Part shown: positions 1 to 64,000 of the stretch, one piece after another
Layout of the letters: each line of letters begins with the position of its first letter
Numbering within the stretch: position 1 is the stretch's first letter
Origin: Candidatus Bathyarchaeota archaeon
Lineage (GTDB): Archaea > Thermoproteota > Bathyarchaeia > Bathyarchaeales > Bathycorpusculaceae
Direction of reading: 5' to 3'
Assembly: GCA_963782525.1 (NCBI GenBank)
Contig: CAWAKC010000003.1
Span: 96,001 to 160,000, forward strand
Length of the DNA stretch: 64,000 nucleotides
Notes under the pieces: model-generated
What the model saw: the letters and a program-made list of their open reading frames with translations, nothing else
Told to the model about the DNA's origin: nothing
The model's database searches: none
Program-made: the position numbers and the translations under genes

Positions 1-549
1 AAGCCTAAGCTTCTGTTCTTAGATGAACCGACTACTGGTTTGGATCCTCAATCGCGCTCTGCAATTTGGAGTTATTTGGAAAAACTAAACAAAGAAGAAG
101 GTATAACAATTTTTTTGACAACCCAGTATTTAGAAGAAGCCGACAAGCTTTGCAAACGCCTTTCAATAATTGATTATGGAAAAATCGTTGCAAGTGGCTC
201 TCCTGCTGAGTTGAAACGTGAAATCGGCGCGGATTCTATCAGGGTTTCCCTTGATGACTGTAAAAAGGACGGTGCTCAAGCCAAGGAGATTATCAAGAGC
301 ATGACTGGCGTTACTCAAATAATTGATTCAGAGGAATGTCTGACAGTTTTCGCTAAGAATGCAGGTCCCTTAATCGCTGATATTGTTCGGGCGTTAGACA
401 GCAGCGATATTAGACTTGCCTCAGTTACTTTTTCTTCGCCTTCTCTTGATGATGTCTTCATAAAGCACACTGGCAGACGCATAAGAGCTGAAGAATTAGT
501 CAAGGCTCCTAGCTCAGCTTTTGGCGGAAGATTCGGTGGAAGGAGATAA
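1..549 (+). CDS. ABC-2/DrrA-type exporter ATP-binding subunit, C-terminal part (runs off the window start)
   Basis: Frame open from base 1: KPKLLFLDEPTTGLDP (Walker B/D-loop), TTQYLEEA, and C-terminal PSLDDVF..TG typical of the DrrA family. Confidence 0.92.
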   Translation, partial: KPKLLFLDEPTTGLDPQSRSAIWSYLEKLNKEEGITIFLTTQYLEEADKLCKRLSIIDYGKIVASGSPAELKREIGADSIRVSLDDCKKDGAQAKEIIKSMTGVTQIIDSEECLTVFAKNAGPLIADIVRALDSSDIRLASVTFSSPSLDDVFIKHTGRRIRAEELVKAPSSAFGGRFGGRR

Positions 550-553
550 GAAA

Positions 554-1327
554 ATGACCCTACTATCTGACACACGATACATATTCATACGGTACATGAA
601 AAAACTCGTTCGAACCCCCATTCTACTGTTCTTTTCACTCTTTCAACCCCTGCTGTTCTTGCTGCTTTTTACTCAGTTGCTAGGCAGACTTGGAAATTTC
701 CCAGGAATACTACCCGTTGGCGTTAGTTATCTAGAGTTTGCTGCTGCAGGAATATTAATGCAGAACGCTTTTGGAAGCGCATTACAGTCGGGAAACTCTA
801 TTGTCGCCGACATAGACTCGGGATTTTTGCAGAAAATGCTCGTTACACCTGTGAGTCGTCCTGCGATTTTGCTGGGACGATTGAGTAGTGACGCTTTTAG
901 AGTAATTATTCAGACCGCTATAATTCTTGGGTTAGCCTATGCTTTAGGTGCCTACGTTGTAACCGGCGTTGTTGGAATTGTAGGTATCTTCTTTACGCTT
1001 GCGTTCTTTGGGCTTGCATGGTCAGGAATTTCCTTGGCACTAGGCATGAAGACAAGAAGTTCCGAGACAGTTTTCGCAATTGGCGGCGTTATCACTTTTC
1101 CATTGCTCTTCTTAAGTCCAGCACTGTTCCCGATAAGTTTCCTGCCCGACTGGGTTAAAACCGTATCAATGTTTAACCCCGTAAGTTACGCAGTTGACGC
1201 CAGCCGAGCCTTTATGATTACTGGTTACGACTGGGCCACGATACTTCCCGCTTGGGGTGTAATCGGGTTAGTTGCCCTAATAACCATGAGCGCCACGTTA
1301 TACCAGTTTAGAAAAGTAGTCAGCTAA
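554..1327 (+). CDS. ABC-2 type transporter permease
   Basis: About 6 hydrophobic segments, G.L.KMLVTP.SR and NPVSYAVD motifs; ATG at 554 preferred over the ORF-track start because it follows the ATPase stop. Confidence 0.9.
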   Translation: MTLLSDTRYIFIRYMKKLVRTPILLFFSLFQPLLFLLLFTQLLGRLGNFPGILPVGVSYLEFAAAGILMQNAFGSALQSGNSIVADIDSGFLQKMLVTPVSRPAILLGRLSSDAFRVIIQTAIILGLAYALGAYVVTGVVGIVGIFFTLAFFGLAWSGISLALGMKTRSSETVFAIGGVITFPLLFLSPALFPISFLPDWVKTVSMFNPVSYAVDASRAFMITGYDWATILPAWGVIGLVALITMSATLYQFRKVVS

Positions 1328-1337
1328 AAAGCTGACT

Positions 1338-1580
1338 CTACTTAACAGGGTAAACATGCGCATCAACATCAGCAGGTTCAGATAGCCGCTTAATTCTGAC
1401 TTCAATTAACTCAGGCGCCGCAGCGTCAAGCCCTTTTAAGGTTTTAGAGAACCCCATCATTATGTTGCCTATGGTTTCCTGCACAAAATTGTTTAAAGGA
1501 AGTTTGTTTCCATCGATGTACATTTCTGCTTCAAAACTTTTTTTCATTATTCGGTGGCTTTCTTCCAAAAAATTCACCAT
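1338..1580 (-). CDS. Small protein resembling the MobB C-terminal-associated domain
   Basis: IDGNKLPLNNFVQETIGNIMMGFSKTLKG pattern recalled from MobB-linked proteins. Confidence 0.55.
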   Translation of the reverse strand: MVNFLEESHRIMKKSFEAEMYIDGNKLPLNNFVQETIGNIMMGFSKTLKGLDAAAPELIEVRIKRLSEPADVDAHVYPVK

Positions 1581-1808
1581 CTAAACCTCTATTTATGCGC
1601 TGATAAAAGAATTTTGCTTAATTCTTAGTTGTAGACGGCTCAGAAGGGTTTTGCATCCTCTATAGCTTATGATCACTCGTTTAATCTATATACTTTGATG
1701 CTGGATTATGGGGAAAAACGTCTGTTTTATGTAACAACTAATATACTTGAACGCTAATTAGCTCCAAACTGAGCAAAATCTACTACTCTGACAAAAAGGA
1801 GCGGCGCC

Positions 1809-3503
1809 GTGCTTAGTAAACTCTGGAACACATTAAATGCACTGTCCTCAAAAAAACCCTTAAAGTACACCCTCTATCTCTCTGCAATCATCATCTTTTT
1901 TGCGATAATTCTTATACCCCCAATTATCGGTATTCTTCTGAAGGCTGGAACAGTACAAAATGTTCTTAACGACCCAGCATTAACGAATTTGGCTTTAGTT
2001 GCAGTCTCTAACTCTTTCATCATCGCTTTAATCGTTGCTGCCTTGGACCTTCTTGCTGGGGTTCCTTTGGCATGGTTGATTACCCGAGGCAAATCTCGAT
2101 GGCTAAGCGTCTTGGACACGTTTGCCGATATTCCTTTCGTCGTACCAACGGCGGCTTTAGGATATTCTATTCTGCTGTTTTGGAGTTCAAGCGGCGGAAT
2201 ATCCTCACTTTTCGGTTACTCGCTTGTTTCTCCCGGTTGGCTTTTGGTCCTGCTTTTGCATTTCACTTTCTCATTCCCAGTTGTTGTCCGAGTCATCGTT
2301 GGCGCTTTACTAGACTACAAGATGGAGTATGAACGTGCATCACGGACGCTGGGCGCACCGCCTTTAACGGCTTCCAGAACCGTTACTTTCCCAATCATAA
2401 AGCCCTCCCTAATAGCCGCTTTCTCTTTGGCTTTTGCACGTTCCCTTTCAGAGACCGGAGCAACCTTCATTGTGGCGGGAGCTTTCGTAAATGGCCCTGT
2501 CTTCATTCAAGGCTTAAAGAATCAGCTTGCAAGCGGAATCCCTGTACCCATTACTCAAGCCACATACGAGGGAGGAACCGTTTTTGCCAGCATTATCCTA
2601 ATAGTTGTTTCATTGGTTATATTCGGTTTGATTCGGGTTTTAGGCAAAAAGTTAACGTTGCCTTTTGGCAAGGGCTTACCGCTGATTGAGAAAAAACTCA
2701 GTTACAAGAAAACAGCTTGGACACGAAACGGCGTAGCTTTGGCGGTTTTCTTGATTATTGTGTTGATTCCATCGCTTTTTGTTGCGTTGCCAGCATTCCA
2801 AGCCATTGCTACGGGAAACACTCTTGTTCAGGCGTTTACTGGGCAGAGTATCTGGGGAAGCTTCTGGCAAAGTCTGTTGCTCTCATACGGTTTAGGCGCC
2901 ATAGTCACGTTGCTGGGCATTTTGACTGGTATTCCTATGGCTATTCTGATTGCCCGAAAAACCTTCGGCAAATATCCGTCCGTAATCCTTGATACCTTAA
3001 TTAACATTCCATTAATTGTGCCTTCCATAGCGTTAGGTATTTCCTTGAAGTTTTTCTGGCAAGGCGTCCCTGGTATTCCTGAATTTCTGCTGCTTGTATT
3101 CGCTCACTTATCGATTACTTATCCGTACTTCGTTAGGTCCATGTCGGCGGCGATGGAGAGAATAAACGTTGATTTGGAAGAAGCCGCCAAAACCTTAGGC
3201 GCCAAACCCTTCACTGTCTTCAAAACAATCGTGCTGCCGATCACGAAGTACTCGATTCTTTCAGGTGCAATCATCGTATTCACAAGAAGTGTAAGCGAAA
3301 CGGGGGCGACGTTAGCCGTAACTTCTAAGCTTGTAACTGCGCCTGTTCTGCTGGTTAACTGGGTGAATTCGATTCGAGGTATTACAGATTCAATCGCTGG
3401 AGTCAACTCATTAACCGTGGGTTTAGCCTGCGGCTTTTTGATACTGTTCAGCTTCATCATCCTGCTAGTTTTAAGGCTATTAACTAGAAAAGGAAAGGTT
3501 TAG
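1809..3503 (+). CDS. ABC importer permease, fused double domain (Fe3+/thiamine/molybdate-tungstate class)
   Basis: Two EAA-type loops (ERASRTLGA, EEAAKTLGA) and about 12 TM segments. Confidence 0.88.
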   Translation: MLSKLWNTLNALSSKKPLKYTLYLSAIIIFFAIILIPPIIGILLKAGTVQNVLNDPALTNLALVAVSNSFIIALIVAALDLLAGVPLAWLITRGKSRWLSVLDTFADIPFVVPTAALGYSILLFWSSSGGISSLFGYSLVSPGWLLVLLLHFTFSFPVVVRVIVGALLDYKMEYERASRTLGAPPLTASRTVTFPIIKPSLIAAFSLAFARSLSETGATFIVAGAFVNGPVFIQGLKNQLASGIPVPITQATYEGGTVFASIILIVVSLVIFGLIRVLGKKLTLPFGKGLPLIEKKLSYKKTAWTRNGVALAVFLIIVLIPSLFVALPAFQAIATGNTLVQAFTGQSIWGSFWQSLLLSYGLGAIVTLLGILTGIPMAILIARKTFGKYPSVILDTLINIPLIVPSIALGISLKFFWQGVPGIPEFLLLVFAHLSITYPYFVRSMSAAMERINVDLEEAAKTLGAKPFTVFKTIVLPITKYSILSGAIIVFTRSVSETGATLAVTSKLVTAPVLLVNWVNSIRGITDSIAGVNSLTVGLACGFLILFSFIILLVLRLLTRKGKV

Positions 3504-3554
3504 AATGGCAAATCATAAAAACTCCAAGAACGCTTCAAAGAGAGAGAGCCAATA

Positions 3555-4655
3555 ATGCCCGATGTCCGAGTCGTAAACGTCACAAAAAAATACGGCAAAC
3601 TCTACGCCTTAGACAACGTCAGCTTAACCATACACGACCAAGAATACTTCTCTTTACTTGGACCAAGCGGCTGCGGCAAAACAACACTTCTTCGGGTAAT
3701 CGCCGGGCTAATTGAGCCTGATAGCGGTGAAATCTACATCGGCGACCGACGTGTCGATAAGTTACCACCTGAAGACCGCGACATCGGCTTTGTCTTCCAA
3801 ACCTTCGCCCTCTTTCCACACATGACCGCTTGGAGCAATGTGCTTTATGGTCCGAAAGTTAAGAATTATAACGCTAAACAGGCGGAAACGATTGGGCACG
3901 AAGTTCTCGAACTTGTAAAGCTCAACGAACGTTTGAATGCTTATCCGAGCGAGCTTAGCGGCGGAATGATGCAGAGGATTGCAGTTGCCCGAGCGTTGGC
4001 TGCAGGCGCCAAAACCCTGCTCTTAGATGAACCCCTTGGACAACTGGACGCGAAAGTCCGCAACGAGATACGCTATGAAATACGTCGAATGGCGAAGGAC
4101 CTTAAATTAACAGCAATCCACGTCACCCATGACCAAGCAGAAGCCATGTCCATCTCAGACCGCATTGCCGTCATGAAGAAAGGCAAGATTGTTCAGGTTG
4201 GATCATCGCAGGAACTCTACATGCACCCCAACAGCTTATTTGTAGCTCATTTTATCGGAGAATCCAACTTTTTAGAAGGCTATATCACTAAGGCAAACGG
4301 TGAATCAGAAATTGAGTTGCGAGAGGGCCTAAAGATTAAAGCTTTAAACCAGTTGAACATCAAGCAGGGCGAACGAGTAGTTTTAGCTATAAGACCTGAA
4401 ACATGCGAAATGAAGAAAGGGCACATTGTGGCTGAGAATAGTTTGTTTGGAAAAGTTGAAAAGGCGACATTTGAGGGAATTGTTGTTCGATATGAGATTA
4501 GGTTGGATAACGGTGACCGCTTTGTTATTAATAGGCCGTCGTTAACTGAGGAGTGGGGCAAGATCGGTGAAGACGTGACGATAACTTATCCATTGGATAA
4601 AGCACATTTGTTCCCGTATCCAGAAGCAGGTTTAACTGAGGAAATCAGAGTCTGA
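3555..4655 (+). CDS. ABC importer ATP-binding subunit (PotA/MalK-like with TOBE domain)
   Basis: Walker A GPSGCGKT, signature LSGGMMQR, Walker B LLLDEP, HVTHDQ. Confidence 0.93.
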   Translation: MPDVRVVNVTKKYGKLYALDNVSLTIHDQEYFSLLGPSGCGKTTLLRVIAGLIEPDSGEIYIGDRRVDKLPPEDRDIGFVFQTFALFPHMTAWSNVLYGPKVKNYNAKQAETIGHEVLELVKLNERLNAYPSELSGGMMQRIAVARALAAGAKTLLLDEPLGQLDAKVRNEIRYEIRRMAKDLKLTAIHVTHDQAEAMSISDRIAVMKKGKIVQVGSSQELYMHPNSLFVAHFIGESNFLEGYITKANGESEIELREGLKIKALNQLNIKQGERVVLAIRPETCEMKKGHIVAENSLFGKVEKATFEGIVVRYEIRLDNGDRFVINRPSLTEEWGKIGEDVTITYPLDKAHLFPYPEAGLTEEIRV

Positions 4656-5184
4656 TTTCCCACTAACTGCTTCTTTCTTCGTATTTTAACAGCTTGCTAA
4701 CCGCTAATCAAACTTATTAGCTGTTAGGACTTATGAAGAGTTTGCGCTTCTGTTAATTGTAATATGCAGTAGGAGGGCTTTTCAGTTTGATTCTTTACTT
4801 GGAAAGACGTTAGCATGGAACAGCAGAAACTGAGTTGCATTGTTTTCCATCCTCGATTACTGCCCAAAAAAGCATGAAATTTTGCATATTTTTGTTCTTA
4901 AAATTTAAAAGCAAGTGTAGTATTTTTACTTGAACTAGCTCGGGGTAGTATGGGAGAAACAAGAGCGAATGGAGAGGGTATACTAGGAGGCTCCTTTGGA
5001 AGAGGAGCCTGCTGCACTGAAGACGACTATCTGTCAACGACGCAAAATTTTGGCTATTTGAACAGTTTTAATGCAAATAAACTTAAATATGTTCATGCCA
5101 AAGCTTTTGGATATAAAATCTGCAAATTAAGCATAATCCTCGAGGAAGCTTTAATGACTAAAACCATAAACGGAGAACCAAATT

Positions 5185-5532
5185 ATGGCTTTTGAATTTA
5201 TTACTGAGGCTCTCATCGCATTAGCATTAATTTTTGTTTCAACATACGTAATCTATGCATTAGGCAAACGGTCCGCGCCTAAAACCACGATAAGCGAAAA
5301 CGAACAAGCAGCCTACGCTTGTGGAGAAAAAGTAGCTTTTCGCGGCGTAAAAATCAATGTATCATTATACAAGTACCTGATTTACTTCGTAATCTTTGAC
5401 TCATCCGTTTTAGTTCTTGCATTCGGTTCTTTCTCAATCGCTGGAACAACTAATCCCCTCCTTTTGATCCTCTACCTCGGCATAATCCTCGCAGCGGGCT
5501 TAGTTCTCGTCGAAGGAGGAAAAGAACAATGA
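5185..5532 (+). CDS. NuoA-like membrane subunit of complex-I-like hydrogenase
   Basis: YACGE loop, YLIYFVIFD, 3 TM segments; first gene of the operon. Confidence 0.85.
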   Translation: MAFEFITEALIALALIFVSTYVIYALGKRSAPKTTISENEQAAYACGEKVAFRGVKINVSLYKYLIYFVIFDSSVLVLAFGSFSIAGTTNPLLLILYLGIILAAGLVLVEGGKEQ

Positions 5533-6065
5533 CCGACACCAAAACATGGGCACGAGTAAAATCGCCATGGGTCCTGCACTTTAACTCAGGAGCCTGCAAC
5601 GGCTGCGACATCGAAATCGTTGCATTGCTAACCCCAAAATACGATGTAGAACGATTCGGCGTAAAACTTGAGCCTTCACCCCGCCACGCTGATGTCCTGC
5701 TAGTAACAGGATGTGTAACACAACAATGTGCAGAACGACTAAAACGGGTCTACGACCAGATGCCGCAACCTAAATTCGTTGTCGCCATCGGTGCATGTGC
5801 ATGCAGCGGTGGGGTCTTTGAAGGAAACTATAACGTTTTAGGCGGCGTAGACAAAGTAATCCCAGTAACAGCGTACATACCTGGATGCCCACCACGTCCC
5901 GAAGCAATCTTAGATGGTGTGGTGAAGCTTCTAAATGCGTTAAATCCGCCTAAACCCAAAAAGCAGCCTAAACAAGCAAAAACGCCTGAGGTTGCTAAAC
6001 CTGAAGTCGGTGTACAAACGGCTCAGCCAATAGTTGAGGAGGTAAAACCAGTTGTCAAACAATAA
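5529..6065 (+). CDS. [NiFe] hydrogenase small subunit / NuoB-like
   Basis: GACNGCDIE, SPRHADVLLVTG, GACACSGG, PGCPPRP. Confidence 0.93.
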   Translation: MTDTKTWARVKSPWVLHFNSGACNGCDIEIVALLTPKYDVERFGVKLEPSPRHADVLLVTGCVTQQCAERLKRVYDQMPQPKFVVAIGACACSGGVFEGNYNVLGGVDKVIPVTAYIPGCPPRPEAILDGVVKLLNALNPPKPKKQPKQAKTPEVAKPEVGVQTAQPIVEEVKPVVKQ

Positions 6066-7629
6066 AATAGATATTTTAAAAATAGTAGAATCCAAATTTG
6101 GCGATAAAGTCCAAATTCAACCAGGGCACCTTAGCACTGGCTCAATAATAATTAACAATGGGTTACATCGTGATGTCTTACAAGCGATGATAGAGGCCGA
6201 CGGAAGAACCGGCATCACAGCCATAACAGGTTTAGACCTTGGCGCAACCATAGGCGTATATTACCATGTGCACACCTCCAATGCTTTTGTAACGATCAAA
6301 GCTGAAGTGCCTAAAGAAAACCCAAAAATCCAAACCGTAATTGACATTCATCCAGGCGCAGTCTTCCATGAACTCGAAGTCGCCGACCTTTTAGGCGTCG
6401 TTTTCGAAGGGCATCCAATCTCAGGACACTTTGTCCTCTCAGAAAACTGGCCAGTAGGAGTATACCCGCTCAGGAAAGATGTCAATGCCAGCCAAGTAAA
6501 ACTAGTTCCGACACCGCCATCAGAAGAAATCAAGCTGCCTGAGAACGAAAGACTTGTAAAAATTATCATCGGTCCACAGCATCCAGCGTTGTTGGAGCCA
6601 GAAAAATTCGCTGTTACAGTCGACGGAGAAATAGTAACTAAAGTTGAACCACGCATCGGCTATGTGCACCGCGGTATCGAGAAAGCAACGGAATCACGTA
6701 CCTACCTCCAAGATGTTTACCTGGTTGAAAGAATCTGCGGCATCTGCAACAGTATCCATGCGGCAGCCTTCGTTGAATGTGTCGAAAAAATAGCGAAAAC
6801 AGAAATTCCAGAAAGAGCCAAGTACCTCCGCGTAGTCGCTTTAGAACTCAACAGGTTGCACAGTCACCTCTTGACTCTGGGTCATGCAGGATTAGAAATC
6901 GGCTATGAAACATTGTTCCAGTATTTCTGGAGAGACCGAGAACCAATCATGGATTTAATCGAGTTAACCAGTGGCAACCGCGTTTACTCCTCACTGATGA
7001 CTGTAGGCGGCGTGCGACGTGACATAAAAGAGGCTGATATTCCCAAAATTAAATCTACCCTCAAAACTCTTCGTGGACAGTTGCCATTCTACCGACAAGT
7101 TTACCAAAATGAGCCATCGCTAAAGCTGCGTATGGTAAATGTAGGCGTGCTGAAAAGAGAAGATGCCCTCAAACTTTCAGTGGTTGGTCCAGTAGCACGA
7201 GGTTCAGGCGTTGACATCGACGTACGCAAAGACGAACCATACGAAGCCTACGGCGAAATTCCCTTCAAAGAAATAGTCTACAAAGAAGGCGATACATGGG
7301 CAAGAATGAACGTTCGCCTGGATGAAGTAGAAGAAAGCATCAACATCATCGAATACGCAGTCGACCACTTGCCAGCAGGACCCTTCAGAATTAACACGCC
7401 CCGCTCTGTACCTGTAGGTGAAGCGGTAAACCGTGTTGAAGCTCCAAGAGGCGAACTCTTCTACTACGTCAGAAGTAACGGAACAGATATGCCTGACCGC
7501 GTAAAAGTTCGCACCCCAACATTCGCTAACATCCCCGCATTCCTCAAGACAGCGATAGGTGAAAGCATTGCCGACGTACCAGCCAACTTTGTTAGCTTAG
7601 ACCCCTGCTTCTCATGCACAGACCGGTGA
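6052..7629 (+). CDS. Group 4 [NiFe] hydrogenase large subunit fused to a NuoC-like domain
   Basis: N-terminal NuoC motif (ELEVADLLGVVFEGHP...YPLRKD); Ni ligands ERICGIC and DPCFSC; ends in TDR. Confidence 0.92.
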   Translation: MSNNKIDILKIVESKFGDKVQIQPGHLSTGSIIINNGLHRDVLQAMIEADGRTGITAITGLDLGATIGVYYHVHTSNAFVTIKAEVPKENPKIQTVIDIHPGAVFHELEVADLLGVVFEGHPISGHFVLSENWPVGVYPLRKDVNASQVKLVPTPPSEEIKLPENERLVKIIIGPQHPALLEPEKFAVTVDGEIVTKVEPRIGYVHRGIEKATESRTYLQDVYLVERICGICNSIHAAAFVECVEKIAKTEIPERAKYLRVVALELNRLHSHLLTLGHAGLEIGYETLFQYFWRDREPIMDLIELTSGNRVYSSLMTVGGVRRDIKEADIPKIKSTLKTLRGQLPFYRQVYQNEPSLKLRMVNVGVLKREDALKLSVVGPVARGSGVDIDVRKDEPYEAYGEIPFKEIVYKEGDTWARMNVRLDEVEESINIIEYAVDHLPAGPFRINTPRSVPVGEAVNRVEAPRGELFYYVRSNGTDMPDRVKVRTPTFANIPAFLKTAIGESIADVPANFVSLDPCFSCTDR

Positions 7630-7636
7630 CCCCGCA

Positions 7637-8644
7637 ATGATTGACTATTTCCTATTAATCTTCCGCATACTGGTTTTCCCAGGCTTCACATTCCTCCTAC
7701 TGTTGACTTTGTTCTGCGATTGGATGGAGCGGAAAATCGAAGCACGCATACAAAACCGTGTTGGCCCCATGGTTGCTGGACCAGGCGGCATTCTTCAGCC
7801 CCTTGCAGACTTCATAAAACTGTTAACTAAAGAAGATATTGAACCCAGAGATGCTAAAAAAACCATTTTTAAGTTTGCTCCTCTTGTAGCTTTTACAATT
7901 ATGGTTTTTGCTTTCTGTTTTATCCCGGTTGACGGCTCAAACGTATTTTCGTCTTCTGGTTTTAGTGGTGATTTAATCGTTATTTTGGCGTTTGCAACAA
8001 TTTCAAACTTTTTGTTGTTCCTTGCCGGTTGGGCATCATGCAACCCATACGGCACAATCGGTTCCGCAAGAGTTTTAACCCAATTCTTAGGCTACGACAT
8101 ACCACTCTTCCTAATTGCTTTAACACCCGCATTCATCGCCGGAGGTGCCGGTGCTCTGCAAATTGCAAATATAGCTTCGCTTCAAGCAGGTACCTTCCTT
8201 CCATTCATCCTTATGGCGCCATGGGCGTTTGTCTTATTCGTAATAACCATGCAGGCAGAACTTGAAAAAGACCCCTTCGACGTTCCACATTCCGAAAGCG
8301 AACTCGTCGGCGGATTAGAAACTGAGTTCACAGGTGCCAAACTTGCTTTCCTACATTTGACCCGTGATGTCCAGGTGGTTTTCGGTTCAGCGTTAGTGGT
8401 GGAGTTGTTCCTTGGCGGACCATACGGTCCTGTAATCTTTGGTCCATCCTGGATCTGGTACACCATATGGTTTGTGCTCAAACTGCTCGTAGTCGTACTC
8501 ATATCTGAGTACATTACAACTGTGTTTGCCCGTTTCCGTATCGACCAAGTCCTCTCTGGTAACTGGAGAATTCTATTGCCCGCTGCGTTGCTATCATTGA
8601 TGCTTACCGTCGCATTAGTAACATGGGTTTATCCGTTGGTGTAA
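7637..8644 (+). CDS. NuoH-like membrane subunit
   Basis: ERKIEARIQNRVGP, LQPLADFIKLLTKE, PFDVPHSESELVGG. Confidence 0.93.
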   Translation: MIDYFLLIFRILVFPGFTFLLLLTLFCDWMERKIEARIQNRVGPMVAGPGGILQPLADFIKLLTKEDIEPRDAKKTIFKFAPLVAFTIMVFAFCFIPVDGSNVFSSSGFSGDLIVILAFATISNFLLFLAGWASCNPYGTIGSARVLTQFLGYDIPLFLIALTPAFIAGGAGALQIANIASLQAGTFLPFILMAPWAFVLFVITMQAELEKDPFDVPHSESELVGGLETEFTGAKLAFLHLTRDVQVVFGSALVVELFLGGPYGPVIFGPSWIWYTIWFVLKLLVVVLISEYITTVFARFRIDQVLSGNWRILLPAALLSLMLTVALVTWVYPLV

Positions 8645-8648
8645 ACAG

Positions 8649-9101
8649 ATGACTGAAAAGAAAAAATCACGCATATCTCCAATATTCAGACGGGCAGCAT
8701 CACACATATTCACAAAGCCAGCAACAACAAAGTACCCCTTCGTAAAACCGGTACTTCCAGAAGATGACCGCGGCAAAACAGTTTATACGATTGAATCTTG
8801 CAACGTTATCGACATCGGAACGGGCTCAGGCGGCTTAACTTTAGATGTAAGGTCCATAGTTGGGTCCAACTGTAGGGTGTGCGTTCGAGATTGCCCTGCT
8901 GCAGCGATTGAAATAGTTGAAGTGGAAGGTAAAAGACGCCCCCAAATTAGGTTTGATAAATGTATTTTCTGTCATCAATGCGTGGAAAGCTGTCCCAGAG
9001 GTGCAATCAAAAGTTCAGTTTTCTATGAGTTAGCTACAACTGACAAATGTGCATTAATTCAAAAACCCTATTCAAACGCTAAGGAGTCCACACCGAAATG
9101 A
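8649..9101 (+). CDS. NuoI-like 2x[4Fe-4S] subunit
   Basis: KPATTKYPF start; CRVCVRDCP and CIFCHQCVESCP. Confidence 0.88.
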   Translation: MTEKKKSRISPIFRRAASHIFTKPATTKYPFVKPVLPEDDRGKTVYTIESCNVIDIGTGSGGLTLDVRSIVGSNCRVCVRDCPAAAIEIVEVEGKRRPQIRFDKCIFCHQCVESCPRGAIKSSVFYELATTDKCALIQKPYSNAKESTPK

Positions 9102-9562
9102 TTTTTGAAATCCTCGCAGTAGGCCTAATAATCTCAGCCATATTAGCCCTGTTCCTTGACGAAGTAATATATGCCGTAGCTGCGTTAGCTGCGACTTTCC
9201 TTTTTACCTCATTAATCTACGTGGAAAACGGCGCAATCTTTGCCGCTGTCTTCCAATTTGCAGTGGGCGTTGGCACGTTATCTATCTTGTTCCTGTCAGG
9301 CGAAATGTTGGGTGATAAACCAAAAAAGAAAACTTCCCCTCAACGCACCGGCGCGTTGATTGGAATCGGCGCCGTTCTATCGTTACCCGCGATTTTCCTT
9401 AATGTTTCTGGTTCAACGGGAACAACTTCTAACCTTGATTTTGGTGATGCCCTCTGGAATGTTCGCGGTTTGGACGTTTTGTTGCAGGCGATTGTTATTT
9501 TGACAGTGGCGCTTGGAATCGCCATTGTCTTGCATGAGAAGAAGAAAAAGGTTGATCCATGA
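9098..9562 (+). CDS. NuoJ-like membrane subunit
   Basis: Hydrophobic; LWNVRGLDVLLQ motif; operon position. Confidence 0.8.
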   Translation: MIFEILAVGLIISAILALFLDEVIYAVAALAATFLFTSLIYVENGAIFAAVFQFAVGVGTLSILFLSGEMLGDKPKKKTSPQRTGALIGIGAVLSLPAIFLNVSGSTGTTSNLDFGDALWNVRGLDVLLQAIVILTVALGIAIVLHEKKKKVDP

Positions 9563-9882
9563 TGGATTTTGTCATTTTATCTCTAGTTATGCTGGCAATT
9601 GGAATCTATGGCTTGCTCACCAATCGTCAACTCATAAAAGTCTTCATATCCGTCGAGTTAATTGCAACCGCAGCGACGTTGAACTTCGTGATGCTTACGT
9701 CCTCGATGGGTGTTGGCTTAGGGCAAGCGTTCCTTATCTTAGCGTTCTCAACTGACACCGCAGTCAGCGGCGTAATCTTAGCGTTGCTCGTCATCGTATC
9801 CAAAAAATACGGCACAAGCGACATGGGCAAAATAATACAGATGCTAAAAGACAAAGGCGAAAGCGAGGATGAAATGCAATGA
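9559..9882 (+). CDS. NuoK-like membrane subunit
   Basis: IGIYGLLTNRQLIKVFISVEL motif, 3 TM segments. Confidence 0.88.
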   Translation: MMDFVILSLVMLAIGIYGLLTNRQLIKVFISVELIATAATLNFVMLTSSMGVGLGQAFLILAFSTDTAVSGVILALLVIVSKKYGTSDMGKIIQMLKDKGESEDEMQ

Positions 9883-11789
9883 TTCTTGAAGAATTCTCAG
9901 CATGGTTTGTTTGGGTTATCCCACTCTTTGCAAGCTTATTCGTACCGGTCATCGGCAAGTACAGTGACAAAGCCCGAAACTACTTTGTCGTTGCAATTGC
10001 AGCCGTTACGGCAGTTTTAGCGATTTCGTTAGTGCCAAGTATATGGTCTGGCACAGGCGCCGCCACAGAGTTTTCCGTATCATGGATTCCCGGACTTAAC
10101 GCTGGCGTCTACATTGACCCCCTCAGCGTCCTATTCACGTGCCTCGTCGCATTTTTCGCTTTAATCATCGCCGTCTACTCAATCGGCTACATGAAAGGCG
10201 AAGAAGGCTTAACTCGGTACTACTACCTCATCTTGCTCTTCATCGGCTCCATGATTGGCTTAGTAATCGCTGACAACATGCTGCAGATGTTCATCTTCTG
10301 GGAAATGGTAGGCTTATGCTCTTACGCTTTGATTTCATTCTGGTACAAAAAACCTGAATCAATCAAAGCAGGTGTCAAAGTTTTCATAATGACCCGCATT
10401 GGCGACATCGCTCTGCTTGCCGCCATAGGTATCCTCTACTTGATGTTCAATACCTTCAGTTTCCATGGAGTAATAAACGGTATTCAGGCAGGCGGCTTTA
10501 ACGTCGACTTAATGGTTGTTGTTGCTTTCCTTGTTTTAGGTGGAGCAATCGCAAAGTCTGCTCAACTTCCATTGTTCACTTGGCTCTACAGCGCAATGGA
10601 AGCTCCAACTTCAGTCAGCGCCCTTTTACACGCTGCCACTATGGTCAAAGCAGGTATTTACTTGCTGGCAAGGTTCATACTCATATTCTCGGTTGCACCC
10701 GTGCTGATCACTGCGTTGGGTACACAATTCTGGTTTGCAACAGTATCTTGGGTAGGTGTTTTAACTGCCGTAGTCGGCGCAACACTTGCCCTAACCACAA
10801 CAGACATCAAAGGAGTACTCGCCTATTCAACAGTAAGTCAAATCGGCTTCATGATGGCTGGATTAGGTGCAGCTGTAGACGGTGCTGCCTCAATCGGCTG
10901 GTTTGCTAGTTTATTCCACATGGTAAGCCACGCATTTTTCGAAGGCCTCGGATTTCTCTTGGCAGGCGGCATCATACACGCCATCGGCACTCGCGACATG
11001 CGTTTGATGGGCGGTTTAAGAAAAACTATGCCCATATCCTTCATTCTAATGGCCATAATGATTATAACCACCAGCGGTTTGCCGCCATTCGCAGCGTTCT
11101 TTAGCAAAGGCTTAATCATTACCAGCGTAACCGACACAGGCAACCTTATTCAGATAATCTTGCTTTACGCAACTGCAGCCATAACCTTCGCATACGTTGT
11201 ACGTATGTTTAGTTTGGCGTTTATGGGTAAAGAATCTGAGCACCTGCAAAAACAGCATGTTCACGAAGCACCCAAAGTCATGCTTATCCCCGCAGCAATC
11301 CTTGCAGGTTTATGCATCGTTTGGGGCTTATCAGAGCCACTGGTGGCAAGTTTCATGCATGTAAACTTAGCTGAAGGCTTACTAGGGGCCTTCACGAACA
11401 TAGAGTTCCCCATCTTCATCGTATTGCTCATACCCACCGGATTACTCGCTTACTACACCTATTACAAAGGCTACCAGGGAATCCGAAACTTTGCAGGAAG
11501 CAACAACCCCCTCATGGCAACACTCAAACACGCTTACTTCTTCGACGACTTTTATGGTGCTGTCTCCAAAGGCTTTGAGCGCTTAGCAGGCGGACTTACA
11601 CGAGTCGAGAACGCATTGTTCGGAAGATACCCTGACACATTAGGCACCGATGTGAGTGAAGCCGCAGAACCCGGACACGCAACAGCCCTCAAGCAAGGGC
11701 CCTCAGATTCATTTAGAAACTATGTTGCCGCAGCAGTGCTCGGCTTCATACTAATCGTTGTGCTGATAATATTGACTGTAGGAGTGTAA
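9879..11789 (+). CDS. NuoL-like antiporter subunit
   Basis: FIFWEMVGLCSY, TRIGD, KSAQLPLFTWL.SAMEAPTSVSALLHAATMV. Confidence 0.93.
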   Translation: MILEEFSAWFVWVIPLFASLFVPVIGKYSDKARNYFVVAIAAVTAVLAISLVPSIWSGTGAATEFSVSWIPGLNAGVYIDPLSVLFTCLVAFFALIIAVYSIGYMKGEEGLTRYYYLILLFIGSMIGLVIADNMLQMFIFWEMVGLCSYALISFWYKKPESIKAGVKVFIMTRIGDIALLAAIGILYLMFNTFSFHGVINGIQAGGFNVDLMVVVAFLVLGGAIAKSAQLPLFTWLYSAMEAPTSVSALLHAATMVKAGIYLLARFILIFSVAPVLITALGTQFWFATVSWVGVLTAVVGATLALTTTDIKGVLAYSTVSQIGFMMAGLGAAVDGAASIGWFASLFHMVSHAFFEGLGFLLAGGIIHAIGTRDMRLMGGLRKTMPISFILMAIMIITTSGLPPFAAFFSKGLIITSVTDTGNLIQIILLYATAAITFAYVVRMFSLAFMGKESEHLQKQHVHEAPKVMLIPAAILAGLCIVWGLSEPLVASFMHVNLAEGLLGAFTNIEFPIFIVLLIPTGLLAYYTYYKGYQGIRNFAGSNNPLMATLKHAYFFDDFYGAVSKGFERLAGGLTRVENALFGRYPDTLGTDVSEAAEPGHATALKQGPSDSFRNYVAAAVLGFILIVVLIILTVGV

Positions 11790-11793
11790 CAAA

Positions 11794-13389
11794 ATGACGC
11801 TACCAATTCTTTTAGCAGTATTTGCAATTCCATCCATAAGCATACCTTTCGTTTACTTAGCAGGAAAGAAATCGCCTAAAGCAGCAGCAATGTTCGTTGC
11901 TTTAATCGCGTTAGTCAACATCCTCTTGGTATTGTCCACAATTCCAACGATTCTTGACAGCGCAAAACACGTTTACACAGAATCCTACACATGGATTCCA
12001 TCATTAAGCAACACCAATTTCTCACTTTTTCTCGATGGCATCAGCGCGTCAGTCGCCCTAATCAGCTTAGTTCTAATCTTCGCAGCTGCCCTATTCTCAG
12101 TCAACTACATGGCTGGAAAAAAGAACCTCCCAGCATACTACGCGCTCCTTTGCATGCTCTCCGTCGGTTTAGTCGGAGTCTTCCTAACCAGCAACCTCCT
12201 CCTATTCTACTTCTGCTGGGAACTCATGCTTGTCCCTGCATACTTCATAGTTGGTGAATGGGGATATCGAAACTCGTACAAATCTGCGTTTAAACTCTTC
12301 CTTTTTACCCACGCAGGCGCTGTCTTCGTGCTGCTGGGTATAGGAGCAATCTACTACTTAACGGGCACCACAGACATGTTTGCTGCACAAGCCGCCTTAG
12401 TCTCAGCTGCTCCAGACGTGATCAAATGGATCCTCATTGCATTAACCGCTGGGTTTGCAGTGAAAATGGCTGTTTTTCCAGTCCACATGTGGCTACCCGA
12501 CGCCCACTCAGAAGCACCTGCACCAATGTCCGCACTCTTAAGCGGAGTCATTATAAGCGCAGGGGCTTACGCCATCTTACGCTTATCCTTCGGAATTGTT
12601 TTCCCAGCAGTCGGATCAGCGTTCGGAACAAGCTTCCTTTACACATTATCAATAATCGGAGTAATCACAGCGTTCTTCGGTTCGTTCCTTGCATTGGTTG
12701 CAACCGACATAAAGCGTTTAATCGCCTATTCGAGCATCGCTCACATGGGCTATATCATGTTTGGGCTCTCACTATTCCCTGTCGCATTAGCTGACAACAA
12801 CCCAGTGCTTCTTGCATCTGCCTCAGCCATCGCAATAGTTGGAACAGTATTGCACATCGTTACCCATGCTGCAAGCAAAGGTCTCTTCTTCCTTACGGCA
12901 GGAGGCATCATGCATCAAACCGAGGAGCGTGATATCCGCAAAATGGGTGGCTTAGCAAGTAAGATGCCGTTCTCAACTGTTTCAGGAACCATAGCGGCAC
13001 TGAGCATTGCTGGAGCACCACCACTGGCATGCTTTATCAGTGAATTCCTAATATTCGTCGGCGCCATTCAAATAATCAACTTAACTGGTGGCCTCAACAG
13101 TTTTTACATTATACCCACAGCACTTATGCTCATAGCAACGGTGTTCTCGCTCGCATATTCGCTAAGATTCATCTCTAAGGTGTTCCTTGGGGAACCCAAA
13201 GATGTGCATGGCATGGAAGAAGCTGAAGTTCTTGCAACTGAACCCGGTCATGAGAAACATAAAATCGTCGACATACCTAATTACATGAAGGTCTCGTTAG
13301 CAATCTTGGTTGTCCTGGTGGTTCTCATCGGAATCTACCCAACGTTCTTCATGAATCTAATTCAAACTGTGACCTTTGGAGGTGCTTAA
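11794..13389 (+). CDS. NuoM-like antiporter subunit
   Basis: FYFCWELMLVP, VKMAVFPVHMWLPDAHSEAP, KRLIAYSSIAHMG. Confidence 0.93.
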   Translation: MTLPILLAVFAIPSISIPFVYLAGKKSPKAAAMFVALIALVNILLVLSTIPTILDSAKHVYTESYTWIPSLSNTNFSLFLDGISASVALISLVLIFAAALFSVNYMAGKKNLPAYYALLCMLSVGLVGVFLTSNLLLFYFCWELMLVPAYFIVGEWGYRNSYKSAFKLFLFTHAGAVFVLLGIGAIYYLTGTTDMFAAQAALVSAAPDVIKWILIALTAGFAVKMAVFPVHMWLPDAHSEAPAPMSALLSGVIISAGAYAILRLSFGIVFPAVGSAFGTSFLYTLSIIGVITAFFGSFLALVATDIKRLIAYSSIAHMGYIMFGLSLFPVALADNNPVLLASASAIAIVGTVLHIVTHAASKGLFFLTAGGIMHQTEERDIRKMGGLASKMPFSTVSGTIAALSIAGAPPLACFISEFLIFVGAIQIINLTGGLNSFYIIPTALMLIATVFSLAYSLRFISKVFLGEPKDVHGMEEAEVLATEPGHEKHKIVDIPNYMKVSLAILVVLVVLIGIYPTFFMNLIQTVTFGGA

Positions 13390-13392
13390 ACT

Positions 13393-14922
13393 ATGGTACA
13401 AATTATAGACGTTATACTGCCAATATTTACACTAGTAATGGCAGCTTTACTTACCATCCCTATCTTTAGGGTAATCAGGAAACATGAAAGCCACAAGACC
13501 GCACTTACACTTGGATGGGTTTTAGCTGTTTTCCTCCTTGCAGGCGCGACCGTAGCCAACCTTGCTTTTAGCTATTACAGCACCGCTAACCCGGCGCCAC
13601 AAAACTTAGCGTTGGATGGAAGCGTATCTACGGCGGTTTCAAGTTCCTTCCTAATCGACGCCATATCCATTTACATGGCCATAATCATAGTAGCCATCAG
13701 CTCAGTCGTGCTGGTTTACACGGTTTTCTTCGTTAACTCAAACGAACGTCCTTCAGACCGCTACCTCGCCATAATGTTCATCTTAACCGCCGCACTCTTG
13801 GGCGCAGTCCTCTCGGGCGACCTCCTAACATTCTTCATATTCTGGGAATCAGCAACCGCAGCCGCAGCGTTTTTGATGATGTACCGAAAGAACGCGTTCA
13901 GCCTCAATGCCACCCTAAAGTTTCTCGTCATGGTCATCATAGCCTCAGCATTCGTATTATTTGGAATGTCGATTATCTACGGATTAACAGGCAGTCTAAA
14001 TTATAGCACGATCAGGGAAGCCTTAAGCGCTACAACTTTGGTTGGCTCCGACAAGAACTTGCTAATAATCGCCTTCGTGTTCATTGCAGCTGGCTACGCT
14101 ATTGAAGCAGCAATCGTTCCCTTCCACTTCTGGTTACCTGACGCATACACAGCCGCCCCAGCACCATCTGCAGCCTTCCTCTCTGCATTGGTTGACCAAG
14201 GCAGCTACTATATCCTCATCAGAATCTTACTCTACATCATCATCCCAACAGGTCCAAACCAAGTCTTAGACTGGACATTCATGCTCGCAATCCTCGCAGC
14301 AGTAACCATGGTTGTTGGCAATGTCTTCGCTTTAATCCAAAACAACATCAAACGCTTAATAGCATACATCTGCGTCGCAGACGTCGGATACAATCTCGTC
14401 GCCATCACAAGCGTCTCCTCCTTGGGCTTGTCAGGTAACCTCTACTTCTTCCTAATCGGCGGAATAACCACCGCTTTAGCATTCATGACAATAGGCATCA
14501 TTAACACCTACGGCATAAGGACTCTTAGTGACTTTGCAGGATTCGGCAAGAAAGCCCCTTGGGCTAGTTTAGCCTTGGTGATTGCGGGCTTATCTTTCGC
14601 AGGTGTTCCTCCTCTTGGAGGATTCATAGGAAAATACCTTGTTTTCACCGCTGCATTGCAAGCAAACCTGGCTTGGCTCGCCGTCATCGGAGTCTTAACA
14701 AGCGTGCTACAAACAGCATACATATTCAGGCTCATGAACATCGGATACGGCAAGAAAGCCAAAGACGAAACACCAATCAAAGAAAACAAACGCCTACTAA
14801 TACCCGTATTCATCCTCGTCGCCGCACTCTTCATCTTAGGCTTATTCCCCGATCTCGTTCTGCAACTCCTAACGCCAGCATCTCACCAATTAACCGCTCT
14901 TATCCCCTCAATACACGGTTAG
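13393..14922 (+). CDS. NuoN-like antiporter subunit
   Basis: FIFWES, IVPFHFWLPDAYTAAP, NIKRLIAY, GVPPLGGFIGK. Confidence 0.9.
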   Translation: MVQIIDVILPIFTLVMAALLTIPIFRVIRKHESHKTALTLGWVLAVFLLAGATVANLAFSYYSTANPAPQNLALDGSVSTAVSSSFLIDAISIYMAIIIVAISSVVLVYTVFFVNSNERPSDRYLAIMFILTAALLGAVLSGDLLTFFIFWESATAAAAFLMMYRKNAFSLNATLKFLVMVIIASAFVLFGMSIIYGLTGSLNYSTIREALSATTLVGSDKNLLIIAFVFIAAGYAIEAAIVPFHFWLPDAYTAAPAPSAAFLSALVDQGSYYILIRILLYIIIPTGPNQVLDWTFMLAILAAVTMVVGNVFALIQNNIKRLIAYICVADVGYNLVAITSVSSLGLSGNLYFFLIGGITTALAFMTIGIINTYGIRTLSDFAGFGKKAPWASLALVIAGLSFAGVPPLGGFIGKYLVFTAALQANLAWLAVIGVLTSVLQTAYIFRLMNIGYGKKAKDETPIKENKRLLIPVFILVAALFILGLFPDLVLQLLTPASHQLTALIPSIHG

Positions 14923-14968
14923 TATTTCGAGGAAAAGTAATCGCGCTCTTCTATGGAGCATCAAAAAA

Positions 14969-14988
14969 TTTTTTTTATTTTTTTTTTA
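14969..14988 (+). terminator. Oligo-T archaeal terminator of the hydrogenase operon
   Basis: Long T tract about 45 nt after the NuoN-like stop. Confidence 0.55.
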
Positions 14989-15003
14989 ACTAAACTTTGT
15001 TTT

Positions 15004-15398
15004 CTAAGTAAACTTGTGTCTATCAATGACTATAAGAATTACACCGGCTAAAGCGAAAAGGAACTGCAGAAATATCAGTTTACCCTAAAAAAATATCGGC
15101 GATGTAACAATGGGCGCGAGGGGGCATAAGACAAAACCACCGTTTCATCCGCACATGAAGATAAAACAAGAACCGCCCCCGTTAATGCTAAACCAAAACG
15201 TTTCCCTTTTATCGAAAACCCCGCCCCAACCCAACCCACGGCGAGGAAAAAAATCCCAAGGAACGCCATGAGCAAATATCCAACAAACGATTGCCCCGAA
15301 TACGAGTTAAACTCTGTAAGACCCATAAGGGCGAAAAGCAGCGTGGAGAGTGACGCGAGGGTAGTTGCGATGCCGCCTATTGCTCTTAACTTTGCCAT
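15004..15398 (-). pseudogene. Small membrane protein, probably frameshifted
   Basis: ORF 15075-15398 has 3 TM segments then loses hydrophobic character; another frame continues GKLIFLQFLFALAGVILIVIDRHKFT* to 15004. Confidence 0.45.
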
Positions 15399-15807
15399 GG
15401 TTACTTTATTTTAATAAAATTCGTTTTAAGCTTTTTCACTCTCTAAAAAACAACGGACACCTACTTATTTGATCCAATCAGGATTAGGCTTATAAATGCA
15501 AGTCAATAATCTTCTCAAATCTAACGGTATCTTATTAGAAAAATAATAAATGAAGAAAAACGGCTGAAATCCTGCAGAAAAGCCCGTTCTTATTCTTTCC
15601 AACAAGCCCAAAACGCTCATATAACTAAAAGAAGAAGACACTGACCTGCACACATCCACTGTCTTCTTCTACCCGTCAATAGGATAAGAAAAAATGGATT
15701 TCAGTGCATAACCTGCAGGGTGAGGTCCGAATCGGCGTCTTCAGATGCCATTGTTATGTTGAAAAATAGTGCTTAAGGAAGGAAAATGGGGATTTCAGAG
15801 GCAACAG

Positions 15808-17049
15808 TTATTTTCTTGTTTGACCGTCGCCCAAAATCACATATTTTGTTGTGGTGAGGTGCTGGGCGCTCATAGGTCCACGTGCATGAAGTTTTTGGGT
15901 GCTTATTCCGATTTCAGCGCCTAAGCCGAATTGGTTGCCGTCGGTGAAGCGTGTGGATGCGTTCCAGTAGACTGCTGCTGAATCGACTTCTTTTATGAAT
16001 TTCATGGCTTTGGCGAAGTCGCGGGTTAGGATGCTATCGCTGTGTTTGGTTCCATATTTGTTGATGTGCGTGATGGCTTCATCAAGGTTTTGGACCACTT
16101 TTACGCCTATGATTAAGTCGAGGTATTCGGTGCCCCAGTCTTTTTCGGTTGCAGCTTTTACGTCGGGGAGGATTTTGCGGGTTTCTTCGTCGCCACGGAC
16201 TTCCACGCCGTTCTTGCGTAACTCGGCAATAACAACAGGCAGGTATTGTTTGGCGATTTTGCTGTGAACTAGTAGTTTCTCGGCTGCGTTGCATGTTCCG
16301 GGGCGCTGACATTTAGCGTTTATTACGATGGGGGTTGCTTTGTCGAGGTCTGCGTCATCTTCAACGTAAACATGGCAGTTGCCCGTTCCAGTTTCAATGA
16401 CGGGAATCCGCGATTTCTCAACTACAGTCTTGATTAAGTCTGCACCGCCACGGGGTACCAGCACATCAATGTATTCTCGCATGCCCATCAATTCCTCTGC
16501 AACTTTTCGGTCTGGAGAATTCACCACTTGGATAGCGTCGACAGGTACCTTTGTTCCAGATAAGGCATCTCGCAACACTTCGCCGATGGCGACGTTGGAG
16601 TTTAACGCGTCTGAACCGCCTCTTAGAATCACGGCATTCCCCGATTTGATACAGATTCCTGCTGAATCCGAAGTGACGTTGGGACGTGATTCGTAGATTA
16701 CGCCGACTACTCCGAGGGGAACGCGGACTTGGCTGATTATTAAGCCGTTTGGGCGTGTCCAGCTGCTAAGGATGACGCCGATGGGGTCGGGAAGCGCTGA
16801 AACCTCGCGAAGTTCTTTAGCCATGTTTTCGATTTTCTTGTGGTCCAACGCTAAACGGTCAAGTAGTGCTGCTTTGACGCCTTTGGCTTTTGCAGCTTCA
16901 GCATCCGTTTTGTTAGCAGCCAAAATCTTCTCTGCGTTCGCTTCCAAGGCGTTTGCCATTCTGCAAAGCGCTACATTTTTGGCGTCCGATGAAAGCTTAC
17001 CCATTTCGAAAACGGCTGTTTTGGCTTTTAGGCATATTTCCTTTATCAT
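15808..17049 (-). CDS. proA: Gamma-glutamyl phosphate reductase
   Basis: VPLGVVGVIYESRPNVT, CNAAEKLLVH, NASTRFTDG, GAEIGISTQKLHARGP. Confidence 0.97.
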   Translation of the reverse strand: MIKEICLKAKTAVFEMGKLSSDAKNVALCRMANALEANAEKILAANKTDAEAAKAKGVKAALLDRLALDHKKIENMAKELREVSALPDPIGVILSSWTRPNGLIISQVRVPLGVVGVIYESRPNVTSDSAGICIKSGNAVILRGGSDALNSNVAIGEVLRDALSGTKVPVDAIQVVNSPDRKVAEELMGMREYIDVLVPRGGADLIKTVVEKSRIPVIETGTGNCHVYVEDDADLDKATPIVINAKCQRPGTCNAAEKLLVHSKIAKQYLPVVIAELRKNGVEVRGDEETRKILPDVKAATEKDWGTEYLDLIIGVKVVQNLDEAITHINKYGTKHSDSILTRDFAKAMKFIKEVDSAAVYWNASTRFTDGNQFGLGAEIGISTQKLHARGPMSAQHLTTTKYVILGDGQTRK

Positions 17050-18185
17050 TTTTCTTCCTCAAGTAGGTGGATGTTTCGGTGCTCAATAACATCTTTAGAC
17101 TTATCGGCGCCGAGTTTTTTGTGTACTTCAGTTACTTGTAAGCCTTTTATTAGGTTTAACTCGCTGCTGCTGAAGTTGGGATTGCCCTTCGCAAACGCTG
17201 CGCCTTCTTCGTCAATGAGGCTTATTACTTCGCCAACACTAAAGTTGCCCACAACTCGTACTACCCCGACGGGGAGAAGGCTGGAGCCGTCAAGAATGGC
17301 TTTTTTTGCGCCCTCGTTAACATGAATTTGACCTTTCACCGCAGCACCATAAGCTATCCAACGTTTCACCGCGGGCATGCGACTTTGAGGCTTAAAATAG
17401 GTGCCAACATCTTTACCCGCAAGAATATCCAATATGACGTTTTCTCTTCGGCTATTTGCTATTACCACGGCTATGCCGCAGGAAGTGGCAATTTCAGCGG
17501 CTTTGATTTTGCTTTGAATGCCGCCTCTCCCCAACTTGCTCTTGCCATTCAGCGAGCTTTTGAGTTCGGTGGTGATTTCGTCGACGATTTTGATGAGTTC
17601 GGCTCCTGGTTGGGAGGGATCAGAAGTGTACAATCCCTCAACGTCAGAGAGGATGATGACTAAGTCGGCGCAGACTGCTCCAGCAACGAGCACTGAGAGG
17701 ATGTCGTTGTCGCTGAAATTTACTTTGTAGCCTTCAGTCCGCATTAATTCGTCCACTGAGACCACGTCGTTTTCGTTTATGATTGGGACGACACCGATTT
17801 TAAGCAGTAAAGCCAGGACGTCGCAGGTGTGAACGTATGATGCCCTGCTGGAGAGGTCCTCGGCAGTTAGGAGGATTTGAGCAACTTTCAAACCAAATTT
17901 TTTAAAAAGCTCCCGATACTTTGCCATCAAAACGCTCTGCCCCGTGGCTGCGGCTGCCTGCTGGAACGCTACATCTTTAGGTTTGGGAGGGATTTCAAGC
18001 TCTGCGATGCCAGCCGCAACTGCTCCTGAAGTTACAAGAACTATTTTGTCGCCTTGTTTGGTGGTTTTGGCTATTTGGCTAGCTAGGTTTTCCATTTCTT
18101 TTTCATCCAGCTTGCCATCGCGGGTTATGCCGTTGGTGCCAACTTTAACAACTATTAACCGACTATTACTTTTATTTGAGTTAAT
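17046..18185 (-). CDS. proB: Glutamate 5-kinase (with PUA domain); 5' end replaced by the integrated element, no canonical start before the kinase motif
   Basis: Frame extends upstream of the ORF-track ATG (18095) through RLIVVKVGTNGIT to a TGA at 18194; also VTSGAV, INENDVV, DNDILS, GGIQSK. Only ATT (18185) or ATA are available as starts ahead of the VVKVG motif. Confidence 0.9.
   Translation of the reverse strand: MNSNKSNSRLIVVKVGTNGITRDGKLDEKEMENLASQIAKTTKQGDKIVLVTSGAVAAGIAELEIPPKPKDVAFQQAAAATGQSVLMAKYRELFKKFGLKVAQILLTAEDLSSRASYVHTCDVLALLLKIGVVPIINENDVVSVDELMRTEGYKVNFSDNDILSVLVAGAVCADLVIILSDVEGLYTSDPSQPGAELIKIVDEITTELKSSLNGKSKLGRGGIQSKIKAAEIATSCGIAVVIANSRRENVILDILAGKDVGTYFKPQSRMPAVKRWIAYGAAVKGQIHVNEGAKKAILDGSSLLPVGVVRVVGNFSVGEVISLIDEEGAAFAKGNPNFSSSELNLIKGLQVTEVHKKLGADKSKDVIEHRNIHLLEEEK
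18145..18158 (+). repeat. att site (proB-body side) TTAACAACTATTAA
   Basis: Identical to 26440-26453; reads L-I-V-V-K on the minus strand in the proB frame. Confidence 0.88.
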
Positions 18186-18216
18186 CTCTAATCAGCCTTC
18201 TTTTTACATTTTGATT

Positions 18217-18399
18217 TTATCTTACTGTTCCTGTTTTGGCTAAGAACTGTTTGATTAATTCTTCATCGTTCATTATGGGTTTAGAGTCGTGTTTTCTCAC
18301 TCGGCAAAGTAGGACCCGGAAGCCTTCGAGTTTGTCGCCTGTTTCTATGTATTTTTTGATAATTTGCCGTTCACTTGGAGTTAAGATATAGTCACGCAT
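18217..18399 (-). CDS. Small hypothetical protein (element, possibly DNA-binding)
   Basis: 60-aa ORF MRDYILTPSERQIIKKYIETG with GGTGA RBS. Confidence 0.7.
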   Translation of the reverse strand: MRDYILTPSERQIIKKYIETGDKLEGFRVLLCRVRKHDSKPIMNDEELIKQFLAKTGTVR

Positions 18400-18420
18400 T
18401 GTAAGTTTTCACCTGTGTAT

Positions 18421-18523
18421 CATTGGTTGATATGGTTATTTAACCATTACTATTGTGTAACATTGGTTAATTTCAACCATAGTAACGCTTAAATAACACT
18501 TCTGTGTTACAATGATTGTAACA
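18421..18523. promoter_or_regulatory. Divergent promoter with palindromic operators
   Basis: ATGGTTA-tt-TAACCAT (18432-18447) and TGTTACAAT-g-ATTGTAACA (18505-18523) between divergent small genes. Confidence 0.6.
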
Positions 18524-18538
18524 AGGAATTGAAGCAAA

Positions 18539-18664
18539 ATGAGCGCACAAATAACCCAAACAAAAAAAGTCTGCCCTGAATGTGGCGGCAAACTCGAATA
18601 TAATATTGCTTATGGAACCGACGACTGCATTGAATGTGGTCACGTCGAAGGCAACAGCGACTAA
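18539..18664 (+). CDS. 41-aa zinc-ribbon protein (not in ORF track)
   Basis: MSAQITQTKKVCPECGGKLEYNIAYGTDDCIECGHVEGNSD with two CxxCG motifs. Confidence 0.7.
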   Translation: MSAQITQTKKVCPECGGKLEYNIAYGTDDCIECGHVEGNSD

Positions 18665-18679
18665 GGAGCTGTGATTTAA

Positions 18680-18964
18680 TTGATAAAATACACTAAAGAA
18701 CAAATCAACACTATTCTAAACCTTGAAGGCTGGCTCAAAACCCAGATCGACGTCTTCAACCTCTACGCGGTCCTCACAATCGGCGTATCAAACAACTTTA
18801 AGGAATGGGAAGTTAAACAGAAAACCTACAGCGAAAAGCCACTATCCATAACTCTTGAGGACTTTGTCAACTGCACATCTAAAGCCGCTGTCAAAAAACA
18901 ATTCAAGAAGATCATGGCGAAAGCTGTTTCAGCGGCTATGTTTCCAGGAGACAAGGTTTTTTGA
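18680..18964 (+). CDS. Hypothetical protein (element)
   Basis: 94-aa ORF after an AAGGAG RBS. Confidence 0.6.
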   Translation: MIKYTKEQINTILNLEGWLKTQIDVFNLYAVLTIGVSNNFKEWEVKQKTYSEKPLSITLEDFVNCTSKAAVKKQFKKIMAKAVSAAMFPGDKVF

Positions 18965-19125
18965 CTTGTCTTTTCTGGGACCGCTGCCTTTCGCGGTCAA
19001 CTCATAGAAGCTTATGCAGTACTGATGGGTCAACCTGTAAAATTCACGTTGAAATCGAACGCCTCGAGAACATTGGCAAAAATAGAAATATAGTAATTCT
19101 CAACGTGTTTGGAGGTGAAAATTAA

Positions 19126-19278
19126 ATGAAAACATTTACATTCAACTTAAGCGCCAGAAAACTTCAAGCGTTAAATGAAAGAGCGGAGCTTATGGGAATA
19201 ACCCCAGAAAAGTTACTGTGCGATTTAATCAGCGAACATATCCAAAACACTGTTCTAGTGATTGCTGAAGACAGTTAA
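19126..19278 (+). CDS. 50-aa ribbon-helix-helix/CopG-like protein (not in ORF track)
   Basis: Perfect GGAGGTGA RBS at 19111; MKTFTFNLSARKLQALNERAELMGITPEKLLCDLISEHI shows a beta-helix-helix pattern. Confidence 0.7.
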   Translation: MKTFTFNLSARKLQALNERAELMGITPEKLLCDLISEHIQNTVLVIAEDS

Positions 19279-19449
19279 GAAAAGACTTAACCCTCATTTT
19301 CTTTTTTTGTTAAAGTCACCGAATGTTTTAAGTGTGGATTGCGCTTGAGCGAGTTTTTACCCTCTTCTCAGCTCAAACGTAATTCACACTCCTGCCCATT
19401 TTAGAAACTTTAAAAGAAATTAAAATAAAAAAAATAAAAGAGTTGAAGT

Positions 19450-19755
19450 TTAGAAAGGCTTTGATATTCTGCCTAATCCATCGGTGGTGAAGGATTGGCT
19501 TTTTCCGGCTGAAAAAGGTATGCGTTCGGCAGGTTTTGCAGGTTCAGTCTTTGGCGTTGGCTCCGGTTCAATTTGTAATTGAATCATTTTGCCGCCGTAC
19601 AAAAACAGTTTGTCTGCGAATTGTATCGGCTTGAAATGCTCGACCCAATTGTCTAAGTCTAATTGATTTTTAAATATTAAAAAGTAATCAAAATGGTTTG
19701 GGTAGCCTACGCCTGACTTCAATGTTGGTTGTGTGATTGATTGTTTTTTGCTCAT
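19450..19755 (-). CDS. Hypothetical protein (element)
   Basis: 101 aa with GAGGTGA RBS. Confidence 0.7.
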   Translation of the reverse strand: MSKKQSITQPTLKSGVGYPNHFDYFLIFKNQLDLDNWVEHFKPIQFADKLFLYGGKMIQLQIEPEPTPKTEPAKPAERIPFSAGKSQSFTTDGLGRISKPF

Positions 19756-19777
19756 TTTTTCACCTCTTTTTTCATGC

Positions 19778-20149
19778 CTATTTTTTGTTCTGGTCTATTT
19801 TCCAGGGGTTTTTTGCGTTATAATAATTATTCATTGGAACGTTAAACAAAGTATTGCCAATAGTGAGCTCTGGAAGAGGCTCTGGCATTGCAGTGTAGGT
19901 TGAATCTGTTGGTTTGATGATTTTTCCGCCTATCATGCCGGGCTTTTCCCCAAATACGGAATTGCCCAGGGTTAAGTGTTTGTTGTCGAGAGAATTTGGG
20001 ATTTCTTGACGTTGCGGTGCTTGGGTTTGTTGTCTGGTTTGAAGTCTTCCGAGGACAACATAGAGTTGTTCCAGAGAAAAATCGCTGTAAGAGTCGTTTT
20101 CCTTTGTGATTCCGTTGATTTCTCTTATTATTTTTTGCCGTTCGCTCAT
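19778..20149 (-). CDS. Hypothetical protein (element)
   Basis: 123 aa with internal repeat LTLGNSVF/LTIGNTLF. Confidence 0.65.
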   Translation of the reverse strand: MSERQKIIREINGITKENDSYSDFSLEQLYVVLGRLQTRQQTQAPQRQEIPNSLDNKHLTLGNSVFGEKPGMIGGKIIKPTDSTYTAMPEPLPELTIGNTLFNVPMNNYYNAKNPWKIDQNKK

Positions 20150-20213
20150 GTGGTTCGCTTCTAATTAATTTGGAGTTTATTCGAGGCTTTATGTCTAAAA
20201 ACGACATATTTTA

Positions 20214-20675
20214 TTATTCGTTTTCGCTTTGCTCGGCAAACGATCTATCTGTCCCTCTGAAAAGATAGGAGTCGAAGTGGGTATTTGTGCGACATCCGCC
20301 TTCCACGAAGCAGCGAACGCGGCAACCGTCCTCATATCCCATCGAAGAGTAAACTAAGTATTTTGAACCATGCAAACCGCACTTGTACTTTATTATTCTG
20401 CCCTGCTTGCCAAGGTCCAGCCGGCAAATTGCTAGTCCATGCCTAATCTTTTTTTGGCCATATTTCTGTAAGATACGTTGTTTATCGTCTTTGCTCCTTG
20501 AAAAATAGAAGCCTTGAATTATTTCTGTTAGTTCTGGGGCTGTTAGATAATTGCCTCTTCGACCTTGCCTTCTCTTTGGTTTTCCTGTTGAATTAAACTG
20601 GATTGTTGAGGCTTCAATTAGAAAAGGGTTGGTTGATGGTCGAAAGTTTAAGAGTTGGGTTTGGGTTTGCCTCAT
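20214..20675 (-). CDS. Basic hypothetical protein (element)
   Basis: 153-aa ORF in a co-oriented cluster. Confidence 0.6.
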   Translation of the reverse strand: MRQTQTQLLNFRPSTNPFLIEASTIQFNSTGKPKRRQGRRGNYLTAPELTEIIQGFYFSRSKDDKQRILQKYGQKKIRHGLAICRLDLGKQGRIIKYKCGLHGSKYLVYSSMGYEDGCRVRCFVEGGCRTNTHFDSYLFRGTDRSFAEQSENE

Positions 20676-20695
20676 ATGTCTCGAAAGGTTTGGTT

Positions 20696-21199
20696 TTAAC
20701 AGAGACTAAGCGGCCATCCATCATTTTTGTGCTTTAGTTTTTGTAGTTCGCTTTCACATCTCTTAAGATAATAGTATTCGTGCCTTGAAACGGCTATTTC
20801 GTGTTTGCTGATTATTTGTTTGTTTAAGATTTCAGCGTGTTCTTTGAGTTCTGTTAAAGCCATGTCTTCAAGGGCGGCGTCGCAGTAAGTTTTAGAAACT
20901 GCGTGTTGTTTCTCTAAGTGTTCTATGAAGTCGTCTGTGTTGTCGTATTCCCTGAAATGCTCAAATTCAATGGCTAGGTCAAGTGCGTCTGAGGCTGAGT
21001 GTTCGAGGCATCTTCTAACGCAACTGTATATAACTAGAACGTTATGTTTAGCGAGTGTTTGCTTGTAGGTTCCAACTTGCCGTAGATGTGAAAGAACGGT
21101 GTTAAAGCTGTGTTCGACTCGGTCAATTGAGACGCCTTTAGAAGTTACTGTTTGTTTCCTAATTTTTTTAATGTATGTTTTTTTAAAAGCCGATCTCAC
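20696..21199 (-). CDS. Hypothetical protein (element)
   Basis: 167-aa ORF. Confidence 0.6.
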   Translation of the reverse strand: MRSAFKKTYIKKIRKQTVTSKGVSIDRVEHSFNTVLSHLRQVGTYKQTLAKHNVLVIYSCVRRCLEHSASDALDLAIEFEHFREYDNTDDFIEHLEKQHAVSKTYCDAALEDMALTELKEHAEILNKQIISKHEIAVSRHEYYYLKRCESELQKLKHKNDGWPLSLC

Positions 21200-21238
21200 G
21201 AAAACTTAGGTTTTATGGTGGTGTAAAAAAACAACCGC

Positions 21239-21514
21239 TCATTGCAAACCCGCTTCTTTAGCATGCTTGTTAATTAACGCGGCTAACTCTTCAGACCTGA
21301 CTAACTCTTCAATTTCAGCCATTTGTTTATCGTATCGTTGTTCAGGCGTCAAAAACCTATCTGCTATTTCTTCAAGTTTACTTAATTCAATTAGTTCCTT
21401 GAGTAAACAATCAAGGGCTTCTGATCTTTGCTTCTGTTCTTCAGCTTCTTTATCGGTTTGTGGCTGAATTTTCGCTTCAAGGCGAGCAACTTTGTTTTTT
21501 AAACTGCCACTCAT
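21239..21514 (-). CDS. Coiled-coil hypothetical protein (element)
   Basis: 91 aa, ATGA overlap with upstream gene. Confidence 0.65.
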   Translation of the reverse strand: MSGSLKNKVARLEAKIQPQTDKEAEEQKQRSEALDCLLKELIELSKLEEIADRFLTPEQRYDKQMAEIEELVRSEELAALINKHAKEAGLQ

Positions 21515-21768
21515 ATTTTACTCACCGTTTTCTCTAAGACTTCATGCCGCTGCTTAACCTGTTCAATATCTGCGTCGTTTAGGATTTTGCCGTATGCTTG
21601 AACTGCAGCGACAATTACTTTAGCCCATTTTTGCCGGTCAGAGTTAGAAGCTTTTTCCATATCGAATTTAGTCTTAGAAACGTCTATTACACCGCTTAAA
21701 CAGCGAAACAGCTTATCCCGTTGCTTCTTTGGTTCCAAGTTGCATGTATCTTGCGCCAATGTTATCAC
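21511..21768 (-). CDS. Hypothetical protein (element)
   Basis: 85 aa, translationally coupled to the next gene. Confidence 0.65.
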   Translation of the reverse strand: MITLAQDTCNLEPKKQRDKLFRCLSGVIDVSKTKFDMEKASNSDRQKWAKVIVAAVQAYGKILNDADIEQVKQRHEVLEKTVSKI

Positions 21769-21798
21769 ATCAAGTTTTTCGGTGATTACACCAAGTCT

Positions 21799-22110
21799 TT
21801 AGGTCTCGTCTTCTTTTGCTCTAACTTCTGCTATTTTTGCGCGAAGGTCTGTTAACTCCTTCTTAGTTAGCCGAGGAAATAATGTCAACGCTTTTTCATC
21901 TGAAGACCATTCAATTATCTGCCAAAACATTTCACGTGTTACAGCTAATTCTTGCTCGATTTTGGCTTCTTCCTCAGGAGTTAAGGTCTTCAGGTCTTCA
22001 TCCTCAGAGAGAAGATTACTTATCAATAAGTCTCGTAACTGTAGCCGTTCAAGTATTGGTAATTCGTTAAGTTTTTTCAATGTTATTTTTTCTTTATCTG
22101 ATTCGTCCAA
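21799..22110 (-). CDS. Acidic helical hypothetical protein (element)
   Basis: 103 aa with AAGGTG RBS. Confidence 0.6.
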   Translation of the reverse strand: MDESDKEKITLKKLNELPILERLQLRDLLISNLLSEDEDLKTLTPEEEAKIEQELAVTREMFWQIIEWSSDEKALTLFPRLTKKELTDLRAKIAEVRAKEDET

Positions 22111-22178
22111 GTTTTTTTACACCTTTCAATTTTTTAAATAAAAAAGAAAATTTGGTATAGTAACACAATAACACCTGT

Positions 22179-22295
22179 TTAAGCGCCTGTCTTTCTAATT
22201 ACCAGCCTACTGTTGCTGTAATTCTCGTTGAGCAGGTCTAAGAATCGTCTAGCAGAAGTTCCCCCAACTACTACCATAACATCGTTTCTTTCCAA
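22179..22295 (-). CDS. 38-aa peptide (not in ORF track)
   Basis: Perfect GGGAGGTGA RBS before TTG; MERNDVMVVVGGTSARRFLDLLNENYSNSRLVIRKTGA. Confidence 0.5.
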   Translation of the reverse strand: MERNDVMVVVGGTSARRFLDLLNENYSNSRLVIRKTGA

Positions 22296-22321
22296 ACTCT
22301 CACCTCCCGTCCGCTCTCTCC

Positions 22322-24145
22322 TTAAATTAAACTAACTTTGTAATCCCCTGTTTTATCTCGTGACCGCGTTATGTATCCGGTATAACTCTCAAGTTTGCAG
22401 AGAACCCTTGAAGCTTTCATTTTTGCGCCTGAAAATACTTCGTTAGCAATTTCGGTTTGATAGGCTGAACCACCTTTTTCTCTTAGATAGCGTAACAGTT
22501 TAACAGCGATTATGCGATGCTCTTTTTCTTTGGGAAATATAGTCATCAACTCTAACTCCATGTCTTTTACTATTTGTTCCAGTCCAATCCATTGAGTGAT
22601 GTTCTGTTTTGTTATCATTGAGCCCTCAACACTGTTTTCCAGAGCTATGTTGATGTAGTTTTTGAATCGTCTCATTATTCCCCGGCTGAGTGCTGCGATT
22701 TCAGGGATAGCATCTTTTTCAAAAGGATTATTTAACGGAAATCGGGAGAAAAAGTAAGACGTCATTTCGTCAGGAGTGAATGGTTTTAAGTCTATAACTT
22801 TCATTTTACCTAAAAAATGATGTCCATAGAATAGTTCTGCTTGGAAGAAAATAATCAAATTACCTTTTTGATTGTATACTCCGTCGCAGCCGTTGGTGCA
22901 AAGGTTGTTTTCCCAGAACGCTTGAATACCGTTAAGGTCTTTAGTCATTTGGTTAATGGTTAATCGGCTGTAGTCGCACAGATCAAGAATGAAGCTTCCT
23001 GTAGTTTCTATCTCTTCCATTATCTGCTTATTTTTTATTAGATTAACTTTTGTGCTGCCAAGAGTTTTTTCCATTAAAGGACATAGGTTAATTATTTTAT
23101 GCCAGAGATCAAAGTTGTCTGTAACTGTTGAAGAATCATTTTTGCGTGTGAAGAGGTAGTAGTCTTTGATATCTGTTGCGCTGTCTAAGCCTATACGTTT
23201 GCGGATATATTCAGCGATGTCAAATATTGCGTTTGACTGTGTGTGTTGTTCTGCATCTTTCCAAAGAGTCTCAAAAAGTTCGTGTATATAGGATTCATCA
23301 TATTCATCAAGAAATGATGTATCTTTACTTATTTTTTCTGCTATGTCTGTTTTTGGCTTTCCAACCCATTTCCATGACTGGATTTTTATGCCGTTTTCGC
23401 GTAAGTAATTACTTAAGGCCTCTTTTAACGCTGTTTTTCCAACGCCTTGGAGACCTTTTACGCCTATTAGGTTTCCGTTAGTTTTGAGGAGTCTTTGTCT
23501 TAGATTTATTCCTTCTTTTGTCCAGAGATATTCCTCTTCTTCGTGTGATTCTGTGGTTAATCGACAGCTCCATTGATAGATTGCATCTCTTGTTTGATTT
23601 TTCCAGAAGGTAAGGGTTGCTTCATCTATTCTATTAACGGTTGGTTGGGGTGGTGTTATTGTGTTACTCGTTAGGGGAACGGTTTGAGGTTTACTTATCT
23701 GAATAGGAGTTGGTTGCACTGTTATTGTGTTACTGGGTGTTGATTCTTTCGAGTAATTGTTTATTATCTCGTCGTCGGTAACGTCTTTTCGGAATGGGTA
23801 GCTTGCTCTAAAATTCGCTATTATGCCCGCCCTTTCAGATTCTGGAATTGTTGTTTTGGTTGGTTGTCGCTCTGTATGTTTTTTTGAAAGGTTCGCCGTC
23901 ATTTCATCGTAGCTGTCATAGTTGTCATAGGTGTCATCGTCGTCTAATTCTTCTTCTTGATCTGGGTTTTGGGATTTATTGAAAGCTTCTACTGTTTCAT
24001 TTAGTCCCGGTGGGCTCGGTTCGCCTTCTTCTAAGCCGAGAATCTCTCGAATAGTCGCCACAAAAACCTCTGCCTCTGGATATCGACTATGAAAATAATC
24101 TATTGCTTCCTGAACTGTTTTAGGCTTCTGATTTACCTTTGACAT
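22322..24145 (-). CDS. P-loop (AAA+-like) ATPase with C-terminal winged helix; candidate replication initiator of the element
   Basis: Walker A GLQGVGKT, Walker-B-like FILDLCD, lid SRGIMRR, C-terminal HTH YQTEIANEVFSGAKMKASRVLCKLE. Confidence 0.7.
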   Translation of the reverse strand: MSKVNQKPKTVQEAIDYFHSRYPEAEVFVATIREILGLEEGEPSPPGLNETVEAFNKSQNPDQEEELDDDDTYDNYDSYDEMTANLSKKHTERQPTKTTIPESERAGIIANFRASYPFRKDVTDDEIINNYSKESTPSNTITVQPTPIQISKPQTVPLTSNTITPPQPTVNRIDEATLTFWKNQTRDAIYQWSCRLTTESHEEEEYLWTKEGINLRQRLLKTNGNLIGVKGLQGVGKTALKEALSNYLRENGIKIQSWKWVGKPKTDIAEKISKDTSFLDEYDESYIHELFETLWKDAEQHTQSNAIFDIAEYIRKRIGLDSATDIKDYYLFTRKNDSSTVTDNFDLWHKIINLCPLMEKTLGSTKVNLIKNKQIMEEIETTGSFILDLCDYSRLTINQMTKDLNGIQAFWENNLCTNGCDGVYNQKGNLIIFFQAELFYGHHFLGKMKVIDLKPFTPDEMTSYFFSRFPLNNPFEKDAIPEIAALSRGIMRRFKNYINIALENSVEGSMITKQNITQWIGLEQIVKDMELELMTIFPKEKEHRIIAVKLLRYLREKGGSAYQTEIANEVFSGAKMKASRVLCKLESYTGYITRSRDKTGDYKVSLI

Positions 24146-24160
24146 TTTAAAAGCAGCCTA

Positions 24161-24385
24161 TTACTCTGTTGGGGTTGGGTTGGCGAAAACAATTTTGAGG
24201 TAGCGTTCGCTCCGGGTTTGAAAGATTATACGAGCATTGGTTTCTTCAAGTATGAATTTCTTGATTCGTTCAAACTCGGAGGCTGTAGTTTTTAGGATGC
24301 AGCCAGCGAAGTTTATGTTTTCGGCTGGGTCGATTGTGGGTTTAGAGTTTTTAAAATGGAATCCATATTCTTGTTCTTCAGTCAT
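24161..24385 (-). CDS. Hypothetical protein (element)
   Basis: 74-aa ORF upstream of the ATPase. Confidence 0.6.
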   Translation of the reverse strand: MTEEQEYGFHFKNSKPTIDPAENINFAGCILKTTASEFERIKKFILEETNARIIFQTRSERYLKIVFANPTPTE

Positions 24386-24461
24386 TTCAATTCAATTCCT
24401 GAGCTTTTAGCTCAAACTATTTGGTCTAAAACTCTGCAACTAACCTACGCTTTGTTTTAGA

Positions 24462-24498
24462 GTATACCTCTCCAGACCGAGGTATACAATAGTATACT
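24462..24498. promoter_or_regulatory. Inverted-repeat operator between divergent element genes
   Basis: GTATACCTC-N8-GAGGTATAC plus palindrome AGTATACT. Confidence 0.55.
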
Positions 24499-24540
24499 AC
24501 TCATAACCTTAATAAGTCTTTTTGCTTAGATTAAGTCTGG

Positions 24541-24981
24541 ATGTGTATACTTGTGGTCGGTAAACTTGAGGTTGCGGCATTCATTGCAGAAAAGAAGAAA
24601 GCGACTTGGAGCGAATTAGTTAGGCAACTTGTTAATATTCCTTCAAAATTTGTTTGTCCTAGCTGCAAATCGTCGCGTATTGTTGAGGATCGGGAAGCTC
24701 AAGAATTTGTTTGTGTGGATTGCGGAATTGTTGTAAATTCTGGAAATCGAATAGCAAGACAAACTCTTCTTGATTATCTTAAGGCATTGATTAAAGAGGG
24801 GATCGTTGAAAAAGTGATTGATAAGGAAACGTTGAAACCTGTTTACCAAGTGACTGAAACGGGCCGCAAAAAGCTTAATGATTTACAAAATAAACAACGA
24901 GCAATTGAAATGATTCTTAAAACATCGGATCTTAGGCAAACATTAAAAGAAATTCTGAAAAACATGGAAAATAAAAGTTAG
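24541..24981 (+). CDS. Winged-helix regulator with an inserted TFIIB-type zinc ribbon
   Basis: CPSCKS..IVEDREAQEFVCVDCGIV inside a wHTH (RQTLLDYLKALIKEGIVEK...YQVTETG). Confidence 0.7.
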   Translation: MCILVVGKLEVAAFIAEKKKATWSELVRQLVNIPSKFVCPSCKSSRIVEDREAQEFVCVDCGIVVNSGNRIARQTLLDYLKALIKEGIVEKVIDKETLKPVYQVTETGRKKLNDLQNKQRAIEMILKTSDLRQTLKEILKNMENKS

Positions 24982-25013
24982 CTGTTTTTTAGTTTGGGTT
25001 TGTGTTTCATGGT

Positions 25014-26381
25014 TTAAGCCTGTTTTTTGTTGAGTATTTGTTTTGCTAAATCAAGCTCTTTCTGCAGTTTATCAGCTTCAGCCGTTAGGTATTGTTCAGA
25101 TTCCCGCGCTTGTTTGGCGAGCGGTGAATTGATGGCTTCAAGTTTTGGCGCTGTCTCTGCATGTAGGTCTCGAGTTCGACTGTAAACTCTTAGTTGTCTC
25201 TCAGCTATTCCTATTAATGGAGTCACAACTGTTCTTAAATCCAGTAATTCTTCTTTGAAGGCTTCAAGTTCTAAGCTTTTTTCCATTACATCTTTAACTA
25301 AAGCGTCGATTATTCGTTCTTTCACTTCAAAACGGTTCTGTAATTCAGTAAGTTTTTTAGAGTCTTCAGTGTTGGCGGTTTTTCCAGACATTTCTTCTTT
25401 AGAACTTTTCTCAATTTTCAAAAATTCCTCAGCACTCAAGTATAAAGCCCTCAGATCATCCGTTGGCATATTCAAGTAAGCCAAATTTTGAGCGCCTATA
25501 GAGTGACCCATCCAGAACTGTCTTAATTCTTGATCAATTTTCCCCATTAACCGAGAATTAAAAGCAGCCCTCAACGAATGAGGCCGCGCTGGGTTGAAGC
25601 CACCATTCTGTTTAATAAAACTCAAGTCCTTTGCCATTTCCGAAAAACTTTGCTGGACCGCACAATCGGTTATTCTTTCCTCACCACCTCTTAATCGTTC
25701 CTTAACAAACAAAGGACTTTCAGGGTTGAGGTCTTTTCTAGTCGCCAAATACAAGCGCAAATAATATACGGCGTCTCTACCAAAGAACGTTTTAAATTTT
25801 ATCTGAGTTTTCTTCCGTACAAGTTTTAGGTAAAGCGGCAAAGTTCCTTTTTCTAACTCTTCCTGGACGTCTCCATAATTCAATTCGATTATTTCATTGA
25901 TACCTAGCCCAGACTGGAATATGCAGAGGATTAAGGCTTTTTCGCGGTAACTTGGGGATTTATCGACAAACTCTTTTATTTGTTCTATATGCCATTCGTG
26001 TTTTTCATTGATTTTTTGACCAACCGGCGAGGGCATGTTCCCGATAAAATCCATAGAAACCATAATTTGCTTAAACTTTAAGAAATTCTGCATGGCTGCA
26101 AAGTAAACCCTAACTGAATTGTTAGAGTTCCCTTTTTGTTTTAGGAATTCAATGTATTCCTTTAATTCTGTTTCAGCGACGCGTTTACGTTCGCGGAGAG
26201 GCTTTTTGAATTCTTCAAAGATATTGTTTAAGAAATCGTTAAAGTTGTGGGTTTGTCCATATTTGCCTTGGTAATACTCTAAGAATAGTCTGAAGCCTGT
26301 TGCGTAGGCTTCGCGGGTTGGTTTGCTTTTGAATGATAGGTACTCTTCAACTTCTGCCTCGAATTTTGGTTTAATTACCAA
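25014..26381 (-). CDS. Tyrosine recombinase/integrase of the proB element
   Basis: N-terminal core-binding domain, RDKA-like REKALILCIFQSG, RKKT, PHSLR, WMGH, AY; adjacent to att. Confidence 0.9.
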   Translation of the reverse strand: MVIKPKFEAEVEEYLSFKSKPTREAYATGFRLFLEYYQGKYGQTHNFNDFLNNIFEEFKKPLRERKRVAETELKEYIEFLKQKGNSNNSVRVYFAAMQNFLKFKQIMVSMDFIGNMPSPVGQKINEKHEWHIEQIKEFVDKSPSYREKALILCIFQSGLGINEIIELNYGDVQEELEKGTLPLYLKLVRKKTQIKFKTFFGRDAVYYLRLYLATRKDLNPESPLFVKERLRGGEERITDCAVQQSFSEMAKDLSFIKQNGGFNPARPHSLRAAFNSRLMGKIDQELRQFWMGHSIGAQNLAYLNMPTDDLRALYLSAEEFLKIEKSSKEEMSGKTANTEDSKKLTELQNRFEVKERIIDALVKDVMEKSLELEAFKEELLDLRTVVTPLIGIAERQLRVYSRTRDLHAETAPKLEAINSPLAKQARESEQYLTAEADKLQKELDLAKQILNKKQA

Positions 26382-26435
26382 ACGTTAACCTCAGTTTAAT
26401 AGCGATTGCAACCTTAATAAAACTTGTTGTATTAC

Positions 26436-26465
26436 TTACTTAACAACTATTAATCTCGAAGGCAT
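26436..26465 (-). pseudogene. proB: Displaced native 5' end of proB (MPSRLIVVK*)
   Basis: GAGTG-ATG CCT TCG AGA TTA ATA GTT GTT AAG TAA; joins in frame to VGTNGIT via the 14-bp repeat. Confidence 0.85.
26440..26453 (+). repeat. att site (integrase side) TTAACAACTATTAA
   Basis: Identical to 18145-18158. Confidence 0.88.
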
Positions 26466-26629
26466 CACTCTATCACTTTTGGTTAGACTTATTTGAAATA
26501 GGGTTGGCTTGCTTAAAAATGCAACCAAACACGGAAACAAAAAATTTGTTTTCTATACTTAAAATTCATGTTTTTGATGTGTAACAGCTAATTTTTTTTG
26601 GAAAAATATATAAGGAATATGGACACCGC

Positions 26630-28855
26630 TTGTCAAATATGTTCATACCCTTACAAGCTTTAGCATCATTATCGGTTAATCCAGTTGTCTTTTGGATTGC
26701 ACCAATCGCCGGCGTCATAGCAGTTGTTGCTTCGCTTTTACTCATGTACCGAATAGGCAAAATGAGTCCAGGCGGACCAAAAACAGTTGAAGTCGGCAAC
26801 GCAATCAGGGAAGGCGCCTACGCTTTCCTAAAAAGACAATACAAAACAATCGCCATAATTACAGTAGTTATTTTTGCTCTACTGTGGGTCGCTTTGCCAA
26901 GCGGTCCTTACGGTGTAGGCACCGCAGCAGCTTTTTTGGTAGGCGCAGTTGCCTCCTTGGCTGCAGGCTACATTGCCATGGATAACGCGACAAAAGCAAA
27001 CGTTCGTACCGTGGCAGCAGCAAAAGACTATGGCGCTGAAAAAGCGTTAAAAACTGCATTTTACGGCGGTGCCACAATGGGCATGGCCGTTGTTGGTTTA
27101 TCCTTGTTGGGTGTAAGTTTTCTGTTCTTGCTTTACGGTGGTTTTAACGCCTTGTTCAATACAATGGATGTCACTACCGCAGCTCAACTCGGAAGAGACG
27201 CAGCAAGCGGAATCGTCGGCATGGGTTTTGGCGCCTCATTGATTGCGTTGTTTGCCCAGCTTGGAGGCGGAATTTACACTAAAGCCGCAGATGTCGGCGC
27301 AGACCTTGTAGGCAAAGTTGAAGCAGGCATCCCTGAAGATGACCCACGCAACCCCGCTGTCATAGCTGACAATGTTGGAGACAACGTAGGGGACTCAGCT
27401 GGAAGGGGTGCGGACTTATTTGAATCTGCGACTGGAGAGAACATCGGAGGCATGATTATCGGCGGCTTAATCAGCATCGCCACAGGAAACCTCATTTTCC
27501 TGATTTTCCCGCTAATCGCACGAGCCTTAGGAATCTTTGCAACATTAGTCGGCATGCCATTCGTAAAGCTCAACGCGTCAGAAGCCAAGCATCCAATGAA
27601 GGCACTAAGAAAAGGTCTTATGGTAACAACCATAGTTTCAGGCATTCTGTTCTTGTTTGCAACGATTTTCCTGTTAGGTGAAGGCTCATTCTCCATGACC
27701 TTCCTGTACCTGTACTTCTGCTTACTTGCAGGCTTAGCAGCATCAGTGGCAATCGACTATATTACTGATTACTACACTGGAAGCGACAGAAAACCAGTCG
27801 GCAGAATAGCTAAAGCCAGCGAAACAGGCGCCGCAACCAACATCATCACAGGCTTCGCAGTAGGGCTCGAAACAACAGCACTGCCAATAGTATCACTAGT
27901 CATCGCACTCATAGTATCGTACTTCTTTGGCACGCAATTTGCTATCTCCTGGAACGCTGACCCAGCCCACGTAGCTTCACAAATTACGCCTTTCATAGGT
28001 GGAATTTATGGAACCACACTTGCAACAATGGGTATGCTCGCAGTCATGGGAATGGTTTTAGCCTTAGACGGCTTTGGACCAATCGCAGACAACGCTGCAG
28101 GAATAGCTGAAATGTCAGGAGAAGGCGGCGCAGAAGAAACCATGGAAGCATTAGACGCGGTCGGCAACACAACAAAAGCCCTAACCAAAGGCTTTGCACT
28201 CGGCTCAGCTTTGCTCGCAGCGCAACTGCTATTCCAAACATACGCTTCAGAGGTTACCTTACGCACAGGCATACCCTTTGTCGTAGACATCTCTAATCCA
28301 GCAGTACTCATCGCAGGCTTCCTCGGTGCAATGCTACCATTTTTCTTCTCATCACAAGCAATTAGCGCAGTAGGAAAAGCGGCAGCAGAAATGGTTGCAG
28401 AAGTCAGACGACAATTCAGAGAAATCCCAGGCATCATGGAAGGAACCGGCAAACCTGACTACGGCAAAGCAGTAGACATCAGCACAAAATCCGCACTAAA
28501 AGGAATGGTGCTTCCGGGACTAATCTTGGTAATTTTTCCAATCGTAGTCGGTATCCTGTTAGGTCCTGAAGCAGTAGGCGCATTCGTAATCGGCGCAACG
28601 CTATCAGCAGTTCCATTGGCACTGTTCATGAACACTGGCGGAGGAGCATGGGACAACGCAAAGAAATTGATCGAATCAGGCAAATACGGCGGCAAAGGTA
28701 GCCCAGCACACGCAGCAGCAGTAGTCGGCGACACAGTCGGAGACCCACTTAAAGACACAGCAGGACCAAGCTTACACGTACTCATAAAACTGCTCAGTAC
28801 ACTATCAATCGTCTTCATCCCGCTGTTCTTAAACCTGCTACATCTAATCCACTAA
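26630..28855 (+). CDS. hppA: Membrane-bound pyrophosphatase, K+-independent H+-PPase type
   Basis: GGIYTKAADVGADLVGKVEAGIPEDDPRNP, GNTTKA (Lys indicates the K+-independent type), GGAWDNAKK, GDTVGDPLKDT. Confidence 0.95.
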   Translation: MSNMFIPLQALASLSVNPVVFWIAPIAGVIAVVASLLLMYRIGKMSPGGPKTVEVGNAIREGAYAFLKRQYKTIAIITVVIFALLWVALPSGPYGVGTAAAFLVGAVASLAAGYIAMDNATKANVRTVAAAKDYGAEKALKTAFYGGATMGMAVVGLSLLGVSFLFLLYGGFNALFNTMDVTTAAQLGRDAASGIVGMGFGASLIALFAQLGGGIYTKAADVGADLVGKVEAGIPEDDPRNPAVIADNVGDNVGDSAGRGADLFESATGENIGGMIIGGLISIATGNLIFLIFPLIARALGIFATLVGMPFVKLNASEAKHPMKALRKGLMVTTIVSGILFLFATIFLLGEGSFSMTFLYLYFCLLAGLAASVAIDYITDYYTGSDRKPVGRIAKASETGAATNIITGFAVGLETTALPIVSLVIALIVSYFFGTQFAISWNADPAHVASQITPFIGGIYGTTLATMGMLAVMGMVLALDGFGPIADNAAGIAEMSGEGGAEETMEALDAVGNTTKALTKGFALGSALLAAQLLFQTYASEVTLRTGIPFVVDISNPAVLIAGFLGAMLPFFFSSQAISAVGKAAAEMVAEVRRQFREIPGIMEGTGKPDYGKAVDISTKSALKGMVLPGLILVIFPIVVGILLGPEAVGAFVIGATLSAVPLALFMNTGGGAWDNAKKLIESGKYGGKGSPAHAAAVVGDTVGDPLKDTAGPSLHVLIKLLSTLSIVFIPLFLNLLHLIH

Positions 28856-28950
28856 AAACCTAAAATTCGGGGAAGTTTTTTCTTCCCTCAACTAACTTTT
28901 TTAAATATCTTAAAATTTTTTAATCTCTTAAAAAGAGGGTATTTTACTGT

Positions 28951-29295
28951 TTATTCGTTTGCAGGCGGAGCAACCGGTGGGCTTTCAAGCATCTCGTCAA
29001 CGATTGATTCTTTTCGTATATACTGTGTCATCTCTTTGCCTAAATCTGTCAAGTAAAACAGTTCGTAGCGTTTTCGTCCATCTCTGGTAATCTTGATTTC
29101 TGCACGAAAAAGTTTAGCATCAGTCAACAACTCGCAGTTTCTTATATCAACGGATGGAACAGGAGTACCTAAGCTCATATCCAAATAACTGAGGTATTGG
29201 TCTTGGTTGTCTAAGGCCGCTAAAAGATATTTTTTAAAGACGCTTGTTTGTTCTTGAATGTATTTACAAATATATTCTTCAAATTTTTGAGTCAT
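28951..29295 (-). CDS. Hypothetical protein, possible winged helix
   Basis: 114 aa; FYLTDLGKE wing motif; GGTGA RBS. Confidence 0.6.
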   Translation of the reverse strand: MTQKFEEYICKYIQEQTSVFKKYLLAALDNQDQYLSYLDMSLGTPVPSVDIRNCELLTDAKLFRAEIKITRDGRKRYELFYLTDLGKEMTQYIRKESIVDEMLESPPVAPPANE

Positions 29296-29457
29296 TAAAC
29301 TTCACCTAAAAATTAGTTACTCTAAATTTAGTAAGCGATAGGATTTAATTTTCCCTGCCGCTGGTTTGTTTGGTTAAACTGCCGTAGCTTAATGCTTCTT
29401 CCGCAGTATATTTTTACTCCGCCACACATTCAACTAACCTTACTGAGATGCACCCGC

Positions 29458-30552
29458 TTGAAGATTATCGAAAAAAACCTGCAGCAAGGCTTCGTTAAAG
29501 TAGTTCCTGATTCGCCTGATGACCTTTGGCACTTATACAACGTCATCTACAAGAACGATGAGGTTTACGCTTATAGTAGTCGAGCTATAAAAAGCGACAC
29601 TGAAACCTCGCGTCCCAAAAGCGCCGAGCGAGTTTCAGCGTTCATGGGGGTAAAGGTTGAATCTGTTGGTTGGGACAAGTTCTTGGGAAAACTGCGGGTT
29701 CACGGTTTGATTTGTCATGCTCCCGACATAATTCCCACAGGAGCCCATCATACTCTTAGCATAGCGCTCAATCAGCCAATGACAATAGTGAAGAAAGAAT
29801 GGCCCAAACATCTCTTAGACAGGTTAACGAAGGCAAGCGAAACCGAAAAACCCATCTTAATACTCTCCATCGACGACGAAGGATTCGCCATAGCCGAAAC
29901 CAAACAGTATGGCGTCGAAACCCGCGTTGACCAACGTATGCGGCTCCCTGGAAAAGTCGAAGCTGACAAACGGGTGGAAGCCACAAAAGCGTATTTCCGA
30001 CTTGCACTCACCAGTCTAAACAAACTCTGGTCTCAAAAACGCAGTCCTATAGTTATAATTGGTGCAGGCTACGTTAAAACGGACTTCGTAAAATATCTCA
30101 ACGAAGAATCCAAAGAAATGGCTAAGGCAGTCGTGGATGTTAAAAGCGTCAACAATGGCGGTACAGCAGGAATCGACGAAGCGCTGCGTTCGGGTGTTTT
30201 ATTGAAGGCTGCGCATCAACTGCGAGTTGTAGATGAAACGGAAACGATGGAGGAAGTCATGAAGCGCTTGGGCAAAGGCGAAGGTACCGTCATGTATGGT
30301 TTGGATGCGGTGGAGAATGCTGTTATGATGGGTGCAGTTGAGAAACTGGTGGTTGCAGATACTAAGCTCAGGGATGCAGATGAGGCGCAACGGCTTAAAC
30401 TCGAAGACCTTATGCATCAAGTTGAAAAACGCAATGCACCTATAACGGTGGTTAGTACAGAGCATGAAGCTGGGGCCAAACTCCTTTCACTAGGCGGAAT
30501 CGTTGCTTTGTTAAGATTCCCACTCTACAGGGATGCATTGAGTCAAAACTAA
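29458..30552 (+). CDS. pelA: mRNA surveillance protein pelota/Dom34
   Basis: PDSPDDLWHLYNVI, GAHHTL, LGGIVALLRF; TTG start at 29458 inferred. Confidence 0.93.
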   Translation: MKIIEKNLQQGFVKVVPDSPDDLWHLYNVIYKNDEVYAYSSRAIKSDTETSRPKSAERVSAFMGVKVESVGWDKFLGKLRVHGLICHAPDIIPTGAHHTLSIALNQPMTIVKKEWPKHLLDRLTKASETEKPILILSIDDEGFAIAETKQYGVETRVDQRMRLPGKVEADKRVEATKAYFRLALTSLNKLWSQKRSPIVIIGAGYVKTDFVKYLNEESKEMAKAVVDVKSVNNGGTAGIDEALRSGVLLKAAHQLRVVDETETMEEVMKRLGKGEGTVMYGLDAVENAVMMGAVEKLVVADTKLRDADEAQRLKLEDLMHQVEKRNAPITVVSTEHEAGAKLLSLGGIVALLRFPLYRDALSQN

Positions 30553-30578
30553 GCGCACTCGTGAGTGTATCATAAAAT

Positions 30579-31445
30579 TCAATCGATTTTTCTTTTTGCT
30601 AAACTAGCTATGATAAAATTAAGAGGCTTAGATTGCCCTATCAGCCATTTGCTTTCAAAATAACTTTGCATCACTAACAAAAAGCTATGATTGTTTGACC
30701 ATAAGGTAGATGGGTCTGTCTGGTCTGCTGAGATTGAAAAAGTAGTAAAAGTCTCTTTCTGGTCAAAAATTGAAACAATGGCGTCTACGCTTGTTTGAGG
30801 CGGAAGAAATCTCACTTTGAAGCAAGGATTTTCACTTAGTTTTTTAATTATAATTGATGCTTCTTTTGATAGTTGATGGTCTTCCGTAACTATACGAATT
30901 TTTACTCCACGCTTCAATGCGTTTTCGTACCAATTTGCGAAAGCAATTGTAGCCAAAGAAAACCTGTTCTTTGAAGTAACTACATCCAGACTCTTTTCCG
31001 AATTGTCAAGTGTCATTCTTAACCTGTTAATTGTGATAGTTTTTCCAGGAATTATGATGAATCGATTTTCGTTTAAGGGGAATTCCTTGTTGCAATGTGT
31101 TTTAGATTGTTGCTCTAAGTCTTTCGCAATTGTTTTTCCCGTATTTTTTAGCTCTAAGAATCGTGTTTTTTTGTGTTCGATAAGCATGTCTACTGCTTCT
31201 TGTGGTGGGGTGGCTTTGTATTTTATAGGTGAGTTAATTTCTTTTTCGATTAAACCTTTAGTGCTTAGTGAATCTATTATTTTGTATAAATTTGGTCGTT
31301 GAATCTCTGTTTCTTTTGAGATGATTCCTATTTGAGATGGGCCAATTTTAATTAGAGTTAAATAGACTTTTGTTTCTGTGGTAGTCAATCCCATGTTTAA
31401 AAAGAACTGTTTTTCTTTTTCTGAAATTATGGGATCGTTAAGCAT
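30579..31445 (-). CDS. TrmB-family transcriptional regulator
   Basis: GLTTTETKVYLTL...RPNLYKIIDSLSTKGLIE HTH plus effector domain (KRGVKIRIVT). Confidence 0.88.
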   Translation of the reverse strand: MLNDPIISEKEKQFFLNMGLTTTETKVYLTLIKIGPSQIGIISKETEIQRPNLYKIIDSLSTKGLIEKEINSPIKYKATPPQEAVDMLIEHKKTRFLELKNTGKTIAKDLEQQSKTHCNKEFPLNENRFIIIPGKTITINRLRMTLDNSEKSLDVVTSKNRFSLATIAFANWYENALKRGVKIRIVTEDHQLSKEASIIIKKLSENPCFKVRFLPPQTSVDAIVSIFDQKETFTTFSISADQTDPSTLWSNNHSFLLVMQSYFESKWLIGQSKPLNFIIASLAKRKID

Positions 31446-31650
31446 GGTTGTTTCTTCCTATAAGTTTATTTTTCTTTATCTTTAGAAACTGAATGTTTTT
31501 TATTTTATGAAAATATAAGATTTTGCCTATTCTAAGAAATGCAATTGTTAGACGGAAACAACAACTGCCGAATATGTATGTCTTATACATATCACTCGTT
31601 TAATAGCCATGTTTGAGTAAGGATACCATAAAATTTTAGGAGATAAGAAA

Positions 31651-34089
31651 ATGTCTTTAAAAAACCCAAATACTAAAAGAAAACAAGCGATAATCACAAT
31701 TGCTTTAATTGCACTTTTGACGACTTCTATTTTCATGGCGACAATATCAACCGCTTCAGCATATGACCGCCCAACCTATGCATTTATCAGCGCCGCACCA
31801 AGTCCAATCGGCCTTGGTCAAACAGCAGCAATCGTCATGTGGCTTGATACTTTGCCACCCGTTTATTCTAACGGGACTGAAACATACTGGTATAACTTCA
31901 TGTTGACCATTAAAACTCCAAGTGGAGAAACCGAGACCAAAGGGCCCTTCACCTCAGACGCAGTTGCCTCAGCATATTACCCCTACACTCCAACAGAATT
32001 AGGCAACTACACATTCTCATTTAACTTCCCCGGACAAGACCAAATTGATGGCGCTCACTACACTGCATCCACCAGCCCAACAGCAATATTGACTGTCCAA
32101 CAAGAACCAATAGCCGCATTTATCCCCGCTCCTTTACCCACTGATTACTGGGCACGACCAATTTACGGAGAAAACAGAGAATGGGCCCAAATAGGCGGAA
32201 ATTGGCTAGGAGTAACCATGCTTTACGGAACAGGCGCTAGTTCTGACGGGGCGTTTAACCCCTACACAACTGCACCTGAAAGCGCTCACGTAATTTGGAA
32301 CAAACCAATAGCCTTCGGCGGGATCGTTGGAGGCGCAGATTCCATCGCGTACTACACTGGCTTATCATATGAAGGCAGATGGACACCACCAATCGTCATA
32401 AACGGTGTCGTATACTATAACCTACCAAACGGCAACGGCGGTACAGGCGGCGGAGCAAACGCAGTAGACCTTCGCACCGGACAAGTACTCTGGTGGCAAA
32501 ACATTACCCTATCAGTCGGCCAAGTCTTTGACTATGAATCGCCAAACCAACACGGCGCATACGCATACCTATGGCAGACTGGCGCAACCTACCGCATGTA
32601 CGATCCTTTCACAGGAAACCTGCTTTTGACACTTGCTAACGCCTCAAATGGCAGAATAACATTTGACTCGCAAGGCGACATGCTTGTCTACATACTTAAC
32701 ACAAGATATGGCTGGTTTGCAATGTGGAACTCAAGCTATGCATCTTACAACTATCCAGGAACAACTGGAACCAACGCTTGGCAATGGAGACCCCCACTAG
32801 GAACGACACAAGACTGGAACAAAGGCATACAGTGGAACGTAACCATTCCAAAGGTCCCGCTGATGTCAGCTACCGCAAGCCTCAGCGCAGCAACAATCGG
32901 TCAGAACGTTTTGGTTGCGTCGGGTCAAGCAGACAACACAACTATAACCGCTGGCGGCTATGACTTGACAACTGGACAGCAATTGTGGCTGATCAATATC
33001 ACGAGCAACGCAGCTGTACGACCAAATTACTTCATTGTTCCAAACAGCAACGGTAACTTCTACTTCTTTAAGCAGGAAACAATGCAATTCTACGCTTACA
33101 ACATTAAAACTGGCGCACTCGTCTGGGGACCCACAGAGCCATACGACAACGCTTGGGGCATGTACACATCAAGCACAAACGGCTTAGGCGCTTCAAACCC
33201 CATGGCTGCCTATGGTATTCTCTACACGGTAGCCTACGACGGAAAACTCCATGCATACAACGCCACAACCGGTGAGCACCTCTGGGATTTCAGTACAGGC
33301 AGTGCAGGATTTGAAACACCATACGGAACCTATCCAGTTGGCGGTGGAGAATTCTCTATAGCTGACGGAAAAGTCTACATTTGTACAGGCGAACACAGTC
33401 CTAACGATCCAATGTGGCGTGGCGGAAGAATCTTCGCTGTTGACGCTTACACTGGTCAAGGCATTTGGAATTTGACCGGCTGGTGGCAGAGACCAGTGAT
33501 AGCAGACGGATACATTGCAGCATTCAACAACTATGACAGCTCAGTTTACGGCTTAGGCAAAGGACAAACATCTACTTCAGTAGAAGCACCAATGACAGCG
33601 GTTACAGTAGGTTCAAAGATGGTGATTCAAGGAAGTGTTCTTGACCAATCTCCGGGCGCCCCTAATACACCTGCAATTTCGGACAACGACATGACACAAT
33701 GGATGGAATACCTCTACATGCAACAGGTAAAGCCCGCCGATGCTGTCGGAGTTCCAGTTTCAATCGATGCAATCGACCCTAACAGCAACAATGTTCACCT
33801 CGGAGACGCAACAAGCGATGCAAGCGGCCACTTCGCCTTCACATGGGACACTCCCAACGTACCCGGTCAATACACAATCATAGCTCACTTTATGGGAAGT
33901 AAATCCTACTTCGGTTCATCCTCAGAAGCAACCACATACGTTTCAGAAGCAGCACCAACCCCATCGCCAGCCCCAGTTACAGCTGCGCCACAAACTGACA
34001 TGTACTTAGCCCTCGGAGTAGTCGCAATCATAATTGCAATAGCGATTGTCGGCGCTCTGATACTAATGTCTGTTAGAAAGCGAGCATAA
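31651..34089 (+). CDS. Secreted PQQ-binding-like beta-propeller protein with C-terminal membrane anchor
   Basis: Signal peptide, repeated A.D..TG...W motifs, YWARPI, EHSP, WMEYLY, TM plus RKR tail. Confidence 0.85.
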   Translation: MSLKNPNTKRKQAIITIALIALLTTSIFMATISTASAYDRPTYAFISAAPSPIGLGQTAAIVMWLDTLPPVYSNGTETYWYNFMLTIKTPSGETETKGPFTSDAVASAYYPYTPTELGNYTFSFNFPGQDQIDGAHYTASTSPTAILTVQQEPIAAFIPAPLPTDYWARPIYGENREWAQIGGNWLGVTMLYGTGASSDGAFNPYTTAPESAHVIWNKPIAFGGIVGGADSIAYYTGLSYEGRWTPPIVINGVVYYNLPNGNGGTGGGANAVDLRTGQVLWWQNITLSVGQVFDYESPNQHGAYAYLWQTGATYRMYDPFTGNLLLTLANASNGRITFDSQGDMLVYILNTRYGWFAMWNSSYASYNYPGTTGTNAWQWRPPLGTTQDWNKGIQWNVTIPKVPLMSATASLSAATIGQNVLVASGQADNTTITAGGYDLTTGQQLWLINITSNAAVRPNYFIVPNSNGNFYFFKQETMQFYAYNIKTGALVWGPTEPYDNAWGMYTSSTNGLGASNPMAAYGILYTVAYDGKLHAYNATTGEHLWDFSTGSAGFETPYGTYPVGGGEFSIADGKVYICTGEHSPNDPMWRGGRIFAVDAYTGQGIWNLTGWWQRPVIADGYIAAFNNYDSSVYGLGKGQTSTSVEAPMTAVTVGSKMVIQGSVLDQSPGAPNTPAISDNDMTQWMEYLYMQQVKPADAVGVPVSIDAIDPNSNNVHLGDATSDASGHFAFTWDTPNVPGQYTIIAHFMGSKSYFGSSSEATTYVSEAAPTPSPAPVTAAPQTDMYLALGVVAIIIAIAIVGALILMSVRKRA

Positions 34090-34407
34090 AAACCACAATC
34101 AATCATTTCCTTTTTTTTATTTTTTTTCCTTTTGACGACTTTTTTAGCACAAAATAGGATTTTTGCATACCGATTTACCGAAACAAACATGTATTTGTCG
34201 AACAAAACTAATGCATTTCCCTAATCAGTATCTCATTTTCTTGATTAGCGCTCTAATTATGTGTGCTTTAGATTTATCAAAATAAGATTCCACTTGTATG
34301 GAACAAAAAAACAAGTCAACACTAATTTGTATTACTCACGATAAGTGAGGTTAACTTATTAATTATTACAGTTGAGTTTGGAATCACAAACTTAGGAGAA
34401 AAAGAAA

Positions 34408-36966
34408 ATGACAATTGTTAAAAACAAGACTCAAGCAACTCTGATCTCTTTGTTTCTAATACTAACTATGACTGCTATGTCTGTATTCATCGCTTTTCCA
34501 TCTACTAATGCACATATTCCAGCATGGAAGATTCCAACATATTCCTATATCACCGCTTCTCCCGCTACTGTAGGCGTTGGTCAAACCGTGACTATTGCAT
34601 TTTGGCTCGACAAGCTTCCTCCGACCGCAGCAGGCTTCGCAGGGGACAGATGGCGAAATCTGAAAGTAGAAATTACCCACCCAGATGGAACAAAATCAAC
34701 TTTGGGAACATACGATTCTGACCCAGTCGGTTGTGGCTACGATGTTTTCACACCAACAACTTCAGGCACATACACTTTCTTTTTCAGCTTCCCAGGGCAA
34801 ACTCTCTCCCTTTACGGGCCAACAGGTATCCTTGGCAGCGCTAGTGATTATGTTAACGACACTTATCTACCCAGCGATGCAACAACAACCATTACTGTGC
34901 AAGACCAATCCATAGCTTTGCCACCCAATTATCCTTTGCCTGAGGAGTACTGGGCTCGCCCAATAGAAGGACAAAACAACGGCTGGTATCTAATCTCATC
35001 GAACTGGCTGTCTGGAGCTCACGAAATCCAGAAAGTTCAGACAGACGGCACTGCGCCAAACAGTGCCCATATTATGTGGACAAGACCGCTTAGGGATGGT
35101 GGAGTTGTCGGTGGAACAAACACCAGAGAAAACGGCACTACGTACTATGATGGCACAGAGTATGAAATGCAATTCATAAACCCACTGATAATCTACGGCA
35201 GACTATACTATACTCTACCTTTAGGCAGCACAGCAGGAAACGGCGGATACATGTGTGTTGATCTTCGAACTGGCGAAACTGTGTGGTCAAGTAACATTAT
35301 TGGTACCTCCGCTGCTACCGCACCTACATTTGGGCAACTCTATGCTTATGATTCAATGAACCAACATGGCGTAGTCCCCAACGGCTACCTTTGGACCGCC
35401 AACTTCGCCAACGCTTACGATCCTTTGACCGGCGCATTACTCTTCAACCTGACTAGTGTCCCAACAGGGACTGAAGTATACGGTCCCAACGGCGAAATCA
35501 TCCGATACGTACTCAACCAAGCGGGCAATTGGTTAGCTCTATGGAACAACACTGCAGGACATGCCCTAACCGGGTCAACGACAACAACGGACTTTACCTC
35601 TACAAGTTACAATCAATGGCGTCCCATAGGTAAAAGCGTCAACATGAGCGATGCATACTCATGGAATGTAACAATACCCGCCCTGCCAGCAGGCTCAGCT
35701 ATTCGTCAAGCACTCTACAATGACATATTACTTCTCAGTAACGGTAGCTTCGGAGGAGTCAGCGAAACCAATTCGGGATATACTATGTCAGCGATAAGCC
35801 TAAAGCCAGAATCGCGAGGAACCCTACTTTGGACTAAAGCTTATGCAGCACCACCAGGAAACGTTACACGAAGTTTCCGGTTCATTGATCCAGTAAACCG
35901 CGTCTTCATATTCTGGGACAAAGAAACAATCAGCTACACAGCCTACAGCCTTGACGATGGAAGCTATCGGTGGACAACACCGTCTGAAAATCCATGGAAC
36001 CTCTATGCAGGAGGCGGCGGCGCTCTTTGGACGCAAACAACAGCTTACGGCAGACTCTACTCAACAGGCTACTCTGGCATAGTCTATTGCTACGATACTA
36101 AGACTGGCAATCAACTATGGAACTACAGCACTGCTTTGATGGCTGGATTCTCTACACCATATGGCGGTTATCCATTAGGTGTTGCAGCATTAGCCGATGG
36201 AAAACTCTATCTACACACCAACGAGCACTCTTCCGGAGCACCATACTGGAAAGGTTCACCACTAATTTGCTTGAACGCTACAACTGGCGAACAAATATGG
36301 ACAATACCCTTCCACGGATCTTCAGGCTACGTTCCTTGGGGATACGCAGTTGCGGACGGCTACTTAATAGGCCTCAACTTGTTCGACGAACAAATCTATT
36401 GTTTTGGCAAAGGTCCCACAGAAACCACCATTACTGCACCCGATCTATCCGTTGAATTAGGCAAATCTCTCACAATCAAAGGCACTGTAACTGACATATC
36501 AGCAGGCACTAACAAGGCAGAACAGGCTGCTCGTTTTCCAAACGGCGTTCCAGTAGTTTCAGATAACAGCATGAGCGATTGGATGCAATATGTTTACCAG
36601 CAAAAGCCACGTCCAACAAACACCACAGGAGTTACAGTTAACCTGCACGTGATAGACTCAAACAACAACTTCAGGGATATAGGAACTGCTATGACCAACG
36701 ACGACGGCTTCTTCTCTTTAAACTGGAAACCCGACGTAGCAGGTAAATACACAGTATACGCAACATTTGCGGGTAGCGAATCGTACTGGCCTTCCCATGC
36801 AGTAACAGCTTTCTCCGTTGACGACGCAGTACCTACACCATCAGCAGTTCCAGTAACGGTTTTGCCACCTACTGAAATGTACATAGCTGCAGGAGTAGTC
36901 GCAATTATAGTTGCTATCGTCTTAGTCGGCGCTCTAATGCTAGTATCTCTTAGAAAACGACTGTAA
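34408..36966 (+). CDS. Secreted PQQ-binding-like beta-propeller protein (paralog)
   Basis: Same architecture and motifs as 31651-34089. Confidence 0.85.
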   Translation: MTIVKNKTQATLISLFLILTMTAMSVFIAFPSTNAHIPAWKIPTYSYITASPATVGVGQTVTIAFWLDKLPPTAAGFAGDRWRNLKVEITHPDGTKSTLGTYDSDPVGCGYDVFTPTTSGTYTFFFSFPGQTLSLYGPTGILGSASDYVNDTYLPSDATTTITVQDQSIALPPNYPLPEEYWARPIEGQNNGWYLISSNWLSGAHEIQKVQTDGTAPNSAHIMWTRPLRDGGVVGGTNTRENGTTYYDGTEYEMQFINPLIIYGRLYYTLPLGSTAGNGGYMCVDLRTGETVWSSNIIGTSAATAPTFGQLYAYDSMNQHGVVPNGYLWTANFANAYDPLTGALLFNLTSVPTGTEVYGPNGEIIRYVLNQAGNWLALWNNTAGHALTGSTTTTDFTSTSYNQWRPIGKSVNMSDAYSWNVTIPALPAGSAIRQALYNDILLLSNGSFGGVSETNSGYTMSAISLKPESRGTLLWTKAYAAPPGNVTRSFRFIDPVNRVFIFWDKETISYTAYSLDDGSYRWTTPSENPWNLYAGGGGALWTQTTAYGRLYSTGYSGIVYCYDTKTGNQLWNYSTALMAGFSTPYGGYPLGVAALADGKLYLHTNEHSSGAPYWKGSPLICLNATTGEQIWTIPFHGSSGYVPWGYAVADGYLIGLNLFDEQIYCFGKGPTETTITAPDLSVELGKSLTIKGTVTDISAGTNKAEQAARFPNGVPVVSDNSMSDWMQYVYQQKPRPTNTTGVTVNLHVIDSNNNFRDIGTAMTNDDGFFSLNWKPDVAGKYTVYATFAGSESYWPSHAVTAFSVDDAVPTPSAVPVTVLPPTEMYIAAGVVAIIVAIVLVGALMLVSLRKRL

Positions 36967-37362
36967 AACTATTAAAAACAAAAATCAATTCCTTTTTCTT
37001 TTTTTAGGTAAAACCTATTAATCATTCAAATTAATCGATCATCTTGAGATGTTATTTGAACGGTTTATTTGTCCTATTTGCGGTAGAGAATTCAGGGATC
37101 CAAAAGAGCTAAGAGAGCACCGAATGGCAGAGCATAAGGGGCAGTCAAGAAAGAATCCGCCTCCTTAGCGTGAAATGGTTAAGTGTTATGACTACCTAAT
37201 GGGGTACTGTTTTGTAAACAAAAGAGCATTTAGCAAGACTTGTTGCAACCGCTTCCATTTTTGTTTCGCCGGCATTTATGATTATCTGCGTTTTGTTGAG
37301 ACCCTTTATATAGATGCTTTATATACCCCCTGTTCCATTTAAATACTCAACCGTGAGTTGAC

Positions 37363-37926
37363 ATGAGTAAAAGAAAACCCATCATTAAGATCCAAAACAT
37401 TGTAGCCTCAGTCTCTCTTAACCAAAAAATTGACTTACAAAAAATCGTTGAAAAATTCCCACAAACCGAATACAACCCCAGCGTATTCCCAGGGCTTGTT
37501 TTCAGATTAAAAAAACCCAAAACCGCAACACTGATTTTCGGCACAGGCAAAATGGTCTGTACAGGCGCTAAATCAGAAAAAGAATCACGGAGCGCAGTAG
37601 AAAAAGTCGTTAAAGAACTTCGTGGTGAAGGCATCCAAATCACAGAAAAACCAATTGTTAACATCCAGAACATCGTGGCCTCGGCTGAACTTGGCGGCGA
37701 AATCGACTTAGAAAGCCTCGTTTACAAACTCAACAAAGTAATGTATGAACCTGAACAATTCCCAGGTGCAGTCTACCGAATGGATGAACCCAAAGTAGTA
37801 TTTCTCATCTTCAGCGCAGGCAAACTCGTATGCGTTGGCGCCAAGAAAGAAGAACAGGTCTACGAAGCAGTTGACAAAATACAGGCACTGCTCGAAGAAA
37901 AAGAACTCATCTACTACCCCTCTTAA
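37363..37926 (+). CDS. tbp: TATA-box-binding protein
   Basis: Two repeats: IQNIVAS...YNPSVFPGLVFR...LIFGTGKMVCTGAK and YEPEQFPG...IFSAGKLVCVGAK. Confidence 0.97.
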   Translation: MSKRKPIIKIQNIVASVSLNQKIDLQKIVEKFPQTEYNPSVFPGLVFRLKKPKTATLIFGTGKMVCTGAKSEKESRSAVEKVVKELRGEGIQITEKPIVNIQNIVASAELGGEIDLESLVYKLNKVMYEPEQFPGAVYRMDEPKVVFLIFSAGKLVCVGAKKEEQVYEAVDKIQALLEEKELIYYPS

Positions 37927-38633
37927 ACATCTTTTTTCATTCTCCGACGAACCGCAGGGTTCAGTTCGGACACCTTTTTTAATGCCAACTCAAACGTTTC
38001 GTCTGGAGATAGCTCTCTTTTTACAAAAACACCTGTTCTGCCAACTGTATCCCTCTTCGTCAAAGCATGAACCCTATCCAAAACAGTTTCAGCGGAGATA
38101 TCCAAGATTTTAGCCCCAGATTCTTCTCTGCCGATAATGCTACTTTCCACATGTCCTTTCTCAGTAGGTTCGATAAGCATAAGCCGTTTATCAACACCCG
38201 CCACACGAACGTTTGCTTTAAGTTGGTTTAGATTTACTTCGCCGCCGAAAAGGTAAAATTCCCTTTCGACACGCCGCATCTCCATAAGTGGAAACGAAAC
38301 GGTCGTGAGCTCGTCGATTTCTATGTGGGCTTTCATGGCGTAGTTTGGTGTGGCTTGGACTATTAGGCGTGTGTTTATTGGGATTTTGGCTTTTTCAAGG
38401 GCAGTTTCAACTTGGAAGCTGTTTTGCACTTCAGGGATGAAGACGTCGAGGTCGCTGCCTAATTTTACGTCTCCTCTGGCTATGCTTCCATGCGTCAGCG
38501 ACCTCAGATGAAACACATCCAGAGCCGACATAACCCAAACAGCTTTTTCTCTTAGCGCCCTAAGCTGTTCCCAGCGTGCACTGGAATACGTTACTTCTCT
38601 ATATTCTCCTTGCCTTGTGGGTTTAACAGCCAT
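37923..38633 (-). CDS. Pol-beta-fold nucleotidyltransferase (COG2413-like)
   Basis: HGSIARGDV...SDLDVF, EREFY.FGG, RV.GVDKRL, GRTGVF. Confidence 0.85.
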   Translation of the reverse strand: MAVKPTRQGEYREVTYSSARWEQLRALREKAVWVMSALDVFHLRSLTHGSIARGDVKLGSDLDVFIPEVQNSFQVETALEKAKIPINTRLIVQATPNYAMKAHIEIDELTTVSFPLMEMRRVEREFYLFGGEVNLNQLKANVRVAGVDKRLMLIEPTEKGHVESSIIGREESGAKILDISAETVLDRVHALTKRDTVGRTGVFVKRELSPDETFELALKKVSELNPAVRRRMKKDV

Positions 38634-38713
38634 CTTTACTCGCTAATTCTAACATTTAGTGTGGCATCGTTTATTTAGTTTAATTAACCATCACCTCTAA
38701 CGAAGGAAACCCG

Positions 38714-39652
38714 ATGGAATCGCCCGTCTGCAACGTATGTAAAACCAAAGAAGCATTCTTCTCCAGGCCACACTCAGGCGAGCGACTCTGCAAAAAATGC
38801 TTCACCGAATCCGTCGAGGCAAAAGTCCGCTCAACCATCACCCGCTACCACATGCTCAACTTCGACGACCATTTAGCAGTAGCGGTTTCAGGTGGCAAAG
38901 ACAGCCTTAGCATACTACACATCTTAGCGAAAGTTAAGAAGCGTAGACCAAAAACAACCCTGACCGCAGTCACCGTAGATGAAGGTATCAAAGGCTACCG
39001 TGACGAAGCCTTAGAAATTGCAGCAAAAAATTGTCAAAAACTCGAAATCTCTCACCACATCGTATCATTCAAAGAACTCTACGGTTTCTCATTGGACGAA
39101 ATAATCTGTAAGGCACGCGAAAAAGGACAAACGCAGTTAACTGCTTGCGCATACTGCGGCGTTTTGCGAAGAAAAGCCATCAACACTGGCGCACGACAAG
39201 TTAAAGCTACCAAAATCGCTACGGGTCACACTCTCGACGATGAGGTGCAGACGGTCTTGATGAATATTTTCAGAGGCGACATCACACGTTTATCAAAGGA
39301 GAAACCCATTACCAGCGAAGTTCATCCATTGTTTGTACAGAAGATTAAGCCGTTCTGTGAAATTCCCGAAAAAGAAAGTGCGCTCTACGCTTACGTTAAA
39401 AAAATTGCTTTTCAAGACACACCTTGCCCCTATGCATCTGAAGCCTTGCGAAACGACATCCGCGGAATGATTAACCGAATGGAACAGAAGCATGCAGGAA
39501 CAAAATTCACAGTATCCAAAGCCATAGAACGCCTACGACCAGCCCTTGAAATAACAAGTCAGAAGGAAAATTTCAAAACTTGCAGTGAATGCGGCGAACC
39601 CTCAGCGATGGACCTGTGCAAGGCTTGTGAGTTACTCAGGCACGTTCGTTAG
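38714..39652 (+). CDS. ncsA: tRNA 2-thiolation protein (TIGR00269, NcsA/TtuA family)
   Basis: PP-loop SGGKDS, CAYCGVLRR, GHTLDD, CPY, terminal Zn fingers. Confidence 0.85.
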   Translation: MESPVCNVCKTKEAFFSRPHSGERLCKKCFTESVEAKVRSTITRYHMLNFDDHLAVAVSGGKDSLSILHILAKVKKRRPKTTLTAVTVDEGIKGYRDEALEIAAKNCQKLEISHHIVSFKELYGFSLDEIICKAREKGQTQLTACAYCGVLRRKAINTGARQVKATKIATGHTLDDEVQTVLMNIFRGDITRLSKEKPITSEVHPLFVQKIKPFCEIPEKESALYAYVKKIAFQDTPCPYASEALRNDIRGMINRMEQKHAGTKFTVSKAIERLRPALEITSQKENFKTCSECGEPSAMDLCKACELLRHVR

Positions 39653-39854
39653 GCTTTGGGTTTTGTTTCTGTTCAGCCTTTAGTTTACGAAGCATCTCCG
39701 AAGCTTCCATGGCGCTGTTTGCAGCAGCGATTTTTCTGGCTTTCTGCAGGTTAATCTGATTGCCGCAGTAAGGGCAAACCTTGGTTTTTTGATCCTTAGC
39801 CGCCAATGTTAATCCACCACATTTAGCACATTTCACGATGAGTGTTGTACCCAT
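39636..39854 (-). CDS. Zinc-ribbon protein (DUF1922-like)
   Basis: CAKCG...KTKVCPYCG; ATG at 39854. Confidence 0.8.
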   Translation of the reverse strand: MGTTLIVKCAKCGGLTLAAKDQKTKVCPYCGNQINLQKARKIAAANSAMEASEMLRKLKAEQKQNPKPNERA

Positions 39855-39942
39855 TTGGGTTTGCTTCCGAAAGGCTTTAAGCCTCATCACCAAAACGCAT
39901 CTCCCGCATAATATCCCTTTTTCTTTTTTGGAGGTTGCTTAG

Positions 39943-40084
39943 TTGACTGCTATAGCTGTATCTGGTTTTAGGAAACGTGTTTGTGTGGATTGTGGCAGAC
40001 ACGTTAAGAACGGAGCGGACCGCTGTCAGATCATGCAACATGAAAGCTAACTACAAATCCAAACATAAGGGAGACAAGAAATAA
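39943..40084 (+). pseudogene. Zinc-finger protein with a one-base frameshift
   Basis: GGAGG RBS; TTG...CVDCGRHVKNGADRC then +1 frame RSCNMKANYKSKHKGDKK*, with the stop overlapping the next ATG. Confidence 0.5.
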
Positions 40085-40269
40085 TGGCAGCCCAAGACGG
40101 TTACGGCCTACTGTTTTTAGCGGTGTTTCTTGGAATTATAATAATCGTTGGAATTGCGCTTGTCGCTGTGTTTGCCCCGGAATACACAACTTTAGCTTTG
40201 CTAATCGTTGGCATTCTTGCATTCTCAATCTTGGCGTTAACGTATGGACTAGGAGGTGAAAGACAGTGA
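40084..40269 (+). CDS. Small 2-TM membrane protein (provirus)
   Basis: 61 aa, two hydrophobic helices. Confidence 0.7.
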   Translation: MAAQDGYGLLFLAVFLGIIIIVGIALVAVFAPEYTTLALLIVGILAFSILALTYGLGGERQ

Positions 40270-40580
40270 CACAGGCATCCGGCGAACCGTTCGGAGAAAA
40301 GCAAGATCATGTATGTGCTAAGTGTAAGTGGCTAAGGGATATGAAACTTAGCACCAACAAGAACCGTTTTTATCAGTGCTTCTTTGGCTATCATAAACGA
40401 ATGTACTATAGCACAGCTCAGTATAGTAGCTGTGACCGCTTCAATGCTAAGGCTTCAACACATTATAAGTCAATGGTTGCGCATAGACTTGAGCGAATAC
40501 TAACCAAACTGCACCATGTTTATGTTTGGTTAGATAAGCCCTATTGGTATATGGTTAATTGGCTGCGTAAGTACGAATAA
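40266..40580 (+). CDS. Cys-containing hypothetical protein (provirus)
   Basis: GGAGGTGA RBS; CAKC...C...C. Confidence 0.6.
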   Translation: MTQASGEPFGEKQDHVCAKCKWLRDMKLSTNKNRFYQCFFGYHKRMYYSTAQYSSCDRFNAKASTHYKSMVAHRLERILTKLHHVYVWLDKPYWYMVNWLRKYE

Positions 40581-41016
40581 GAGGCAATAGAAGCAGCCAA
40601 ACACTCTTTTTTATATTTGTACCACAATGCCACTAAAAAAGCGGTTCCCATAGTTAATTAATTAATTACAGACTAAAATAAGGATAGAATAAGCCCCTTT
40701 GGTTCTGACTATTTAATGATGCGTCAATAAGGTATTATGGCGCATGAACCATTGTTTAGTTTCTATCTAACTGTTTTGAGTTCGGTTTGGTTGTTCATAT
40801 TAATTGATATAAAATAGAAGGTTAACTGTTCACTTGTTTACCCTACTCTAATTAGATTAAAAGATTGTGCAAAGTTTCTATTAGTTGCGGTTGTGTGGGT
40901 GTATGTTGTTAGCTCTACTGTTGATGTTTTTATCTACCCTATAAGACCATACAGCAGATTTTAAAGCGCACCATATAATTATGAGCTAAAAAAGTGTAGG
41001 CTGAATGCTCAAGTTT

Positions 41017-41163
41017 CTATTGCTTATTCTCAGCTTCCCTAATCTTAGTTAGGCAGTGTTCTATCGCATGGCTTCTATTAGCGAAGGTTGTATCTTTAAC
41101 TTTCCGATCAACCCACTTTAAGAGATCATCACTTATTGTGATGGCGATTCTTTTCTTAACCAT
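41017..41163 (-). CDS. Ribbon-helix-helix (CopG) regulator, 48 aa (not in ORF track)
   Basis: MVKKRIAITISDDLLKWVDRKVKDTTFANRSHAIEHCL. Confidence 0.8.
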   Translation of the reverse strand: MVKKRIAITISDDLLKWVDRKVKDTTFANRSHAIEHCLTKIREAENKQ

Positions 41164-41195
41164 ATCACTCATTTTAACCATATCACCCTTTAACC
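41156..41195. promoter_or_regulatory. Direct-repeat operator over the RHH gene start
   Basis: TTAACCATATCAC at 41156 and 41174 plus TTAACC at 41190. Confidence 0.5.
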
Positions 41196-41243
41196 GTTTA
41201 TGTCCTATAGTATGCAGTTATACACAATCGTTATATAATACTT

Positions 41244-41606
41244 TTGATAAATACCGACATAGCCCTAAAGGTGTTTAAAATGGAAAACGTAAATCAAATA
41301 ATAAACCTACCCACAGAAGAATTTAGCATCCTTGAAAATCTATCAAAAAAAGAGAACATGACAACCGACCAATATCTAAGCGAATTGATCCATGACAAGG
41401 TAAGCAATGGGGTACTATCTAAAAGCGAAATGTGGGTTACTACGCTTGAGATGGTTATGGCCCAGCTCAACGAACATAAAGACATAAGTGACTTAAGAAA
41501 TGAAATCGCCGGCGATCTGCTTGTTGCTAAGATAAGTTTAGACTTTGATAGAACTGGAAAGGTTGACGACAAAAAAATTAAGAGCTACATATCAGAATTA
41601 TTCTGA
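41244..41606 (+). CDS. RHH-like domain protein (provirus)
   Basis: IINLPTEEFSILENLSKKENMTTDQYLSELI. Confidence 0.55.
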   Translation: MINTDIALKVFKMENVNQIINLPTEEFSILENLSKKENMTTDQYLSELIHDKVSNGVLSKSEMWVTTLEMVMAQLNEHKDISDLRNEIAGDLLVAKISLDFDRTGKVDDKKIKSYISELF

Positions 41607-41642
41607 ACATCAACTTTTTTCTTTTTTTGCAAGTCCATAATC

Positions 41643-42410
41643 TTAGACGTTATCCATTGTTTGAACTGCATAGCGCCTTGTGTACCTATAAGCGGTGGCT
41701 TCTTCTTCCAAGTCTAACGTATCCCTAACCTTTGTGATACCGGCTAAATCGTTGCCGTACTTCCGAGCGATCTCAGCGCCTTTAGTTTCCCTAAACAAGT
41801 GACACCAACATTCGGGATCAACTGCTTTAATCATTCTAAGAAGCTGGCTGCCTGACAAGTGGGTGTTCGGGTCCACCATCATTAAGTTTCCAAACGAATA
41901 GATGTTTCTTGGGAACAGATATTTAGAGTCTGGATGTTTCTTTTTCATAAACTCCAGGTATTCTATAATTAATTTAGCGTAAGAATTATCTGCAATAATA
42001 TTTTTAATTCTTGTATCTTCTTTTATTCTGAATCCTTCTTGGGTTAAAGTCCATGCTTTATGTTCTGCAATTAAATCAGAATATTGTTTGGAAATTAAAT
42101 AATTATTTGGCAATTGTCCTTTATTTATTTGGGATTTTATTAATTTAACGAATTGATAAAAGCCTCTTTTATGCTTTTTAGAGATTGTCCAAGTAATATT
42201 CAAGTAATTATCTGCAATTATTAGATCAATTATTTTTAATCTGGATATTTCCGAACGCCTTTTTCCGAATATTTTTAATAATCCAATTAATGCTTTTACC
42301 CTCAAACGCCTATATTCGTCATTTATTTTATTTGCTTCAACTAGCATTTTCTCTATATCTAAGGTTGTTAGAATGGGCCTGTTGCGGTAAATCTTTTTAG
42401 CGTTAGTCAT
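41643..42410 (-). CDS. Tyrosine recombinase, catalytic domain only
   Basis: FGKRRSEISRL, SKK, HLFR, terminal AYRY; no N-terminal binding domain. Confidence 0.8.
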   Translation of the reverse strand: MTNAKKIYRNRPILTTLDIEKMLVEANKINDEYRRLRVKALIGLLKIFGKRRSEISRLKIIDLIIADNYLNITWTISKKHKRGFYQFVKLIKSQINKGQLPNNYLISKQYSDLIAEHKAWTLTQEGFRIKEDTRIKNIIADNSYAKLIIEYLEFMKKKHPDSKYLFPRNIYSFGNLMMVDPNTHLSGSQLLRMIKAVDPECWCHLFRETKGAEIARKYGNDLAGITKVRDTLDLEEEATAYRYTRRYAVQTMDNV

Positions 42411-42838
42411 TCGGCTTTAACTCCTAAAGTTTCTATGGGTTGCAGTTCCTTCTCTAAAACTTCCTTGACGCTTCCAACATCTCTTATGCAATTTTGAATA
42501 GCTAACACATTGTTTAGGTGTTTGTACACTCCCCGGTGTTTCTTTCCTTCAGCTATGTTTTGGTATTTTAAAATAAGTGTTCGGGTGATTGGTTGGTTAA
42601 TATGTACTGTCCAGCCTAAACCCCAGCGTAGTTTTTCCCATTGGGCTAATTCAGTTTTCTTAGTGGTTAAGCCTTGCTTTAATGCTTCAAACGGATAAGT
42701 TATTTTTAGCTTCTCAAGGCGATTAACTTCTTTATCTAATTCAAGGTAATAGACTTCTAACGAGTTATGAATAGCTTGGCTTGCTGTTAACAGCTCAAGA
42801 ATAAATTGGGCTTCTCTTGGTTCTATGTGTGGTCGCAT
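42407..42838 (-). CDS. Hypothetical protein (provirus)
   Basis: 143 aa, ATGA-coupled to the recombinase. Confidence 0.65.
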   Translation of the reverse strand: MRPHIEPREAQFILELLTASQAIHNSLEVYYLELDKEVNRLEKLKITYPFEALKQGLTTKKTELAQWEKLRWGLGWTVHINQPITRTLILKYQNIAEGKKHRGVYKHLNNVLAIQNCIRDVGSVKEVLEKELQPIETLGVKAE

Positions 42839-43042
42839 ATTCTACACCTTACCTTTTTGTGTTCTTAGGGTGGGTATATTTGCTTCAAATATTGCATTCG
42901 TTTTCATGCTTTCACCAAACTATCAACATTTTTAGCTCGACATTCAAAACAATCTATTTCTCTATGGCATAAACGATAAAGTGGAGCTGGGCAAAAACTT
43001 GGATTGTTAGTTAAGTCAAACATCTATATCCCTTAACAAATT

Positions 43043-43343
43043 TTAGCGGTGTCCTAGCTTCCGCATTTTCTTATCGTGAGCTTTAGGTTTCTTGTCGGTT
43101 AAGTGGTGTTTGTGGCATTCTACTTTGTACGCTTTTGGGTTCTGATTGATGTCGCTCCATTTTTCTTTTCTACCACGTGGACCCGAACGGCTCAATTTTG
43201 TTTGCCTAATGTGTGCAAATTGGAGTTTAGAAAGGCCGCTTTTCTTTACAGCCTCTATGTTGGCAGCCATGTTTGCTAGGAGAAACTTTACGGATTAAAG
43301 CCGGCTTCCGCTTCTTAGCCCAGGTATTCGATTGATTAGCCAA
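43043..43343 (-). pseudogene. HNH-like nuclease with a frameshift
   Basis: GGAGG RBS, TTG at 43343: ...GCQHRGCKEKR then a frame change to LSKLQFAH...KVECHKHH. Confidence 0.45.
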
Positions 43344-43374
43344 TTAATTTAGCCTCCCAACAACTTTGGCAATA

Positions 43375-43737
43375 CTATCTGCTAGCGGACCTATGAAAAT
43401 TATAAGGCTCTAATTTTGCCCTGCATTCACTACAGCGCCCCCTAATTCTTTGCGGCTTTTTACTTCGCATCTTAAGAAAAACAACATCATAATCTCTTTT
43501 GGTTCTCTGAGCTAAACCGATTAACTCATTAATTGAGTAGCTTGAGAGTTCTTTTAGAAAAACGTCATTCTCAACCTTTAGGTTTTCTCTTTTTCGACCT
43601 AGCCCAATCCCGCATAAAATCCAAGTTTCTTTCTGAGTTTTTTTCCGATTTAAAAATTCAAGGCAAATAGCTCTACATTTATCCCGCAATTCAATGAATA
43701 AGGCTAAGTCGCTTTGTTGTTGTTGACTTGTTAACAT
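43375..43737 (-). CDS. Hypothetical protein (provirus)
   Basis: 120 aa with C-terminal CSEC. Confidence 0.5.
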   Translation of the reverse strand: MLTSQQQQSDLALFIELRDKCRAICLEFLNRKKTQKETWILCGIGLGRKRENLKVENDVFLKELSSYSINELIGLAQRTKRDYDVVFLKMRSKKPQRIRGRCSECRAKLEPYNFHRSASR

Positions 43738-43964
43738 GGCTTATTATCTCCATTTTTCTTAGCAAGTTCTGTTATCGCTTGGCTTAGGTCCACAAGGCAA
43801 TCTAAAAAAGAATTTTCAATTAAGCGTCTTCCGGCGTAAATCTCCATGAAGGCATGTTCATAACTGATAAACATAGTAGCAGCTACTTTGTTTTGTTCTG
43901 TTTCGTTGGGATTGTCTAAGATTTGTTGAAAATATGCTAGGGGTTTTTTGCTTAACTTTTGCAT
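43731..43964 (-). CDS. Hypothetical protein (provirus)
   Basis: 77-aa ORF in a co-oriented cluster. Confidence 0.55.
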   Translation of the reverse strand: MQKLSKKPLAYFQQILDNPNETEQNKVAATMFISYEHAFMEIYAGRRLIENSFLDCLVDLSQAITELAKKNGDNKPC

Positions 43965-44054
43965 GTCAAAAAAGAATTTGTTTTCTTCCTCTGAGCTGTC
44001 TCTTAGTTTCCTGGATTATTCGGGAAACTTGAGGCATTAAAGCCACTGTTTTGC

Positions 44055-44237
44055 TCAAACGCAATATGACCTCCAACCGTCTTTTTTCCAAATTCTTTTT
44101 TGCAGCTTCTCATTTTTCTTAAAATCCTTCAATCCTGCGTATAATTGTGCGTTAAGTAGCTGGCAGTTTTCAACCTCAAGTTCTGTTCTTATTTGTTCAA
44201 TGATCTTTTTCTGTTTCTTTTTATCATGCTTACTCAA
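44055..44237 (-). CDS. Small basic protein (provirus)
   Basis: 60 aa, Lys-rich, coupled to the upstream gene. Confidence 0.55.
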   Translation of the reverse strand: MSKHDKKKQKKIIEQIRTELEVENCQLLNAQLYAGLKDFKKNEKLQKRIWKKDGWRSYCV

Positions 44238-44500
44238 TTTGTTTTAACTCCTTTAGCTAGTCTTTCCCTGTTAAACTCGGATAGCAACCAAACAACGCCT
44301 CCAACAGTGCCAAAAATAGAGAGAGCGATTTCAGCAGTTAAAATAAGTAAGTTTGGTTCACCCACCAAAACTTTATGGCTTGGATTAAGAAATATTAAAG
44401 CTAAGACAAAAGCAAAAAAACCGTTTCCAACTGTTACGATTGAGAACAAAAGATACTTTGATGCACTCCAGTAGCTAGTTTGTTTACTCATATTTTCCAC
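44234..44500 (-). CDS. Small 2-TM membrane protein (provirus)
   Basis: Two hydrophobic helices. Confidence 0.65.
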   Translation of the reverse strand: MENMSKQTSYWSASKYLLFSIVTVGNGFFAFVLALIFLNPSHKVLVGEPNLLILTAEIALSIFGTVGGVVWLLSEFNRERLAKGVKTN

Positions 44501-44735
44501 CTTTCAAACGAGAAACCCACCGAGAACCCCACTTCCCTAACGCTGCTTTTACCTGAGGATCTAGCAAATAGAACACAAGCATAGAAGCGACTAAACTTTG
44601 AATGCAAAACGACCATGTAAGAAAAGGCGATATATCAAAAGCAAAAGTTAGAATAATGAAAATTTGGCTGCAAATTATGCTGTAATATGCTAAGATGTAG
44701 CGGAGATATTTTTTTGCCTTGTTTTCTTGTGTCAT
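44484..44735 (-). CDS. Small 2-TM membrane protein (provirus)
   Basis: Two hydrophobic helices, basic tail. Confidence 0.65.
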   Translation of the reverse strand: MTQENKAKKYLRYILAYYSIICSQIFIILTFAFDISPFLTWSFCIQSLVASMLVFYLLDPQVKAALGKWGSRWVSRLKGGKYE

Positions 44736-44747
44736 GTCTTATTCTCC

Positions 44748-45989
44748 CTAATAATTCTGCATGCGTTTCCTAGCGCCAACTACGCCTGCCATAACTGCTA
44801 AGGATAAAGCTGCAATAATGGACCCTTGCGGAATAGTAATCCAGCCTAAAGCCGTCAAAATAATAGCAGTTAATACCACTATGACAGCGGCAGCCTCACT
44901 AGTTAACTCACTAAAACACCCAGCCGCAAAAATAATAATTAAAGCCGGAATTAAAACGGCTGTTGTTACGGGGAATCCTGCGCCAAGAAAGTCTAAGCTG
45001 AAGGGGTCATGTGCTTTTGTGTATTCTCCTAAGAGGTAATGTTCATAGTAGAAGGTTCCATAGGTTGCGTGATCTATGGTTATGGTTACTTGGTAGCTTG
45101 TGGCGTTGTCTACGCTTGTCCATGTATAGCTAAAAAGGTTATCGCTTGAAAATATATGGGTGTATTCTACTGCTCCGCTTGTAGCGTTCGTAATAGTTAC
45201 GTTAACGCTGTTTGTGTTGCTAGTTAAGTCTTCATAGCTAATTGTGATTGCGCCAGTTGGGGTAAGGAAATCTCGTATGGCTGAAGTGTGAATGTACTGG
45301 TAGAGTTGTAAAGTTTCTTTAGGAAAATCTACGCCTCGCAAAGTTAATTGTACACCAGTGACAGCAGTAGCAACTAAATCGCCATAAACATTAGGCGTTA
45401 ATCCATCAGTAATAACAAGTCGGTAACGGCTGCCTGTAACTAAACCTAAAACTACGCTGTTCTGAGAATCAACAAGCCGCTTATCAATTGTTAAGTAGCT
45501 GCCAGCCCAATAAATTTGAGCTTCAATATACCGATAAGTTTTCAGCATTCCCACTTGATCCATAAAATTGATAACGTAATCTGAAGTATCAGCCCGTGAA
45601 CTAAAGAATAAGAAAAGTGGGTGATTTCCATGTGTTTGATCGTTAGAAGTTAACCAGTATTCCCTATGCGAGCTATTATAGTCAAAGCTGAAATATAGAA
45701 TTGTAGAGTTTGTTTCCCAGGAATAAGAACTGCTATGTACGCTGAAGGTTGCAACTGGAAGAATCTCATTTGCATAGTGAGCTGTAACAGTTACAGCTCC
45801 GGATAACAAAGCAGTAACATCGCTAGTGTATTTGTTATATGGACCGCTGAAAATCCATGTTTGCGTGTAAGTTATAGCTTTAACTTGTTGGGGAAAATAA
45901 GCGAAGAAAAGAGACGCAACTAATAGAACAAGCAATGTTAGCATCGCTGTTTTTTGCTTCATTATTTTTTTCTCGTTGTTTTTGCTCAT
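44748..45989 (-). CDS. Putative virion adhesin/spike: signal peptide, beta-rich ectodomain, 3 C-terminal TM helices
   Basis: ATG at 45989 just after the capsid-like gene; S/T/Y-rich domain with NxS/T sequons; hydrophobic C-terminus. Confidence 0.65.
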   Translation of the reverse strand: MSKNNEKKIMKQKTAMLTLLVLLVASLFFAYFPQQVKAITYTQTWIFSGPYNKYTSDVTALLSGAVTVTAHYANEILPVATFSVHSSSYSWETNSTILYFSFDYNSSHREYWLTSNDQTHGNHPLFLFFSSRADTSDYVINFMDQVGMLKTYRYIEAQIYWAGSYLTIDKRLVDSQNSVVLGLVTGSRYRLVITDGLTPNVYGDLVATAVTGVQLTLRGVDFPKETLQLYQYIHTSAIRDFLTPTGAITISYEDLTSNTNSVNVTITNATSGAVEYTHIFSSDNLFSYTWTSVDNATSYQVTITIDHATYGTFYYEHYLLGEYTKAHDPFSLDFLGAGFPVTTAVLIPALIIIFAAGCFSELTSEAAAVIVVLTAIILTALGWITIPQGSIIAALSLAVMAGVVGARKRMQNY

Positions 45990-45990
45990 G

Positions 45991-46263
45991 TTAGAACCCC
46001 GATTTAGAACCCAACCCAAGATAAAGCAAGACACCCATAGCGCCAACAACGATTAAGGCCACAGTGACTAAACCCATAGCAATCCAAATGTTAGTTTGAA
46101 CTGAAGTCCATGTACTGTTAGCTTTAGCGCTCCAAGTGTTGTTAGGTGTTTGACTGTTAACAAGCGCATTAACTACGATAATTCCGACTAGCAAAGAAAC
46201 CATTAAGCCAACCAACACAAAAATTATAGCTCCAACTCCCTTCTTGTTAGAAATCAATTTCAT
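45991..46263 (-). CDS. Putative major capsid protein of spindle-shaped-virus type (or pilin-like)
   Basis: 90 aa; two long hydrophobic helices joined by a loop with NNT and NST sequons; KKG-V class III-like leader; strong GAGGAGG RBS. Confidence 0.65.
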   Translation of the reverse strand: MKLISNKKGVGAIIFVLVGLMVSLLVGIIVVNALVNSQTPNNTWSAKANSTWTSVQTNIWIAMGLVTVALIVVGAMGVLLYLGLGSKSGF

Positions 46264-46318
46264 TTCTTAGTTTCCCCTCCTCTCTGTTCTTAAGGTAGCC
46301 TTTTGATTGTTGCAAACT

Positions 46319-46465
46319 TTAGTTTTGAAGTCCATCATCTTTTTTTCTTCTCCGCTTATCTAGAGGTATGTTAAACAGAGCCCTTGCAATTCTGATTAGT
46401 TCACGGTTTTCATGGTTGTTTTTTGTTACTGCTTTGCGATGCTTGTCTTTGTCTTTGTACGGCAC
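46319..46465 (-). CDS. 48-aa basic protein (not in ORF track), possible nucleoprotein
   Basis: MPYKDKDKHRKAVTKNNHENRELIRIARALFNIPLDKRRRKK; directly upstream of the capsid-like gene. Confidence 0.5.
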   Translation of the reverse strand: MPYKDKDKHRKAVTKNNHENRELIRIARALFNIPLDKRRRKKDDGLQN

Positions 46466-46729
46466 TGTTATGCCTCTAAGATATTAATATCCGATTTTAA
46501 CGTATAAGCTATTTGAAACCTGAATAAATTACAACTGCTTAAAATAATTCGGAATATATTACAAAAATTAAATTCTAATTGTTCAGATATTGGCCCCAAT
46601 TCTTTATGGAAAAAAAATTAATTAGTAATAATTAAAACAAATATGTAAAAATTACAATAAAAATGCCTTTTTTTGTAAAAAACGCAAGGTTTTTATGTCC
46701 ATGACAGTATAGCGTTAACCATTGAAAGG

Positions 46730-46927
46730 ATGATAAATATGATAGATAAACAAAAAAAGTACCCTCCTGAAGTTGTGCGAGCTGTTCAAGCCCAACTCAA
46801 AAGAGAGTACAGATTAAGAAAAAAACAAAAGGCTGAAGCAGCCCAGCGTGGTGGCCCGACTGCAACAGCCCCGCATAACCCCCCAACTACGATTAAGCAA
46901 TCAGAGGAGCTTTGCATAAATGAATAG
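46730..46927 (+). CDS. Small basic protein (provirus)
   Basis: 65 aa; first gene of the replication transcript. Confidence 0.5.
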   Translation: MINMIDKQKKYPPEVVRAVQAQLKREYRLRKKQKAEAAQRGGPTATAPHNPPTTIKQSEELCINE

Positions 46928-47083
46928 CCCAAAACCCCTTATTAGTTTTTTGCCAAAAATAGAGACGTTCTCAAAATGTTCTCAATGCCAACACTGGAGA
47001 AAAAAATGTTGTCTTCTGGGCTATACTGCAAGCGCAAATTCTAAGCCCTGTCATCAAGGCACTCTAAGGGGCAAACAAGACGC

Positions 47084-47344
47084 ATGACCTCGCAAAATTT
47101 CCTAGGGGAAGGCCCAAATAGAAACTCCAAATATTACGCAACTATCTCAAGCTGCAAATGCTGTGAATATTCAAACTGTCAACACCGACAAAAACATGGT
47201 TTCTGCATTTCTGAAAATGGAACACAAGCAACAGCCAACGAATTTAGACACGGAAACATAGGAGAACTTGAACGCCAAACTATCATTGAAACAAACCAAT
47301 GGTGCATAAACGAGCATTTAATCAATGGAGTGCCGACACAATGA
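47084..47344 (+). CDS. Cys-rich hypothetical protein (provirus)
   Basis: CKCCEYSNC...C; stop overlaps the primase ATG. Confidence 0.55.
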   Translation: MTSQNFLGEGPNRNSKYYATISSCKCCEYSNCQHRQKHGFCISENGTQATANEFRHGNIGELERQTIIETNQWCINEHLINGVPTQ

Positions 47345-49869
47345 ACGAACAGCAAGCTATACTAGTGCAGCGACTAAAAGAAGCCGAACTAAGCCTTAAC
47401 CGATTTTTTGAGGTAAAACCAGACAAAGCACCGGCAGAAGGTAAGGGTTACACAGCTCACCTTAGAACCCCTGAAGAAATGGATAAAGCTGGAGTAACAC
47501 GATGGGGAATAATGGGAGGCGACTTCTTAGTACCCATAGACACAGATATTCCAGAAATGGGTCCAATAATTAGAAAAATTTTACCCCGAACGTTTGAAAC
47601 TTTAAGCGTAGGCAGACAGCTACCACATTTCTATTTTCTTGTTTGGGGTAAAAGTGGAAAGCAACCTCCAAACGGAATATTACATATACCAAATGATTTC
47701 GATGAGAACGGAAAAAAAAGAGGAGCTGGAGAAATAAGAGTAGGTAATCAATATCTTGTTGCTCCAGGAACAGATGTTGACTATTACAACAGCAAAGGCG
47801 TTCATATCATAGGCAGATACAAAATTTTGAATGATGTACCCATAGCTAAACTTGAATACGATACCTTCATGGAAGCCTTAAAACCCTACAGATCAGAAAA
47901 CGAGAAAATATCATTGGAAGAAATGAAAACTGGAGTAGGAGCTAATTTTAGACACGCTAAAGCCATGAGCTATGCATATCATTTAATCAGCGTTACTAGG
48001 TTGGGTTACGACCTAGCATTAATGGAGCTTAACCGTTTTGGAAACGCTTGCACTCCACCGCTAATAGATCAAGATTATTTTGACAGAGCATTAAAAGCAG
48101 CAATCAATTTAGAAGCAGCAACACAAGCACGAATTGATGATAAAAAAAGAACTGTTCAAGAATGGGCTAAAATTCTATATGACGGCCAAGAATTACGAAC
48201 AGTTGAAAAAATTAAGGTTGAAGTAGAGCAAGAAGATAATCTGCCAAACTATGATTATTTCTGTCCTATCTTAGATAAGAGAGGAACAAGAGAGCCGTTT
48301 AAGCCGGCTAAAGTTGCTAAGTGGTTAAGTGAACACAGACATTTCAAAGCAGATAGAACAACCGACTTACTTTATTTCTACGATGGTCAAAGTTGGAGAG
48401 ATAACGGCGAAGTTTATTTACAAGAAATTCTCGGAAAAATTTTGGAAACAGAAAACAGACATGGCATATACACCGATGTTTTGCACGATTTAAAAGCCTT
48501 AGTTTATAATGATATAAAATTTAGCCAAAAAATTGCTTTAGAGAACGGATTATTAGACGTTGAAAGTCAAGAACTTTTACCATTTAACTTTAACGAAATG
48601 CCTTTCCACAAACTACCAATAACCTACAACAAAGACGCTAAATGCCCAAATTGGGAAGCATTCATATCTCAAGTGGTAAACTCTGATGATTTATTAACGA
48701 TCCAAGAATGGAGCGGATTCTTACTTTTACCAGATTACCGTTTCCACAAACTCTTATGGGTTCATGGTGAAGGCCGCAATGGAAAAGGCGTATGGCAAAG
48801 AACAATGGAAGCGATCCTAGGGGAAAACAATGTTTCAAGTATTGGCCTAGAAGAATTTAACGGCGGTCACCGTTTCGCATTAAGACAACTTTACGGAAAA
48901 CTCTTTAACCCATGTTCAGAACCAAACACAACTTACCCATTACAAACCCCATTATTGAAAAAAGCAACTGGACAAGACACAATAGAAGCCGAGATAAAAG
49001 GCAAACAGAACAGGTTAAAATTCAGAAACTACGCAAAAATAACGGTATTAGCTAATAAATTTCCTAAAGTGGAAGATACAACAACCGCATTCAAGGAAAG
49101 ACGTTTATTTATCAAATTCCCAAACGAATTTACCGGAACCAAACAAATACAGAACATAGAAGCTAATTGGCTAATAGTCAATGATGAAAAAAGCGGAATT
49201 CTTAATTGGATGCTCAAAGGCTTAGAACGACTCTTAACTAATGGATATTTTACCGAAAGCAAAACCCAACAAGAAACAGAAGCAGAATTTCTAAGAGCAA
49301 GCGACACAATCGGCGCTTTCCTAAAAGAAATGATAGTTTACAATAAAAACTTTGTAACAACACGAAGCGAAGCATACGAGAGCTATAAGAAATATTGCGA
49401 TACTATAGGATTAGAAGCGGAAAGCGAAAAGGCTTTTACTCAAAGATTAAAGGACACACCAAAAATTAGTGTTTGCTCAGTCAAGAAGCCTAAACAAGAA
49501 AGAGCCTGGAAAGGCATAACTTTAAAACTAATCAGCGATGACGGCGAAATTACAGAAGATAAGTCAAAAATAGACAATTTTACCCCCGAAAAAGATACAG
49601 CAGATACACAAGATACACCTATTGCACACTGTCCCACGTCTAACGATGTTACAAATAAACAAGTAGTAGAAGGTGTATCTCGTGTATCTAGTGTATCCGA
49701 AAGCGAACTTAAAGGATATACGCAGCTTGTTTGTGTTTTCTGTCAAAAAGGCATAATGGATAACGACTGGAAACAAGACGATTTTACCTGGGATAAGCCA
49801 GCTCACAAGAAATGCTATGATACTAAGAAATCAGAGTTAGCAGCTCAAGATGATAAGGAGGTTTCTTAG
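47341..49869 (+). CDS. Primase-helicase (Prim-Pol-like N-terminus plus P4/D5 SF3 helicase)
   Basis: IDTD, PHFYF, GEIR..QYLVAPG; NGLLD, HKLPITY, Walker A GEGRNGKG, ANKFP, ERRL; ATG at 47341. Confidence 0.9.
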   Translation: MNEQQAILVQRLKEAELSLNRFFEVKPDKAPAEGKGYTAHLRTPEEMDKAGVTRWGIMGGDFLVPIDTDIPEMGPIIRKILPRTFETLSVGRQLPHFYFLVWGKSGKQPPNGILHIPNDFDENGKKRGAGEIRVGNQYLVAPGTDVDYYNSKGVHIIGRYKILNDVPIAKLEYDTFMEALKPYRSENEKISLEEMKTGVGANFRHAKAMSYAYHLISVTRLGYDLALMELNRFGNACTPPLIDQDYFDRALKAAINLEAATQARIDDKKRTVQEWAKILYDGQELRTVEKIKVEVEQEDNLPNYDYFCPILDKRGTREPFKPAKVAKWLSEHRHFKADRTTDLLYFYDGQSWRDNGEVYLQEILGKILETENRHGIYTDVLHDLKALVYNDIKFSQKIALENGLLDVESQELLPFNFNEMPFHKLPITYNKDAKCPNWEAFISQVVNSDDLLTIQEWSGFLLLPDYRFHKLLWVHGEGRNGKGVWQRTMEAILGENNVSSIGLEEFNGGHRFALRQLYGKLFNPCSEPNTTYPLQTPLLKKATGQDTIEAEIKGKQNRLKFRNYAKITVLANKFPKVEDTTTAFKERRLFIKFPNEFTGTKQIQNIEANWLIVNDEKSGILNWMLKGLERLLTNGYFTESKTQQETEAEFLRASDTIGAFLKEMIVYNKNFVTTRSEAYESYKKYCDTIGLEAESEKAFTQRLKDTPKISVCSVKKPKQERAWKGITLKLISDDGEITEDKSKIDNFTPEKDTADTQDTPIAHCPTSNDVTNKQVVEGVSRVSSVSESELKGYTQLVCVFCQKGIMDNDWKQDDFTWDKPAHKKCYDTKKSELAAQDDKEVS
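49593..49698. repeat. Inverted iteron arrays (putative origin of replication)
   Basis: AGATACA(G/C) x3 with a 9-bp period, 54-bp spacer, GTGTATC(T/C) x3 with a 9-bp period. Confidence 0.75.
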
Positions 49870-51054
49870 TTGGAAGCTCCAGCCCAAACCGCTATTTTTT
49901 GCCCTGAATGCCAAAGCCCGAAGTATTTTAAGGATGGCAAACGCAAACTCTCAAACGGTGAAATAGCCCAGCGTTATATTTGCCGTGTATGTGGCTACCG
50001 CTATACATACCCATCTAGCTTAAATGCTGTCTCGGACAATTCTGAAGGTAGCCAAATAAGCGCAAAGGCGAAAAATTTGGACCCTACGCAGAAACATAAA
50101 TTCTGTGTGGGAGATGCAATAAAAGTAGATGCTGACACCAAAGGCTTGTTAACACTGTTCTATGCCTACATGGAAAAAGAAGCCTACTCCGTTGAAAGTG
50201 ACTATGTTGATAAAGTTAAGCATCTTGCTATTCGTGGAGCTAACTTAGCGGACCCTGAAAGCGTTAAAACTGTAATTGGACAAATGCACCGGAAAGATGG
50301 CAAACCAACTAAAAACGGAACTAAGATGCTTTATTGCTATGCTTATGATGCCTTCGCTAAAATGCTTAAACTTCAATGGAATATACCAAAATACACACAA
50401 GAAGATCACGATCCCTTTGTACCTGATGAAACCGAATTAGACGCATTAATTAACGCTGCAAAATCTAAGCTATTGGCCGCTTTTCTACAATGCTTAAAAG
50501 AAACGTTTGGCGATCCTGGAGAAGTACTGCGTATTCGATGGCTTGACGTTGACACCAACAACAAGAAAATAAGCATAAGTTATCCAGTGAAGAACCATCT
50601 TACTCGAACCCTGCAAGTTTCTAACCGACTGTTATCAATGATTGACGCTTTACCCAAAAAAGACGATAGAGTTTTCCCGACTTCGTACTCAAATATGCTT
50701 CACCGTTTCGTAACTATGCGTAAGAGAACCGCTGAAATTCACCAAAACCCTAGGCTATTAGCAGTTGACTTTACAGCCTTTAGAACTTGGGCTGGAACAA
50801 TGATAGCCTACCACAGCAACGGAAACGTGCTTTTAGTCCAGAAGCTACTAGGTCACAAGCAAATTAAAAACACAATGAAATATATCGGCAAAATAAATTT
50901 CCAAAACCAAGACTTTGAAACCACAAGCGCATCAACCGTTGAAGACATACTTCGATTAGGGAAAGAAGGCTGGATTGAATACTCTGTTATCAGTATTAGC
51001 AACGTAGAACACCACTGTTTCAAGAAGCCTAAGAGGTTCAGCAGCTATGTCTAA
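49870..51054 (+). CDS. Tyrosine integrase with N-terminal zinc finger
   Basis: CPEC...CRVC, KN, FR, LLGH, TMKY; next to the candidate att. Confidence 0.85.
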   Translation: MEAPAQTAIFCPECQSPKYFKDGKRKLSNGEIAQRYICRVCGYRYTYPSSLNAVSDNSEGSQISAKAKNLDPTQKHKFCVGDAIKVDADTKGLLTLFYAYMEKEAYSVESDYVDKVKHLAIRGANLADPESVKTVIGQMHRKDGKPTKNGTKMLYCYAYDAFAKMLKLQWNIPKYTQEDHDPFVPDETELDALINAAKSKLLAAFLQCLKETFGDPGEVLRIRWLDVDTNNKKISISYPVKNHLTRTLQVSNRLLSMIDALPKKDDRVFPTSYSNMLHRFVTMRKRTAEIHQNPRLLAVDFTAFRTWAGTMIAYHSNGNVLLVQKLLGHKQIKNTMKYIGKINFQNQDFETTSASTVEDILRLGKEGWIEYSVISISNVEHHCFKKPKRFSSYV

Positions 51055-51149
51055 AAGTGCAGTAGTAAGAATAAAAGACCATGTGAAAAGGAACAGAAAG
51101 GCTTTTCATCATACAGGTTCTTTAATGGTTTGGTGGGGAGAGCAAGCAC

Positions 51150-51509
51150 ATGAGCGATGAGGAACAACTTAAAGCCAGATCCCATTTGACGGAACTCGCG
51201 GTTGCTTATTTCAAGAAGGAAGGTTTCAAGGTTAACAGCGAAAACGTCAAACTGGAAGGACACAGCGGCGTCGCACGACATTTTGATTTGATTGTACAGA
51301 AAGGCCGGTTGGAGCAAGGCGTTTGGGTGAGGGATTGGAATCGAACTATCGGCGTCAATGTCATTATCAACTTGGATACTTCTTCGGAAGACGTGGATCT
51401 GTCAAGTCCCATCATGATTGGCGAAAAATTTAGCGATCATGCCAAATCCTACAGCAACCGACGCAAAATCACATTGCTCACAAAACAAAAAATCGGCAGC
51501 TTCCGCTAA
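51150..51509 (+). CDS. PD-(D/E)xK restriction-endonuclease-like (Mrr-cat) protein
   Basis: LEGHSGVARHFDLIV, KFSDHAKSY. Confidence 0.7.
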   Translation: MSDEEQLKARSHLTELAVAYFKKEGFKVNSENVKLEGHSGVARHFDLIVQKGRLEQGVWVRDWNRTIGVNVIINLDTSSEDVDLSSPIMIGEKFSDHAKSYSNRRKITLLTKQKIGSFR

Positions 51510-52087
51510 GTTTTCAAGTACTCGTCTAAGATACCTTCCTGCTCAAGGGTTCCCAACCAATCAACTGAGCCGACAAGGCAGTCTCGGCGTTTCTCTAAAA
51601 CCTGCAAAATCCAACCAACAACTTCCTCAACAGTTTTTCCAGTAACATCCAACTCGCAGACTCTGCCAGCATGCACCTCAACCGCTTCGCCAAGGCATAC
51701 ATCCAAAATCTCCGCCTGCAAATTCTCCCACATCTTGCTGCCCGTGTAACCACATTTTTCCATGAATTGCTTGAGTTCTTTGGGGTTTCTTCGAAGAACA
51801 AAAACGAGGGCAACGTGGTTGGTTGGGGTCACGGCGCTTGCGTAATGACCATCTATGACGATGTTGGCGTTGGGTGAGGCATCGATGGTTTCGCCAATTT
51901 TTTCTTGCATGGCTTCTTCGTTAATGATTATGGTGTTTCGTTCTTTGTCTTCGCCTAGCGTTAGATTATTGGTCTTGGCAAAATCAGTTAAGTTGATGTA
52001 TTCTGCCCCAAGTTTTGCAACGAGTTGTTTAGCGGTGGTTGTTTTTCCCACGCAAGGCGTGCCTGTAATGAGGATGACACGTTTCAT
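51506..52087 (-). CDS. Adenylate kinase AK6/Fap7 family
   Basis: ITGTPCVGKTT, VIDGH, ENLQAE; real start at 52087 because the longer ORF-track start overlaps rnpB. Confidence 0.9.
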   Translation of the reverse strand: MKRVILITGTPCVGKTTTAKQLVAKLGAEYINLTDFAKTNNLTLGEDKERNTIIINEEAMQEKIGETIDASPNANIVIDGHYASAVTPTNHVALVFVLRRNPKELKQFMEKCGYTGSKMWENLQAEILDVCLGEAVEVHAGRVCELDVTGKTVEEVVGWILQVLEKRRDCLVGSVDWLGTLEQEGILDEYLKT

Positions 52088-52172
52088 GAAGCTATTTTGG
52101 CTGGTCACATAATTATTGATTGTGGCTAAGTTTATGAGTATGTTTATTGCTTGCGGATGCGCTTTTTCGGTT

Positions 52173-52486
52173 GGGCTGGCGAGTTGGTGTGTGGCTTTCG
52201 GGTCCCAAATGGGATCTGAGGAAACTCCGCCCACATGTAGAATTGCAGTCCCGTCGTTGGGACAACGCGAGAGCGTTGGCAACGGAGCAGAAACGAAACG
52301 TCCACCCAGACTTGGCGATGACACATTTGTGATGTCGAGTGTGCTGGATTGGAAACGGTGAAACGGCTGTCCTGCAAGTGGAAAGGGCAAACAGTCGCCG
52401 ATGAAGTATCTACCGGAAGGCGCGGGTAGCCCGATTAGCAGAATGCCACGATAACAGAAGGCGGGTTACTGCCAACACACCAGTCT
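52173..52486 (+). ncRNA. rnpB: RNase P RNA
   Basis: GAGGAAACTCC (CR-I), GCAGAAAC, GGTGAAACGG, AACAGAAGGCGGGTTA (CR-V); 5' GGGCTGG..GTTGG pairs with 3' CCAAC..CCAGTCT. Confidence 0.93.
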
Positions 52487-52529
52487 ATTTTACTAATACA
52501 CCAGCTTTTTGTCTACTCATTACGTTTTT

Positions 52530-53846
52530 TCGCCTTCCTAAATAGCAAAGCATCCCTGAAGCCTTCAAATCAGCCTATGAGCTCCTTGTTGCAGACCGAG
52601 GAGGCTTTGTCTACGAACCAAAAGTTGGCATACACAACAACACTGGCGAAGTTGATTCTTCATCGATGTATCCAAGCTTGATGGTTAACAACAACATCTC
52701 AGCCGAAACAGTTCTTTGCAAATGCTGCCCAGACTCGCACTTGCGAATCCCAGAGTTAAACTACAACATTTGTGAGAAACGGGTTGGGGTAGTTCCTAAA
52801 GCTTTGAAGCTGTTGTCTCTAAACGGTTGCACTACAAGAGGCTAAGAGATGAAACCGTGGACCCTAAACTTAAGGAGATGTACGATAACAGACAGAATGC
52901 TTTGAAGTGGATTTTAGTCACTTGCTTTGGGTATTTTGGCTACAGGAATGCAAAGTTCGGGACGGTGGATGGCCATATTGGTGTTTGTGCGTTTGGTAGG
53001 GATGCGTTTCTCAGGGCTGCTCGGATTTCTGAGAGTCGAGGCTTTGAAGTGCTCCACGGAATAGTGGATTCACTTTGGTTAAAAAAGGAAAACACAAATC
53101 TCGAAGAATACAAGGACCTCTGCAAACAAGTAAGCGACGACATCGGGGTTCCACTGAATTTTGAGGGACGTTACAAATTAATTGTTTTCTTGCCGTCGAA
53201 AATGCACCCAAATATTGGTGTTTTAAACCGCTACTATGGAGTTATGGAGAATGGAAAACTAAAGGTTAGAGGCTTAGAGGTACGTAAACATGACACACCC
53301 AAATTCGTCTACGATGCGCAGATGGAAATGATAAACGTGTTTTCCACGGCTAACAATTCGAAAGATTTTATGCAAAAGATTCCCGAAGCCCTTAAAGTGG
53401 TGAAAGCTTACCGGCAGAAATTACTCGACGGTGAGGTGCCTATTGGAGATTTGATTATTTCTAAGCATCTATCGAAAAACCCCAAGCACTACAAGCAACA
53501 TGTCAGTCAGGTTATCGCTGCAGAGCAACTGATTAAGGAAGGTTCAGAAGTTCATGCAGGCAGCAATGTACATTTCGTTTTTACTGACTCAAACAATAAG
53601 CGCTTTGAAAGACGAGTTAAGGCAGAACAACTCTTAGACAAGGGAGTTAACCCCGATGAACGGAAATACTTGCAACTTCTATATGAGTCAGCGGCGGGTT
53701 TGTTAAGCTTCTCCAATTATACATCTAAGATTGTTCAAAACGCAATCAGGGGATATGAGAGCAAAATCTTTTCGATTATCTTGGTGGCGCATAGTTATTA
53801 TTCGGTTGGGGACTGCGCCTTTATTCCAACTGTCCTAGAAACATGA
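52530..53846 (+). pseudogene. Family B DNA polymerase, PolB2 type, 5'-truncated and frameshifted
   Basis: Upstream frame DRGGFVYEPKVG...DSSSMYPS...NISAET; frameshift near 52812; RQNALKWILVTCFGY, HGIVDS; exonuclease half absent. Confidence 0.8.
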
Positions 53847-53949
53847 AAAAACCCATTTCAGCTTCCATACATAATTATAAATACAACATAAGAAAAAAAG
53901 GGACATGACAATTTATAAATTGTCACACATAAACGGAAGGAAAGAAAAA

Positions 53950-56643
53950 ATGAAATCAACCTTAATGAAAAGCAAAACATGTTTGCTTATTGTAATACTC
54001 CTACTGAGCATTGCTACTATGCTTCTTGTTTCGTCACCAGTTAACGCAGCCGTTACTTCCTACAACTCCTACATCTACGTTTCCGCCAGTCCCAGAGTCG
54101 CCGGTGTTGGCCAATCCGTGTTGCTTGTCGCTTGGACAGCCGACATACCGCCAGACATTGGCGAAACAGCGGGCACTATTTCGAGTCCAAGCGGTAGAGC
54201 TGGTTGGATTGGAATGGAAATCAATCTGACAAAACCAAATGGTGAATCAGTACTTCTTGATATGCCATATAGTGACCCAGTCGGCGCCAACTACATTGCC
54301 TACGTACCCGAAACCGTCGGCACATATACCATTCAAGCTATATTCCCTGAAACATGGAAAAACACCACCACAACACAAGCACTCTATCTTGCTGCAGTCA
54401 GCCCGAAAGAAACCTTCACCATACAGAACGACCCAATACAACCCTGGATTGAAACACCTCTGCCAAACAGTTATTGGACTCGTCCACTCAACAGTGCAAA
54501 TAGAGACTGGTATGTCATAGCAGGCGACTGGCTTGCTGGGGCCAGCGGTGGAGGCGGGGCAAGCATAAACACACCCTTTCTGCGACCCCAAGGCACTTAC
54601 GGTGGCGTACCCCAACAATTAGTCACAACCGCAGGTCCAACAAGCGCTCACATACTATGGACAAAGCCATATTACATGGGCGGAATCATGGATGCCAACT
54701 ATGAAACTACAGGCTACCAAACAGCCCACTACCAAGGTCTTGGCTGGACAGGCAACATAATTCTGCAGGGGAAAATCTACTACGCTCCACGCACAACGGA
54801 TCACGCGACAAATGGCTACACAGTCATTGACTTATACACTGGCGAAACATTATCTGAAGAAAACAACACCAAACCGGCATTCGGTCAAGTATACAACTAC
54901 GAATCTCCTAACCAACACGGAGGTTTTGCATATCTCTGGAGAACCTCCGGTCAAACTATAACTAATCCTGTCGGCGTCAACGGCACAGTTTGGACGGCAA
55001 TTGACCCAATGACTGGCCAAACCGTCTATAAGATAGCCAACGTATCTGCAACAGGCACCCAAGTCTACGGCATAGACGGAAGCATCTGCTACTACAACCT
55101 CGTCAACTACGGAACTGCAACATCGCCTAACTACCGGTTAACCATATGGAACAATTCGGCAATACCATCTGAATTGCTAGGCGACTCAGGAACTAACTAT
55201 TGGCAATGGAGACCAGCCACAGGCGGTAGAGGCACCCTTCTAGGGGGAGAATACGTTCACGATGGAAACAAAGGCTTCGCTGTAAACGTTTCAATACCAA
55301 CACCATACAACGATCGAAATACGCTGCTCAATGAAACAGGCACAATCCGCGCCATAAGAGAAAGTGAATTACTCGTAGTTGGAACTGCGGGAAGAAACGA
55401 TGAAAGAGGCGACGTTCAAGGCATGCTATGGGGCATTAGTCTGAGGCCAGACTCAACTTTAGGCCAACAACTATGGAAGGTAACATTCTCAGAGCCATAT
55501 GCACCAACATCAGCCAATGCAAGCAACACCCTAATTGAAGTCTTCCCAGACCAGAACGTGTTCGTCTGCGGCAACGTCCTCATGCAAGGCGGTACAAAGA
55601 CTCTCATGTACTATGGTTATGACTTGACAACTGGAAAACAGATATGGCAAGTTGGCCCTATGCCACAATTCGACTACTACACTAGCCGACTCGACAACTA
55701 CAAAGGGATGTTGTTCTTGGATCAAGGCTATGCCGGAGTATTGATGGCCTATAACCTAACGACAGGACAATCAGTTTGGAACTACACTGCTAATGACGTC
55801 GGCTTTGAATCTCCCTACGGCAACTATCCAATGGGCATTTCATGCATAGCTAAACAAAACGATGTAATCTACACCACAGGCAGTGAACACTCGCCTACCC
55901 AACCACTGTGGCGGGGCCCGAACCTACGCTGCATAAACGCAACTGACGGCACTGAAATTTGGAAAACACTATTCTGGGGAGCCAACATGGGAGCCACTGA
56001 TCCCAGCAACGTAGCGTTAGCAGACGGTATCCTCGTCGGTCTCAACTACTTCGACAGCGAAATCTATGCATTCGGAAAAGGGCCAAGTGCAACAACAGTT
56101 TCCGGACCCCTCTCAGGCGCAGCAGTGAATTCTGTTCTAACCCTTACCGGCACAGTCACCGATCAAACCACTACTGGCAGACGTACCACCAACGACAACT
56201 TCGAATTCACCCTCAAGGGCACACCAGCAATATCCGATGCAGACATGAATAGGTGGATGGAATACCTCTTTGAGCAGCAAAGCTACCCAGCAAATGCAAC
56301 AGGCGTTCCAGTTCATTTAACAACCATCGACCCCAACGGCAACATCTTCGACATTGGCACAGTTACATCTGACATCAACGGCAACTATGGCACTGCCTTC
56401 ACCCCAAGTGTTCCAGGCACCTACACGATATTTGCAACCTTTGCAGGCTCCAACGCTTATGGGCCGTCGACAGCTTCAACATACATCGCAGTAGCAGATG
56501 CCCCAACAGTGACTCAGGCACCAACAACGTCCCAGCCAGTATCGCTCGTTGAAACCTACTTCTTCCCAGCCATCGCAGCCTTGTTCATATTTGTTGCCAT
56601 AATGAGTGTAGTAATAATCCTGCTGACTCGGAAGCGCCCATAA
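53950..56643 (+). CDS. Secreted PQQ-binding-like beta-propeller protein (third paralog)
   Basis: Signal peptide, YWTRP, YESPNQHGG, EHSP, WMEYL, TM plus RKR tail. Confidence 0.85.
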   Translation: MKSTLMKSKTCLLIVILLLSIATMLLVSSPVNAAVTSYNSYIYVSASPRVAGVGQSVLLVAWTADIPPDIGETAGTISSPSGRAGWIGMEINLTKPNGESVLLDMPYSDPVGANYIAYVPETVGTYTIQAIFPETWKNTTTTQALYLAAVSPKETFTIQNDPIQPWIETPLPNSYWTRPLNSANRDWYVIAGDWLAGASGGGGASINTPFLRPQGTYGGVPQQLVTTAGPTSAHILWTKPYYMGGIMDANYETTGYQTAHYQGLGWTGNIILQGKIYYAPRTTDHATNGYTVIDLYTGETLSEENNTKPAFGQVYNYESPNQHGGFAYLWRTSGQTITNPVGVNGTVWTAIDPMTGQTVYKIANVSATGTQVYGIDGSICYYNLVNYGTATSPNYRLTIWNNSAIPSELLGDSGTNYWQWRPATGGRGTLLGGEYVHDGNKGFAVNVSIPTPYNDRNTLLNETGTIRAIRESELLVVGTAGRNDERGDVQGMLWGISLRPDSTLGQQLWKVTFSEPYAPTSANASNTLIEVFPDQNVFVCGNVLMQGGTKTLMYYGYDLTTGKQIWQVGPMPQFDYYTSRLDNYKGMLFLDQGYAGVLMAYNLTTGQSVWNYTANDVGFESPYGNYPMGISCIAKQNDVIYTTGSEHSPTQPLWRGPNLRCINATDGTEIWKTLFWGANMGATDPSNVALADGILVGLNYFDSEIYAFGKGPSATTVSGPLSGAAVNSVLTLTGTVTDQTTTGRRTTNDNFEFTLKGTPAISDADMNRWMEYLFEQQSYPANATGVPVHLTTIDPNGNIFDIGTVTSDINGNYGTAFTPSVPGTYTIFATFAGSNAYGPSTASTYIAVADAPTVTQAPTTSQPVSLVETYFFPAIAALFIFVAIMSVVIILLTRKRP

Positions 56644-57101
56644 AGAACAGCCGCATCCAAAACCAACTTCCTTTTTATTTTTTTTTAAATTCTAATTAAA
56701 GCCATTTCTCTTTGGAGATAAGGGGGTGATGCCTTGACTTCACTAAAATGGTTTAGAAACAAAGCGAACCATCCCTCAGAATACAAATTGACTGCTGGCA
56801 CTGGGCCTTAGCTTCATTAGCTTACTTGCTGCAAAGGAGCTTAGGGAATACTTAAGGTTTTAGCGATTGACACAATAATAATTATCACCTTCAGCCTTGA
56901 TTAGATGCGTGTATACCATTGTCGAGTTTATGTTTCTGTGACCTAATCTTTCTTGCACGTGCAGAAGGACGTTTGTCTTAGCATAACAAACCTATATTAT
57001 GAATACAAGAAAAGAGTTAAACCATAACGCATCGATATAGTCTATACAAGGGAGAACTAACGCAAGAAAACACAAAAGACAATTATTCACTCCAAAACGC
57101 A

Positions 57102-57605
57102 GTGAATAAACTAGCAATAATACTCAAACTCATTTTCGAAGATAACCCGGACATTTTCTTAAAAAAACCCGAAGAAGTCAGCTTGGACTTACTAAATAAT
57201 TTTTCTAACTCATTTCTTTCAATTTCAACACTATTTCAAGAAGTTATTGAAGAATGGTTTGGTTCTAGTCCAGAAGTGGTTGAAGCCATTAACAGGTCTG
57301 AAGAATTGGGAGACCAACTTGAAATTGAAGTAAGCGAGAATGATAAACTGGACTTTGAGCAAATAAGAAAAATCATGAATAGAATGAATAAAATCGACGA
57401 AGCTTTAGGCAACTTAGAGAAGATATCGCTTTATCTGAAATATTACGAAGATTTATGCAAACAAAAAGGTCTTACTAATAATGCCAACTTATCAGAAATT
57501 TTCAGAGTCTATGGTGCTGAAGAATTTACGAAAAATCTAAGAAATGAGATAAACCATCATAAAAATCAAATAGAGAGAAATAACATGTATAATCGAGCCA
57601 ACTAA
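57102..57605 (+). CDS. Hypothetical helical protein
   Basis: 167-aa AT-rich ORF. Confidence 0.5.
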   Translation: MNKLAIILKLIFEDNPDIFLKKPEEVSLDLLNNFSNSFLSISTLFQEVIEEWFGSSPEVVEAINRSEELGDQLEIEVSENDKLDFEQIRKIMNRMNKIDEALGNLEKISLYLKYYEDLCKQKGLTNNANLSEIFRVYGAEEFTKNLRNEINHHKNQIERNNMYNRAN

Positions 57606-57992
57606 ACACAAAGACATTGAAAATAGCCACAAAATCATTGAAAATAGCTTATGCGGCGTTGGTTATCTCCGTTTTGTTTACAATTTTCACGTTATTAGAT
57701 TTGCTCTTGAAATATATCGTGCGCTAAATGTTTCTAAACCTTTTTGGATCTTAAAAATGAGCACTTGAACCAAAAATCTGACGTACATTAAAACAACTGC
57801 GGTCAAAAGTACAATCTCAAGCAAAAACACCTCAGGCAAGTGCACATATCCCCTAAAGGGCACCCTTCTCTCAAGCAAGGACTCTATCTTGCAACATTTC
57901 AACTAAAAGCAAGAAATCTTTAAGCGATCTGCCCAAACCAAAATGAATAGGAAAGACAAAGCATATATTTAGAATAAACTCACATAATATAG

Positions 57993-58289
57993 GTGAAGTT
58001 TTTGATTGATATTGAAGAAATTATGGGGTTACAGGTAGTGACTTCAGGTGCACGTATTCTTGGAGAAGTTAAAGGAGCAAAAATTGATCCCGCGACTTGG
58101 GCGATTAAGTTCTTGAACGTGAAGCTTACTGGCGATGCTGCTGAGAGTTTTGGAATGAAGAAGAGGTTTGCGAGTTCCAAAATATGTGTTCCAGTTAGCA
58201 TGGTTCAAGCAGTTGCGCATGTGGTGACGCTTTCTGTGTCTATGGAAGAGTTAGAAAGCTCTCAAGAAATCGCAGAGTGCAAAGACTAA
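57993..58289 (+). CDS. PRC-barrel domain protein
   Basis: IMGLQVVTSGARILGEVKGAKIDPATWAI...VPVSMVQAVAHVVTL. Confidence 0.8.
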   Translation: MKFLIDIEEIMGLQVVTSGARILGEVKGAKIDPATWAIKFLNVKLTGDAAESFGMKKRFASSKICVPVSMVQAVAHVVTLSVSMEELESSQEIAECKD

Positions 58290-58550
58290 AAAACGCAATA
58301 CGCCTTTAGGGATTCAGTGAATAGTTGAATAGTATTGATTGAGTCCTAATTTTTTCTTTTTTTCTTTTGTCAATTAGATGGCTGCATGTGAAAAACAGAG
58401 GAAATAGATGTAACTTTGCGTGCGCCCAAACCATCTGTTACCGTTGAAATCATTGGTGAATTTAAAACCCGCTTAAGTTATCCTAATCTTACCAAAGAAG
58501 CACTAATTACTTCTTGAAGGTTTATTAAACTATAAGATAGTTAATGTCGC

Positions 58551-58961
58551 ATGAAAAAATCTACAATAATAATACTTGCGGTGGTTGTTTCTGCAGTCAT
58601 TGTTGTATCAGTTGTTGGTGCAGCTTTACTCTCAGGAATGTTTGGAGCAGTCTTTAACGCAACTGAGTCTCCTCAAATCAAAGAAGCTTCAATTGCAACA
58701 AATTTTGGTGGCGGATATAGTCTAGAAGCAGGAGCATTTGCACTGGAAGGCGCCGCTCAAAACCTTGGGCAAAAAGACGCAAAAAACGTTAGAGTAGATA
58801 TCACTTTCTTTAACGCTGATACTCAGCAGGAATTAAAGACACAAACAATCTCTTTTGGAGATATTGCAGCAGGAAACTCAAAAAACATTAACCTTTCCGT
58901 TGAATTTCCAAGCGATTCAGTGCGTGTTACTTTTACAGCAGCCGACCCAGTATGGGAATAA
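58551..58961 (+). CDS. Membrane-anchored Ig-like (FxLYD/CARDB-like) protein
   Basis: N-terminal TM; G...N.G...AKNVRVDITFFNAD...GDIAAG. Confidence 0.65.
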   Translation: MKKSTIIILAVVVSAVIVVSVVGAALLSGMFGAVFNATESPQIKEASIATNFGGGYSLEAGAFALEGAAQNLGQKDAKNVRVDITFFNADTQQELKTQTISFGDIAAGNSKNINLSVEFPSDSVRVTFTAADPVWE

Positions 58962-59231
58962 ATTGAGTTTTACTTTACTTTTTTTCTCTTTTAAGTTTTA
59001 TTATCTATCGCTCGACTAAAACAGATTGAGGTATTGAACAGTAATTTACAAAATTAGGGTTTGCGAAAACCCATAAAATCGATGAGTGAGAATATAAAAG
59101 CTTATAACTAGACAGCAACAATAAGAAATTAGGGACAAGTCGTGAGTAAAGAAACAAGTAAAAAATTACTAAGCCCAAAGGCGGGTTACTGCCAACACAC
59201 CAGCCCACGTATTCAACAGAAGGCGTCTGAA

Positions 59232-59430
59232 GTGACAGAAAACAGCTCTTCTATTATATACGCCAATTCTTAAGCTTTGGAATATTGGAAAAAGGAATTA
59301 GCAAACCGAGACAGCAAAACGGCTTTCCGTTATCTCCAATACCTCAAAGGTTTCGTAGAATACATGGGAAAGACACCCATCAAATCTTAGCCCAACGAGA
59401 ATTGGATTTAAGAAGCTTAAACAAACAAGT
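59232..59430 (+). pseudogene. Integrase N-terminal remnant
   Basis: MTENSSSIIYANS*ALEYWKKELANRDSKTAFRYLQYLKGFVEYMGKTP / QILAQRELDLRS resembles archaeal integrase core-binding domains; contains a stop and a frameshift. Confidence 0.55.
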
Positions 59431-60074
59431 GCAGCTTGATAGTATCTGTAAAGAAATCAATTTCACGCTATTGGCTTATAGGAAATTAAGATTTAATGAG
59501 CTGCTCAGAACATTGAAAAAATTCGCTGTAAAGATAACCCAACCAACACTAAAGCTACATCTGAACCATTTAATTTACAAAGGATTAGTTGAAAGAAAAG
59601 AGGAAGGCTCCCAAAATGTCAGTTACAGCCTGATAAAAGAAATTGATAACTTGATGCATGTTCTGCCAGAAGAAGTTAGGAAATGGTTTGACGCAGAACT
59701 ATTGCGTGAAGATATACCAGAAGAACTAAGAGCAAAGAAAATATCTCGTTAAGAGATTTTCAAGCACTACAGTACAGAATAATTAGACAAAAAAGTTATT
59801 GTTGATTTAAGCAATGTTCTGAGCTTAAATTTGTATGAACTAATGTCCTACATCGAGTATGACTTGAAGATAGACGAGTTTCAAAATGATTCCGATTTTT
59901 GGAACTTTGCAGGAGATCTTCTTTATCGTCAGCAAAAAAATATATAGTCGACAAATGCCGCGCCAGAGAAGAGTACAAAGAGCTGCTCTTTGAGAAAATA
60001 GAGCTATTAACCGAGGAGCTTAGAAGCGATAAAGAATTGCTCAGAAAAAGAGGGAGGCGATCTGGAGAAATTAA
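59430..60074 (+). pseudogene. Degraded winged-helix protein gene
   Basis: LRFNELLRTL...ITQPTLKLHLNHLIYKGLVER; broken continuation downstream. Confidence 0.5.
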
Positions 60075-60285
60075 GAACAACAAGAAAAGCCGTCAGGGAG
60101 TGGCATCGCTCCCGACTCCTTCTTGCCTTCACTCATCGTTCAGGTAATTCACCCACCGTCTCTAAGGAATCATAGAATAGACAATAGCTCCCCCTTTGAC
60201 CCCTAAATCCTCTTTTCAGCCGTCGTAGAAAAAGAGGACTTGGGATTCGAAGAAAAGTTAATGTGTGGGACAGCTTGCATGATAT

Positions 60286-60753
60286 TTGTGTGATATTTTG
60301 ACTAATAATGTACTCGAAGCAGTCCACAAAGTAGAGCTTGAAAAATATTTAGGCAAATGGTATGAGATTGCACATCTTCCCGCTAAATTCCAAGAAGGTT
60401 GCAATGAAACGACAGCAACTTACACTTTATTAGATAATGGCGTTATTTCTGTTCTGAACGAGTGCAAAAAGAACGGCAAAATGAAACTGGCAAAGGGAAA
60501 AGCAAAAGTTGTTGACAAAACGACTAATGCGAAACTCAAAGTGACATTTTTCTGGCCGTTTTATGGTGACTATTGGATAATAAAATTAGGGGATGACTAC
60601 AGTTATGCCGTTGTTGGTACACCAAACCGTAAGTATCTTTGGATATTGAGCAGAACACGTCAAATGGATGATAAGCTTTTTTCAGAATTAGTAGATTTCG
60701 TAAAGTCAAAAGGCTTCAACGTCGAAAACCTAATAAAAACTGTTCACAGTTAA
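60286..60753 (+). CDS. blc: Lipocalin (Blc family), no lipoprotein signal
   Basis: KYLGKWYEIA, KLKVTFFWPFYGDYWII, YLWILSR. Confidence 0.88.
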   Translation: MCDILTNNVLEAVHKVELEKYLGKWYEIAHLPAKFQEGCNETTATYTLLDNGVISVLNECKKNGKMKLAKGKAKVVDKTTNAKLKVTFFWPFYGDYWIIKLGDDYSYAVVGTPNRKYLWILSRTRQMDDKLFSELVDFVKSKGFNVENLIKTVHS

Positions 60754-61030
60754 CCAGCCAAAGATTGACCTAAGAAACTGGCGATGAGAAAGACACATCA
60801 GTAGGGTATATATCCCTAAAGGGTACCTCCTCGCAAACAGGGACTCTGTCTTTCAATAAGCAGATATTTAAGATAAAATTTGTTATCAGGCATAAAATGG
60901 TTATGGCTTGAAAATTACTAGAAGTGATAGCTTGGTCGATTCGGGAGACATAAGTTAAGACTCGAGCTAAAGAGAATTATTGGTGCTTCTGAAAAAGATG
61001 TTCAGGGCAAATATTTGTCCCTAGAAGTAA

Positions 61031-61459
61031 TTATGAAAGATTGAAATCAGAGCGACCAAGAGCTGCAAGTACTTGTTCAGTTACAGTTTTTTTTCCGAGA
61101 TGTCGAACAATATCGGCGCCGACAATTATTCCAGTTATTTTATTCTGCTCCAAAACGGGCAGTCGTCTAACCTTATTACTTGCCATCAAGGAAGCTGCCT
61201 CTTTAATTAAAGCATCAGAATTGACGGTAATAACAGGGTTAGACATTACTTCTGAGACTTTAGTGTCCAAGGGTAGTTTTTCCGCAACAACCCTTCTGAC
61301 GAAATCTCTTTCTGTAACTATTCCAGCAAGCTTTTCGCCTTCAATAACTACCACGCAACCTATATGATGGGAAGTCATAAGCTGTGCTGCTTCAAAAATG
61401 CTATGATCTACACTGATGGAAACGACGTGCCATGTCATAATATCTTTTACCGTTGACAT
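61031..61459 (-). CDS. CBS-pair protein
   Basis: VKDIMT...GIVTERDF...VSEVMS...RRLPV. Confidence 0.9.
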   Translation of the reverse strand: MSTVKDIMTWHVVSISVDHSIFEAAQLMTSHHIGCVVVIEGEKLAGIVTERDFVRRVVAEKLPLDTKVSEVMSNPVITVNSDALIKEAASLMASNKVRRLPVLEQNKITGIIVGADIVRHLGKKTVTEQVLAALGRSDFNLS

Positions 61460-61889
61460 AATATTATTTTGGTAAAGTGACTTAAATAAGTTTTCAAAAT
61501 TAAATTTTATGTCATCATTTAAATAAATTTCATTATGTCATTAAATAATTAACGAAATAAATTTGGAAACTGGAATAACAAACAGAATGAAGATTATGAC
61601 TATCCGAGTCTGTGTATCTGTTTCTTGTAAAAGTTATTCGCCTAAAAGCTTATAACTAGAAAGCAACTATGAGAAAGCAGGGATCAAAATGAGTGAGGAT
61701 AGTGAAAAATTACTAAGTCCAAAGGCGAGTTATTCCATACTCCTCAGCCTAATATTAAACAGTGAGAAACAATGCAAATTGTCGGATAATGGATTGAAAT
61801 AAAAAAAGTTTTTTGCATTTTCGATGTTTTAGCTTCATAGTATTTCCTTAATAAGAAGTTTCTTTTTGACTTATTTTGATGCATTGAAA

Positions 61890-62474
61890 TTAGAAATTTC
61901 TCATTGTGCAAATTGGGATATTGCCATATTCTCTCGGTTTTCGTGTAACCTTAAAATGCTTTTCCTGAAATTTCTTAATCAAAACTTCGCCATGTACTTC
62001 AAGCGCAATAGGTTTGTAGATTTCTTCTTCAAGCAGTATGGACTCGCCTCCTTCACAATCGCACTTGATAAAGTCAAATTTCTGGTCAAGATGGTTCTTA
62101 CGGAAGATGTCATTGAAAATTTTGACGTTAAGGGAATTTTTTTCAGCATTTTTTCGGAGCAAATCTGCGCATTGAGGATTTGGTTCAACAGCGATAAAGT
62201 CTTTCCATCCCTTCAATGCGAAAAAGAAGATCGATTCTCCACAACCTGAACCAACATCAAGTATAATCTTTTCTTTTAAAGAAGAAGGAAATTTGTAATC
62301 CTTATGCCATTCAACAAATTCATAAAACATAAATGGCATGTACTCTTTGAGTAATACAAATTCAAGTCCTTTCTTTCTTATTGAAAAATGGTCTTCATCT
62401 ATTTTTTTGAAGGTTAATCCATGATATTTAAAAAAACATCTATCTATAGGGAGGGTAGTTCGAGTGATTTGCAA
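61890..62474 (-). CDS. SAM-dependent methyltransferase (FkbM-like), 5' end possibly frameshifted
   Basis: ILDVGSGCGE, AVEPN, IKCDCEGGE, LEVH. Confidence 0.75.
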   Translation of the reverse strand: MQITRTTLPIDRCFFKYHGLTFKKIDEDHFSIRKKGLEFVLLKEYMPFMFYEFVEWHKDYKFPSSLKEKIILDVGSGCGESIFFFALKGWKDFIAVEPNPQCADLLRKNAEKNSLNVKIFNDIFRKNHLDQKFDFIKCDCEGGESILLEEEIYKPIALEVHGEVLIKKFQEKHFKVTRKPREYGNIPICTMRNF

Positions 62475-62923
62475 CCCATATAACTGGTAGATGTTTTTTA
62501 CGACTTAGCCCAAATTTTACCGGTATCTTGGTTCTTTTCTTTTCGGACATAGATATTTCTATCATCGCTAACTCTTTTGGTTCCTTTTTAAGTTTTATGC
62601 ATTATTTCTTTTATTCTAACTAATCGTAAAGATTGTTGTCGTTAAGCTTCTATTCTAAAATAACCTTGGTTGTTGCTAATGTCATAAGAAACATTGGGAC
62701 ATTACAGCGATACCTTTTTGGGCTTCGCGCAAGTTGTTTATTATAAGGTTTAACTCCCGTAAACCCTCCTGACGTTTTCCAGTTTTAAAGAAAAACTTGG
62801 CTAATCTAGCAACAACCATTTACTACCCCAAATTAAAGTTATTTATTTTTAATTTAACCTTTTGTAAATCTTTATTGTAAGAGGGGGCTGCGAAAAACAT
62901 GGCTGAGGATTATTTATTATATT

Positions 62924-63946
62924 TAGACGTGTGCGCAATTCATTTTTTATAGTTCCGATAGGTAAGTTATCTTTGAGCAAGTCTGGGATCGTACCCGTAA
63001 ATACCATTGATTTGGTGTCTTTGAGGGCTCCATGATCATTTGTTGTTGGGTCAAGCCCAGTACTTGCTTACCGTTTTTAGACTTTGCTCGCCAACAATAA
63101 GCGATCGTATTGCTTCAGCATCATAACTAATCAAGCCAGCCATCACCATAGCCGCCTTCTTCACCAAACCCTTAGGCCTCACCCAGCAATTCCTCAAAAC
63201 GTTAGCTTTAAGATGCCCATTAAACTGCTCAACCACATAACGCTTAGTCTCCAAGAGTCTAGCATGTTTGATTCTTTTGCGTTTTCCCCTTCTAGGATTA
63301 GGAGCAATAACAGGCTCAGCTTCAATGCCCTTGGCTGCTCTTTTGTTTGTTTTCGAGTCATAACCCGCATCGGCCAAAACGTATTCTGCTTCCAAATCCT
63401 CAATGAGACCGGGAAGAAAAGGCGAGTCATAACGATTACCAGGCGTAACAACTGCTCTCAACGGCAACCCCAGCTGATTTACCGCTGCATGAAGCTTGAA
63501 ACCTCTGAATTTTCCACGGCTCGTGTGACCCCAGCCCGCTTCCATATCGTAGAGATCCACTAACGGCGTTGAGTCAACAATTAGAATAGTGGTCGGTGTC
63601 ACTAGTTGAAGCATAGCCGATATCTTCTTAAAAGTTTCTTCAAGAACGTCAAGATAGCGTCTCCACCATCTTCCAACAGTGGTTCTATTGGGTACTTTGA
63701 ATAAACCAAGTGTTCTAGCAACGTCCGTATGCTTCTTTAGATGTTCAATTACACGTGTGTCGTTCTCTAATCCTTTCAGTCTGGCATAAACGAGAACTCT
63801 TAGTGCTCTTAGGCGTCCGTAGCCTGGATTTCCGCGTCTTTTGGGTTCTACAGAAACGATTGCTTTGTTGACGAAAAGCCTGACAACTTCACAGGCTTCC
63901 ATACTAGAACATAATTGGGAAGCAGCTTAAATTCTGCACACCCCTA
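62924..63946 (-). mobile_element. Insertion sequence (DDE_Tnp_1, IS5/IS982-like), about 1.02 kb
   Basis: Imperfect TIRs TAGACGTGTGCGCAATT / TAGGGGTGTGCAGAATT; flanking TTATATT duplication (62917-62923, 63947-63953). Confidence 0.85.
63051..63902 (-). CDS. DDE transposase
   Basis: IVDST, GFKLH, ADAGYDS, RYVVEQFNGHLK. Confidence 0.92.
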   Translation of the reverse strand: MEACEVVRLFVNKAIVSVEPKRRGNPGYGRLRALRVLVYARLKGLENDTRVIEHLKKHTDVARTLGLFKVPNRTTVGRWWRRYLDVLEETFKKISAMLQLVTPTTILIVDSTPLVDLYDMEAGWGHTSRGKFRGFKLHAAVNQLGLPLRAVVTPGNRYDSPFLPGLIEDLEAEYVLADAGYDSKTNKRAAKGIEAEPVIAPNPRRGKRKRIKHARLLETKRYVVEQFNGHLKANVLRNCWVRPKGLVKKAAMVMAGLISYDAEAIRSLIVGEQSLKTVSKYWA

Positions 63947-63956
63947 TTATATTGTT

Positions 63957-64000
63957 TAGACGTGTGCGCAATTCATTTTTTATAGTTCCGATAGGTAAGT
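63957..64000. mobile_element. End of a second copy of the same IS (cut by the window edge)
   Basis: 63955-64000 is identical to 62922-62967. Confidence 0.7.

What the first reader, a model, noticed from the sequence alone, without database searches (positions are those of the whole stretch)
18145..26465. Integrative element splits proB: possible excision-controlled switch for proline synthesis
Seen: a 14-bp direct repeat TTAACAACTATTAA (TTAA arms, 6-bp spacer) brackets an 8295-bp integrase element. On the minus strand both copies read LIVVK. At the far end is an orphan ATG stub, MPSRLIVVK*. At the near end, the proB body (VGTNGIT...) has no ATG/GTG/TTG upstream of its conserved kinase motif. 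Precise excision would give MPSRLIVVKVGTNG..., an intact proB under its native promoter. Known: elements that interrupt genes and excise to restore them exist in bacteria (skin in sigK, the comK prophage of Listeria), while archaeal integrases mostly target tRNA genes. Inference: this may be an archaeal reversible switch on proBA (proline or osmolyte supply), or simply a new protein-gene integration target.
Basis: partly seen in the sequence, partly recalled or inferred. Interest (0 to 1): 0.88.

Follow-up and report, generated by a model that had tools for sequence, protein, structure and literature searches.

The report
Mobile element splits archaeal proB gene
An 8.3-kb mobile DNA element with its own integrase sits inside the first codons of the proline-synthesis gene proB of an uncultured Bathyarchaeia archaeon; cutting it out exactly would restore the gene, but nothing yet shows that the cell uses this as a switch.

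Summary
TTAACAACTATTAA occurs twice in the window, and twice in the whole 2.87-Mb genome, at 18145-18158 and 26440-26453. The 8281 bp between the copies encode a tyrosine integrase and no recognisable host gene.

On the minus strand the far copy ends a stub, MPSRLIVVK*. The near copy opens the glutamate 5-kinase body, LIVVKVGTNGIT..., which has no ATG, GTG or TTG upstream.

A sister genome, G010, has hppA-proB-proA with no insert. Its proB start is exactly the predicted join. Of 105 genus genomes that match this region, only G000 and G103 are interrupted. G103 carries a 1.6-kb insert without an integrase at the same codons.

This is a recent site-specific integration by a Bathyarchaeia cryptic integrative element. 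It most likely silences proB while integrated. The switch idea is untested, because no usable reads exist. It is weakened because the element is sporadic and because three near-complete genus members lack proBA altogether.

Archaeal integration into protein genes is known. Splitting a gene near its 5' end is the unusual feature.

The parts
15808..17049 (-). proA (glutamate-5-semialdehyde dehydrogenase), intact, overlapping the proB stop
   Evidence: Pfam Aldedh 4.5e-24. 99% identical to the G010 orthologue.
17046..18158 (-). proB body: codons 5 to the end of glutamate 5-kinase, starting LIVVKVGTNGIT. It has no promoter and no canonical start of its own.
   Evidence: TIGR01027 369 bits. AA_kinase plus PUA. 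Upstream frame read. 99.7% identical to G010 ProB.
18145..18158 (.). Core copy 1 (att core) at the junction of the element with the proB body
   Evidence: Exact 14-mer. G010 has this sequence once, at the same place.
18159..26439 (.). Integrated element, 8281 bp between the two core copies
   Evidence: Absent from G010 and from 103 of the 105 genus genomes that match the site. No second copy in G000. Best DNA relative reaches only 82% over 0.77 kb.
18164..18171 (-). AAGTAATA motif, 5 nt from core copy 1, inside the element
   Evidence: 7 matches in the window against 3.1 expected, and 2 of them flank the cores. About 47 bp of this element end is homologous to the end of the G103 insert.
18217..18399 (-). 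60-aa three-helix protein, transcribed towards proB, function unknown
   Evidence: Homologues lie in two other integrase-bearing loci, L046 at 64% and L095 at 40%. AF2 pLDDT 76, three helices. No fold match.
18539..18964 (+). Small plus-strand ORFs: a 41-aa zinc ribbon at 18539-18664 and a 94-aa ORF at 18680-18964. The module is shared with other genus genomes.
   Evidence: Pfam DZR 5.2e-5, below cut-off. Element positions 518-1084 are 69-79% identical to DNA in G108, G065, G109, G128 and G087.
19450..22110 (-). Seven minus-strand ORFs of 85-167 aa (19450-19755, 19778-20149, 20214-20675, 20696-21199, 21239-21514, 21511-21768, 21799-22110), no family assigned
   Evidence: No Pfam or PHROG match. 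Four of them have homologues in the same order in the G073 element.
22322..24145 (-). 607-aa protein: acidic N-terminal stretch, P-loop NTPase core and a probable C-terminal winged helix
   Evidence: Pfam AAA_18 0.0012, below cut-off. The Atlas neighbours carry AAA_16, ATPase_2 or MarR; these are leads only. Homologues of 29-46% identity from Bathyarchaeota and Thaumarchaeota records, some with PF01047.
24161..24385 (-). 74-aa ORF conserved next to the integrase module in related elements
   Evidence: tblastn 38-48% to L045 and L046.
24541..24981 (+). 146-aa putative regulator with a TFIIB-type zinc ribbon and a winged helix
   Evidence: Pfam Zn_Ribbon_TF 9.5e-9, above cut-off. 71% identical homologue beside the integrase in G073.
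25014..26381 (-). Tyrosine integrase, 455 aa, intact
   Evidence: PF00589 37.7 bits. PHROG 1 integrase 1.8e-14. R146, H268, R271, H293 and Y302 are invariant in 30 homologues.
26430..26437 (-). AAGTAATA motif, 2 nt from core copy 2, inside the element, followed by the TTTTATTAA box upstream of int
   Evidence: The TAAGTAATA...TTTATTAA arrangement recurs upstream of the integrase in most of the 16 relatives printed.
26440..26453 (.). Core copy 2 (att core), inside the stub
26436..26465 (-). Orphan proB start: ATG, 8 further codons and a stop (MPSRLIVVK*). It points the same way as the integrase gene and ends 54 nt before the integrase start.
   Evidence: The upstream 333 bp is 96% identical to the G010 hppA-proB spacer.
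26466..26629 (.). Native divergent hppA/proB promoter region
   Evidence: Alignment with the G010 empty site. The TCAAATAAGT box about 31 nt upstream of the ATG was read. Calling it a promoter is inference.
26630..28855 (+). hppA, membrane H+-pyrophosphatase, divergent neighbour of proB
   Evidence: Pfam H_PPase 3.6e-242. 95.7% identical to G010.

Best explanation
The host is an uncultured Bathyarchaeia archaeon. An 8.3-kb cryptic integrative element integrated by site-specific recombination, using its own tyrosine integrase. The integrase gene stays whole on integration. The attP and the chromosomal attB share a 14-bp core with partial dyad symmetry.

That attB is codons 5-9 (LIVVK) of proB. 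Integration therefore leaves the native promoter, the ATG and a 9-codon stub at one end of the element. At the other end it leaves a promoter-less, start-less but otherwise perfect proB body, followed by proA.

Shown:
- the insertion, its exact boundaries and the empty site;
- the intact integrase and the identical cores.

Inferred:
- the event is recent;
- the element can still excise;
- proB is off while the element is integrated, so proline must then come from outside or by another route;
- precise excision would restore proB.

The element looks like an ordinary, sporadically distributed mobile element that uses a conserved coding sequence as its landing site. It does not look like a domesticated regulatory device.
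For: - Site: the core is duplicated exactly, twice in the window and twice in the genome. G010 has hppA-proB-proA contiguous with the core once, and its ProB begins MPSRLIVVKVGTNGIT.
- Genus scan: with the G010 site as query, G000 gives two matches, query 1-333 and 320-601, lying 8.3 kb apart and overlapping by the 14 bp.
- Integrase: the Pfam hit is above cut-off, R146/H268/R271/H293/Y302 are invariant in 30 homologues, and the gene is unbroken with the core 59 nt upstream of its start.
- Recurrent site: G103 has a 1.6-kb insert without an integrase at the same codons. Its two core-like sites share only TAATAG, which fits hybrid att sites and does not fit a target-site duplication. About 47 bp at its end is homologous to this element's end.
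- Retargeting in the family: the 73% and 66% identical integrases (L059, L060) abut a 258-aa gene at about codon 26, next to a core that shares 11 of 14 bases with this one (L059). Relatives of 60-64% identity lie next to tRNA-Thr(GGT) or copies of its 3' end.
- Recent event: proB of G000 and G010 differ by dN 0.0012 and dS 0.048, and the body carries no stop or frameshift.
- proB off: no ATG, GTG or TTG lies between the upstream TGA and the motif. The first canonical start, M26, lies after the stretch that aligns with E. coli G5K residues 4-17.
- Loss is tolerable: G073, G080 and G085 (95-96% complete) have neither proB nor proA.
Against: - No read evidence exists for excision, a circular form or a mixed population.
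- Inactivity of proB is inferred, not shown. An in-frame ATT at 18185 would give a 379-aa protein that keeps every conserved residue. The 60-aa gene is transcribed towards proB, so a read-through transcript could cover it.
- In G103 the interrupted proB is still open. Its branch has dN/dS 0.094, against 0.046 and 0.040 for its sisters. This fits either a very recent insertion or continued function.
- No excisionase was recognised.
- Most element ORFs match no family, so 'cryptic element' rather than virus or plasmid rests on the absence of hits.
- G000 has P5C reductase. No ornithine cyclodeaminase was found. No other route to proline was sought.
Confidence: 0.8

Rival explanations
1. Regulatory switch, as in 'active lysogeny'. 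The element stays in proB as a reversible off-state and excises in response to a signal such as proline shortage or osmotic stress. This restores proB, as skin does for sigK or the comK prophage does in Listeria. One possible link: after integration, the native proB promoter and stub point straight into the integrase gene. Induction of the proB promoter could then raise integrase expression.
For: - Excision would rebuild the exact wild-type gene.
- The integrase and both cores are intact.
- The stub (26465-26436) and int (26381-25014) are on the same strand, 54 nt apart. No run of 5 or more T lies between them, and the scan found no terminator-like site on that strand.
- The proB body shows no decay.
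- Close integrase relatives also split a gene near its 5' end.
Against: - Excision has not been observed.
- The element is not fixed at the site. Of 105 matching genus genomes, one carries it and one carries a remnant. G010, whose ProB is 99.7% identical, has the empty site.
- In L059 and L060 the integrase faces the gene body and not the promoter, so the promoter-into-int geometry is not a family trait.
- Several genus members lack proBA outright, so no switch is needed to explain tolerance.
- The terminator scan uses a bacterial model and says little for an archaeon.
Confidence: 0.1
2. Harmless integration. proB stays functional in the integrated state because the element end supplies transcription and a non-canonical start (ATT at 18185). 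That would give a ProB with a new 9-residue N-terminus ahead of LIVVK. The element would then reconstitute its target, as 3'-end integrators do.
For: - With the rare start codons of table 11, a 379-aa ORF runs from ATT at 18185 and keeps the whole kinase motif.
- The element-derived in-frame stretches of G000 and G103 resemble each other (NSNKSNSR and FNSKGSKAR before LIVVK).
- G103 keeps an open proB under mostly purifying selection although its insert lacks an integrase.
- The 60-aa gene is transcribed towards proB.
Against: - There is no ATG, GTG or TTG. By recall, ATT starts are very rare in archaea.
- The in-frame ATG 16 codons upstream of LIVVK is followed directly by TAA, and a TGA follows four codons further on.
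- The similarity of the two element ends is at the DNA level and includes the AAGTAA motif next to the core. It is more simply explained as a recombinase-binding site.
- The G103 branch has roughly double the dN of its sisters at similar dS.
Confidence: 0.07
3. Assembly artefact. The MAG contig joins a separate plasmid or virus contig into proB by chance.
For: The genome is a 12-contig assembly and no reads of the source could be laid.
Against: - A chance join would not duplicate 14 bp exactly so that both flanks fit the empty site of G010 to the base.
- A second, independent assembly (G103) is interrupted at the same codons.
- Both junctions lie well inside a 463-kb contig.
Confidence: 0.02

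Closest known systems
Archaeal integrated mobile elements in protein-coding genes (Thaumarchaeota iMGEs, Krupovic et al. 2019, PMC6563490; review by Badel et al. 2021, PMC8371274)
   Same: Tyrosine-recombinase elements with short att sites (8-26 bp, median 17). They are defined by direct repeats plus comparison with an empty site in a relative. Targets include tRNA genes, intergenic regions and protein genes. Many are 'cryptic integrated elements' without viral or conjugation genes. I read passages of sections 3, 6 and 8 of PMC6563490 and the whole of section 19 of PMC8371274.
   Different: [quoted passage not shown] Here the core is at codons 5-9, so promoter and start are cut away from the whole gene. 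The host class is Bathyarchaeia. Table S2 of that paper, which lists the targets, could not be opened.
Gene-interrupting elements that excise to restore the gene in bacteria (skin in sigK, SPbeta in spsM, the comK prophage of Listeria; named from recall, and 'active lysogeny' appeared in the listing)
   Same: An integrase element sits inside a coding sequence, and precise excision rebuilds an intact gene.
   Different: Those elements are fixed or common at the site in their species, and their excision is shown to follow a developmental or infection signal. Here the element is sporadic and excision is unobserved. My search for 'active lysogeny' with 'archaea' listed 9 papers; by their titles and abstract openings none describes an archaeal case.
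pNOB8-type (type II) archaeal integrases, as opposed to SSV-type (type I) (classification recalled; the SSV property is stated in the abstract of PMC7253208 listed)
   Same: The integrase gene stays whole on integration, and the att core lies outside it, 59 nt upstream.
   Different: Sequence membership in the pNOB8 clade was not tested. The best curated model hit is archaeal XerA at 75 bits, far below its cut-off of 220. The protein has a C-terminal extension of about 130 residues rich in E, K and L that varies among homologues.
Integrase-less remnants flanked by att sites (cis-mobilisable elements of bacteria; recalled)
   Same: The G103 insert is bounded by core-like sites, carries two cargo ORFs and has no integrase.
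   Different: It is unknown whether it is a deletion remnant or a small element moved in trans. Its ORFs have no homologue in any locus held here or in G000.

Membership tests
Tyrosine recombinase / phage integrase superfamily (PF00589) | Match to the catalytic-domain profile above the curated threshold | tested here: met
   37.7 bits against a cut-off of 27.1, residues 132-294. PHROG 1 integrase 1.8e-14.
Tyrosine recombinase / phage integrase superfamily (PF00589) | Catalytic residues R...H-x-x-R...H/W...Y | tested here: met
   R146, H268, R271, H293 and Y302 are invariant in 30 aligned homologues. Assigning them to the catalytic roles is from recall of the family motif.
Tyrosine recombinase / phage integrase superfamily (PF00589) | Catalyses recombination between attP and attB | not testable with these tools
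   Only the products are seen: two identical cores and an empty site in G010.
SSV-type (type I) archaeal integrase | The att site lies inside the integrase gene, which is split on integration | tested here: not met
   The integrase ORF is whole (455 aa, 25014-26381). The core is at 26440-26453, outside it.
Archaeal XerA (NF040815) | Score above the equivalog cut-off | tested here: not met
   75.4 bits against a cut-off of 220.
Glutamate 5-kinase ProB (TIGR01027) | Full-length match to the equivalog model | tested here: met
   The body scores 369.4 bits (cut-off 186) over profile positions 3-361 of 363. It aligns with solved G5K structures 4q1t and 2j5t (run with the G010 protein).
Glutamate 5-kinase ProB (TIGR01027) | One uninterrupted gene with its own start codon | tested here: not met
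   The start codon and codons 1-4 lie 8.3 kb from the body. G000 has only one proB.
Excision-controlled gene switch (skin/sigK, comK prophage type) | The element interrupts a coding sequence and precise excision restores it | tested here: met
   In silico only: the G010 empty site equals the predicted join.
Excision-controlled gene switch (skin/sigK, comK prophage type) | Excision is observed and depends on a physiological signal | not testable with these tools
   One run was found, with a word share of 0.06. It holds flanks of a relative only and shows no joints.
Excision-controlled gene switch (skin/sigK, comK prophage type) | The element is maintained at the site across the lineage | tested here: not met
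   Of 105 genus genomes matching the site, only G000 and G103 (a remnant) are interrupted. The collection holds one genome per species, so variation within a species is unseen.
Cryptic integrated element (class used for Thaumarchaeota in PMC6563490) | Integrase plus att sites, and no capsid, packaging or conjugation genes | tested here: inconclusive
   No such family was hit in Pfam or PHROGs. Eleven of the 15 element ORFs scanned match nothing, so the absence is weak.

The most novel reading that the evidence does not exclude
This would be a clade of Bathyarchaeia integrases that lands inside the first codons of housekeeping genes: proB here, and a conserved 258-aa gene in L059 and L060. These elements would act as reversible genetic off-switches. 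In the proB case the host promoter reads through the 9-codon stub into the integrase gene. Demand for proline would then trigger excision and gene repair. If so, it would be the first excision-controlled gene switch described in archaea.
Probability: 0.1. Interest if true: 0.8.

Novelty: new member of a known kind. Interest (0 to 1): 0.5.

Why it matters
- It gives a base-exact attB/attL/attR set for an integrase family of Bathyarchaeia, an abundant, essentially uncultured sediment class. My searches found viruses and one provirus described for this class, but no small integrative elements.
- An archaeal element can land in the 5' codons of a biosynthetic gene and cut it from its promoter. In the one systematic archaeal survey I could read, all protein-gene insertions were 3'-distal.
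- The same codons were hit twice in the genus. Close integrase relatives use a similar core in another gene or sit next to tRNA-Thr. The family is therefore a natural series for studying how tyrosine integrases change target.
- For annotation, a 349-aa 'proB' called from the internal ATG in this genome is most likely a dead fragment. Metabolic reconstructions would then wrongly score proline synthesis as present.
- If excision proves to be regulated, this would be the first archaeal case of a gene switch driven by a mobile element.

Tried and rejected
- Reads: the look-up of sequencing runs listed one DNA run (X1, word share 0.06) and no RNA holder. Laid at 88% likeness it covers only proA/proB and hppA, with many differences, so it is a relative. 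It covers nothing of the element except a trace at 25340-25906, and shows no joints. This gives no information on excision or expression.
- Integrase relatives next to proB: none. This covers the 20 genus loci L023-L042, four longer genus stretches around the closest of them (L043-L046) and 89 loci from genome, viral and metagenome collections.
- Circular contigs: none of those 89 loci has a terminal overlap of 15-200 bp.
- The 96% identical integrase P0001 lies on an 8257-bp contig of another source. I hoped this was a free copy of the element. The best homologue of the 607-aa protein is only 46% identical, so that contig carries other cargo.
- An exact 31-nt search for the int-proximal junction in viral contigs found nothing.
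- Other copies, or CRISPR-spacer-like matches to the element in G000: none.
- No near-identical element occurs in the 119 other genus genomes. The best match is 82% over 0.77 kb.
- The 60-aa protein as an excisionase: the AF2 model from 3 sequences has pLDDT 76, and no Foldseek PDB match reached E of 0.001 or better. It stays unassigned.
- The 607-aa protein: no PDB sequence match better than E 0.4 and no NCBIfam hit.
- The att sites of the G073 element were not found. I dropped that line.
- Four genomes whose one search match began inside the core (G072, G100, G076, G055) were read. All have intact starts, MMV.KLVVLK or MTAKLVVLK, so they are not insertions.
- G016 and G118 'lack' proB only because a contig ends inside or next to it.
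- dN/dS on the G103 branch is inconclusive.
- Supplementary tables of PMC6563490 were not available.

Full report

Yes. TTAACAACTATTAA occurs at 18145-18158 and 26440-26453 and nowhere else in the window, even with one mismatch allowed. No shuffle out of 100 gave two matches. These are also the only two copies in the whole 2.87-Mb, 12-contig genome G000.

On the minus strand, 26465-26436 reads MPSRLIVVK*. The stretch 18230-18090 reads EQ*DKIKM*KEG*LEINSNKSNSRLIVVKVGTNGITRDGKLDEKEME. The body of the gene is therefore in frame with the second core copy. After the last in-frame stop there is no ATG, GTG or TTG until the ATG at 18095.

The body is a glutamate 5-kinase:
- TIGR01027 at 369 bits, cut-off 186, profile positions 3-361 of 363.
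- Pfam AA_kinase plus PUA.
- It is followed by proA at 15808-17049 and faces hppA at 26630-28855 across the element.

The 8281 bp between the cores have GC 0.37-0.41, against 0.46-0.50 in the flanking genes. The contigs as a whole average 0.41-0.44, so composition alone is a weak signal.

**2. Is it an insertion?**

Comparison with relatives settles this.
- All 19 loci of relatives read have a start codon four or five codons before the L-x-V-V-K motif. Nine of the 19 read exactly MPSRLIVVK.
- G010 has ProB 99.7% and ProA 99% identical to G000. Its hppA, proB and proA are contiguous, the core occurs once, and proB starts MPSRLIVVKVGTNGIT.
- I used 601 bp of that empty site as a query on all 120 genomes of the genus, and 105 matched. 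G000 gave two pieces, query 1-333 and 320-601, lying 8.3 kb apart and overlapping by exactly the 14-bp core.
- The only other split match was G103. By my hand count of that table, about 65 genomes give one unbroken match from inside hppA into proB.
- Four genomes whose match began inside the core were read and are intact.

A chance misassembly would not duplicate 14 bp so that both flanks fit an empty site to the base.

**3. What is the element?**

Named homologues of its integrase come from records titled Candidatus Bathyarchaeia or Bathyarchaeota, and one titled Thermoproteota. Its genes are:
- A 455-aa tyrosine integrase next to one end. It hits PF00589 above cut-off, and R146, H268, R271, H293 and Y302 are invariant in 30 homologues.
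- A divergently transcribed 146-aa protein with a TFIIB-type zinc ribbon and a winged helix.
- A 607-aa protein with a P-loop core and probably a C-terminal winged helix. The Pfam hit is weak, the Atlas neighbours are leads only, and homologues are 29-46% identical.
- About ten small ORFs without any family.

Nothing resembling capsid, packaging or conjugation genes was hit. 'Cryptic integrative element' is therefore the fitting label, with the caveat that most ORFs are unassigned.

The integrase gene is whole and the core lies 59 nt upstream of its start. It is therefore not an SSV-type integrase, which splits its own gene. It also falls far short of the archaeal XerA model, 75 against 220 bits.

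An 8-mer, AAGTAATA, stands inside the element 5 nt from one core copy and 2 nt from the other, in the same orientation. The int-proximal copy, followed by a TTTATTAA box, recurs upstream of the integrase in most of the 16 relatives printed. I take these as a recombinase-binding site and the int promoter. That is inference.

The 14-bp core has partial dyad symmetry. The TTAA arms pair perfectly, and 5 of the 7 mirrored positions pair in all (read).

No second copy of the element exists in G000, and no near-identical one in the 119 other genus genomes. G073 carries a syntenic but diverged relative, and several genomes share single modules.

**4. A second hit at the same codons**

In G103 (locus L049) the stub reads MPSRLIEFNR*. 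About 1.6 kb follow, holding two ORFs of 198 and 175 aa and no integrase. After that comes ...KARLIVVKVGTSGIT and a full-length proB-proA.

The two core-like sites of G103 share only TAATAG. Their differing halves are what hybrid attL and attR sites look like when attP and attB are not identical. A transposon-type target duplication would give identical copies.

The last 47 bp or so of the G103 insert align with the matching end of the G000 element, including the AAGTAA...TCGG stretch next to the core. Its sisters G003 and G004 have empty sites. The proB start has therefore been used at least twice by related elements.

On the G103 branch, proB has dN 0.019, dS 0.204 and a ratio of 0.094. The sister branches have ratios of 0.046 and 0.040. 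dN is about doubled, but on small counts. This fits a recent inactivation, and it also fits continued function.

**5. Targets of related integrases**

- None of the 20 genus loci, the four longer genus stretches around the closest of them or the 89 loci from the genome, viral and metagenome collections lies beside proB, proA or hppA.
- The relatives of 73% and 66% identity (L059, L060, from two contigs) abut a conserved 258-aa gene of unknown family. Homology begins at residue 26 of the G000 orthologue, and there is no start codon in frame. The junction core, TTAATTGCAGTTAA in L059, shares 11 of 14 bases with the proB core.
- Relatives of 64% identity (L050, L061) sit 213 bp from a tRNA-Thr(GGT) gene. 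In G097, at 60% identity, copies of that tRNA's 3' end bracket the region.
- Others end after the stop of a gene or in spacers.

The family changes target readily. The two closest branches with readable flanks both cut a gene near its 5' end.

**6. What does integration do to the host?**

G000 has only one proB. The native promoter now drives only the 9-codon stub and then runs towards the integrase gene on the same strand. The gap is 54 nt, with no run of five T and no terminator-like site in the scan, which uses a bacterial model.

The body keeps all conserved residues, because the cut is before LIVVK. The stretch SRLIVVKVGTNGIT of the G010 protein aligns with residues 4-17 of E. coli glutamate 5-kinase, entry 2j5t. 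Translation from the first canonical start, M26, would remove that stretch. From recall of the amino-acid kinase fold, it carries the phosphate-binding Lys-x-Gly-Thr loop.

The body could only be made whole from the in-frame ATT at 18185, giving a 379-aa ORF. I think that is unlikely but not excluded.

P5C reductase is present, and ornithine cyclodeaminase was not found. The integrated state therefore most likely means dependence on external proline or on a route I did not test.

This is plausible for the genus. G073, G080 and G085, at 95-96% completeness, have neither proB nor proA but keep P5C reductase.

**7. Age and mobility**

proB of G000 and G010 differ by dN 0.0012 and dS 0.048, and the body carries no stop or frameshift. 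The two cores are identical and the integrase is intact. The insertion is therefore young, and the element should still be able to leave.

Direct evidence is missing. The one public run found holds only flanks of a relative. As a weak hint, in 15 or more metagenome contigs the integrase relative starts 177-422 bp from a contig end. That pattern is expected if assemblies break at polymorphic att sites.

**8. Comparison with what is known**

- The review of archaeal tyrosine recombinases states that attB sites in protein genes are known but untested. It asks whether such sites have dyad symmetry (PMC8371274, section 19 read in full).
- The thaumarchaeal survey found 39 tRNA, 15 intergenic and 14 protein-gene insertions. 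All 14 were 3'-distal, att sites were as short as 8 bp, and at least one case rebuilt the stop codon (PMC6563490, passages of sections 3, 6 and 8). Its Table S2 was not available.
- For Bathyarchaeia I found four virus families, two with integrases (PMC10848311, passages), and one 47-kb provirus (PMC11697101, passage). I found no small integrative element and no proB target.
- The searches behind this were: 'Bathyarchaeia, integrase, provirus'; 'archaea, integrase, proB, integration site'; 'glutamate 5-kinase, integrase, attB', 0 papers; and 'Bathyarchaeia, integrative element, tyrosine recombinase'.
- 'Active lysogeny' together with 'archaea' listed 9 papers. By their titles and abstract openings none describes an archaeal case.

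The kind, an integrase element inside a gene, is well known, above all in bacteria. New here are the host class, the proB target, the 5'-end cut and the recurrent use of the site.

**9. Verdict**

It is a real, recent, site-specific integration that splits proB, and it would be undone exactly by excision.

That it serves as a switch is possible, at about 0.1, but nothing here supports it. Its sporadic distribution and the natural loss of proBA in the genus make plain, tolerated disruption by a mobile element the better explanation, at about 0.8.

Interest is moderate. It is a clean and unusual archaeal att site with a testable hypothesis attached, not a new kind of system.

Noticed in passing
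G000 contigs C1 (about 1682-3652) and C8 (about 6.1-8.1 kb of the contig, near its start); loci L023, L024: Two copies of a 2-kb stretch, 91% identical, each holding a 508-aa integrase-like ORF that is 26-27% identical to the element's integrase. Both lie near contig ends, so a repeated mobile element probably breaks the assembly there. A third paralogue lies at C4:38236.
   Followed up: partly
Genomes G073, G080, G085 (same genus): These 95-96% complete genomes have no proB and no proA but do have a P5C reductase dimer domain. Either proline is made from another precursor or these lineages need external proline.
   Followed up: partly
L142 = G016:C1:1-3000: The contig begins at the last codons of proB. 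The first 120 codons or so of proA match in two different frames (45% for query 1-124, 90% for query 123-413). This is either a frameshifted proA or errors at a contig end.
   Followed up: no
Metagenome loci L059-L063, L067, L071-L073, L083, L085, L090, L096, L098, L107: The integrase relative starts only 177-422 bp from a contig end in 15 or more contigs. Assemblies seem to break just outside the int-proximal att site, as expected for elements present in more than one state or context.
   Followed up: no
window 22159-22175, 23652-23668, 23720-23734: A perfect 17-nt inverted repeat (AGTAACACAATAACACC and its complement), with a third 15-nt copy. One arm lies upstream of the 607-aa gene and two lie inside its 5' part. 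It could be an operator or an origin.
   Followed up: no
L047 and L048 (G010 contigs C13 and C14): The hppA-proB-proA stretch is present on two contigs of G010, each 100% identical to the 601-bp query taken from C13. This is probably a duplicated contig in that assembly.
   Followed up: no
window 18176-18187 and 26487-26496 (minus strand): The element end next to the proB body carries TCAAATAAAAGT 21 nt before the core. It resembles the box TCAAATAAGT that lies about 31 nt before the native proB ATG (read). Whether it works as a promoter is unknown. A transcript starting the usual distance downstream of it would begin inside the core, with no in-frame start.
   Followed up: partly
L139:1426-2202 = G000:C4:62095-62871: A conserved 258-aa protein (MKQFLLTPQAGKRLIG...) with no Pfam or NCBIfam family. 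In other Bathyarchaeia contigs it is the landing site of the closest integrase relatives.
   Followed up: partly
window 18676-19242: This module of small plus-strand ORFs is shared at 69-79% DNA identity with five other genus genomes, G108, G065, G109, G128 and G087. The element is therefore mosaic.
   Followed up: no

Follow-up and report, generated by a model that had tools for sequence, protein, structure and literature searches.

Spindle-shaped archaeal viruses all possess an ATPase, as far as known members are covered in the available part of PMC10866085. Within Bathyarchaeia, the only spindle-type virus described is, according to the accessible part of PMC10541130, Bathyarchaeia baizomonadales Huangdivirus 1 (Huangdiviridae, QMYA01000001). 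The cryptic integrated elements of Thaumarchaeota are termed "viruses or plasmids" in the available text of PMC6563490.

Here we describe an integrated element from a stretch of 64,000 nucleotides of a Candidatus Bathyarchaeota genome (hereafter the window). Judged on genes alone, and with a little less than even confidence, we read positions 39879-51095 as the proviral genome of a small, temperate spindle-type virus of archaea with a VP1-type hairpin capsid. This reading is proposed because the insertion is precise and carries a two-helix protein that resembles the spindle-virus coat protein. If true, it would add a small Bathyarchaeia virus not described before.

Insertion and attachment site

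Positions 39879-51095 constitute an insertion of 11,217 bp with a perfect 10-bp direct repeat on either side (Table 1). Its GC content is 0.379, compared with 0.448 in the flanks. DNA search with window positions 37000-54000 detected the empty site in 10 of the 40 other genomes of the genus (G413, G370, G038, G362, G401, G404, G415, G421, G411 and G402). At the joint, the left flank stops at query position 2879 and the right flank begins at 14097, with an overlap of 10 nt, and the full 20-gene set is missing. A discrete integrated element of ~11 kb, as claimed in the preliminary description, is thus borne out by the perfect repeat and the empty sites; the outer limits given there, 39869-51105, coincide exactly with both repeat copies.

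A circular form of ~11.2 kb has recombined via the 10-bp core GAAAGGCTTT into the space that separates a DUF1922 gene from a 119-aa gene. The attL core is located ~15 bp upstream of the start of the host DUF1922 gene (minus strand), whose true start, judging by the G403 orthologue, would be MGTT... at 39854. The left end of the element is kept in the G403 sister element and, as short matches, in other family genomes, and hence probably represents the integrase arm of attP. Integration left the gene of the zinc-ribbon tyrosine integrase intact, and therefore the attachment site lies outside this gene, the stop codon of which is found 41 bp before attR.

Table 1. Features of the integrated element in window coordinates
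Feature	Position	Strand	Remarks
attL core	39869-39878	.	10-bp direct repeat GAAAGGCTTT; empty sites in 10 genus genomes
Element left end, ~50 bp	39879-39936	.	conserved in G403 sister element; short matches in other family genomes
61-aa hydrophobic protein	40084-40269	+	without Pfam family; 77% DNA match in G370:C2
104-aa Cys-containing protein	40266-40580	+	no family (Pfam, NCBIfam)
54-aa putative ribbon-helix-helix (RHH) regulator	41017-41181	-	RHH_1 E 0.013, below Pfam cut-off
120-aa protein	41244-41606	+	no function assigned (Pfam, PHROGs, NCBIfam)
255-aa second tyrosine-recombinase-like protein	41643-42410	-	compact, without N-terminal domain
143-aa protein	42407-42838	-	no function assigned (Pfam, PHROGs, NCBIfam)
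Four small soluble ORFs (75, 120, 77, 60 aa)	43043-44237	-	
88-aa small hydrophobic protein	44234-44500	-	no family; overlaps 83-aa ORF
83-aa small hydrophobic protein	44484-44735	-	no family; overlaps 88-aa ORF
413-aa secreted or anchored protein	44748-45989	-	candidate tail, adaptor or adhesin
90-aa helical-hairpin protein	45991-46263	-	candidate major capsid protein
48-aa basic protein, pI 10.5	46319-46465	-	no family; leads minus-strand operon
Divergent intergenic region	46466-46729	.	between membrane-protein and replication operons
Three small ORFs (65, 55, 86 aa)	46730-47344	+	
856-aa replication protein	47299-49869	+	D5_N, DUF5906, Pox_D5 domains; TIGR01613 E 5.7e-56
394-aa tyrosine integrase, N-terminal zinc ribbon	49870-51054	+	intact
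attR core	51096-51105	.	second GAAAGGCTTT copy

Gene content

All ORFs named in the preliminary description are present, and all 20 ORFs of the element are intact between perfect att repeats. The minus-strand operon encodes the 48-aa basic protein, the 90-aa hairpin protein, the 413-aa protein and two small membrane proteins. The divergent region ahead of it presumably holds promoters and perhaps the origin, going by gene layout alone.

By sequence similarity, the C-terminal part of the 856-aa protein is a P4/D5-type superfamily-3 helicase. Its N-terminal 330 aa, for which Pfam gave no match, are probably a primase-polymerase domain, as judged solely by language-model features. The integrase ORF begins 1 nt past the primase stop codon. 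Family matches of both proteins (D5_N/DUF5906/Pox_D5 and TIGR01613; integrase families) support the suggested primase-helicase and integrase replicon. The P4 primase-helicase family itself is generic, occurring in 514 plasmid and 1,321 phage records. The second, 255-aa recombinase-like protein matches Phage_integrase with E 9e-6 (26.0 bits, cut-off 27.1) and gives weak invertase and XerA matches in NCBIfam; its counterparts are found in the G403 and G288 elements.

As for the "RHH regulators" reported earlier, one 54-aa candidate can be retained, 76% identical to its G403-element counterpart, and its basis is a single sub-threshold match. The Cys-rich 55-aa protein shares 53% identity with a segment of a 108-aa ORF in the G403 element. 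Among the four small soluble ORFs, the 75-aa and 60-aa ones are basic (pI 10.6 and 9.7).

Pfam (20 of 20 ORFs), PHROGs (10 of 20) and NCBIfam (9 of 20, run together with one flanking ORF) gave no match to any capsid, terminase or ATPase family. In the same three libraries the helicase is the sole P-loop domain, and no AAA+ or packaging ATPase was detected. The absence of capsid and terminase families and of a separate ATPase, anticipated from the sequence, is hereby supported for all 20 ORFs in Pfam.

The 90-aa hairpin protein

Profile comparisons and modelling suggest the 90-aa protein as a candidate relative of the spindle-shaped archaeal virus coat protein, the similarity being specific and weak. 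Its model is a helical hairpin (H8-37 and H46-82, pLDDT 87) with sequons at N41 and N49. The sequon [AM]N-x-[ST] occurs in 28 of the 33 sequences that make up the family profile, with N-x-T at the start of helix 2.

The search space for this profile comprised 31,346 six-frame ORFs: 30,489 decoys from the own genome and 857 ORFs from five spindle viruses. After the self-match, SSV1 VP1 and SSV19 VP1 scored best (18.0 bits each, E 0.003), above the top host ORF (14.4 bits); His1 ORF21 (13.7 bits) and TPV1 8215-8553 (11.5 bits) ranked below it. ORF5 of NMP1 (Nipumfusiviridae) reached 26.3 bits, or 28.4 bits after rescoring (E 1.7e-6, Z = 31,346). This 88-aa ORF is one of two adjacent hairpin ORFs, ORF5/ORF6, and a candidate capsid gene. 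When whole records were searched, the coat-type gene was the sole match per viral record (the NMP1 record comprises 35.6 kb), and other hairpin proteins from related loci, taken as specificity control, did not exceed 6.4 bits.

In reverse search with SSV1 VP1, the 90-aa ORF ranks first of 30,489 own-genome ORFs; single-sequence queries with NMP1 ORF5, His1 and TPV1 proteins did not single it out. The profile matched neither SSV1 VP3 nor PAV1 ORF121, hhalign of the family against single SSV1 VP1 gave 35% probability, and fold searches with the hairpin returned generic helical hairpins alone. The capsid likeness of the family, at 18-28 bits, rests on low-complexity hydrophobic helices.

The protein is not pilin-like. 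Its family is present in 6 of 401 genomes of the class, located beside integrases or within clusters of uncharacterised genes, which speaks against the ordinary pilin, or membrane protein with chromosomal orthologs outside mobile elements, that had been considered as the alternative. From the initial proposal of a spindle-virus-type capsid, the hairpin architecture and a specific, weak profile likeness remain; membership of the fusellovirus or halspivirus type is not supported.

The 413-aa protein

In the model of the 413-aa protein (pLDDT 81.6), a signal-like helix at the N-terminus precedes three FN3-like beta-sandwiches, and a hydrophobic three-helix unit forms the C-terminus. Its three top matches in BFVD, a library of predicted viral structures, span ~400 columns and outrank phage fibres: an unnamed 811-aa viral protein (4e-11), an unnamed 676-aa protein (6e-8) and, as the best named one, a protein from a Nitrosopumilus spindle-shaped virus (9e-8). 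From its equal length, we infer that the 676-aa protein is PAV1 ORF676. The large adhesin-like neighbour foreseen next to the 90-aa gene is accordingly recovered as a secreted, membrane-anchored protein whose best named structural match is of spindle-virus origin.

Residues 1162-1233 of SSV19 VP4 form a three-helical bundle that serves as stacking platform for VP1 (PMC9351363, available part). Superposition of the C-terminal three helices on these residues yielded Z 8.9 (rmsd 2.5 Å, 70 residues), a value that for a helical unit falls inside the tool's stated chance range. The modelled unit may thus weakly match the capsid-anchoring bundle of VP4. No sequence similarity of the 413-aa family to VP4 or PAV1 ORF676 was found. 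The family occurs in 4 of 401 class genomes and in none of the 40 other genomes of the genus; 90-aa and 413-aa genes are linked in the window and at 7 other loci.

Large secreted, C-terminally anchored proteins are common among host genes (for example 34408-36966 and 53905-56643) and the 413-aa ectodomain consists of generic FN3-like sandwiches, as would suit an integrase-mobilised host genomic islet that encodes a surface adhesin plus small membrane proteins and lacks an episomal life. We give this explanation hardly any credence, as the element encodes its own replication protein, its 20 genes are all missing from empty sites and the 413-aa family was found in none of the 40 other genomes of the genus.

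If the locus is a spindle-type provirus, the excised element would replicate as an episome, relying on the host replisome and on its own primase-polymerase/superfamily-3 helicase fusion protein. The particle would be the product of the minus-strand operon, with a shell of glycosylated 90-aa hairpins polymerised via hydrophobic helix-helix contacts. The 413-aa protein would occupy one pole, with the three helices of its C-terminal unit inserted between the hairpins and its three sandwiches facing outwards for host binding. Small hydrophobic proteins may be minor particle components, and release would occur by budding, without lysis.

Related elements

The G403 sister element shares the att site and an 80% identical integrase, and differs in its membrane module, where a secreted protein of 863 aa is accompanied by proteins of 121 and 69 aa; no 90-aa homologue is found there. 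Decayed or shorter versions reside at the same site in G406, G409, G412 and G416. Elements of G288 (6.6-8 kb) contain the hairpin gene without a 413-type gene. No relatives of the element were found in IMG/VR. The missing AAA+ ATPase, the lack of IMG/VR relatives and the different membrane genes of the G403 sister are observations that weigh against an autonomous virus.

Because the sister element combines the same integrase and att site with a different membrane module, another explanation stays alive, namely a non-viral integrative plasmid ("cryptic integrated element") with integrase and primase-helicase as selfish core. Its membrane operon would be exchangeable cargo (surface, adhesion, exclusion or vesicle-related) and never capsid, and the capsid likeness of the 90-aa protein would stem from a two-helix membrane architecture common to both, or from exaptation of a viral gene. 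We regard this as rather unlikely. It agrees with the backbone shared with G403 (integrase 80%, RHH 76%, Zn protein 53%), the decayed or shorter same-site versions, the generic P4-family primase-helicase, and the lack of an ATPase and of IMG/VR relatives. Furthermore, elements with Primpol-S3H and integrase are the commonest integrated elements of Thaumarchaeota, their nature being unknown according to the accessible part of PMC6563490. Against it, none of the 30,489 host ORFs scores as high with the 90-aa profile as the capsid-type genes from three virus families, other hairpin membrane proteins are passed over, and the loop sequon is conserved. The 413-aa layout of sandwiches and three helices is that of fusellovirus tail proteins, with a spindle-virus protein as best named match, and the operon order (basic, hairpin, large anchored, small membrane) corresponds to spindle-virus structural modules in annotation tables.

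Metagenomic clusters L022/L024 have only the 90-aa (65-76% identical) and 413-aa (46-59% identical) genes in common with the element. They hold at least 20 kb of other genes, uncharacterised ones and membrane genes, whose order is conserved (families 7, 4, 2, 0, 1, second family-0); profiles of families 1, 2, 4 and 7 found no match in the window's genome. This would fit a helper-dependent satellite or recently assembled hybrid, in which a small integrase-primase plasmid took hairpin coat and tail-anchor genes from a larger virus of this type, the latter supplying other virion and assembly functions. An L022-like cluster in G294, of the same genus, points in this direction, as do the lack of an ATPase and of any counterpart of the ~130-aa gene located behind the large-protein gene of SSV19, PAV1 and L022. 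Nevertheless, we hold such dependence to be improbable. No L022-type helper was detected in the window's genome, and the element has 20 of 20 ORFs intact and perfect att repeats. Very small archaeal viruses exist, so that a genome of 11 kb may well permit autonomy, and the archaeal satellites of spindle viruses, pSSVx and pSSVi, are not known to have a coat gene of their own.

Comparison with known systems

The element shares with Fuselloviridae (SSV1, SSV19) a two-helix hairpin coat candidate with glycosylation sequons (VP1 ranks 2-3 of 31,346 at 18 bits), a small basic protein adjoining the coat gene, and a large tail-like protein ending in beta-sandwich and three-helix bundle. Temperate lifestyle, tyrosine integrase and small circular genome (SSV19 and SSV1 records of 13-15 kb) are likewise comparable. 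Nevertheless, it is not a fusellovirus, and the fusellovirus- or halspivirus-type membership proposed before is not supported. The integrase is not of SSV type, its gene being unsplit with att 41 bp downstream; the replication protein is a primase-helicase, with no protein-primed polymerase in the element; and the host belongs to a mesophilic or sedimentary lineage. No homologues of VP2, VP3, VP4, the DnaA-like ATPase or C131 were found in the element, and nothing supports the 48-aa protein as VP2 analogue.

The annotation tables of PAV1 and TPV1 (Thermococcales) show a similar layout, in which a small membrane coat gene is accompanied by more membrane proteins and every large protein of lectin or sandwich type has a small membrane protein after it; an RHH gene is also shared, if the putative 54-aa one is counted. 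On the other hand, the element has no sequence similarity to PAV1 proteins and the TPV1 profile match attains only 11.5 bits. PAV1 is not known to integrate, and its record is annotated without integrase.

Huangdivirus, as described in the available part of PMC10541130, is also a provirus; it encodes a tyrosine integrase, and N-x-S/T motifs occur in its hairpin proteins VP1 and VP3. It differs in that HHsearch against fuselloviruses recognises its VP1, VP2 and VP3, and in that its 40 or more genes include those for an AAA+ ATPase and a glycosyltransferase. The element described here has a primase-helicase and a single hairpin gene among 20 ORFs, and lacks an ATPase.

NMP1 (BK067782) of Nipumfusiviridae provides the best capsid-like match (ORF5, 26-28 bits), and a long hairpin loop with sequons is common to both (PMC10866085, available part). 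A Nitrosopumilus spindle-shaped virus also supplies the best named structural match to the 413-aa protein, and, as in Nipumfusiviridae and Thaspiviridae (NSV1), the host is mesophilic and of the same phylum-level group. By contrast, Nipumfusiviridae genomes comprise 27-38 kb, compared with 11.2 kb, and family membership is based on a shared ATPase, which the element lacks. Integrase and primase have no mention in the accessible text of the Nitrosopumilaceae spindle-virus paper (PMC10866085). Nipumfusiviridae virions, too, are only predicted.

Finally, the Primpol-S3H/integrase cryptic integrated elements of Thaumarchaeota and archaeal integrative plasmids combine, in the available part of PMC6563490, integrase with a primase-polymerase/superfamily-3 helicase fusion, the backbone also seen here; sizes below 20 kb and intergenic or tRNA targets are further points in common. 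Unlike them, the present element also encodes a capsid-like hairpin protein and one that resembles tail proteins, which together provide concrete ground for a viral label.

Integrated element and its attachment site

The element (11,217 bp) has a GC content of 0.379 vs 0.448 in its flanks and is bounded at both ends by the perfect 10-bp direct repeat GAAAGGCTTT. It lies in an assembly of 12 contigs and 2.87 Mb. For the detection of empty sites, DNA of window positions 37000-54000 was compared with 40 further genomes from the same genus. In ten of these (G413, G370, G038, G362, G401, G404, G415, G421, G411 and G402), the left flank aligns up to query position 2879 and the right flank from query position 14097 on the same contig, with an overlap of 10 nt. 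Such empty sites carry a single copy of the core; when attL and attR were aligned with three of them, one mismatch was seen, in the core of G413.

The att site is intergenic. The distance to the real start of the downstream DUF1922 zinc-ribbon gene (Pfam; minus strand), as placed from the orthologue in compared genome G403, is about 15 bp; a conserved 119-aa gene likewise has the site on its upstream side. The window contains no tRNA gene. Direct repeats, empty site and an own tyrosine recombinase, all of them marks of a site-specific mobile element, are present. The element integrates site-specifically, uses the tyrosine-recombinase class of mechanism and encodes a replication protein.

Gene content

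The element is filled by 20 ORFs, listed below together with other features of the window.

Features of the element and of neighbouring regions (window positions)
Feature	Position	Strand	Remarks
Integrated element	39879-51095		
Direct repeat, left	39869-39878		
Direct repeat, right	51096-51105		
61-aa hydrophobic protein	left arm		
104-aa Cys-rich protein	left arm		
54-aa protein	left arm		sub-threshold RHH match, E 0.013
120-aa ORF	left arm		
255-aa compact recombinase-like protein	left arm	-	PF00589 26.0 bits vs cut-off 27.1
Five soluble ORFs	left arm	-	without known family
48-aa basic protein		-	pI 10.5; first gene of operon
90-aa hairpin protein, candidate coat	45991-46263	-	second gene of operon
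413-aa protein	44748-45989	-	third gene of operon
83-aa protein		-	fourth gene of operon
88-aa protein		-	fifth gene of operon
Three small ORFs	right arm	+	
856-aa primase-helicase	right arm	+	follows the three small ORFs
Tyrosine integrase, 394 aa	49870-51054	+	N-terminal zinc ribbon; begins one base past primase-helicase stop codon
Second low-GC island	18000-27000		GC 0.37-0.41
Third copy of 10-nt att core	19453		close to island edge
TFIIB-type zinc-ribbon protein	24541-24981		in second island
455-aa tyrosine integrase	25014-26381		in second island; PF00589 E 2.4e-9
852-aa secreted protein	34408-36966		signal peptide, C-terminal membrane anchor
Short out-of-frame piece	52666-52845		ahead of DNA polymerase fragment
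Truncated family-B DNA polymerase	52827-53846		PF00136 profile positions 134-449 only
912-aa secreted protein	53905-56643		signal peptide, C-terminal membrane anchor
Third low-GC stretch	57000-63902		
HxlR-type regulator	59285-59752		in third stretch
Lipocalin-like protein	60286-60753		in third stretch; E 3e-48
DDE transposase	63051-63902		in third stretch

Pfam domains D5_N, DUF5906 and Pox_D5 extend across residues 349-723 of the 856-aa protein. Further matches of this protein are TIGR01613 "phage/plasmid primase, P4 family" (E 5.7e-56; 189.6 bits, cut-off 108.7), phrog_864 in PHROGs (E 3.3e-74) and the solved primase-helicase PDB 7ola (E 1e-11). D5_N in combination with superfamily-3 helicase, as expected of a P4/D5-type primase-helicase, is present in this protein. 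Its residues 1-330 have no Pfam match; a protein-language-model look-up, serving as a lead only, places them among Prim-Pol (PF09250) clusters (score 0.95), and D-x-D and H motifs were recognised in the N-terminal part by eye only. The 394-aa integrase matches PF00589 (E 6.5e-10; 39.5 bits, cut-off 27.1) and the phrog_1 integrase (E 6.5e-17). Its ORF is intact and ends 41 bp before attR.

Hydrophobic stretches occur in five element proteins only, those of 61, 83, 88, 90 and 413 aa. The order of the minus-strand operon mirrors structural modules of spindle viruses as given in annotation tables, which is one reason why we favour, as the probable reading, a virion-forming element; everything concerning particles we infer. 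A reading of the 48-aa basic protein as a VP2 analogue was dropped, as no family or homologue stands behind it. By eye, the protein has the start "MPYKD" in common with a 217-aa ORF of L022, one of the loci bearing relatives.

HK97, jelly-roll, terminase and AAA+ families are absent from element ORFs, as searched with Pfam (all 20 ORFs), PHROGs (10 ORFs) and NCBIfam (9 ORFs). At the same coverage, the sole P-loop ATPase part is the helicase portion of the 856-aa protein. The missing ATPase helps to keep two rival explanations alive. The element might be a non-viral integrative plasmid, which we consider unlikely but a serious candidate, or a helper-dependent satellite or hybrid, which seems quite improbable to us. 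Within the favoured virion-forming reading, we assign the element to autonomous proviruses tentatively, with confidence that falls somewhat short of even.

The 90-aa hairpin protein and coat genes of spindle-shaped viruses

A HMMER scan of 1.84 billion representatives (E <= 1e-3, length 70-160 aa) retrieved 36 relatives of the 90-aa protein, two long multi-repeat proteins being excluded. Among 67 cluster representatives obtained in a second search, none bears a capsid annotation. Members of the family are labelled "hypothetical" or have, in several cases, evidently spurious names, e.g. MnhB or YidH; a 65%-identical homologue is named "Candidatus Bathyarchaeia archaeon" at NCBI. Query and 32 of the 36 matches (P0073, P0075, P0080 and P0088 were dropped) were combined in alignment A2. 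It consists of variable N-terminus, basic K/R-G motif, helix 1, loop W-S-x-x-A-N-x-T and helix 2. The loop sequon, [AM]N-x-[ST], is found in 28 of 33 rows, and its conservation is another reason for favouring a virion-forming element.

Coat proteins of the VP1 type are hydrophobic alpha-helical hairpins of about 70-100 aa in spindle viruses. The AlphaFold2 model of the 90-aa protein has the same character: it is a helical hairpin (helices 8-37 and 46-82, pLDDT 87), and hydropathy agrees with a hydrophobic hairpin. Foldseek searches of PDB and of BFVD (predicted viral protein structures), as well as wide VIA-align, found nothing significant, only generic hairpins such as ATP synthase c, Esx and designed bundles. 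A fold of such simplicity does not discriminate, and sequence profiles were therefore tested against controls.

With filters off, 31,346 six-frame ORFs (minimum length 40 aa) were searched with the A2 profile; of these, 30,489 were decoys from the window's own genome and 857 came from SSV1, PAV1, SSV19, His1 and TPV1. The self score of the profile is 111 bits. VP1 proteins of SSV1 and SSV19 scored 18.0 bits each (E 0.003), above every one of the decoys, the top host ORF reaching 14.4 bits. His1 ORF21, which we take to be coat protein VP21, scored 13.7 bits (13.7-15 across searches) and TPV1 8215-8553 scored 11.5 bits; no PAV1 ORF was matched. Other two-helix proteins of related loci remained at or below 6.4 bits, a measure of specificity. 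As to sensitivity, SSV1 VP3 (-0.2 bits) and PAV1 ORF121 were missed, the latter being, like its TPV1 counterpart, presumably a coat protein. Searched as a whole record, SSV1 gave one match, at 12771-12980 within the VP1 ORF (E 8.6e-6), and sole matches in SSV19 and His1 were the VP1 gene and the ORF21 gene, respectively. In the 35.6-kb record of the Nitrosopumilaceae virus NMP1 (Nipumfusiviridae), the sole match was ORF5, an 88-aa hairpin (26.3 bits, E 1.5e-7; 28.4 bits in separate scoring) that is, along with ORF6, a candidate for the capsid protein of this virus. Another argument for the virion-forming reading is that coat genes from three independent virus families stand above 30,489 decoys in the profile search.

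Comparison of the family with single sequences by hhalign gave 35% probability only for VP1 and 0.3% for VP3. In reverse searches, the 90-aa ORF came first among own-genome ORFs with SSV1 VP1 as query (13.3 bits, E 0.11) and second, by 0.1 bit, with SSV19 VP1. It was not outstanding in reverse single-sequence searches from NMP1 ORF5, His1 and TPV1. The NMP1 ORF5 query retrieved as its top own-genome match (16.5 bits, E 0.016) a 96-aa ORF outside the window, at G000 C3:232686 (G000 being the window's own genome), with two hydrophobic helices and a long loop containing N-x-T.

We regard the relationship of the 90-aa family to established coat proteins as detectable in sequence, weak but specific. 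The original likening of this two-helix hydrophobic protein to a spindle-virus capsid is supported by hairpin model and profile scores. The weakness of these scores, in turn, leaves room for both the plasmid and the satellite.

In archaeal type IV pilins, which are encoded in chromosomal pilus loci, a class III signal peptide is followed by a single hydrophobic helix and then by a globular domain rich in beta structure. An ordinary pilin, named in advance as the outcome that would speak against a capsid, does not fit the 90-aa protein: it is modelled as a two-helix hairpin without globular domain, and its genes are patchily distributed (6 of 401 genomes of the class, own genome counted), adjoining integrases. 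Its K-K-G motif ahead of helix 1 may be compatible with pilin-type processing.

The 413-aa protein

All 53 relatives of the 413-aa protein are "hypothetical" and mainly come from short metagenome contigs. Between an N-terminal helix and three C-terminal ones, its model (pLDDT 81.6) has FN3-like beta-sandwiches (Z 9-10) at 43-112, 125-217 and 233-319; a second look with VIA gave FN3 domains only. In BFVD, the best three matches cover about 400 alignment columns each: an unnamed 811-aa protein (4e-11), an unnamed 676-aa protein (6e-8), which we infer from equal length to be PAV1 ORF676, and a 727-aa protein of Nitrosopumilus spindle-shaped virus (9e-8), the best named match. They are followed by a protein of an acid-mine-drainage archaeal virus, and only then by phage fibres (about 1e-6). 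TM-scores are low (0.17-0.29), as is usual for domains arranged like beads on a string. This sandwich-plus-three-helix design, with a spindle-virus protein as best named structural match, adds to the reasons for favouring a virion-forming element.

Helices 329-407 align by VIA-align with residues 1162-1233 of SSV19 VP4 (7xdi_F) over 70 residues (Z 8.9, rmsd 2.5 A), although Z below about 13 can be chance for helical units. In SSV19, a three-helix bundle anchors the tail or adaptor protein (VP4/B210) in the shell; as described in the available part of PMC9351363, such bundles of VP4 form a ring that supports the first stacked layer of VP1. On this alignment of the C-terminal helices, the modelled layout, sandwiches plus three-helix unit, would be the same as that of fusellovirus tail protein VP4. 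No sequence or profile link was found between the 413-aa family and SSV1 VP4, SSV19 VP4 or PAV1 ORF676 (hhalign below 1% for VP4), and the family profile retrieved nothing from ORFs and records of SSV1, PAV1, SSV19, His1, TPV1 and NMP1.

Relatives and exchangeable cassettes

Besides the window, seven further loci (L001, L022, L024, L028, L029, L030 and L032) combine the 90-aa and 413-aa genes, and genes of both types are also found together in genome G096. In the long metagenomic loci L022 and L024, a conserved cluster has, in this sequence, an 827-917-aa protein, two small membrane proteins, a 413-type protein, a 133-139-aa membrane protein and a second, larger 413-type paralogue, with the 90-type gene 3-6 kb downstream. 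Around it, 20 kb or more encode unknown proteins, basic proteins or membrane proteins. Pfam gave nothing for nine of ten cluster proteins tested and only matches below cut-off for the tenth. The window element has two genes in common with this type, no more, and profiles of L022-type neighbour families 1, 2, 4 and 7 matched nothing in its genome. L001 (JAAYAN010000301.1, 4 kb), the one contig obtained from a scan of genome contigs, is binned as Ignavibacteria, a bacterial group; it is most likely a mis-binned contig of an archaeal virus or element, and that bin assignment was disregarded.

In the class, 413-type genes were detected in 4 of 401 genomes, own genome counted. Among 40 other genomes of the same genus, none has a 413-type gene and one has a 90-type gene. 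G288 contains three 90-type copies, each at most 3-5 kb from a zinc-ribbon integrase 32% identical to that of the window. They belong to three integrase elements of 6.6-8 kb, L060, L061 and L062 (G288:C1, at about 126, 188 and 283 kb). All three have in common a roughly 1-kb cassette (86-96% DNA identity) in which the hairpin gene lies with a gene of 176-186 aa, while the primase-helicase is not the same (822 aa vs 1,183 aa). L062, of about 6.6 kb, encodes a small basic protein, a 159-aa secreted protein, RHH, a 176-aa protein, the hairpin, a winged-helix protein, a second RHH, the 822-aa primase-helicase and the integrase.

G403 carries a 12,776-bp insert in the very same att site, with identical core and conserved element ends. 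Its integrase, RHH and Zn protein are 80%, 76% and 53% identical to those of the window element, its primase-helicase only 28%. The membrane module differs (121-aa, 863-aa secreted and 69-aa proteins), and the 90-type gene is absent from the insert. A 4.8-kb version with both cores is present in G406, and integrase remnants remain in G409, G412 and G416. These relatives indicate that the backbone is a family of site-specific elements with an exchangeable membrane/structural cassette, which makes it a well-defined natural system for the study of module exchange between plasmids and viruses. The different cassette of G403 and the tiny elements of G288 are, like the missing ATPase, points for plasmid or satellite.

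A broader scenario, which we put forward as speculative and rather unlikely, is that one backbone of integrase and primase-helicase, bound to a single att site in the genus, swaps whole membrane/structural cassettes, and that the window copy took coat and tail-anchor genes of the L022/L024 type. The coat hairpin and tail-anchor gene alone would have been acquired from a much larger L022/L024-type virus, the G403 copy would bear an unrelated secreted-protein set, and the three 6.6-8 kb copies of G288 would hold little beyond the hairpin gene. Plasmids would in this way become minimal viruses or coat-encoding satellites, and back. If true, few spindle-type replicons would be as small and simple as such ATPase-free elements of 6.6-11 kb.

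Scans of IMG/VR, which rest on few peptide patterns, revealed no relatives with the 413-aa protein, primase, 413-aa alignment or close-90-aa alignment as query. The candidate coat family, unseen in these scans and named "hypothetical", "MnhB" or "YidH", is overlooked by standard virus finders; if it is viral, the 90-aa profile could be used to find further such viruses. A k-mer script detected no CRISPR array in the 12 own-genome contigs. DNA comparison of the element with 250 genomes of the family gave no full-length spacer-like match, only marginal ones of 22-28 nt. Terminal repeats, a sign of circular contigs, were found in none of 13 short related contigs.

Probable further mobile elements and neighbouring genes

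The second low-GC island is probably another integrated element. Its 455-aa integrase is not similar to the 394-aa integrase, and the third core copy close to its edge may be chance. Further mobile-element genes of the genome are located at G000 C9:65063-66337, C1:83921-85099, C6:36137-37243, C7:19028-19399 and C8:53661-55016. They include two primase-helicase genes (41-42% identical to that of the window), several integrase paralogues, one of them a C-terminal fragment only, and homologues to two of the small proteins that the G403 element encodes, which suggests additional elements like that of the window.

The paralogous secreted proteins of 852 and 912 aa, which according to the ORF list flank the element within a few kb on either side, are probably host surface proteins. 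Stretches resembling the DNA polymerase fragment outside the element (68-85% DNA identity) recur elsewhere in many genomes of the genus, and one is located at own-genome C12:11402-12478.

Comparison with known virus families

In Fuselloviridae, attP resides in the SSV-type integrase gene, which is split upon integration. The integrase of the element is, in contrast, unsplit, with the core outside the gene, and no homologues of VP2, VP3, VP4 or the DnaA-like protein were detected by profile, hhalign and PHROGs searches. PHROGs gave nothing for structural ORFs of the element. Halspiviridae and Thaspiviridae have linear genomes and protein-primed family-B DNA polymerase, whereas the element has no PolB and integrates as a circle through att. 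Pleolipoviridae-like viruses possess a core of VP3-like membrane protein, VP4-like spike and VP8-like NTPase; element membrane proteins are without match in PHROGs, which include archaeal viruses, and the NTPase is absent.

Nipumfusiviridae, according to the available parts of PMC12451623 and PMC10866085, share a common core including coat protein and ATPase with at least 30% amino-acid identity and have genomes of 27-38 kb. The element, at 11.2 kb and without ATPase, has only the hairpin protein in common with them. By these defining features, the element is placed outside Fuselloviridae, Nipumfusiviridae, Halspiviridae and Thaspiviridae.

A gene for an AAA+/P-loop ATPase is said to be present in all known spindle-shaped members (PMC10866085, available part). 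In the element, by contrast, the Pfam, PHROGs and NCBIfam searches detected no ATPase beyond the helicase part of the 856-aa protein. If viral, it would mean that a shell of VP1 type can go with a plasmid-like core of primase-helicase and integrase, this supposedly universal ATPase being dispensable.

In the literature seen (including the available parts of PMC10541130, PMC12451623, PMC13573593, PMC10866085 and PMC6563490, supplementary tables aside), no 11-kb element with primase-helicase, integrase and VP1-like gene is described in Bathyarchaeia. The available parts of PMC10541130 and PMC12451623 put one spindle-type virus of Bathyarchaeia on record, Huangdivirus (QMYA01000001), known from a single genome. 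As compared by its published description (PMC10541130, available part), Huangdivirus is larger, fusellovirus-like and equipped with ATPase; the element, if viral, would represent a second, very different spindle-type lineage in these abundant sediment archaea.

Follow-up and report, generated by a model that had tools for sequence, protein, structure and literature searches.

The rnpB gene and displaced copies of its 3′ end

The window analysed here, a 64-kb stretch of a Candidatus Bathyarchaeota genome, carries the gene for RNase P RNA (rnpB), and the end of this gene recurs twice further downstream, each time behind a related arm. The following features were assigned:

52173–52486, forward strand: rnpB (RNase P RNA gene), RF00373 plus 6 further bp of helix P1 outside the Rfam model
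52458–52483, forward strand: attL core, the last 26 nt of rnpB, an exact repeat of 59178–59203
52484–52551, reverse strand: arm of a second class of element, with the last 12 codons (ALLFRKAKKRNE) and the stop of an integrase, together at 52513–52551
59095–59177, forward strand: arm 1, putative integrase promoter TAAAAGCTTATAACTAGA (59095–59112) and int(N)
59142–59434, forward strand: integrase remnant found by translation, running through copy 2 and keeping about 70 codons out of about 395
59178–59206, forward strand: copy 2, displaced rnpB 3′ end, the exact 26-nt core and the native CCC
61643–61721, forward strand: arm 2, the same promoter word as in arm 1 (61643–61660) and int(N)
61722–61749, forward strand: copy 3, a decayed displaced core (18/26 at 61722–61747, then CC), terminal attR

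The rnpB gene was recovered with a covariance model, as the initial annotation had advised. RF00373 (RNaseP_arch) matches 52179–52480 on the forward strand over the full model (1–288) with 180 bits, compared to a gathering score of 84. Beyond the model, 5′ GGGCTGG (52173–52179) pairs with 3′ CCAGTCT (52480–52486), and this extension of P1 is kept in 17 same-genus loci, with one compensatory change (C-G to U-A) in L044. No tRNA genes were found in the 64-kb window.

The 26-nt core, AAGGCGGGTTACTGCCAACACACCAG, occurs exactly at 52458–52483 and 59178–59203, as the initial annotation had stated. The 2.87-Mb genome contains no other exact copy, and none of 100 shuffles yielded two matches. In rnpB the core comprises the 3′ strands of P4 and P1 and CR-V (RF00373 model positions approximately 263–288). 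Since the site overlaps helix P4, the ribozyme's catalytic core, an essential RNA would have to be rebuilt exactly at every integration. Read directly, copy 2 continues with CCC and rnpB itself with TCT, again as first described. GGGCTGG forms seven Watson-Crick pairs with CCAGCCC, compared to five and two G-U pairs with CCAGTCT. CCC is also the commonest continuation in the relatives (18 of 29 rnpB loci having downstream sequence), and the sequences indicate that it is the native end of rnpB. As the G-U pairs that now close P1 in this genome indicate, the gene receives its end from the element and not from the host.

Copy 3 had been proposed as a degenerate third copy. Its core alone is at chance level, with five other sites in the genome having 6–7 mismatches; the arm upstream of it, on the other hand, is clearly a homologue of the arm ahead of copy 2 (E 4e-16 in a whole-genome comparison, with 76% identity over 126 nt). 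Homologous arms ahead of both copies had been noted before, and both exact words quoted for them are present. The int(N) of arm 1 starts with a GTG at 59142 that is in frame and reads 12 codons (..SKETSKKLLSP), while that of arm 2 starts with an ATG at 61689 in frame with copy 3 (MSEDSEKLLSP). The arms consist of a putative integrase promoter and N-terminal codons, which would place the core within the integrase gene. Both downstream copies are direct repeats of the rnpB 3′ end on the same strand and flank inserted DNA. No integrase match was found downstream of copy 3, and no additional decayed core between 61750 and 66000 at ≤10 mismatches. A further arm copy, homologous to arms 1 and 2, is present at C6:101600–101708; its neighbours are ordinary host genes, and there is neither an RNA gene close by nor an integrase within 27 kb.

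Integrases at rnpB in the window and in relatives

Copy 2 is part of an integrase reading frame. The initial annotation had the remnant begin about 30 nt after copy 2, which has to be corrected: the frame starts with the GTG at 59142, 36 nt before copy 2, and runs for 12 codons up to the core, through the core and on to 59390. It is interrupted by one in-frame TAA (59271–59273) and by a frameshift near 59380, after which it continues to 59434. The remnant shows 80% identity to residues 2–52 and 72% identity to residues 54–71 of a 395-aa integrase (P0104), and it is fused in frame to a winged-helix ORF, position 59381 being in frame of the ORF at 59285–59752. We refer to this integrase family as family A.

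Directly 3′ of rnpB lies the arm YCTATTTTACTAA..., a position that it also has in G012, G015 and G014. The tail at 52513–52551 belongs to a tyrosine integrase of another lineage, with an N-terminal zinc ribbon and PF00589, which is encoded on the opposite strand, convergent with rnpB, and ends about 30 nt after it. This integrase is whole but frameshifted in G015, and in G014 its last 140 codons are left. The rnpB site is used by at least two integrase lineages, and by three across the order. In the window itself all integrases of the rnpB islands are dead remnants, and the islands are decayed and captured.

Intact forms were found by scanning relatives downstream of rnpB, as the initial annotation had proposed. 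Of 16 same-genus loci, 8 carry displaced rnpB 3′ copies downstream, all on the strand of rnpB itself and none on the opposite one; G002, G003 and G008 have two copies apiece. Arms of the arm 1 type precede displaced cores in G023, G001, G002, G021, G003 and G008. Integrase genes lie ≤150 nt from the rnpB 3′ end in 8 of 29 loci of relatives. Frames run from the core into the integrase for 417 aa in G008, 318 aa in G003 and, broken, 115 aa in G019, and the intact proteins of G008 and G003 carry PF00589. A tyrosine recombinase with its catalytic residues adjoins the att site in relatives; among 28 aligned members, R, K, HxxR, H and Y vary little or not at all. In all nine species-representative loci with an integrase homologue, one of which is the query's own locus, rnpB ends where the integrase begins. 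rnpB sequence also abuts the integrase in 34 of 71 metagenome loci of the family; for 15 sister-clade metagenome loci lacking rnpB by blastn, Rfam found neither rnpB nor tRNA at E ≤ 0.001. The sister clade has the N-terminal motif YKGAFG. In L077 the core is present without rnpB and is followed by the integrase, which represents either an attP-like form or a tandem join. The content downstream of rnpB differs between all relatives. Viral contigs searched for the G008 integrase gave no relative, and tblastn against phage and plasmid records gave distant matches only (<28% identity), the best archaeal one being the psiM100 integrase (23.8%).

Could the repeat be an artefact of assembly or binning? 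The source genome is a 12-contig metagenome assembly of 2.87 Mb (95.8% completeness, 2.7% contamination), and one G023 contig terminates exactly at the rnpB 3′ end. However, the same architecture was found in many independent assemblies, including the single-contig genomes G003 and G014, and short contigs from the public runs X1 and X2 span 59134–59363 and 59139–59352, respectively, with no differences; as these runs may stem from the source sample, they lend weak support by themselves. A misassembly at 59178 is unlikely, and we consider an artefact as the source of the repeat very improbable. Four public runs from one study contain 15–30% of the sampled words, and the resulting contigs are short and shallow. 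Although copy 2 was bridged, these contigs showed no joint that removes an island; the sole joint, in X3, skips 60241–60842 with 63 other letters in between.

The repeats, frames and remnants of the window are direct observations, and so is the matching layout of relatives whose integrases are intact. Together they point to integrative elements with tyrosine integrases that target the 3′ end of rnpB, serially, in Bathyarchaeia, a reading to which we assign a probability of roughly 0.88. The element family targeting rnpB that had been postulated from the window alone is supported by the duplications in relatives and by integrases abutting rnpB.

A possible split of the integrase gene and the history of the islands

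We infer the recombination itself, because no free circular form of the element was seen and a demonstrably empty site with two-sided synteny was not found in close relatives; the promoter and the order of events are likewise our reconstruction. In the proposed mechanism, a circular element would recombine its own copy of the rnpB 3′ sequence with the gene. rnpB would retain a working 3′ end with element DNA now behind it, and the old 3′ end would be moved to the far side of the element. The crossover point within the core could not be placed by comparing attL with attR in G021, G003 and G008, as the host-specific bases are identical on both sides. Elements of family A would have their own copy of the site within the 5′ part of the integrase gene, so that integration would split this gene. 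The catalytic part would then be fused to rnpB, and the promoter and 3–20 N-terminal codons would remain beside the displaced fragment.

A self-splitting (SSV-type) layout, in which the integrase reading frame runs through the 26-nt core, is supported by the frames. In 36 of 42 loci this frame stays open between the core and the integrase's conserved body, whereas control frames are open in 10/42 and 4/42. In the six remaining loci it is closed between core and body, and in four of these (L074, L077, L096 and L103) it opens only after the core, so the split would not be universal in the family. Start codons are found in frame ahead of six displaced cores in relatives, and in the G008 element int(N) and int(C) share one frame. 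These data have to be weighed against classical integrases that do not split, with the true start after the core, the core in a 5′ untranslated or promoter region, an incidentally open frame and a spacer made of repeated integrase-binding sites. Such a reading would fit L077 and L074, which have a closed frame and, about 85 nt past the core, an ATG accompanied by a GGAGG-like word. Gene callers also place the start of many family members just ahead of a conserved ALxYW motif, and the spacer between core and body contains short direct repeats resembling parts of the core, for example in L014, L022 and L026. On the other hand, it does not account for the excess of open frames over the controls, for in-frame starts 3–20 codons upstream of displaced cores (copy 3 of the window, G021, twice in G003, and G008), or for the N-terminal peptide SKKLLSP, which is kept across genomes. 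We therefore regard non-splitting integrases as an unlikely explanation and prefer the self-splitting layout. Counted from an in-frame ATG within rnpB, the integrase of G008 forms an ORF of 422 codons. In hosts of this kind RNase P RNA transcripts that read through could, with lesser likelihood, allow translation of the 'dead' integrase.

The DNA between rnpB and the terminal copy carries the following pseudogene and cargo:

52534–53846, forward strand: family B DNA polymerase (PolB) pseudogene, C-terminal part only (PF00136, E 6e-21)
53905–58961, forward strand: cargo of island 1, ORFs with weak Pfam matches
53905–56643, forward strand: ORF of island 1, 912-aa secreted or anchored protein
57102–57605, forward strand: ORF of island 1, 167-aa protein
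57993–58289, forward strand: weak PRC-barrel match, 18.1 bits, below the cut-off of 21.2
58551–58961, forward strand: ORF of island 1, 136-aa membrane protein
59285–61459, mixed strands: cargo of island 2 (PF01638, PF08212, PF00571)
59285–59752, forward strand: HxlR-like winged-helix ORF (PF01638)
60286–60753, forward strand: lipocalin (PF08212)
61031–61459, reverse strand: CBS-pair protein (PF00571)

The PolB pseudogene contains one frameshift near 52800–52830 and, in two frames, shows 85–90% amino acid identity to residues 347–754 of a 766-aa PolB in G010. The segment 53108–56877 is 97.7% identical to L033:5749–9519. In island 1 a PQQ_2 match barely exceeds its cut-off. Homologues of the PRC gene are located downstream of rnpB in G012, G001 and G002, and homologues of the lipocalin in G010, G019 and G001. 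No replication or virion hallmark was found among the cargo genes. On the right side, synteny with G023 resumes only at about 65126 (window coordinate, beyond the window end), and a methyltransferase-like gene and two IS copies lie in between.

In one of several possible histories, in which both the order and the number of events could differ, a family A element would first have integrated, of which arm 2 and copy 3 remain. Arm 1 and copy 2 would stem from a second element of this family that entered rnpB; joined to the catalytic part of the first element, they would have formed a hybrid integrase gene, now the 70-codon remnant. An element with the convergent, unsplit zinc-ribbon integrase would then have brought the present TCT... 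flank, and later deletions would have removed this integrase save its last 12 codons, together with everything up to the PolB pseudogene. The initial annotation had counted at least two integrations; serial integration holds, while the number rises to at least three with the flank of the zinc-ribbon lineage. A single integration, with copies 2 and 3 and their arms arising by internal duplication or homologous recombination in one composite island, could be proposed as the two arms are homologous and the islands are much rearranged (fusions of the PolB pseudogene with the integrase tail and of the integrase remnant with the winged-helix ORF). However, the arms are just 76% identical, and core 2 is perfect while core 3 matches at 18/26, which points to different ages or sources. 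The flank directly after rnpB belongs to a different integrase lineage, and G003 and G008 also have two displaced copies bearing different arms. All this makes a single integration quite improbable and favours serial integration.

Comparison with known integration systems

Integration at the 3′ end of tRNA or tmRNA genes duplicates the end of the gene, which is restored by the element; an integrase adjoins the site, and serial insertion leads to arrays of fragments. The rnpB islands are similar to such tandem islands in their duplicated stable-RNA 3′ end, the proposed restoration of the gene by the element, the adjoining integrase and the arrays of displaced fragments. They differ in the site used, which is the T-arm or acceptor stem in tRNA and tmRNA genes and the 3′ strands of the ribozyme helices P4 and P1 in rnpB. 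The available text of a 2021 review of archaeal tyrosine recombinases summarises this general picture, and RNase P does not occur in that text (PMC8371274).

With a ribozyme gene as attB, a new gene class would come under the rule that integrases choose stable RNA genes at their conserved 3′ ends. Known target sites of archaeal integrative elements are in tRNA genes, in some protein-coding genes and between genes. Full-text searches of the main text of open-access articles gave no description of an attachment site in rnpB, and large island catalogues may contain such cases; this agrees with the initial annotation, which knew of no description for archaea. Among the passages retrieved, those pairing 'rnpB' or 'RNase P RNA gene' with integrase deal with annotation lists or with markers for phylogeny. 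As an attachment site, rnpB may serve as a new annotation landmark for islands in Bathyarchaeia, an uncultured and very abundant group.

A structural RNA gene other than tRNA is used as attB by phage phiEf11, which integrates into ffs (4.5S RNA) of Enterococcus faecalis with a 27-nt core (PMC12540744, available text). As described there, phiEf11 differs from the rnpB elements in being a bacterial phage whose target is another RNA gene and whose integrase is not split. Among RNA genes, the introduction there, as available, names tRNA/tmRNA and csRNA as known targets, and rnpB is absent from it (PMC12540744).

The closest parallel in layout is the SSV type (type I, 'suicidal'; SSV1/SSV2, pTN3, pT26-2). 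According to the available text of the review, these integrases contain the core inside the integrase gene, so that integration leaves int(N) and int(C) at the element ends; the att sequence is translated within the protein, and integrated copies decay and genes are captured (PMC8371274). As far as this text describes them, they share with the rnpB family a gene split at the core, a translated att sequence, decayed integrated copies and captured genes. In contrast, their target is a tRNA gene instead of rnpB, and some members of the rnpB family are unsplit. The domain given for the suicidal families SSV, pTN3-like and pT26-2-like is PF16795 (Phage_integr_3) (PMC8371274, available text). PF16795 gave no match in the rnpB integrase family even at E ≤ 10, a threshold at which HMMER filters drop most matches above about 0.1. 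At E ≤ 10, the only Pfam matches were PF00589 and weak matches to SAM-like N-domains. The closest sequence relatives in the PDB are XerA and XerD, and the SSV1 integrase is absent among the PDB sequence matches at E ≤ 1. By these comparisons the rnpB family appears to resemble Xer recombinases. The suicidal type is tied to hyperthermophiles in the available text (PMC8371274), whereas the rnpB family was found in Bathyarchaeia from soil, sediment and peat metagenomes. A self-splitting layout in a Xer-like mesophile family would bear on the claim of a single, hyperthermophile origin of suicidal integrases. We give even odds to a broader proposal, namely that these integrases would represent a second suicidal lineage, which would have arisen independently of SSV, pTN3 and pT26-2, would be derived from Xer and reside in non-thermophilic Bathyarchaeia, and would use the 3′ end of the rnpB catalytic core as attachment site, with hundreds of metagenome copies and the region downstream of rnpB as a main gene-capture zone of these genomes.

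The zinc-ribbon lineage is comparable, by layout alone, to the pNOB8 type (type II, classical), as both keep the integrase gene whole on integration. Unlike the pNOB8 type, its target is rnpB.

The RNase P RNA gene and copies of its 3′ end

A complete archaeal RNase P RNA gene (rnpB) was recovered at 52179-52480 (+) with Infernal, the check proposed in the initial annotation (score 180 bits; gathering score 84), and no tRNA gene was found within the window. The reported recurrence of the last 26 nt of rnpB was also borne out: AAGGCGGGTTACTGCCAACACACCAG occurs exactly at 52458-52483 (copy 1, the gene's own end) and 59178-59203 (copy 2), whereas two matches were seen in 0 of 100 shuffles, and the 2.87-Mb genome holds no further exact copy. 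In the Rfam alignment the repeat corresponds to model positions of about 263-288, spanning the CR-V region (3′ strand of P4) and the 3′ strand of P1.

P1 is lengthened by six pairs between 5′ GGGCTGG (52173-52179) and 3′ CCAGNNN. The present end of rnpB, CCAGTCT, places two G-U pairs in this extension, whereas the CCAGCCC of copy 2 makes it entirely Watson-Crick, as had been noted. CCC also directly follows rnpB in 18 of the 29 relatives' loci with downstream sequence. Because CCC gives full pairing and prevails in the relatives, copy 2 looks like an earlier native end of rnpB. The third, degenerate copy that had been proposed (61722-61747) stands on its arm, the stretch preceding the core, which is homologous to that of copy 2 (76% over 126 nt, E 4e-16); its core keeps 18 of 26 bases and, taken alone, is at chance level.

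When searching the genomes of the genus and order, RF00373 was matched in 34 of 41, and up to 20 kb around rnpB was compared for 18 same-genus loci from 17 genomes. Of the 16 relatives with a full rnpB, 8 have same-strand displaced copies (the genome's own last 26 nt with at most six mismatches) downstream of the gene, and none has one on the opposite strand. Genomes G002, G003 and G008 carry two each, and a ninth relative, G019, has a 40-nt rnpB fragment detected by blastn.

Two assemblies were irregular at rnpB. In G020 (L045, L046) the full gene was not found; a 150-nt piece fuses model parts 1-23 and 181-305, and a separate contig carries two 3′ fragments (90 and 37 nt). Possibly these pieces were displaced and the true gene is missing from the assembly. 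In G023, one contig of the C4/C13 pair stops two bases past the rnpB 3′ end, while the second repeats rnpB and runs on into an island; that the assembly should break at precisely the att site is a hint of strain variation.

An integrase gene read through the att core

Each arm contains an in-frame start codon 11-12 codons 5′ of the core, namely GTG at 59142 for copy 2 (..SKETSKKLLSP, then KAGYCQHTSP) and ATG at 61689 for copy 3 (MSEDSEKLLSP, then KASY..). The frame through copy 2 goes on into ALEYWKKELANRDSKTAFRYLQYLKGFVEYMGKTP, a stretch 80% identical to residues 2-52 of the database protein P0104, a tyrosine integrase of 395 aa. Past a frameshift the remnant is 72% identical to P0104 residues 54-71; a single TAA interrupts its frame, and further on it merges, in frame, with an ORF for an HxlR-like winged-helix protein. 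The initial annotation had this remnant begin about 30 nt past copy 2, but its frame opens earlier, at GTG 59142, upstream of the core. The att core is thus situated within the integrase gene, in SSV-type fashion. About 30 nt upstream of the start, an 18-mer identical in both arms, TAAAAGCTTATAACTAGA, is a putative BRE/TATA-like integrase promoter. A fourth arm, on another contig of the same genome (C6:101600-101708; L129:9601-9709, minus strand), consists of MSKEISKKLLSP and the first 12 nt of the core only; it is surrounded by ordinary host genes, and neither an integrase nor an RNA gene is close by. No intact integrase of the main rnpB-linked family (family A, G008 type) is present anywhere in this genome.

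In six relatives (G023, G001, G002, G021, G003 and G008) the ..AAATTACTAAG.. arm precedes the displaced copy. The frame AAG GCG GGT TAC leaving rnpB is uninterrupted for 417 aa in G008 and 318 aa in G003, both proteins with a Phage_integrase domain; broken versions occur in G019, G021 and G010. At the far ends, in-frame starts precede the displaced cores: MKK before KAGY in G008, MTETTIEIITTEPTKERTI and MSKETSKKLLRL, each before KAGY, in G003, and MSEETSSKKLLRL before KTGY in G021. Because of these starts, joining the element ends would restore a complete integrase gene, and a gene rebuildable from two ends is the defining trait of the split, 'suicidal' layout. In 8 of 29 relatives' loci, 150 nt or less separates the rnpB 3′ end from integrase sequence of one kind or another. 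The displaced copies, together with the intact frames in G008 and G003, bear out the reading of rnpB as a repeatedly used integration site.

With the G008 protein as query, 262 proteins were retrieved at E 1e-10 or better among 8000 candidates scored. Many predicted family A N-termini correspond to translation of the rnpB 3′ end, and three frames are represented (KAGYxQHTSP, KGGLxPTxQP and RRRVTxNTPA). The rnpB end coincided with the start of the integrase match in 9 of 9 loci from species-representative genomes, one being the query's own. On metagenome contigs, rnpB sequence adjoins the integrase in 34 of 71 loci, 32 of them with the gene, complete or truncated where the contig ends, and two with a piece of 35 or 87 nt only. 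It is absent from the remaining 37, many of which are cut short; in 15 whose upstream sequence is long enough, neither rnpB nor a tRNA is seen. These presumably use another target. About 18 of the 37 form a sister group (within L090-L114), likewise lacking rnpB and tRNA upstream, in which a conserved N-terminal peptide, ..L/I-Y-K-G-A-F-G.., replaces the rnpB-derived one and is probably another att site in translation.

Of the 42 loci in which a core could be recognised upstream, 36 keep the integrase frame open between it and the conserved body, against 10 and 4 for the other frames; continuity of the frame is thus under selection. The frame is closed in six, and in four of these (L074, L077, L096 and L103) it opens only past the core, with an ATG about 85 nt after it in L077; part of the family is thus unsplit.

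In G008 (L039, oriented 1768-3033) an ATG within rnpB (..GAATGCC..) is in frame with the integrase and gives a 422-codon ORF, and the start of the database protein P0002 was likewise called inside the RNA gene. This ATG may be due to chance, other hosts being without it. L051, a Bathyarchaeota record at a contig end, has an inverted rnpB pair (176-473, +; 2861-3161, -) around one integrase and, at 1599-1711, a long perfect hairpin matching microRNA models; it looks like a contig-end fold-back or a real inversion between rnpB-linked elements.

Relation to known integration systems

In a review of archaeal tyrosine recombinases (PMC8371274), self-splitting integrases are described as confined to archaea and as carrying Pfam PF16795; a single origin is suggested for them, and they are linked to hyperthermophiles. 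The targets given are tRNA genes, protein-coding genes and intergenic sites. Neither 'RNase P' nor 'rnpB' occurs in the review. An article from 2025 that deals with a phage integrating into ffs (PMC12540744) lists tRNA/tmRNA and csRNA as the known RNA-gene targets. Unlike the SSV-type enzymes with PF16795, family A has only PF00589 and a weak SAM-like N-domain, and XerA and XerD are the proteins of solved structure that it most resembles in sequence. No close relative was found among deposited phage or plasmid records, and a full-text literature search, with subscription journals and supplements outside its reach, returned no report of rnpB as an att site. The mechanism is of a known kind, in which a tyrosine integrase would insert its element at the 3′ end of a stable RNA gene and have its own gene split as in SSV; new within the searchable literature are rnpB as the target, the integrase family and the host group.

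Other integrases and the history of the islands

The flank directly after the window's rnpB, TCTATTTTACTAA..., is common to G012, G015 and G014. Beyond it, G015 has a frameshifted integrase of a second lineage on the opposite strand; this enzyme bears a zinc ribbon at its N-terminus, and its gene stops about 35 nt short of rnpB. Of this integrase, G014 retains the final 140 codons, G012 about 16 and the window 12:

52513-52551, opposite strand to rnpB: zinc-ribbon integrase tail, ALLFRKAKKRNE then stop

The layout of the zinc-ribbon lineage is unsplit and classical. For the G003 enzyme (family B), which represents a third lineage, a 47% identical relative adjoins rnpB in G030, from another family of the order.

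Upstream of rnpB, an 11.2-kb insert (39874-51095) bounded by the direct repeat GAAAGGCTTT separates a zinc-ribbon gene from a 119-aa gene and is absent at the same place in G010 and G023. It contains:

41643-42410: second recombinase-like ORF
47299-49869: primase/D5-type helicase
49870-51054: zinc-ribbon tyrosine integrase, 394 aa

Remnants of the 394-aa integrase occur at the equivalent place in G003, G015 and G021, so that integration has recurred at a second site too, at a distance of 1.1 kb from rnpB. A further tyrosine recombinase at 25242-26423 (-) is 27% identical to the rnpB-targeting family (tblastn).

The simplest history would comprise three integrations and several deletions. A first family A element would have left copy 3, and a second family A element would have left copy 2, creating a hybrid integrase gene from the newer arm and the older element's catalytic part; a zinc-ribbon element would then have brought the present TCT flank. 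The 12-codon tail is followed by a PolB pseudogene (C-terminal part only, one frameshift) with 85-90% identity to part of the 766-aa PolB of G010. The stretch 53108-56877 has a 97.7% identical counterpart in G010, 4 kb downstream of rnpB there; upstream of rnpB the flanks of the two genomes are 95.1% identical. Given this match, at least part of island 1 (rnpB to copy 2) predates the split of the two species and has been inherited vertically since, amounting to gene capture. Among the cargo of the islands are a secreted protein of 912 aa, a lipocalin, a CBS protein and a weak match to the PRC barrel, besides small ORFs; no replication or virion genes were found among the rnpB-island cargo, and homologues of several cargo genes recur downstream of rnpB in other species.

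Synteny with G023 returns only at about 65126. Before that point come a methyltransferase-like gene and an IS of 1033 nt in two tandem copies, which start at 62914 and extend past the window's end at 64000 to about 64980 of the contig. The IS encodes a DDE transposase (63051-63902, PF01609); its 54-nt ends repeat at 62914 and 63947, with the same end again near 64900-64980, and the copies are either a tandem pair or an assembly effect.
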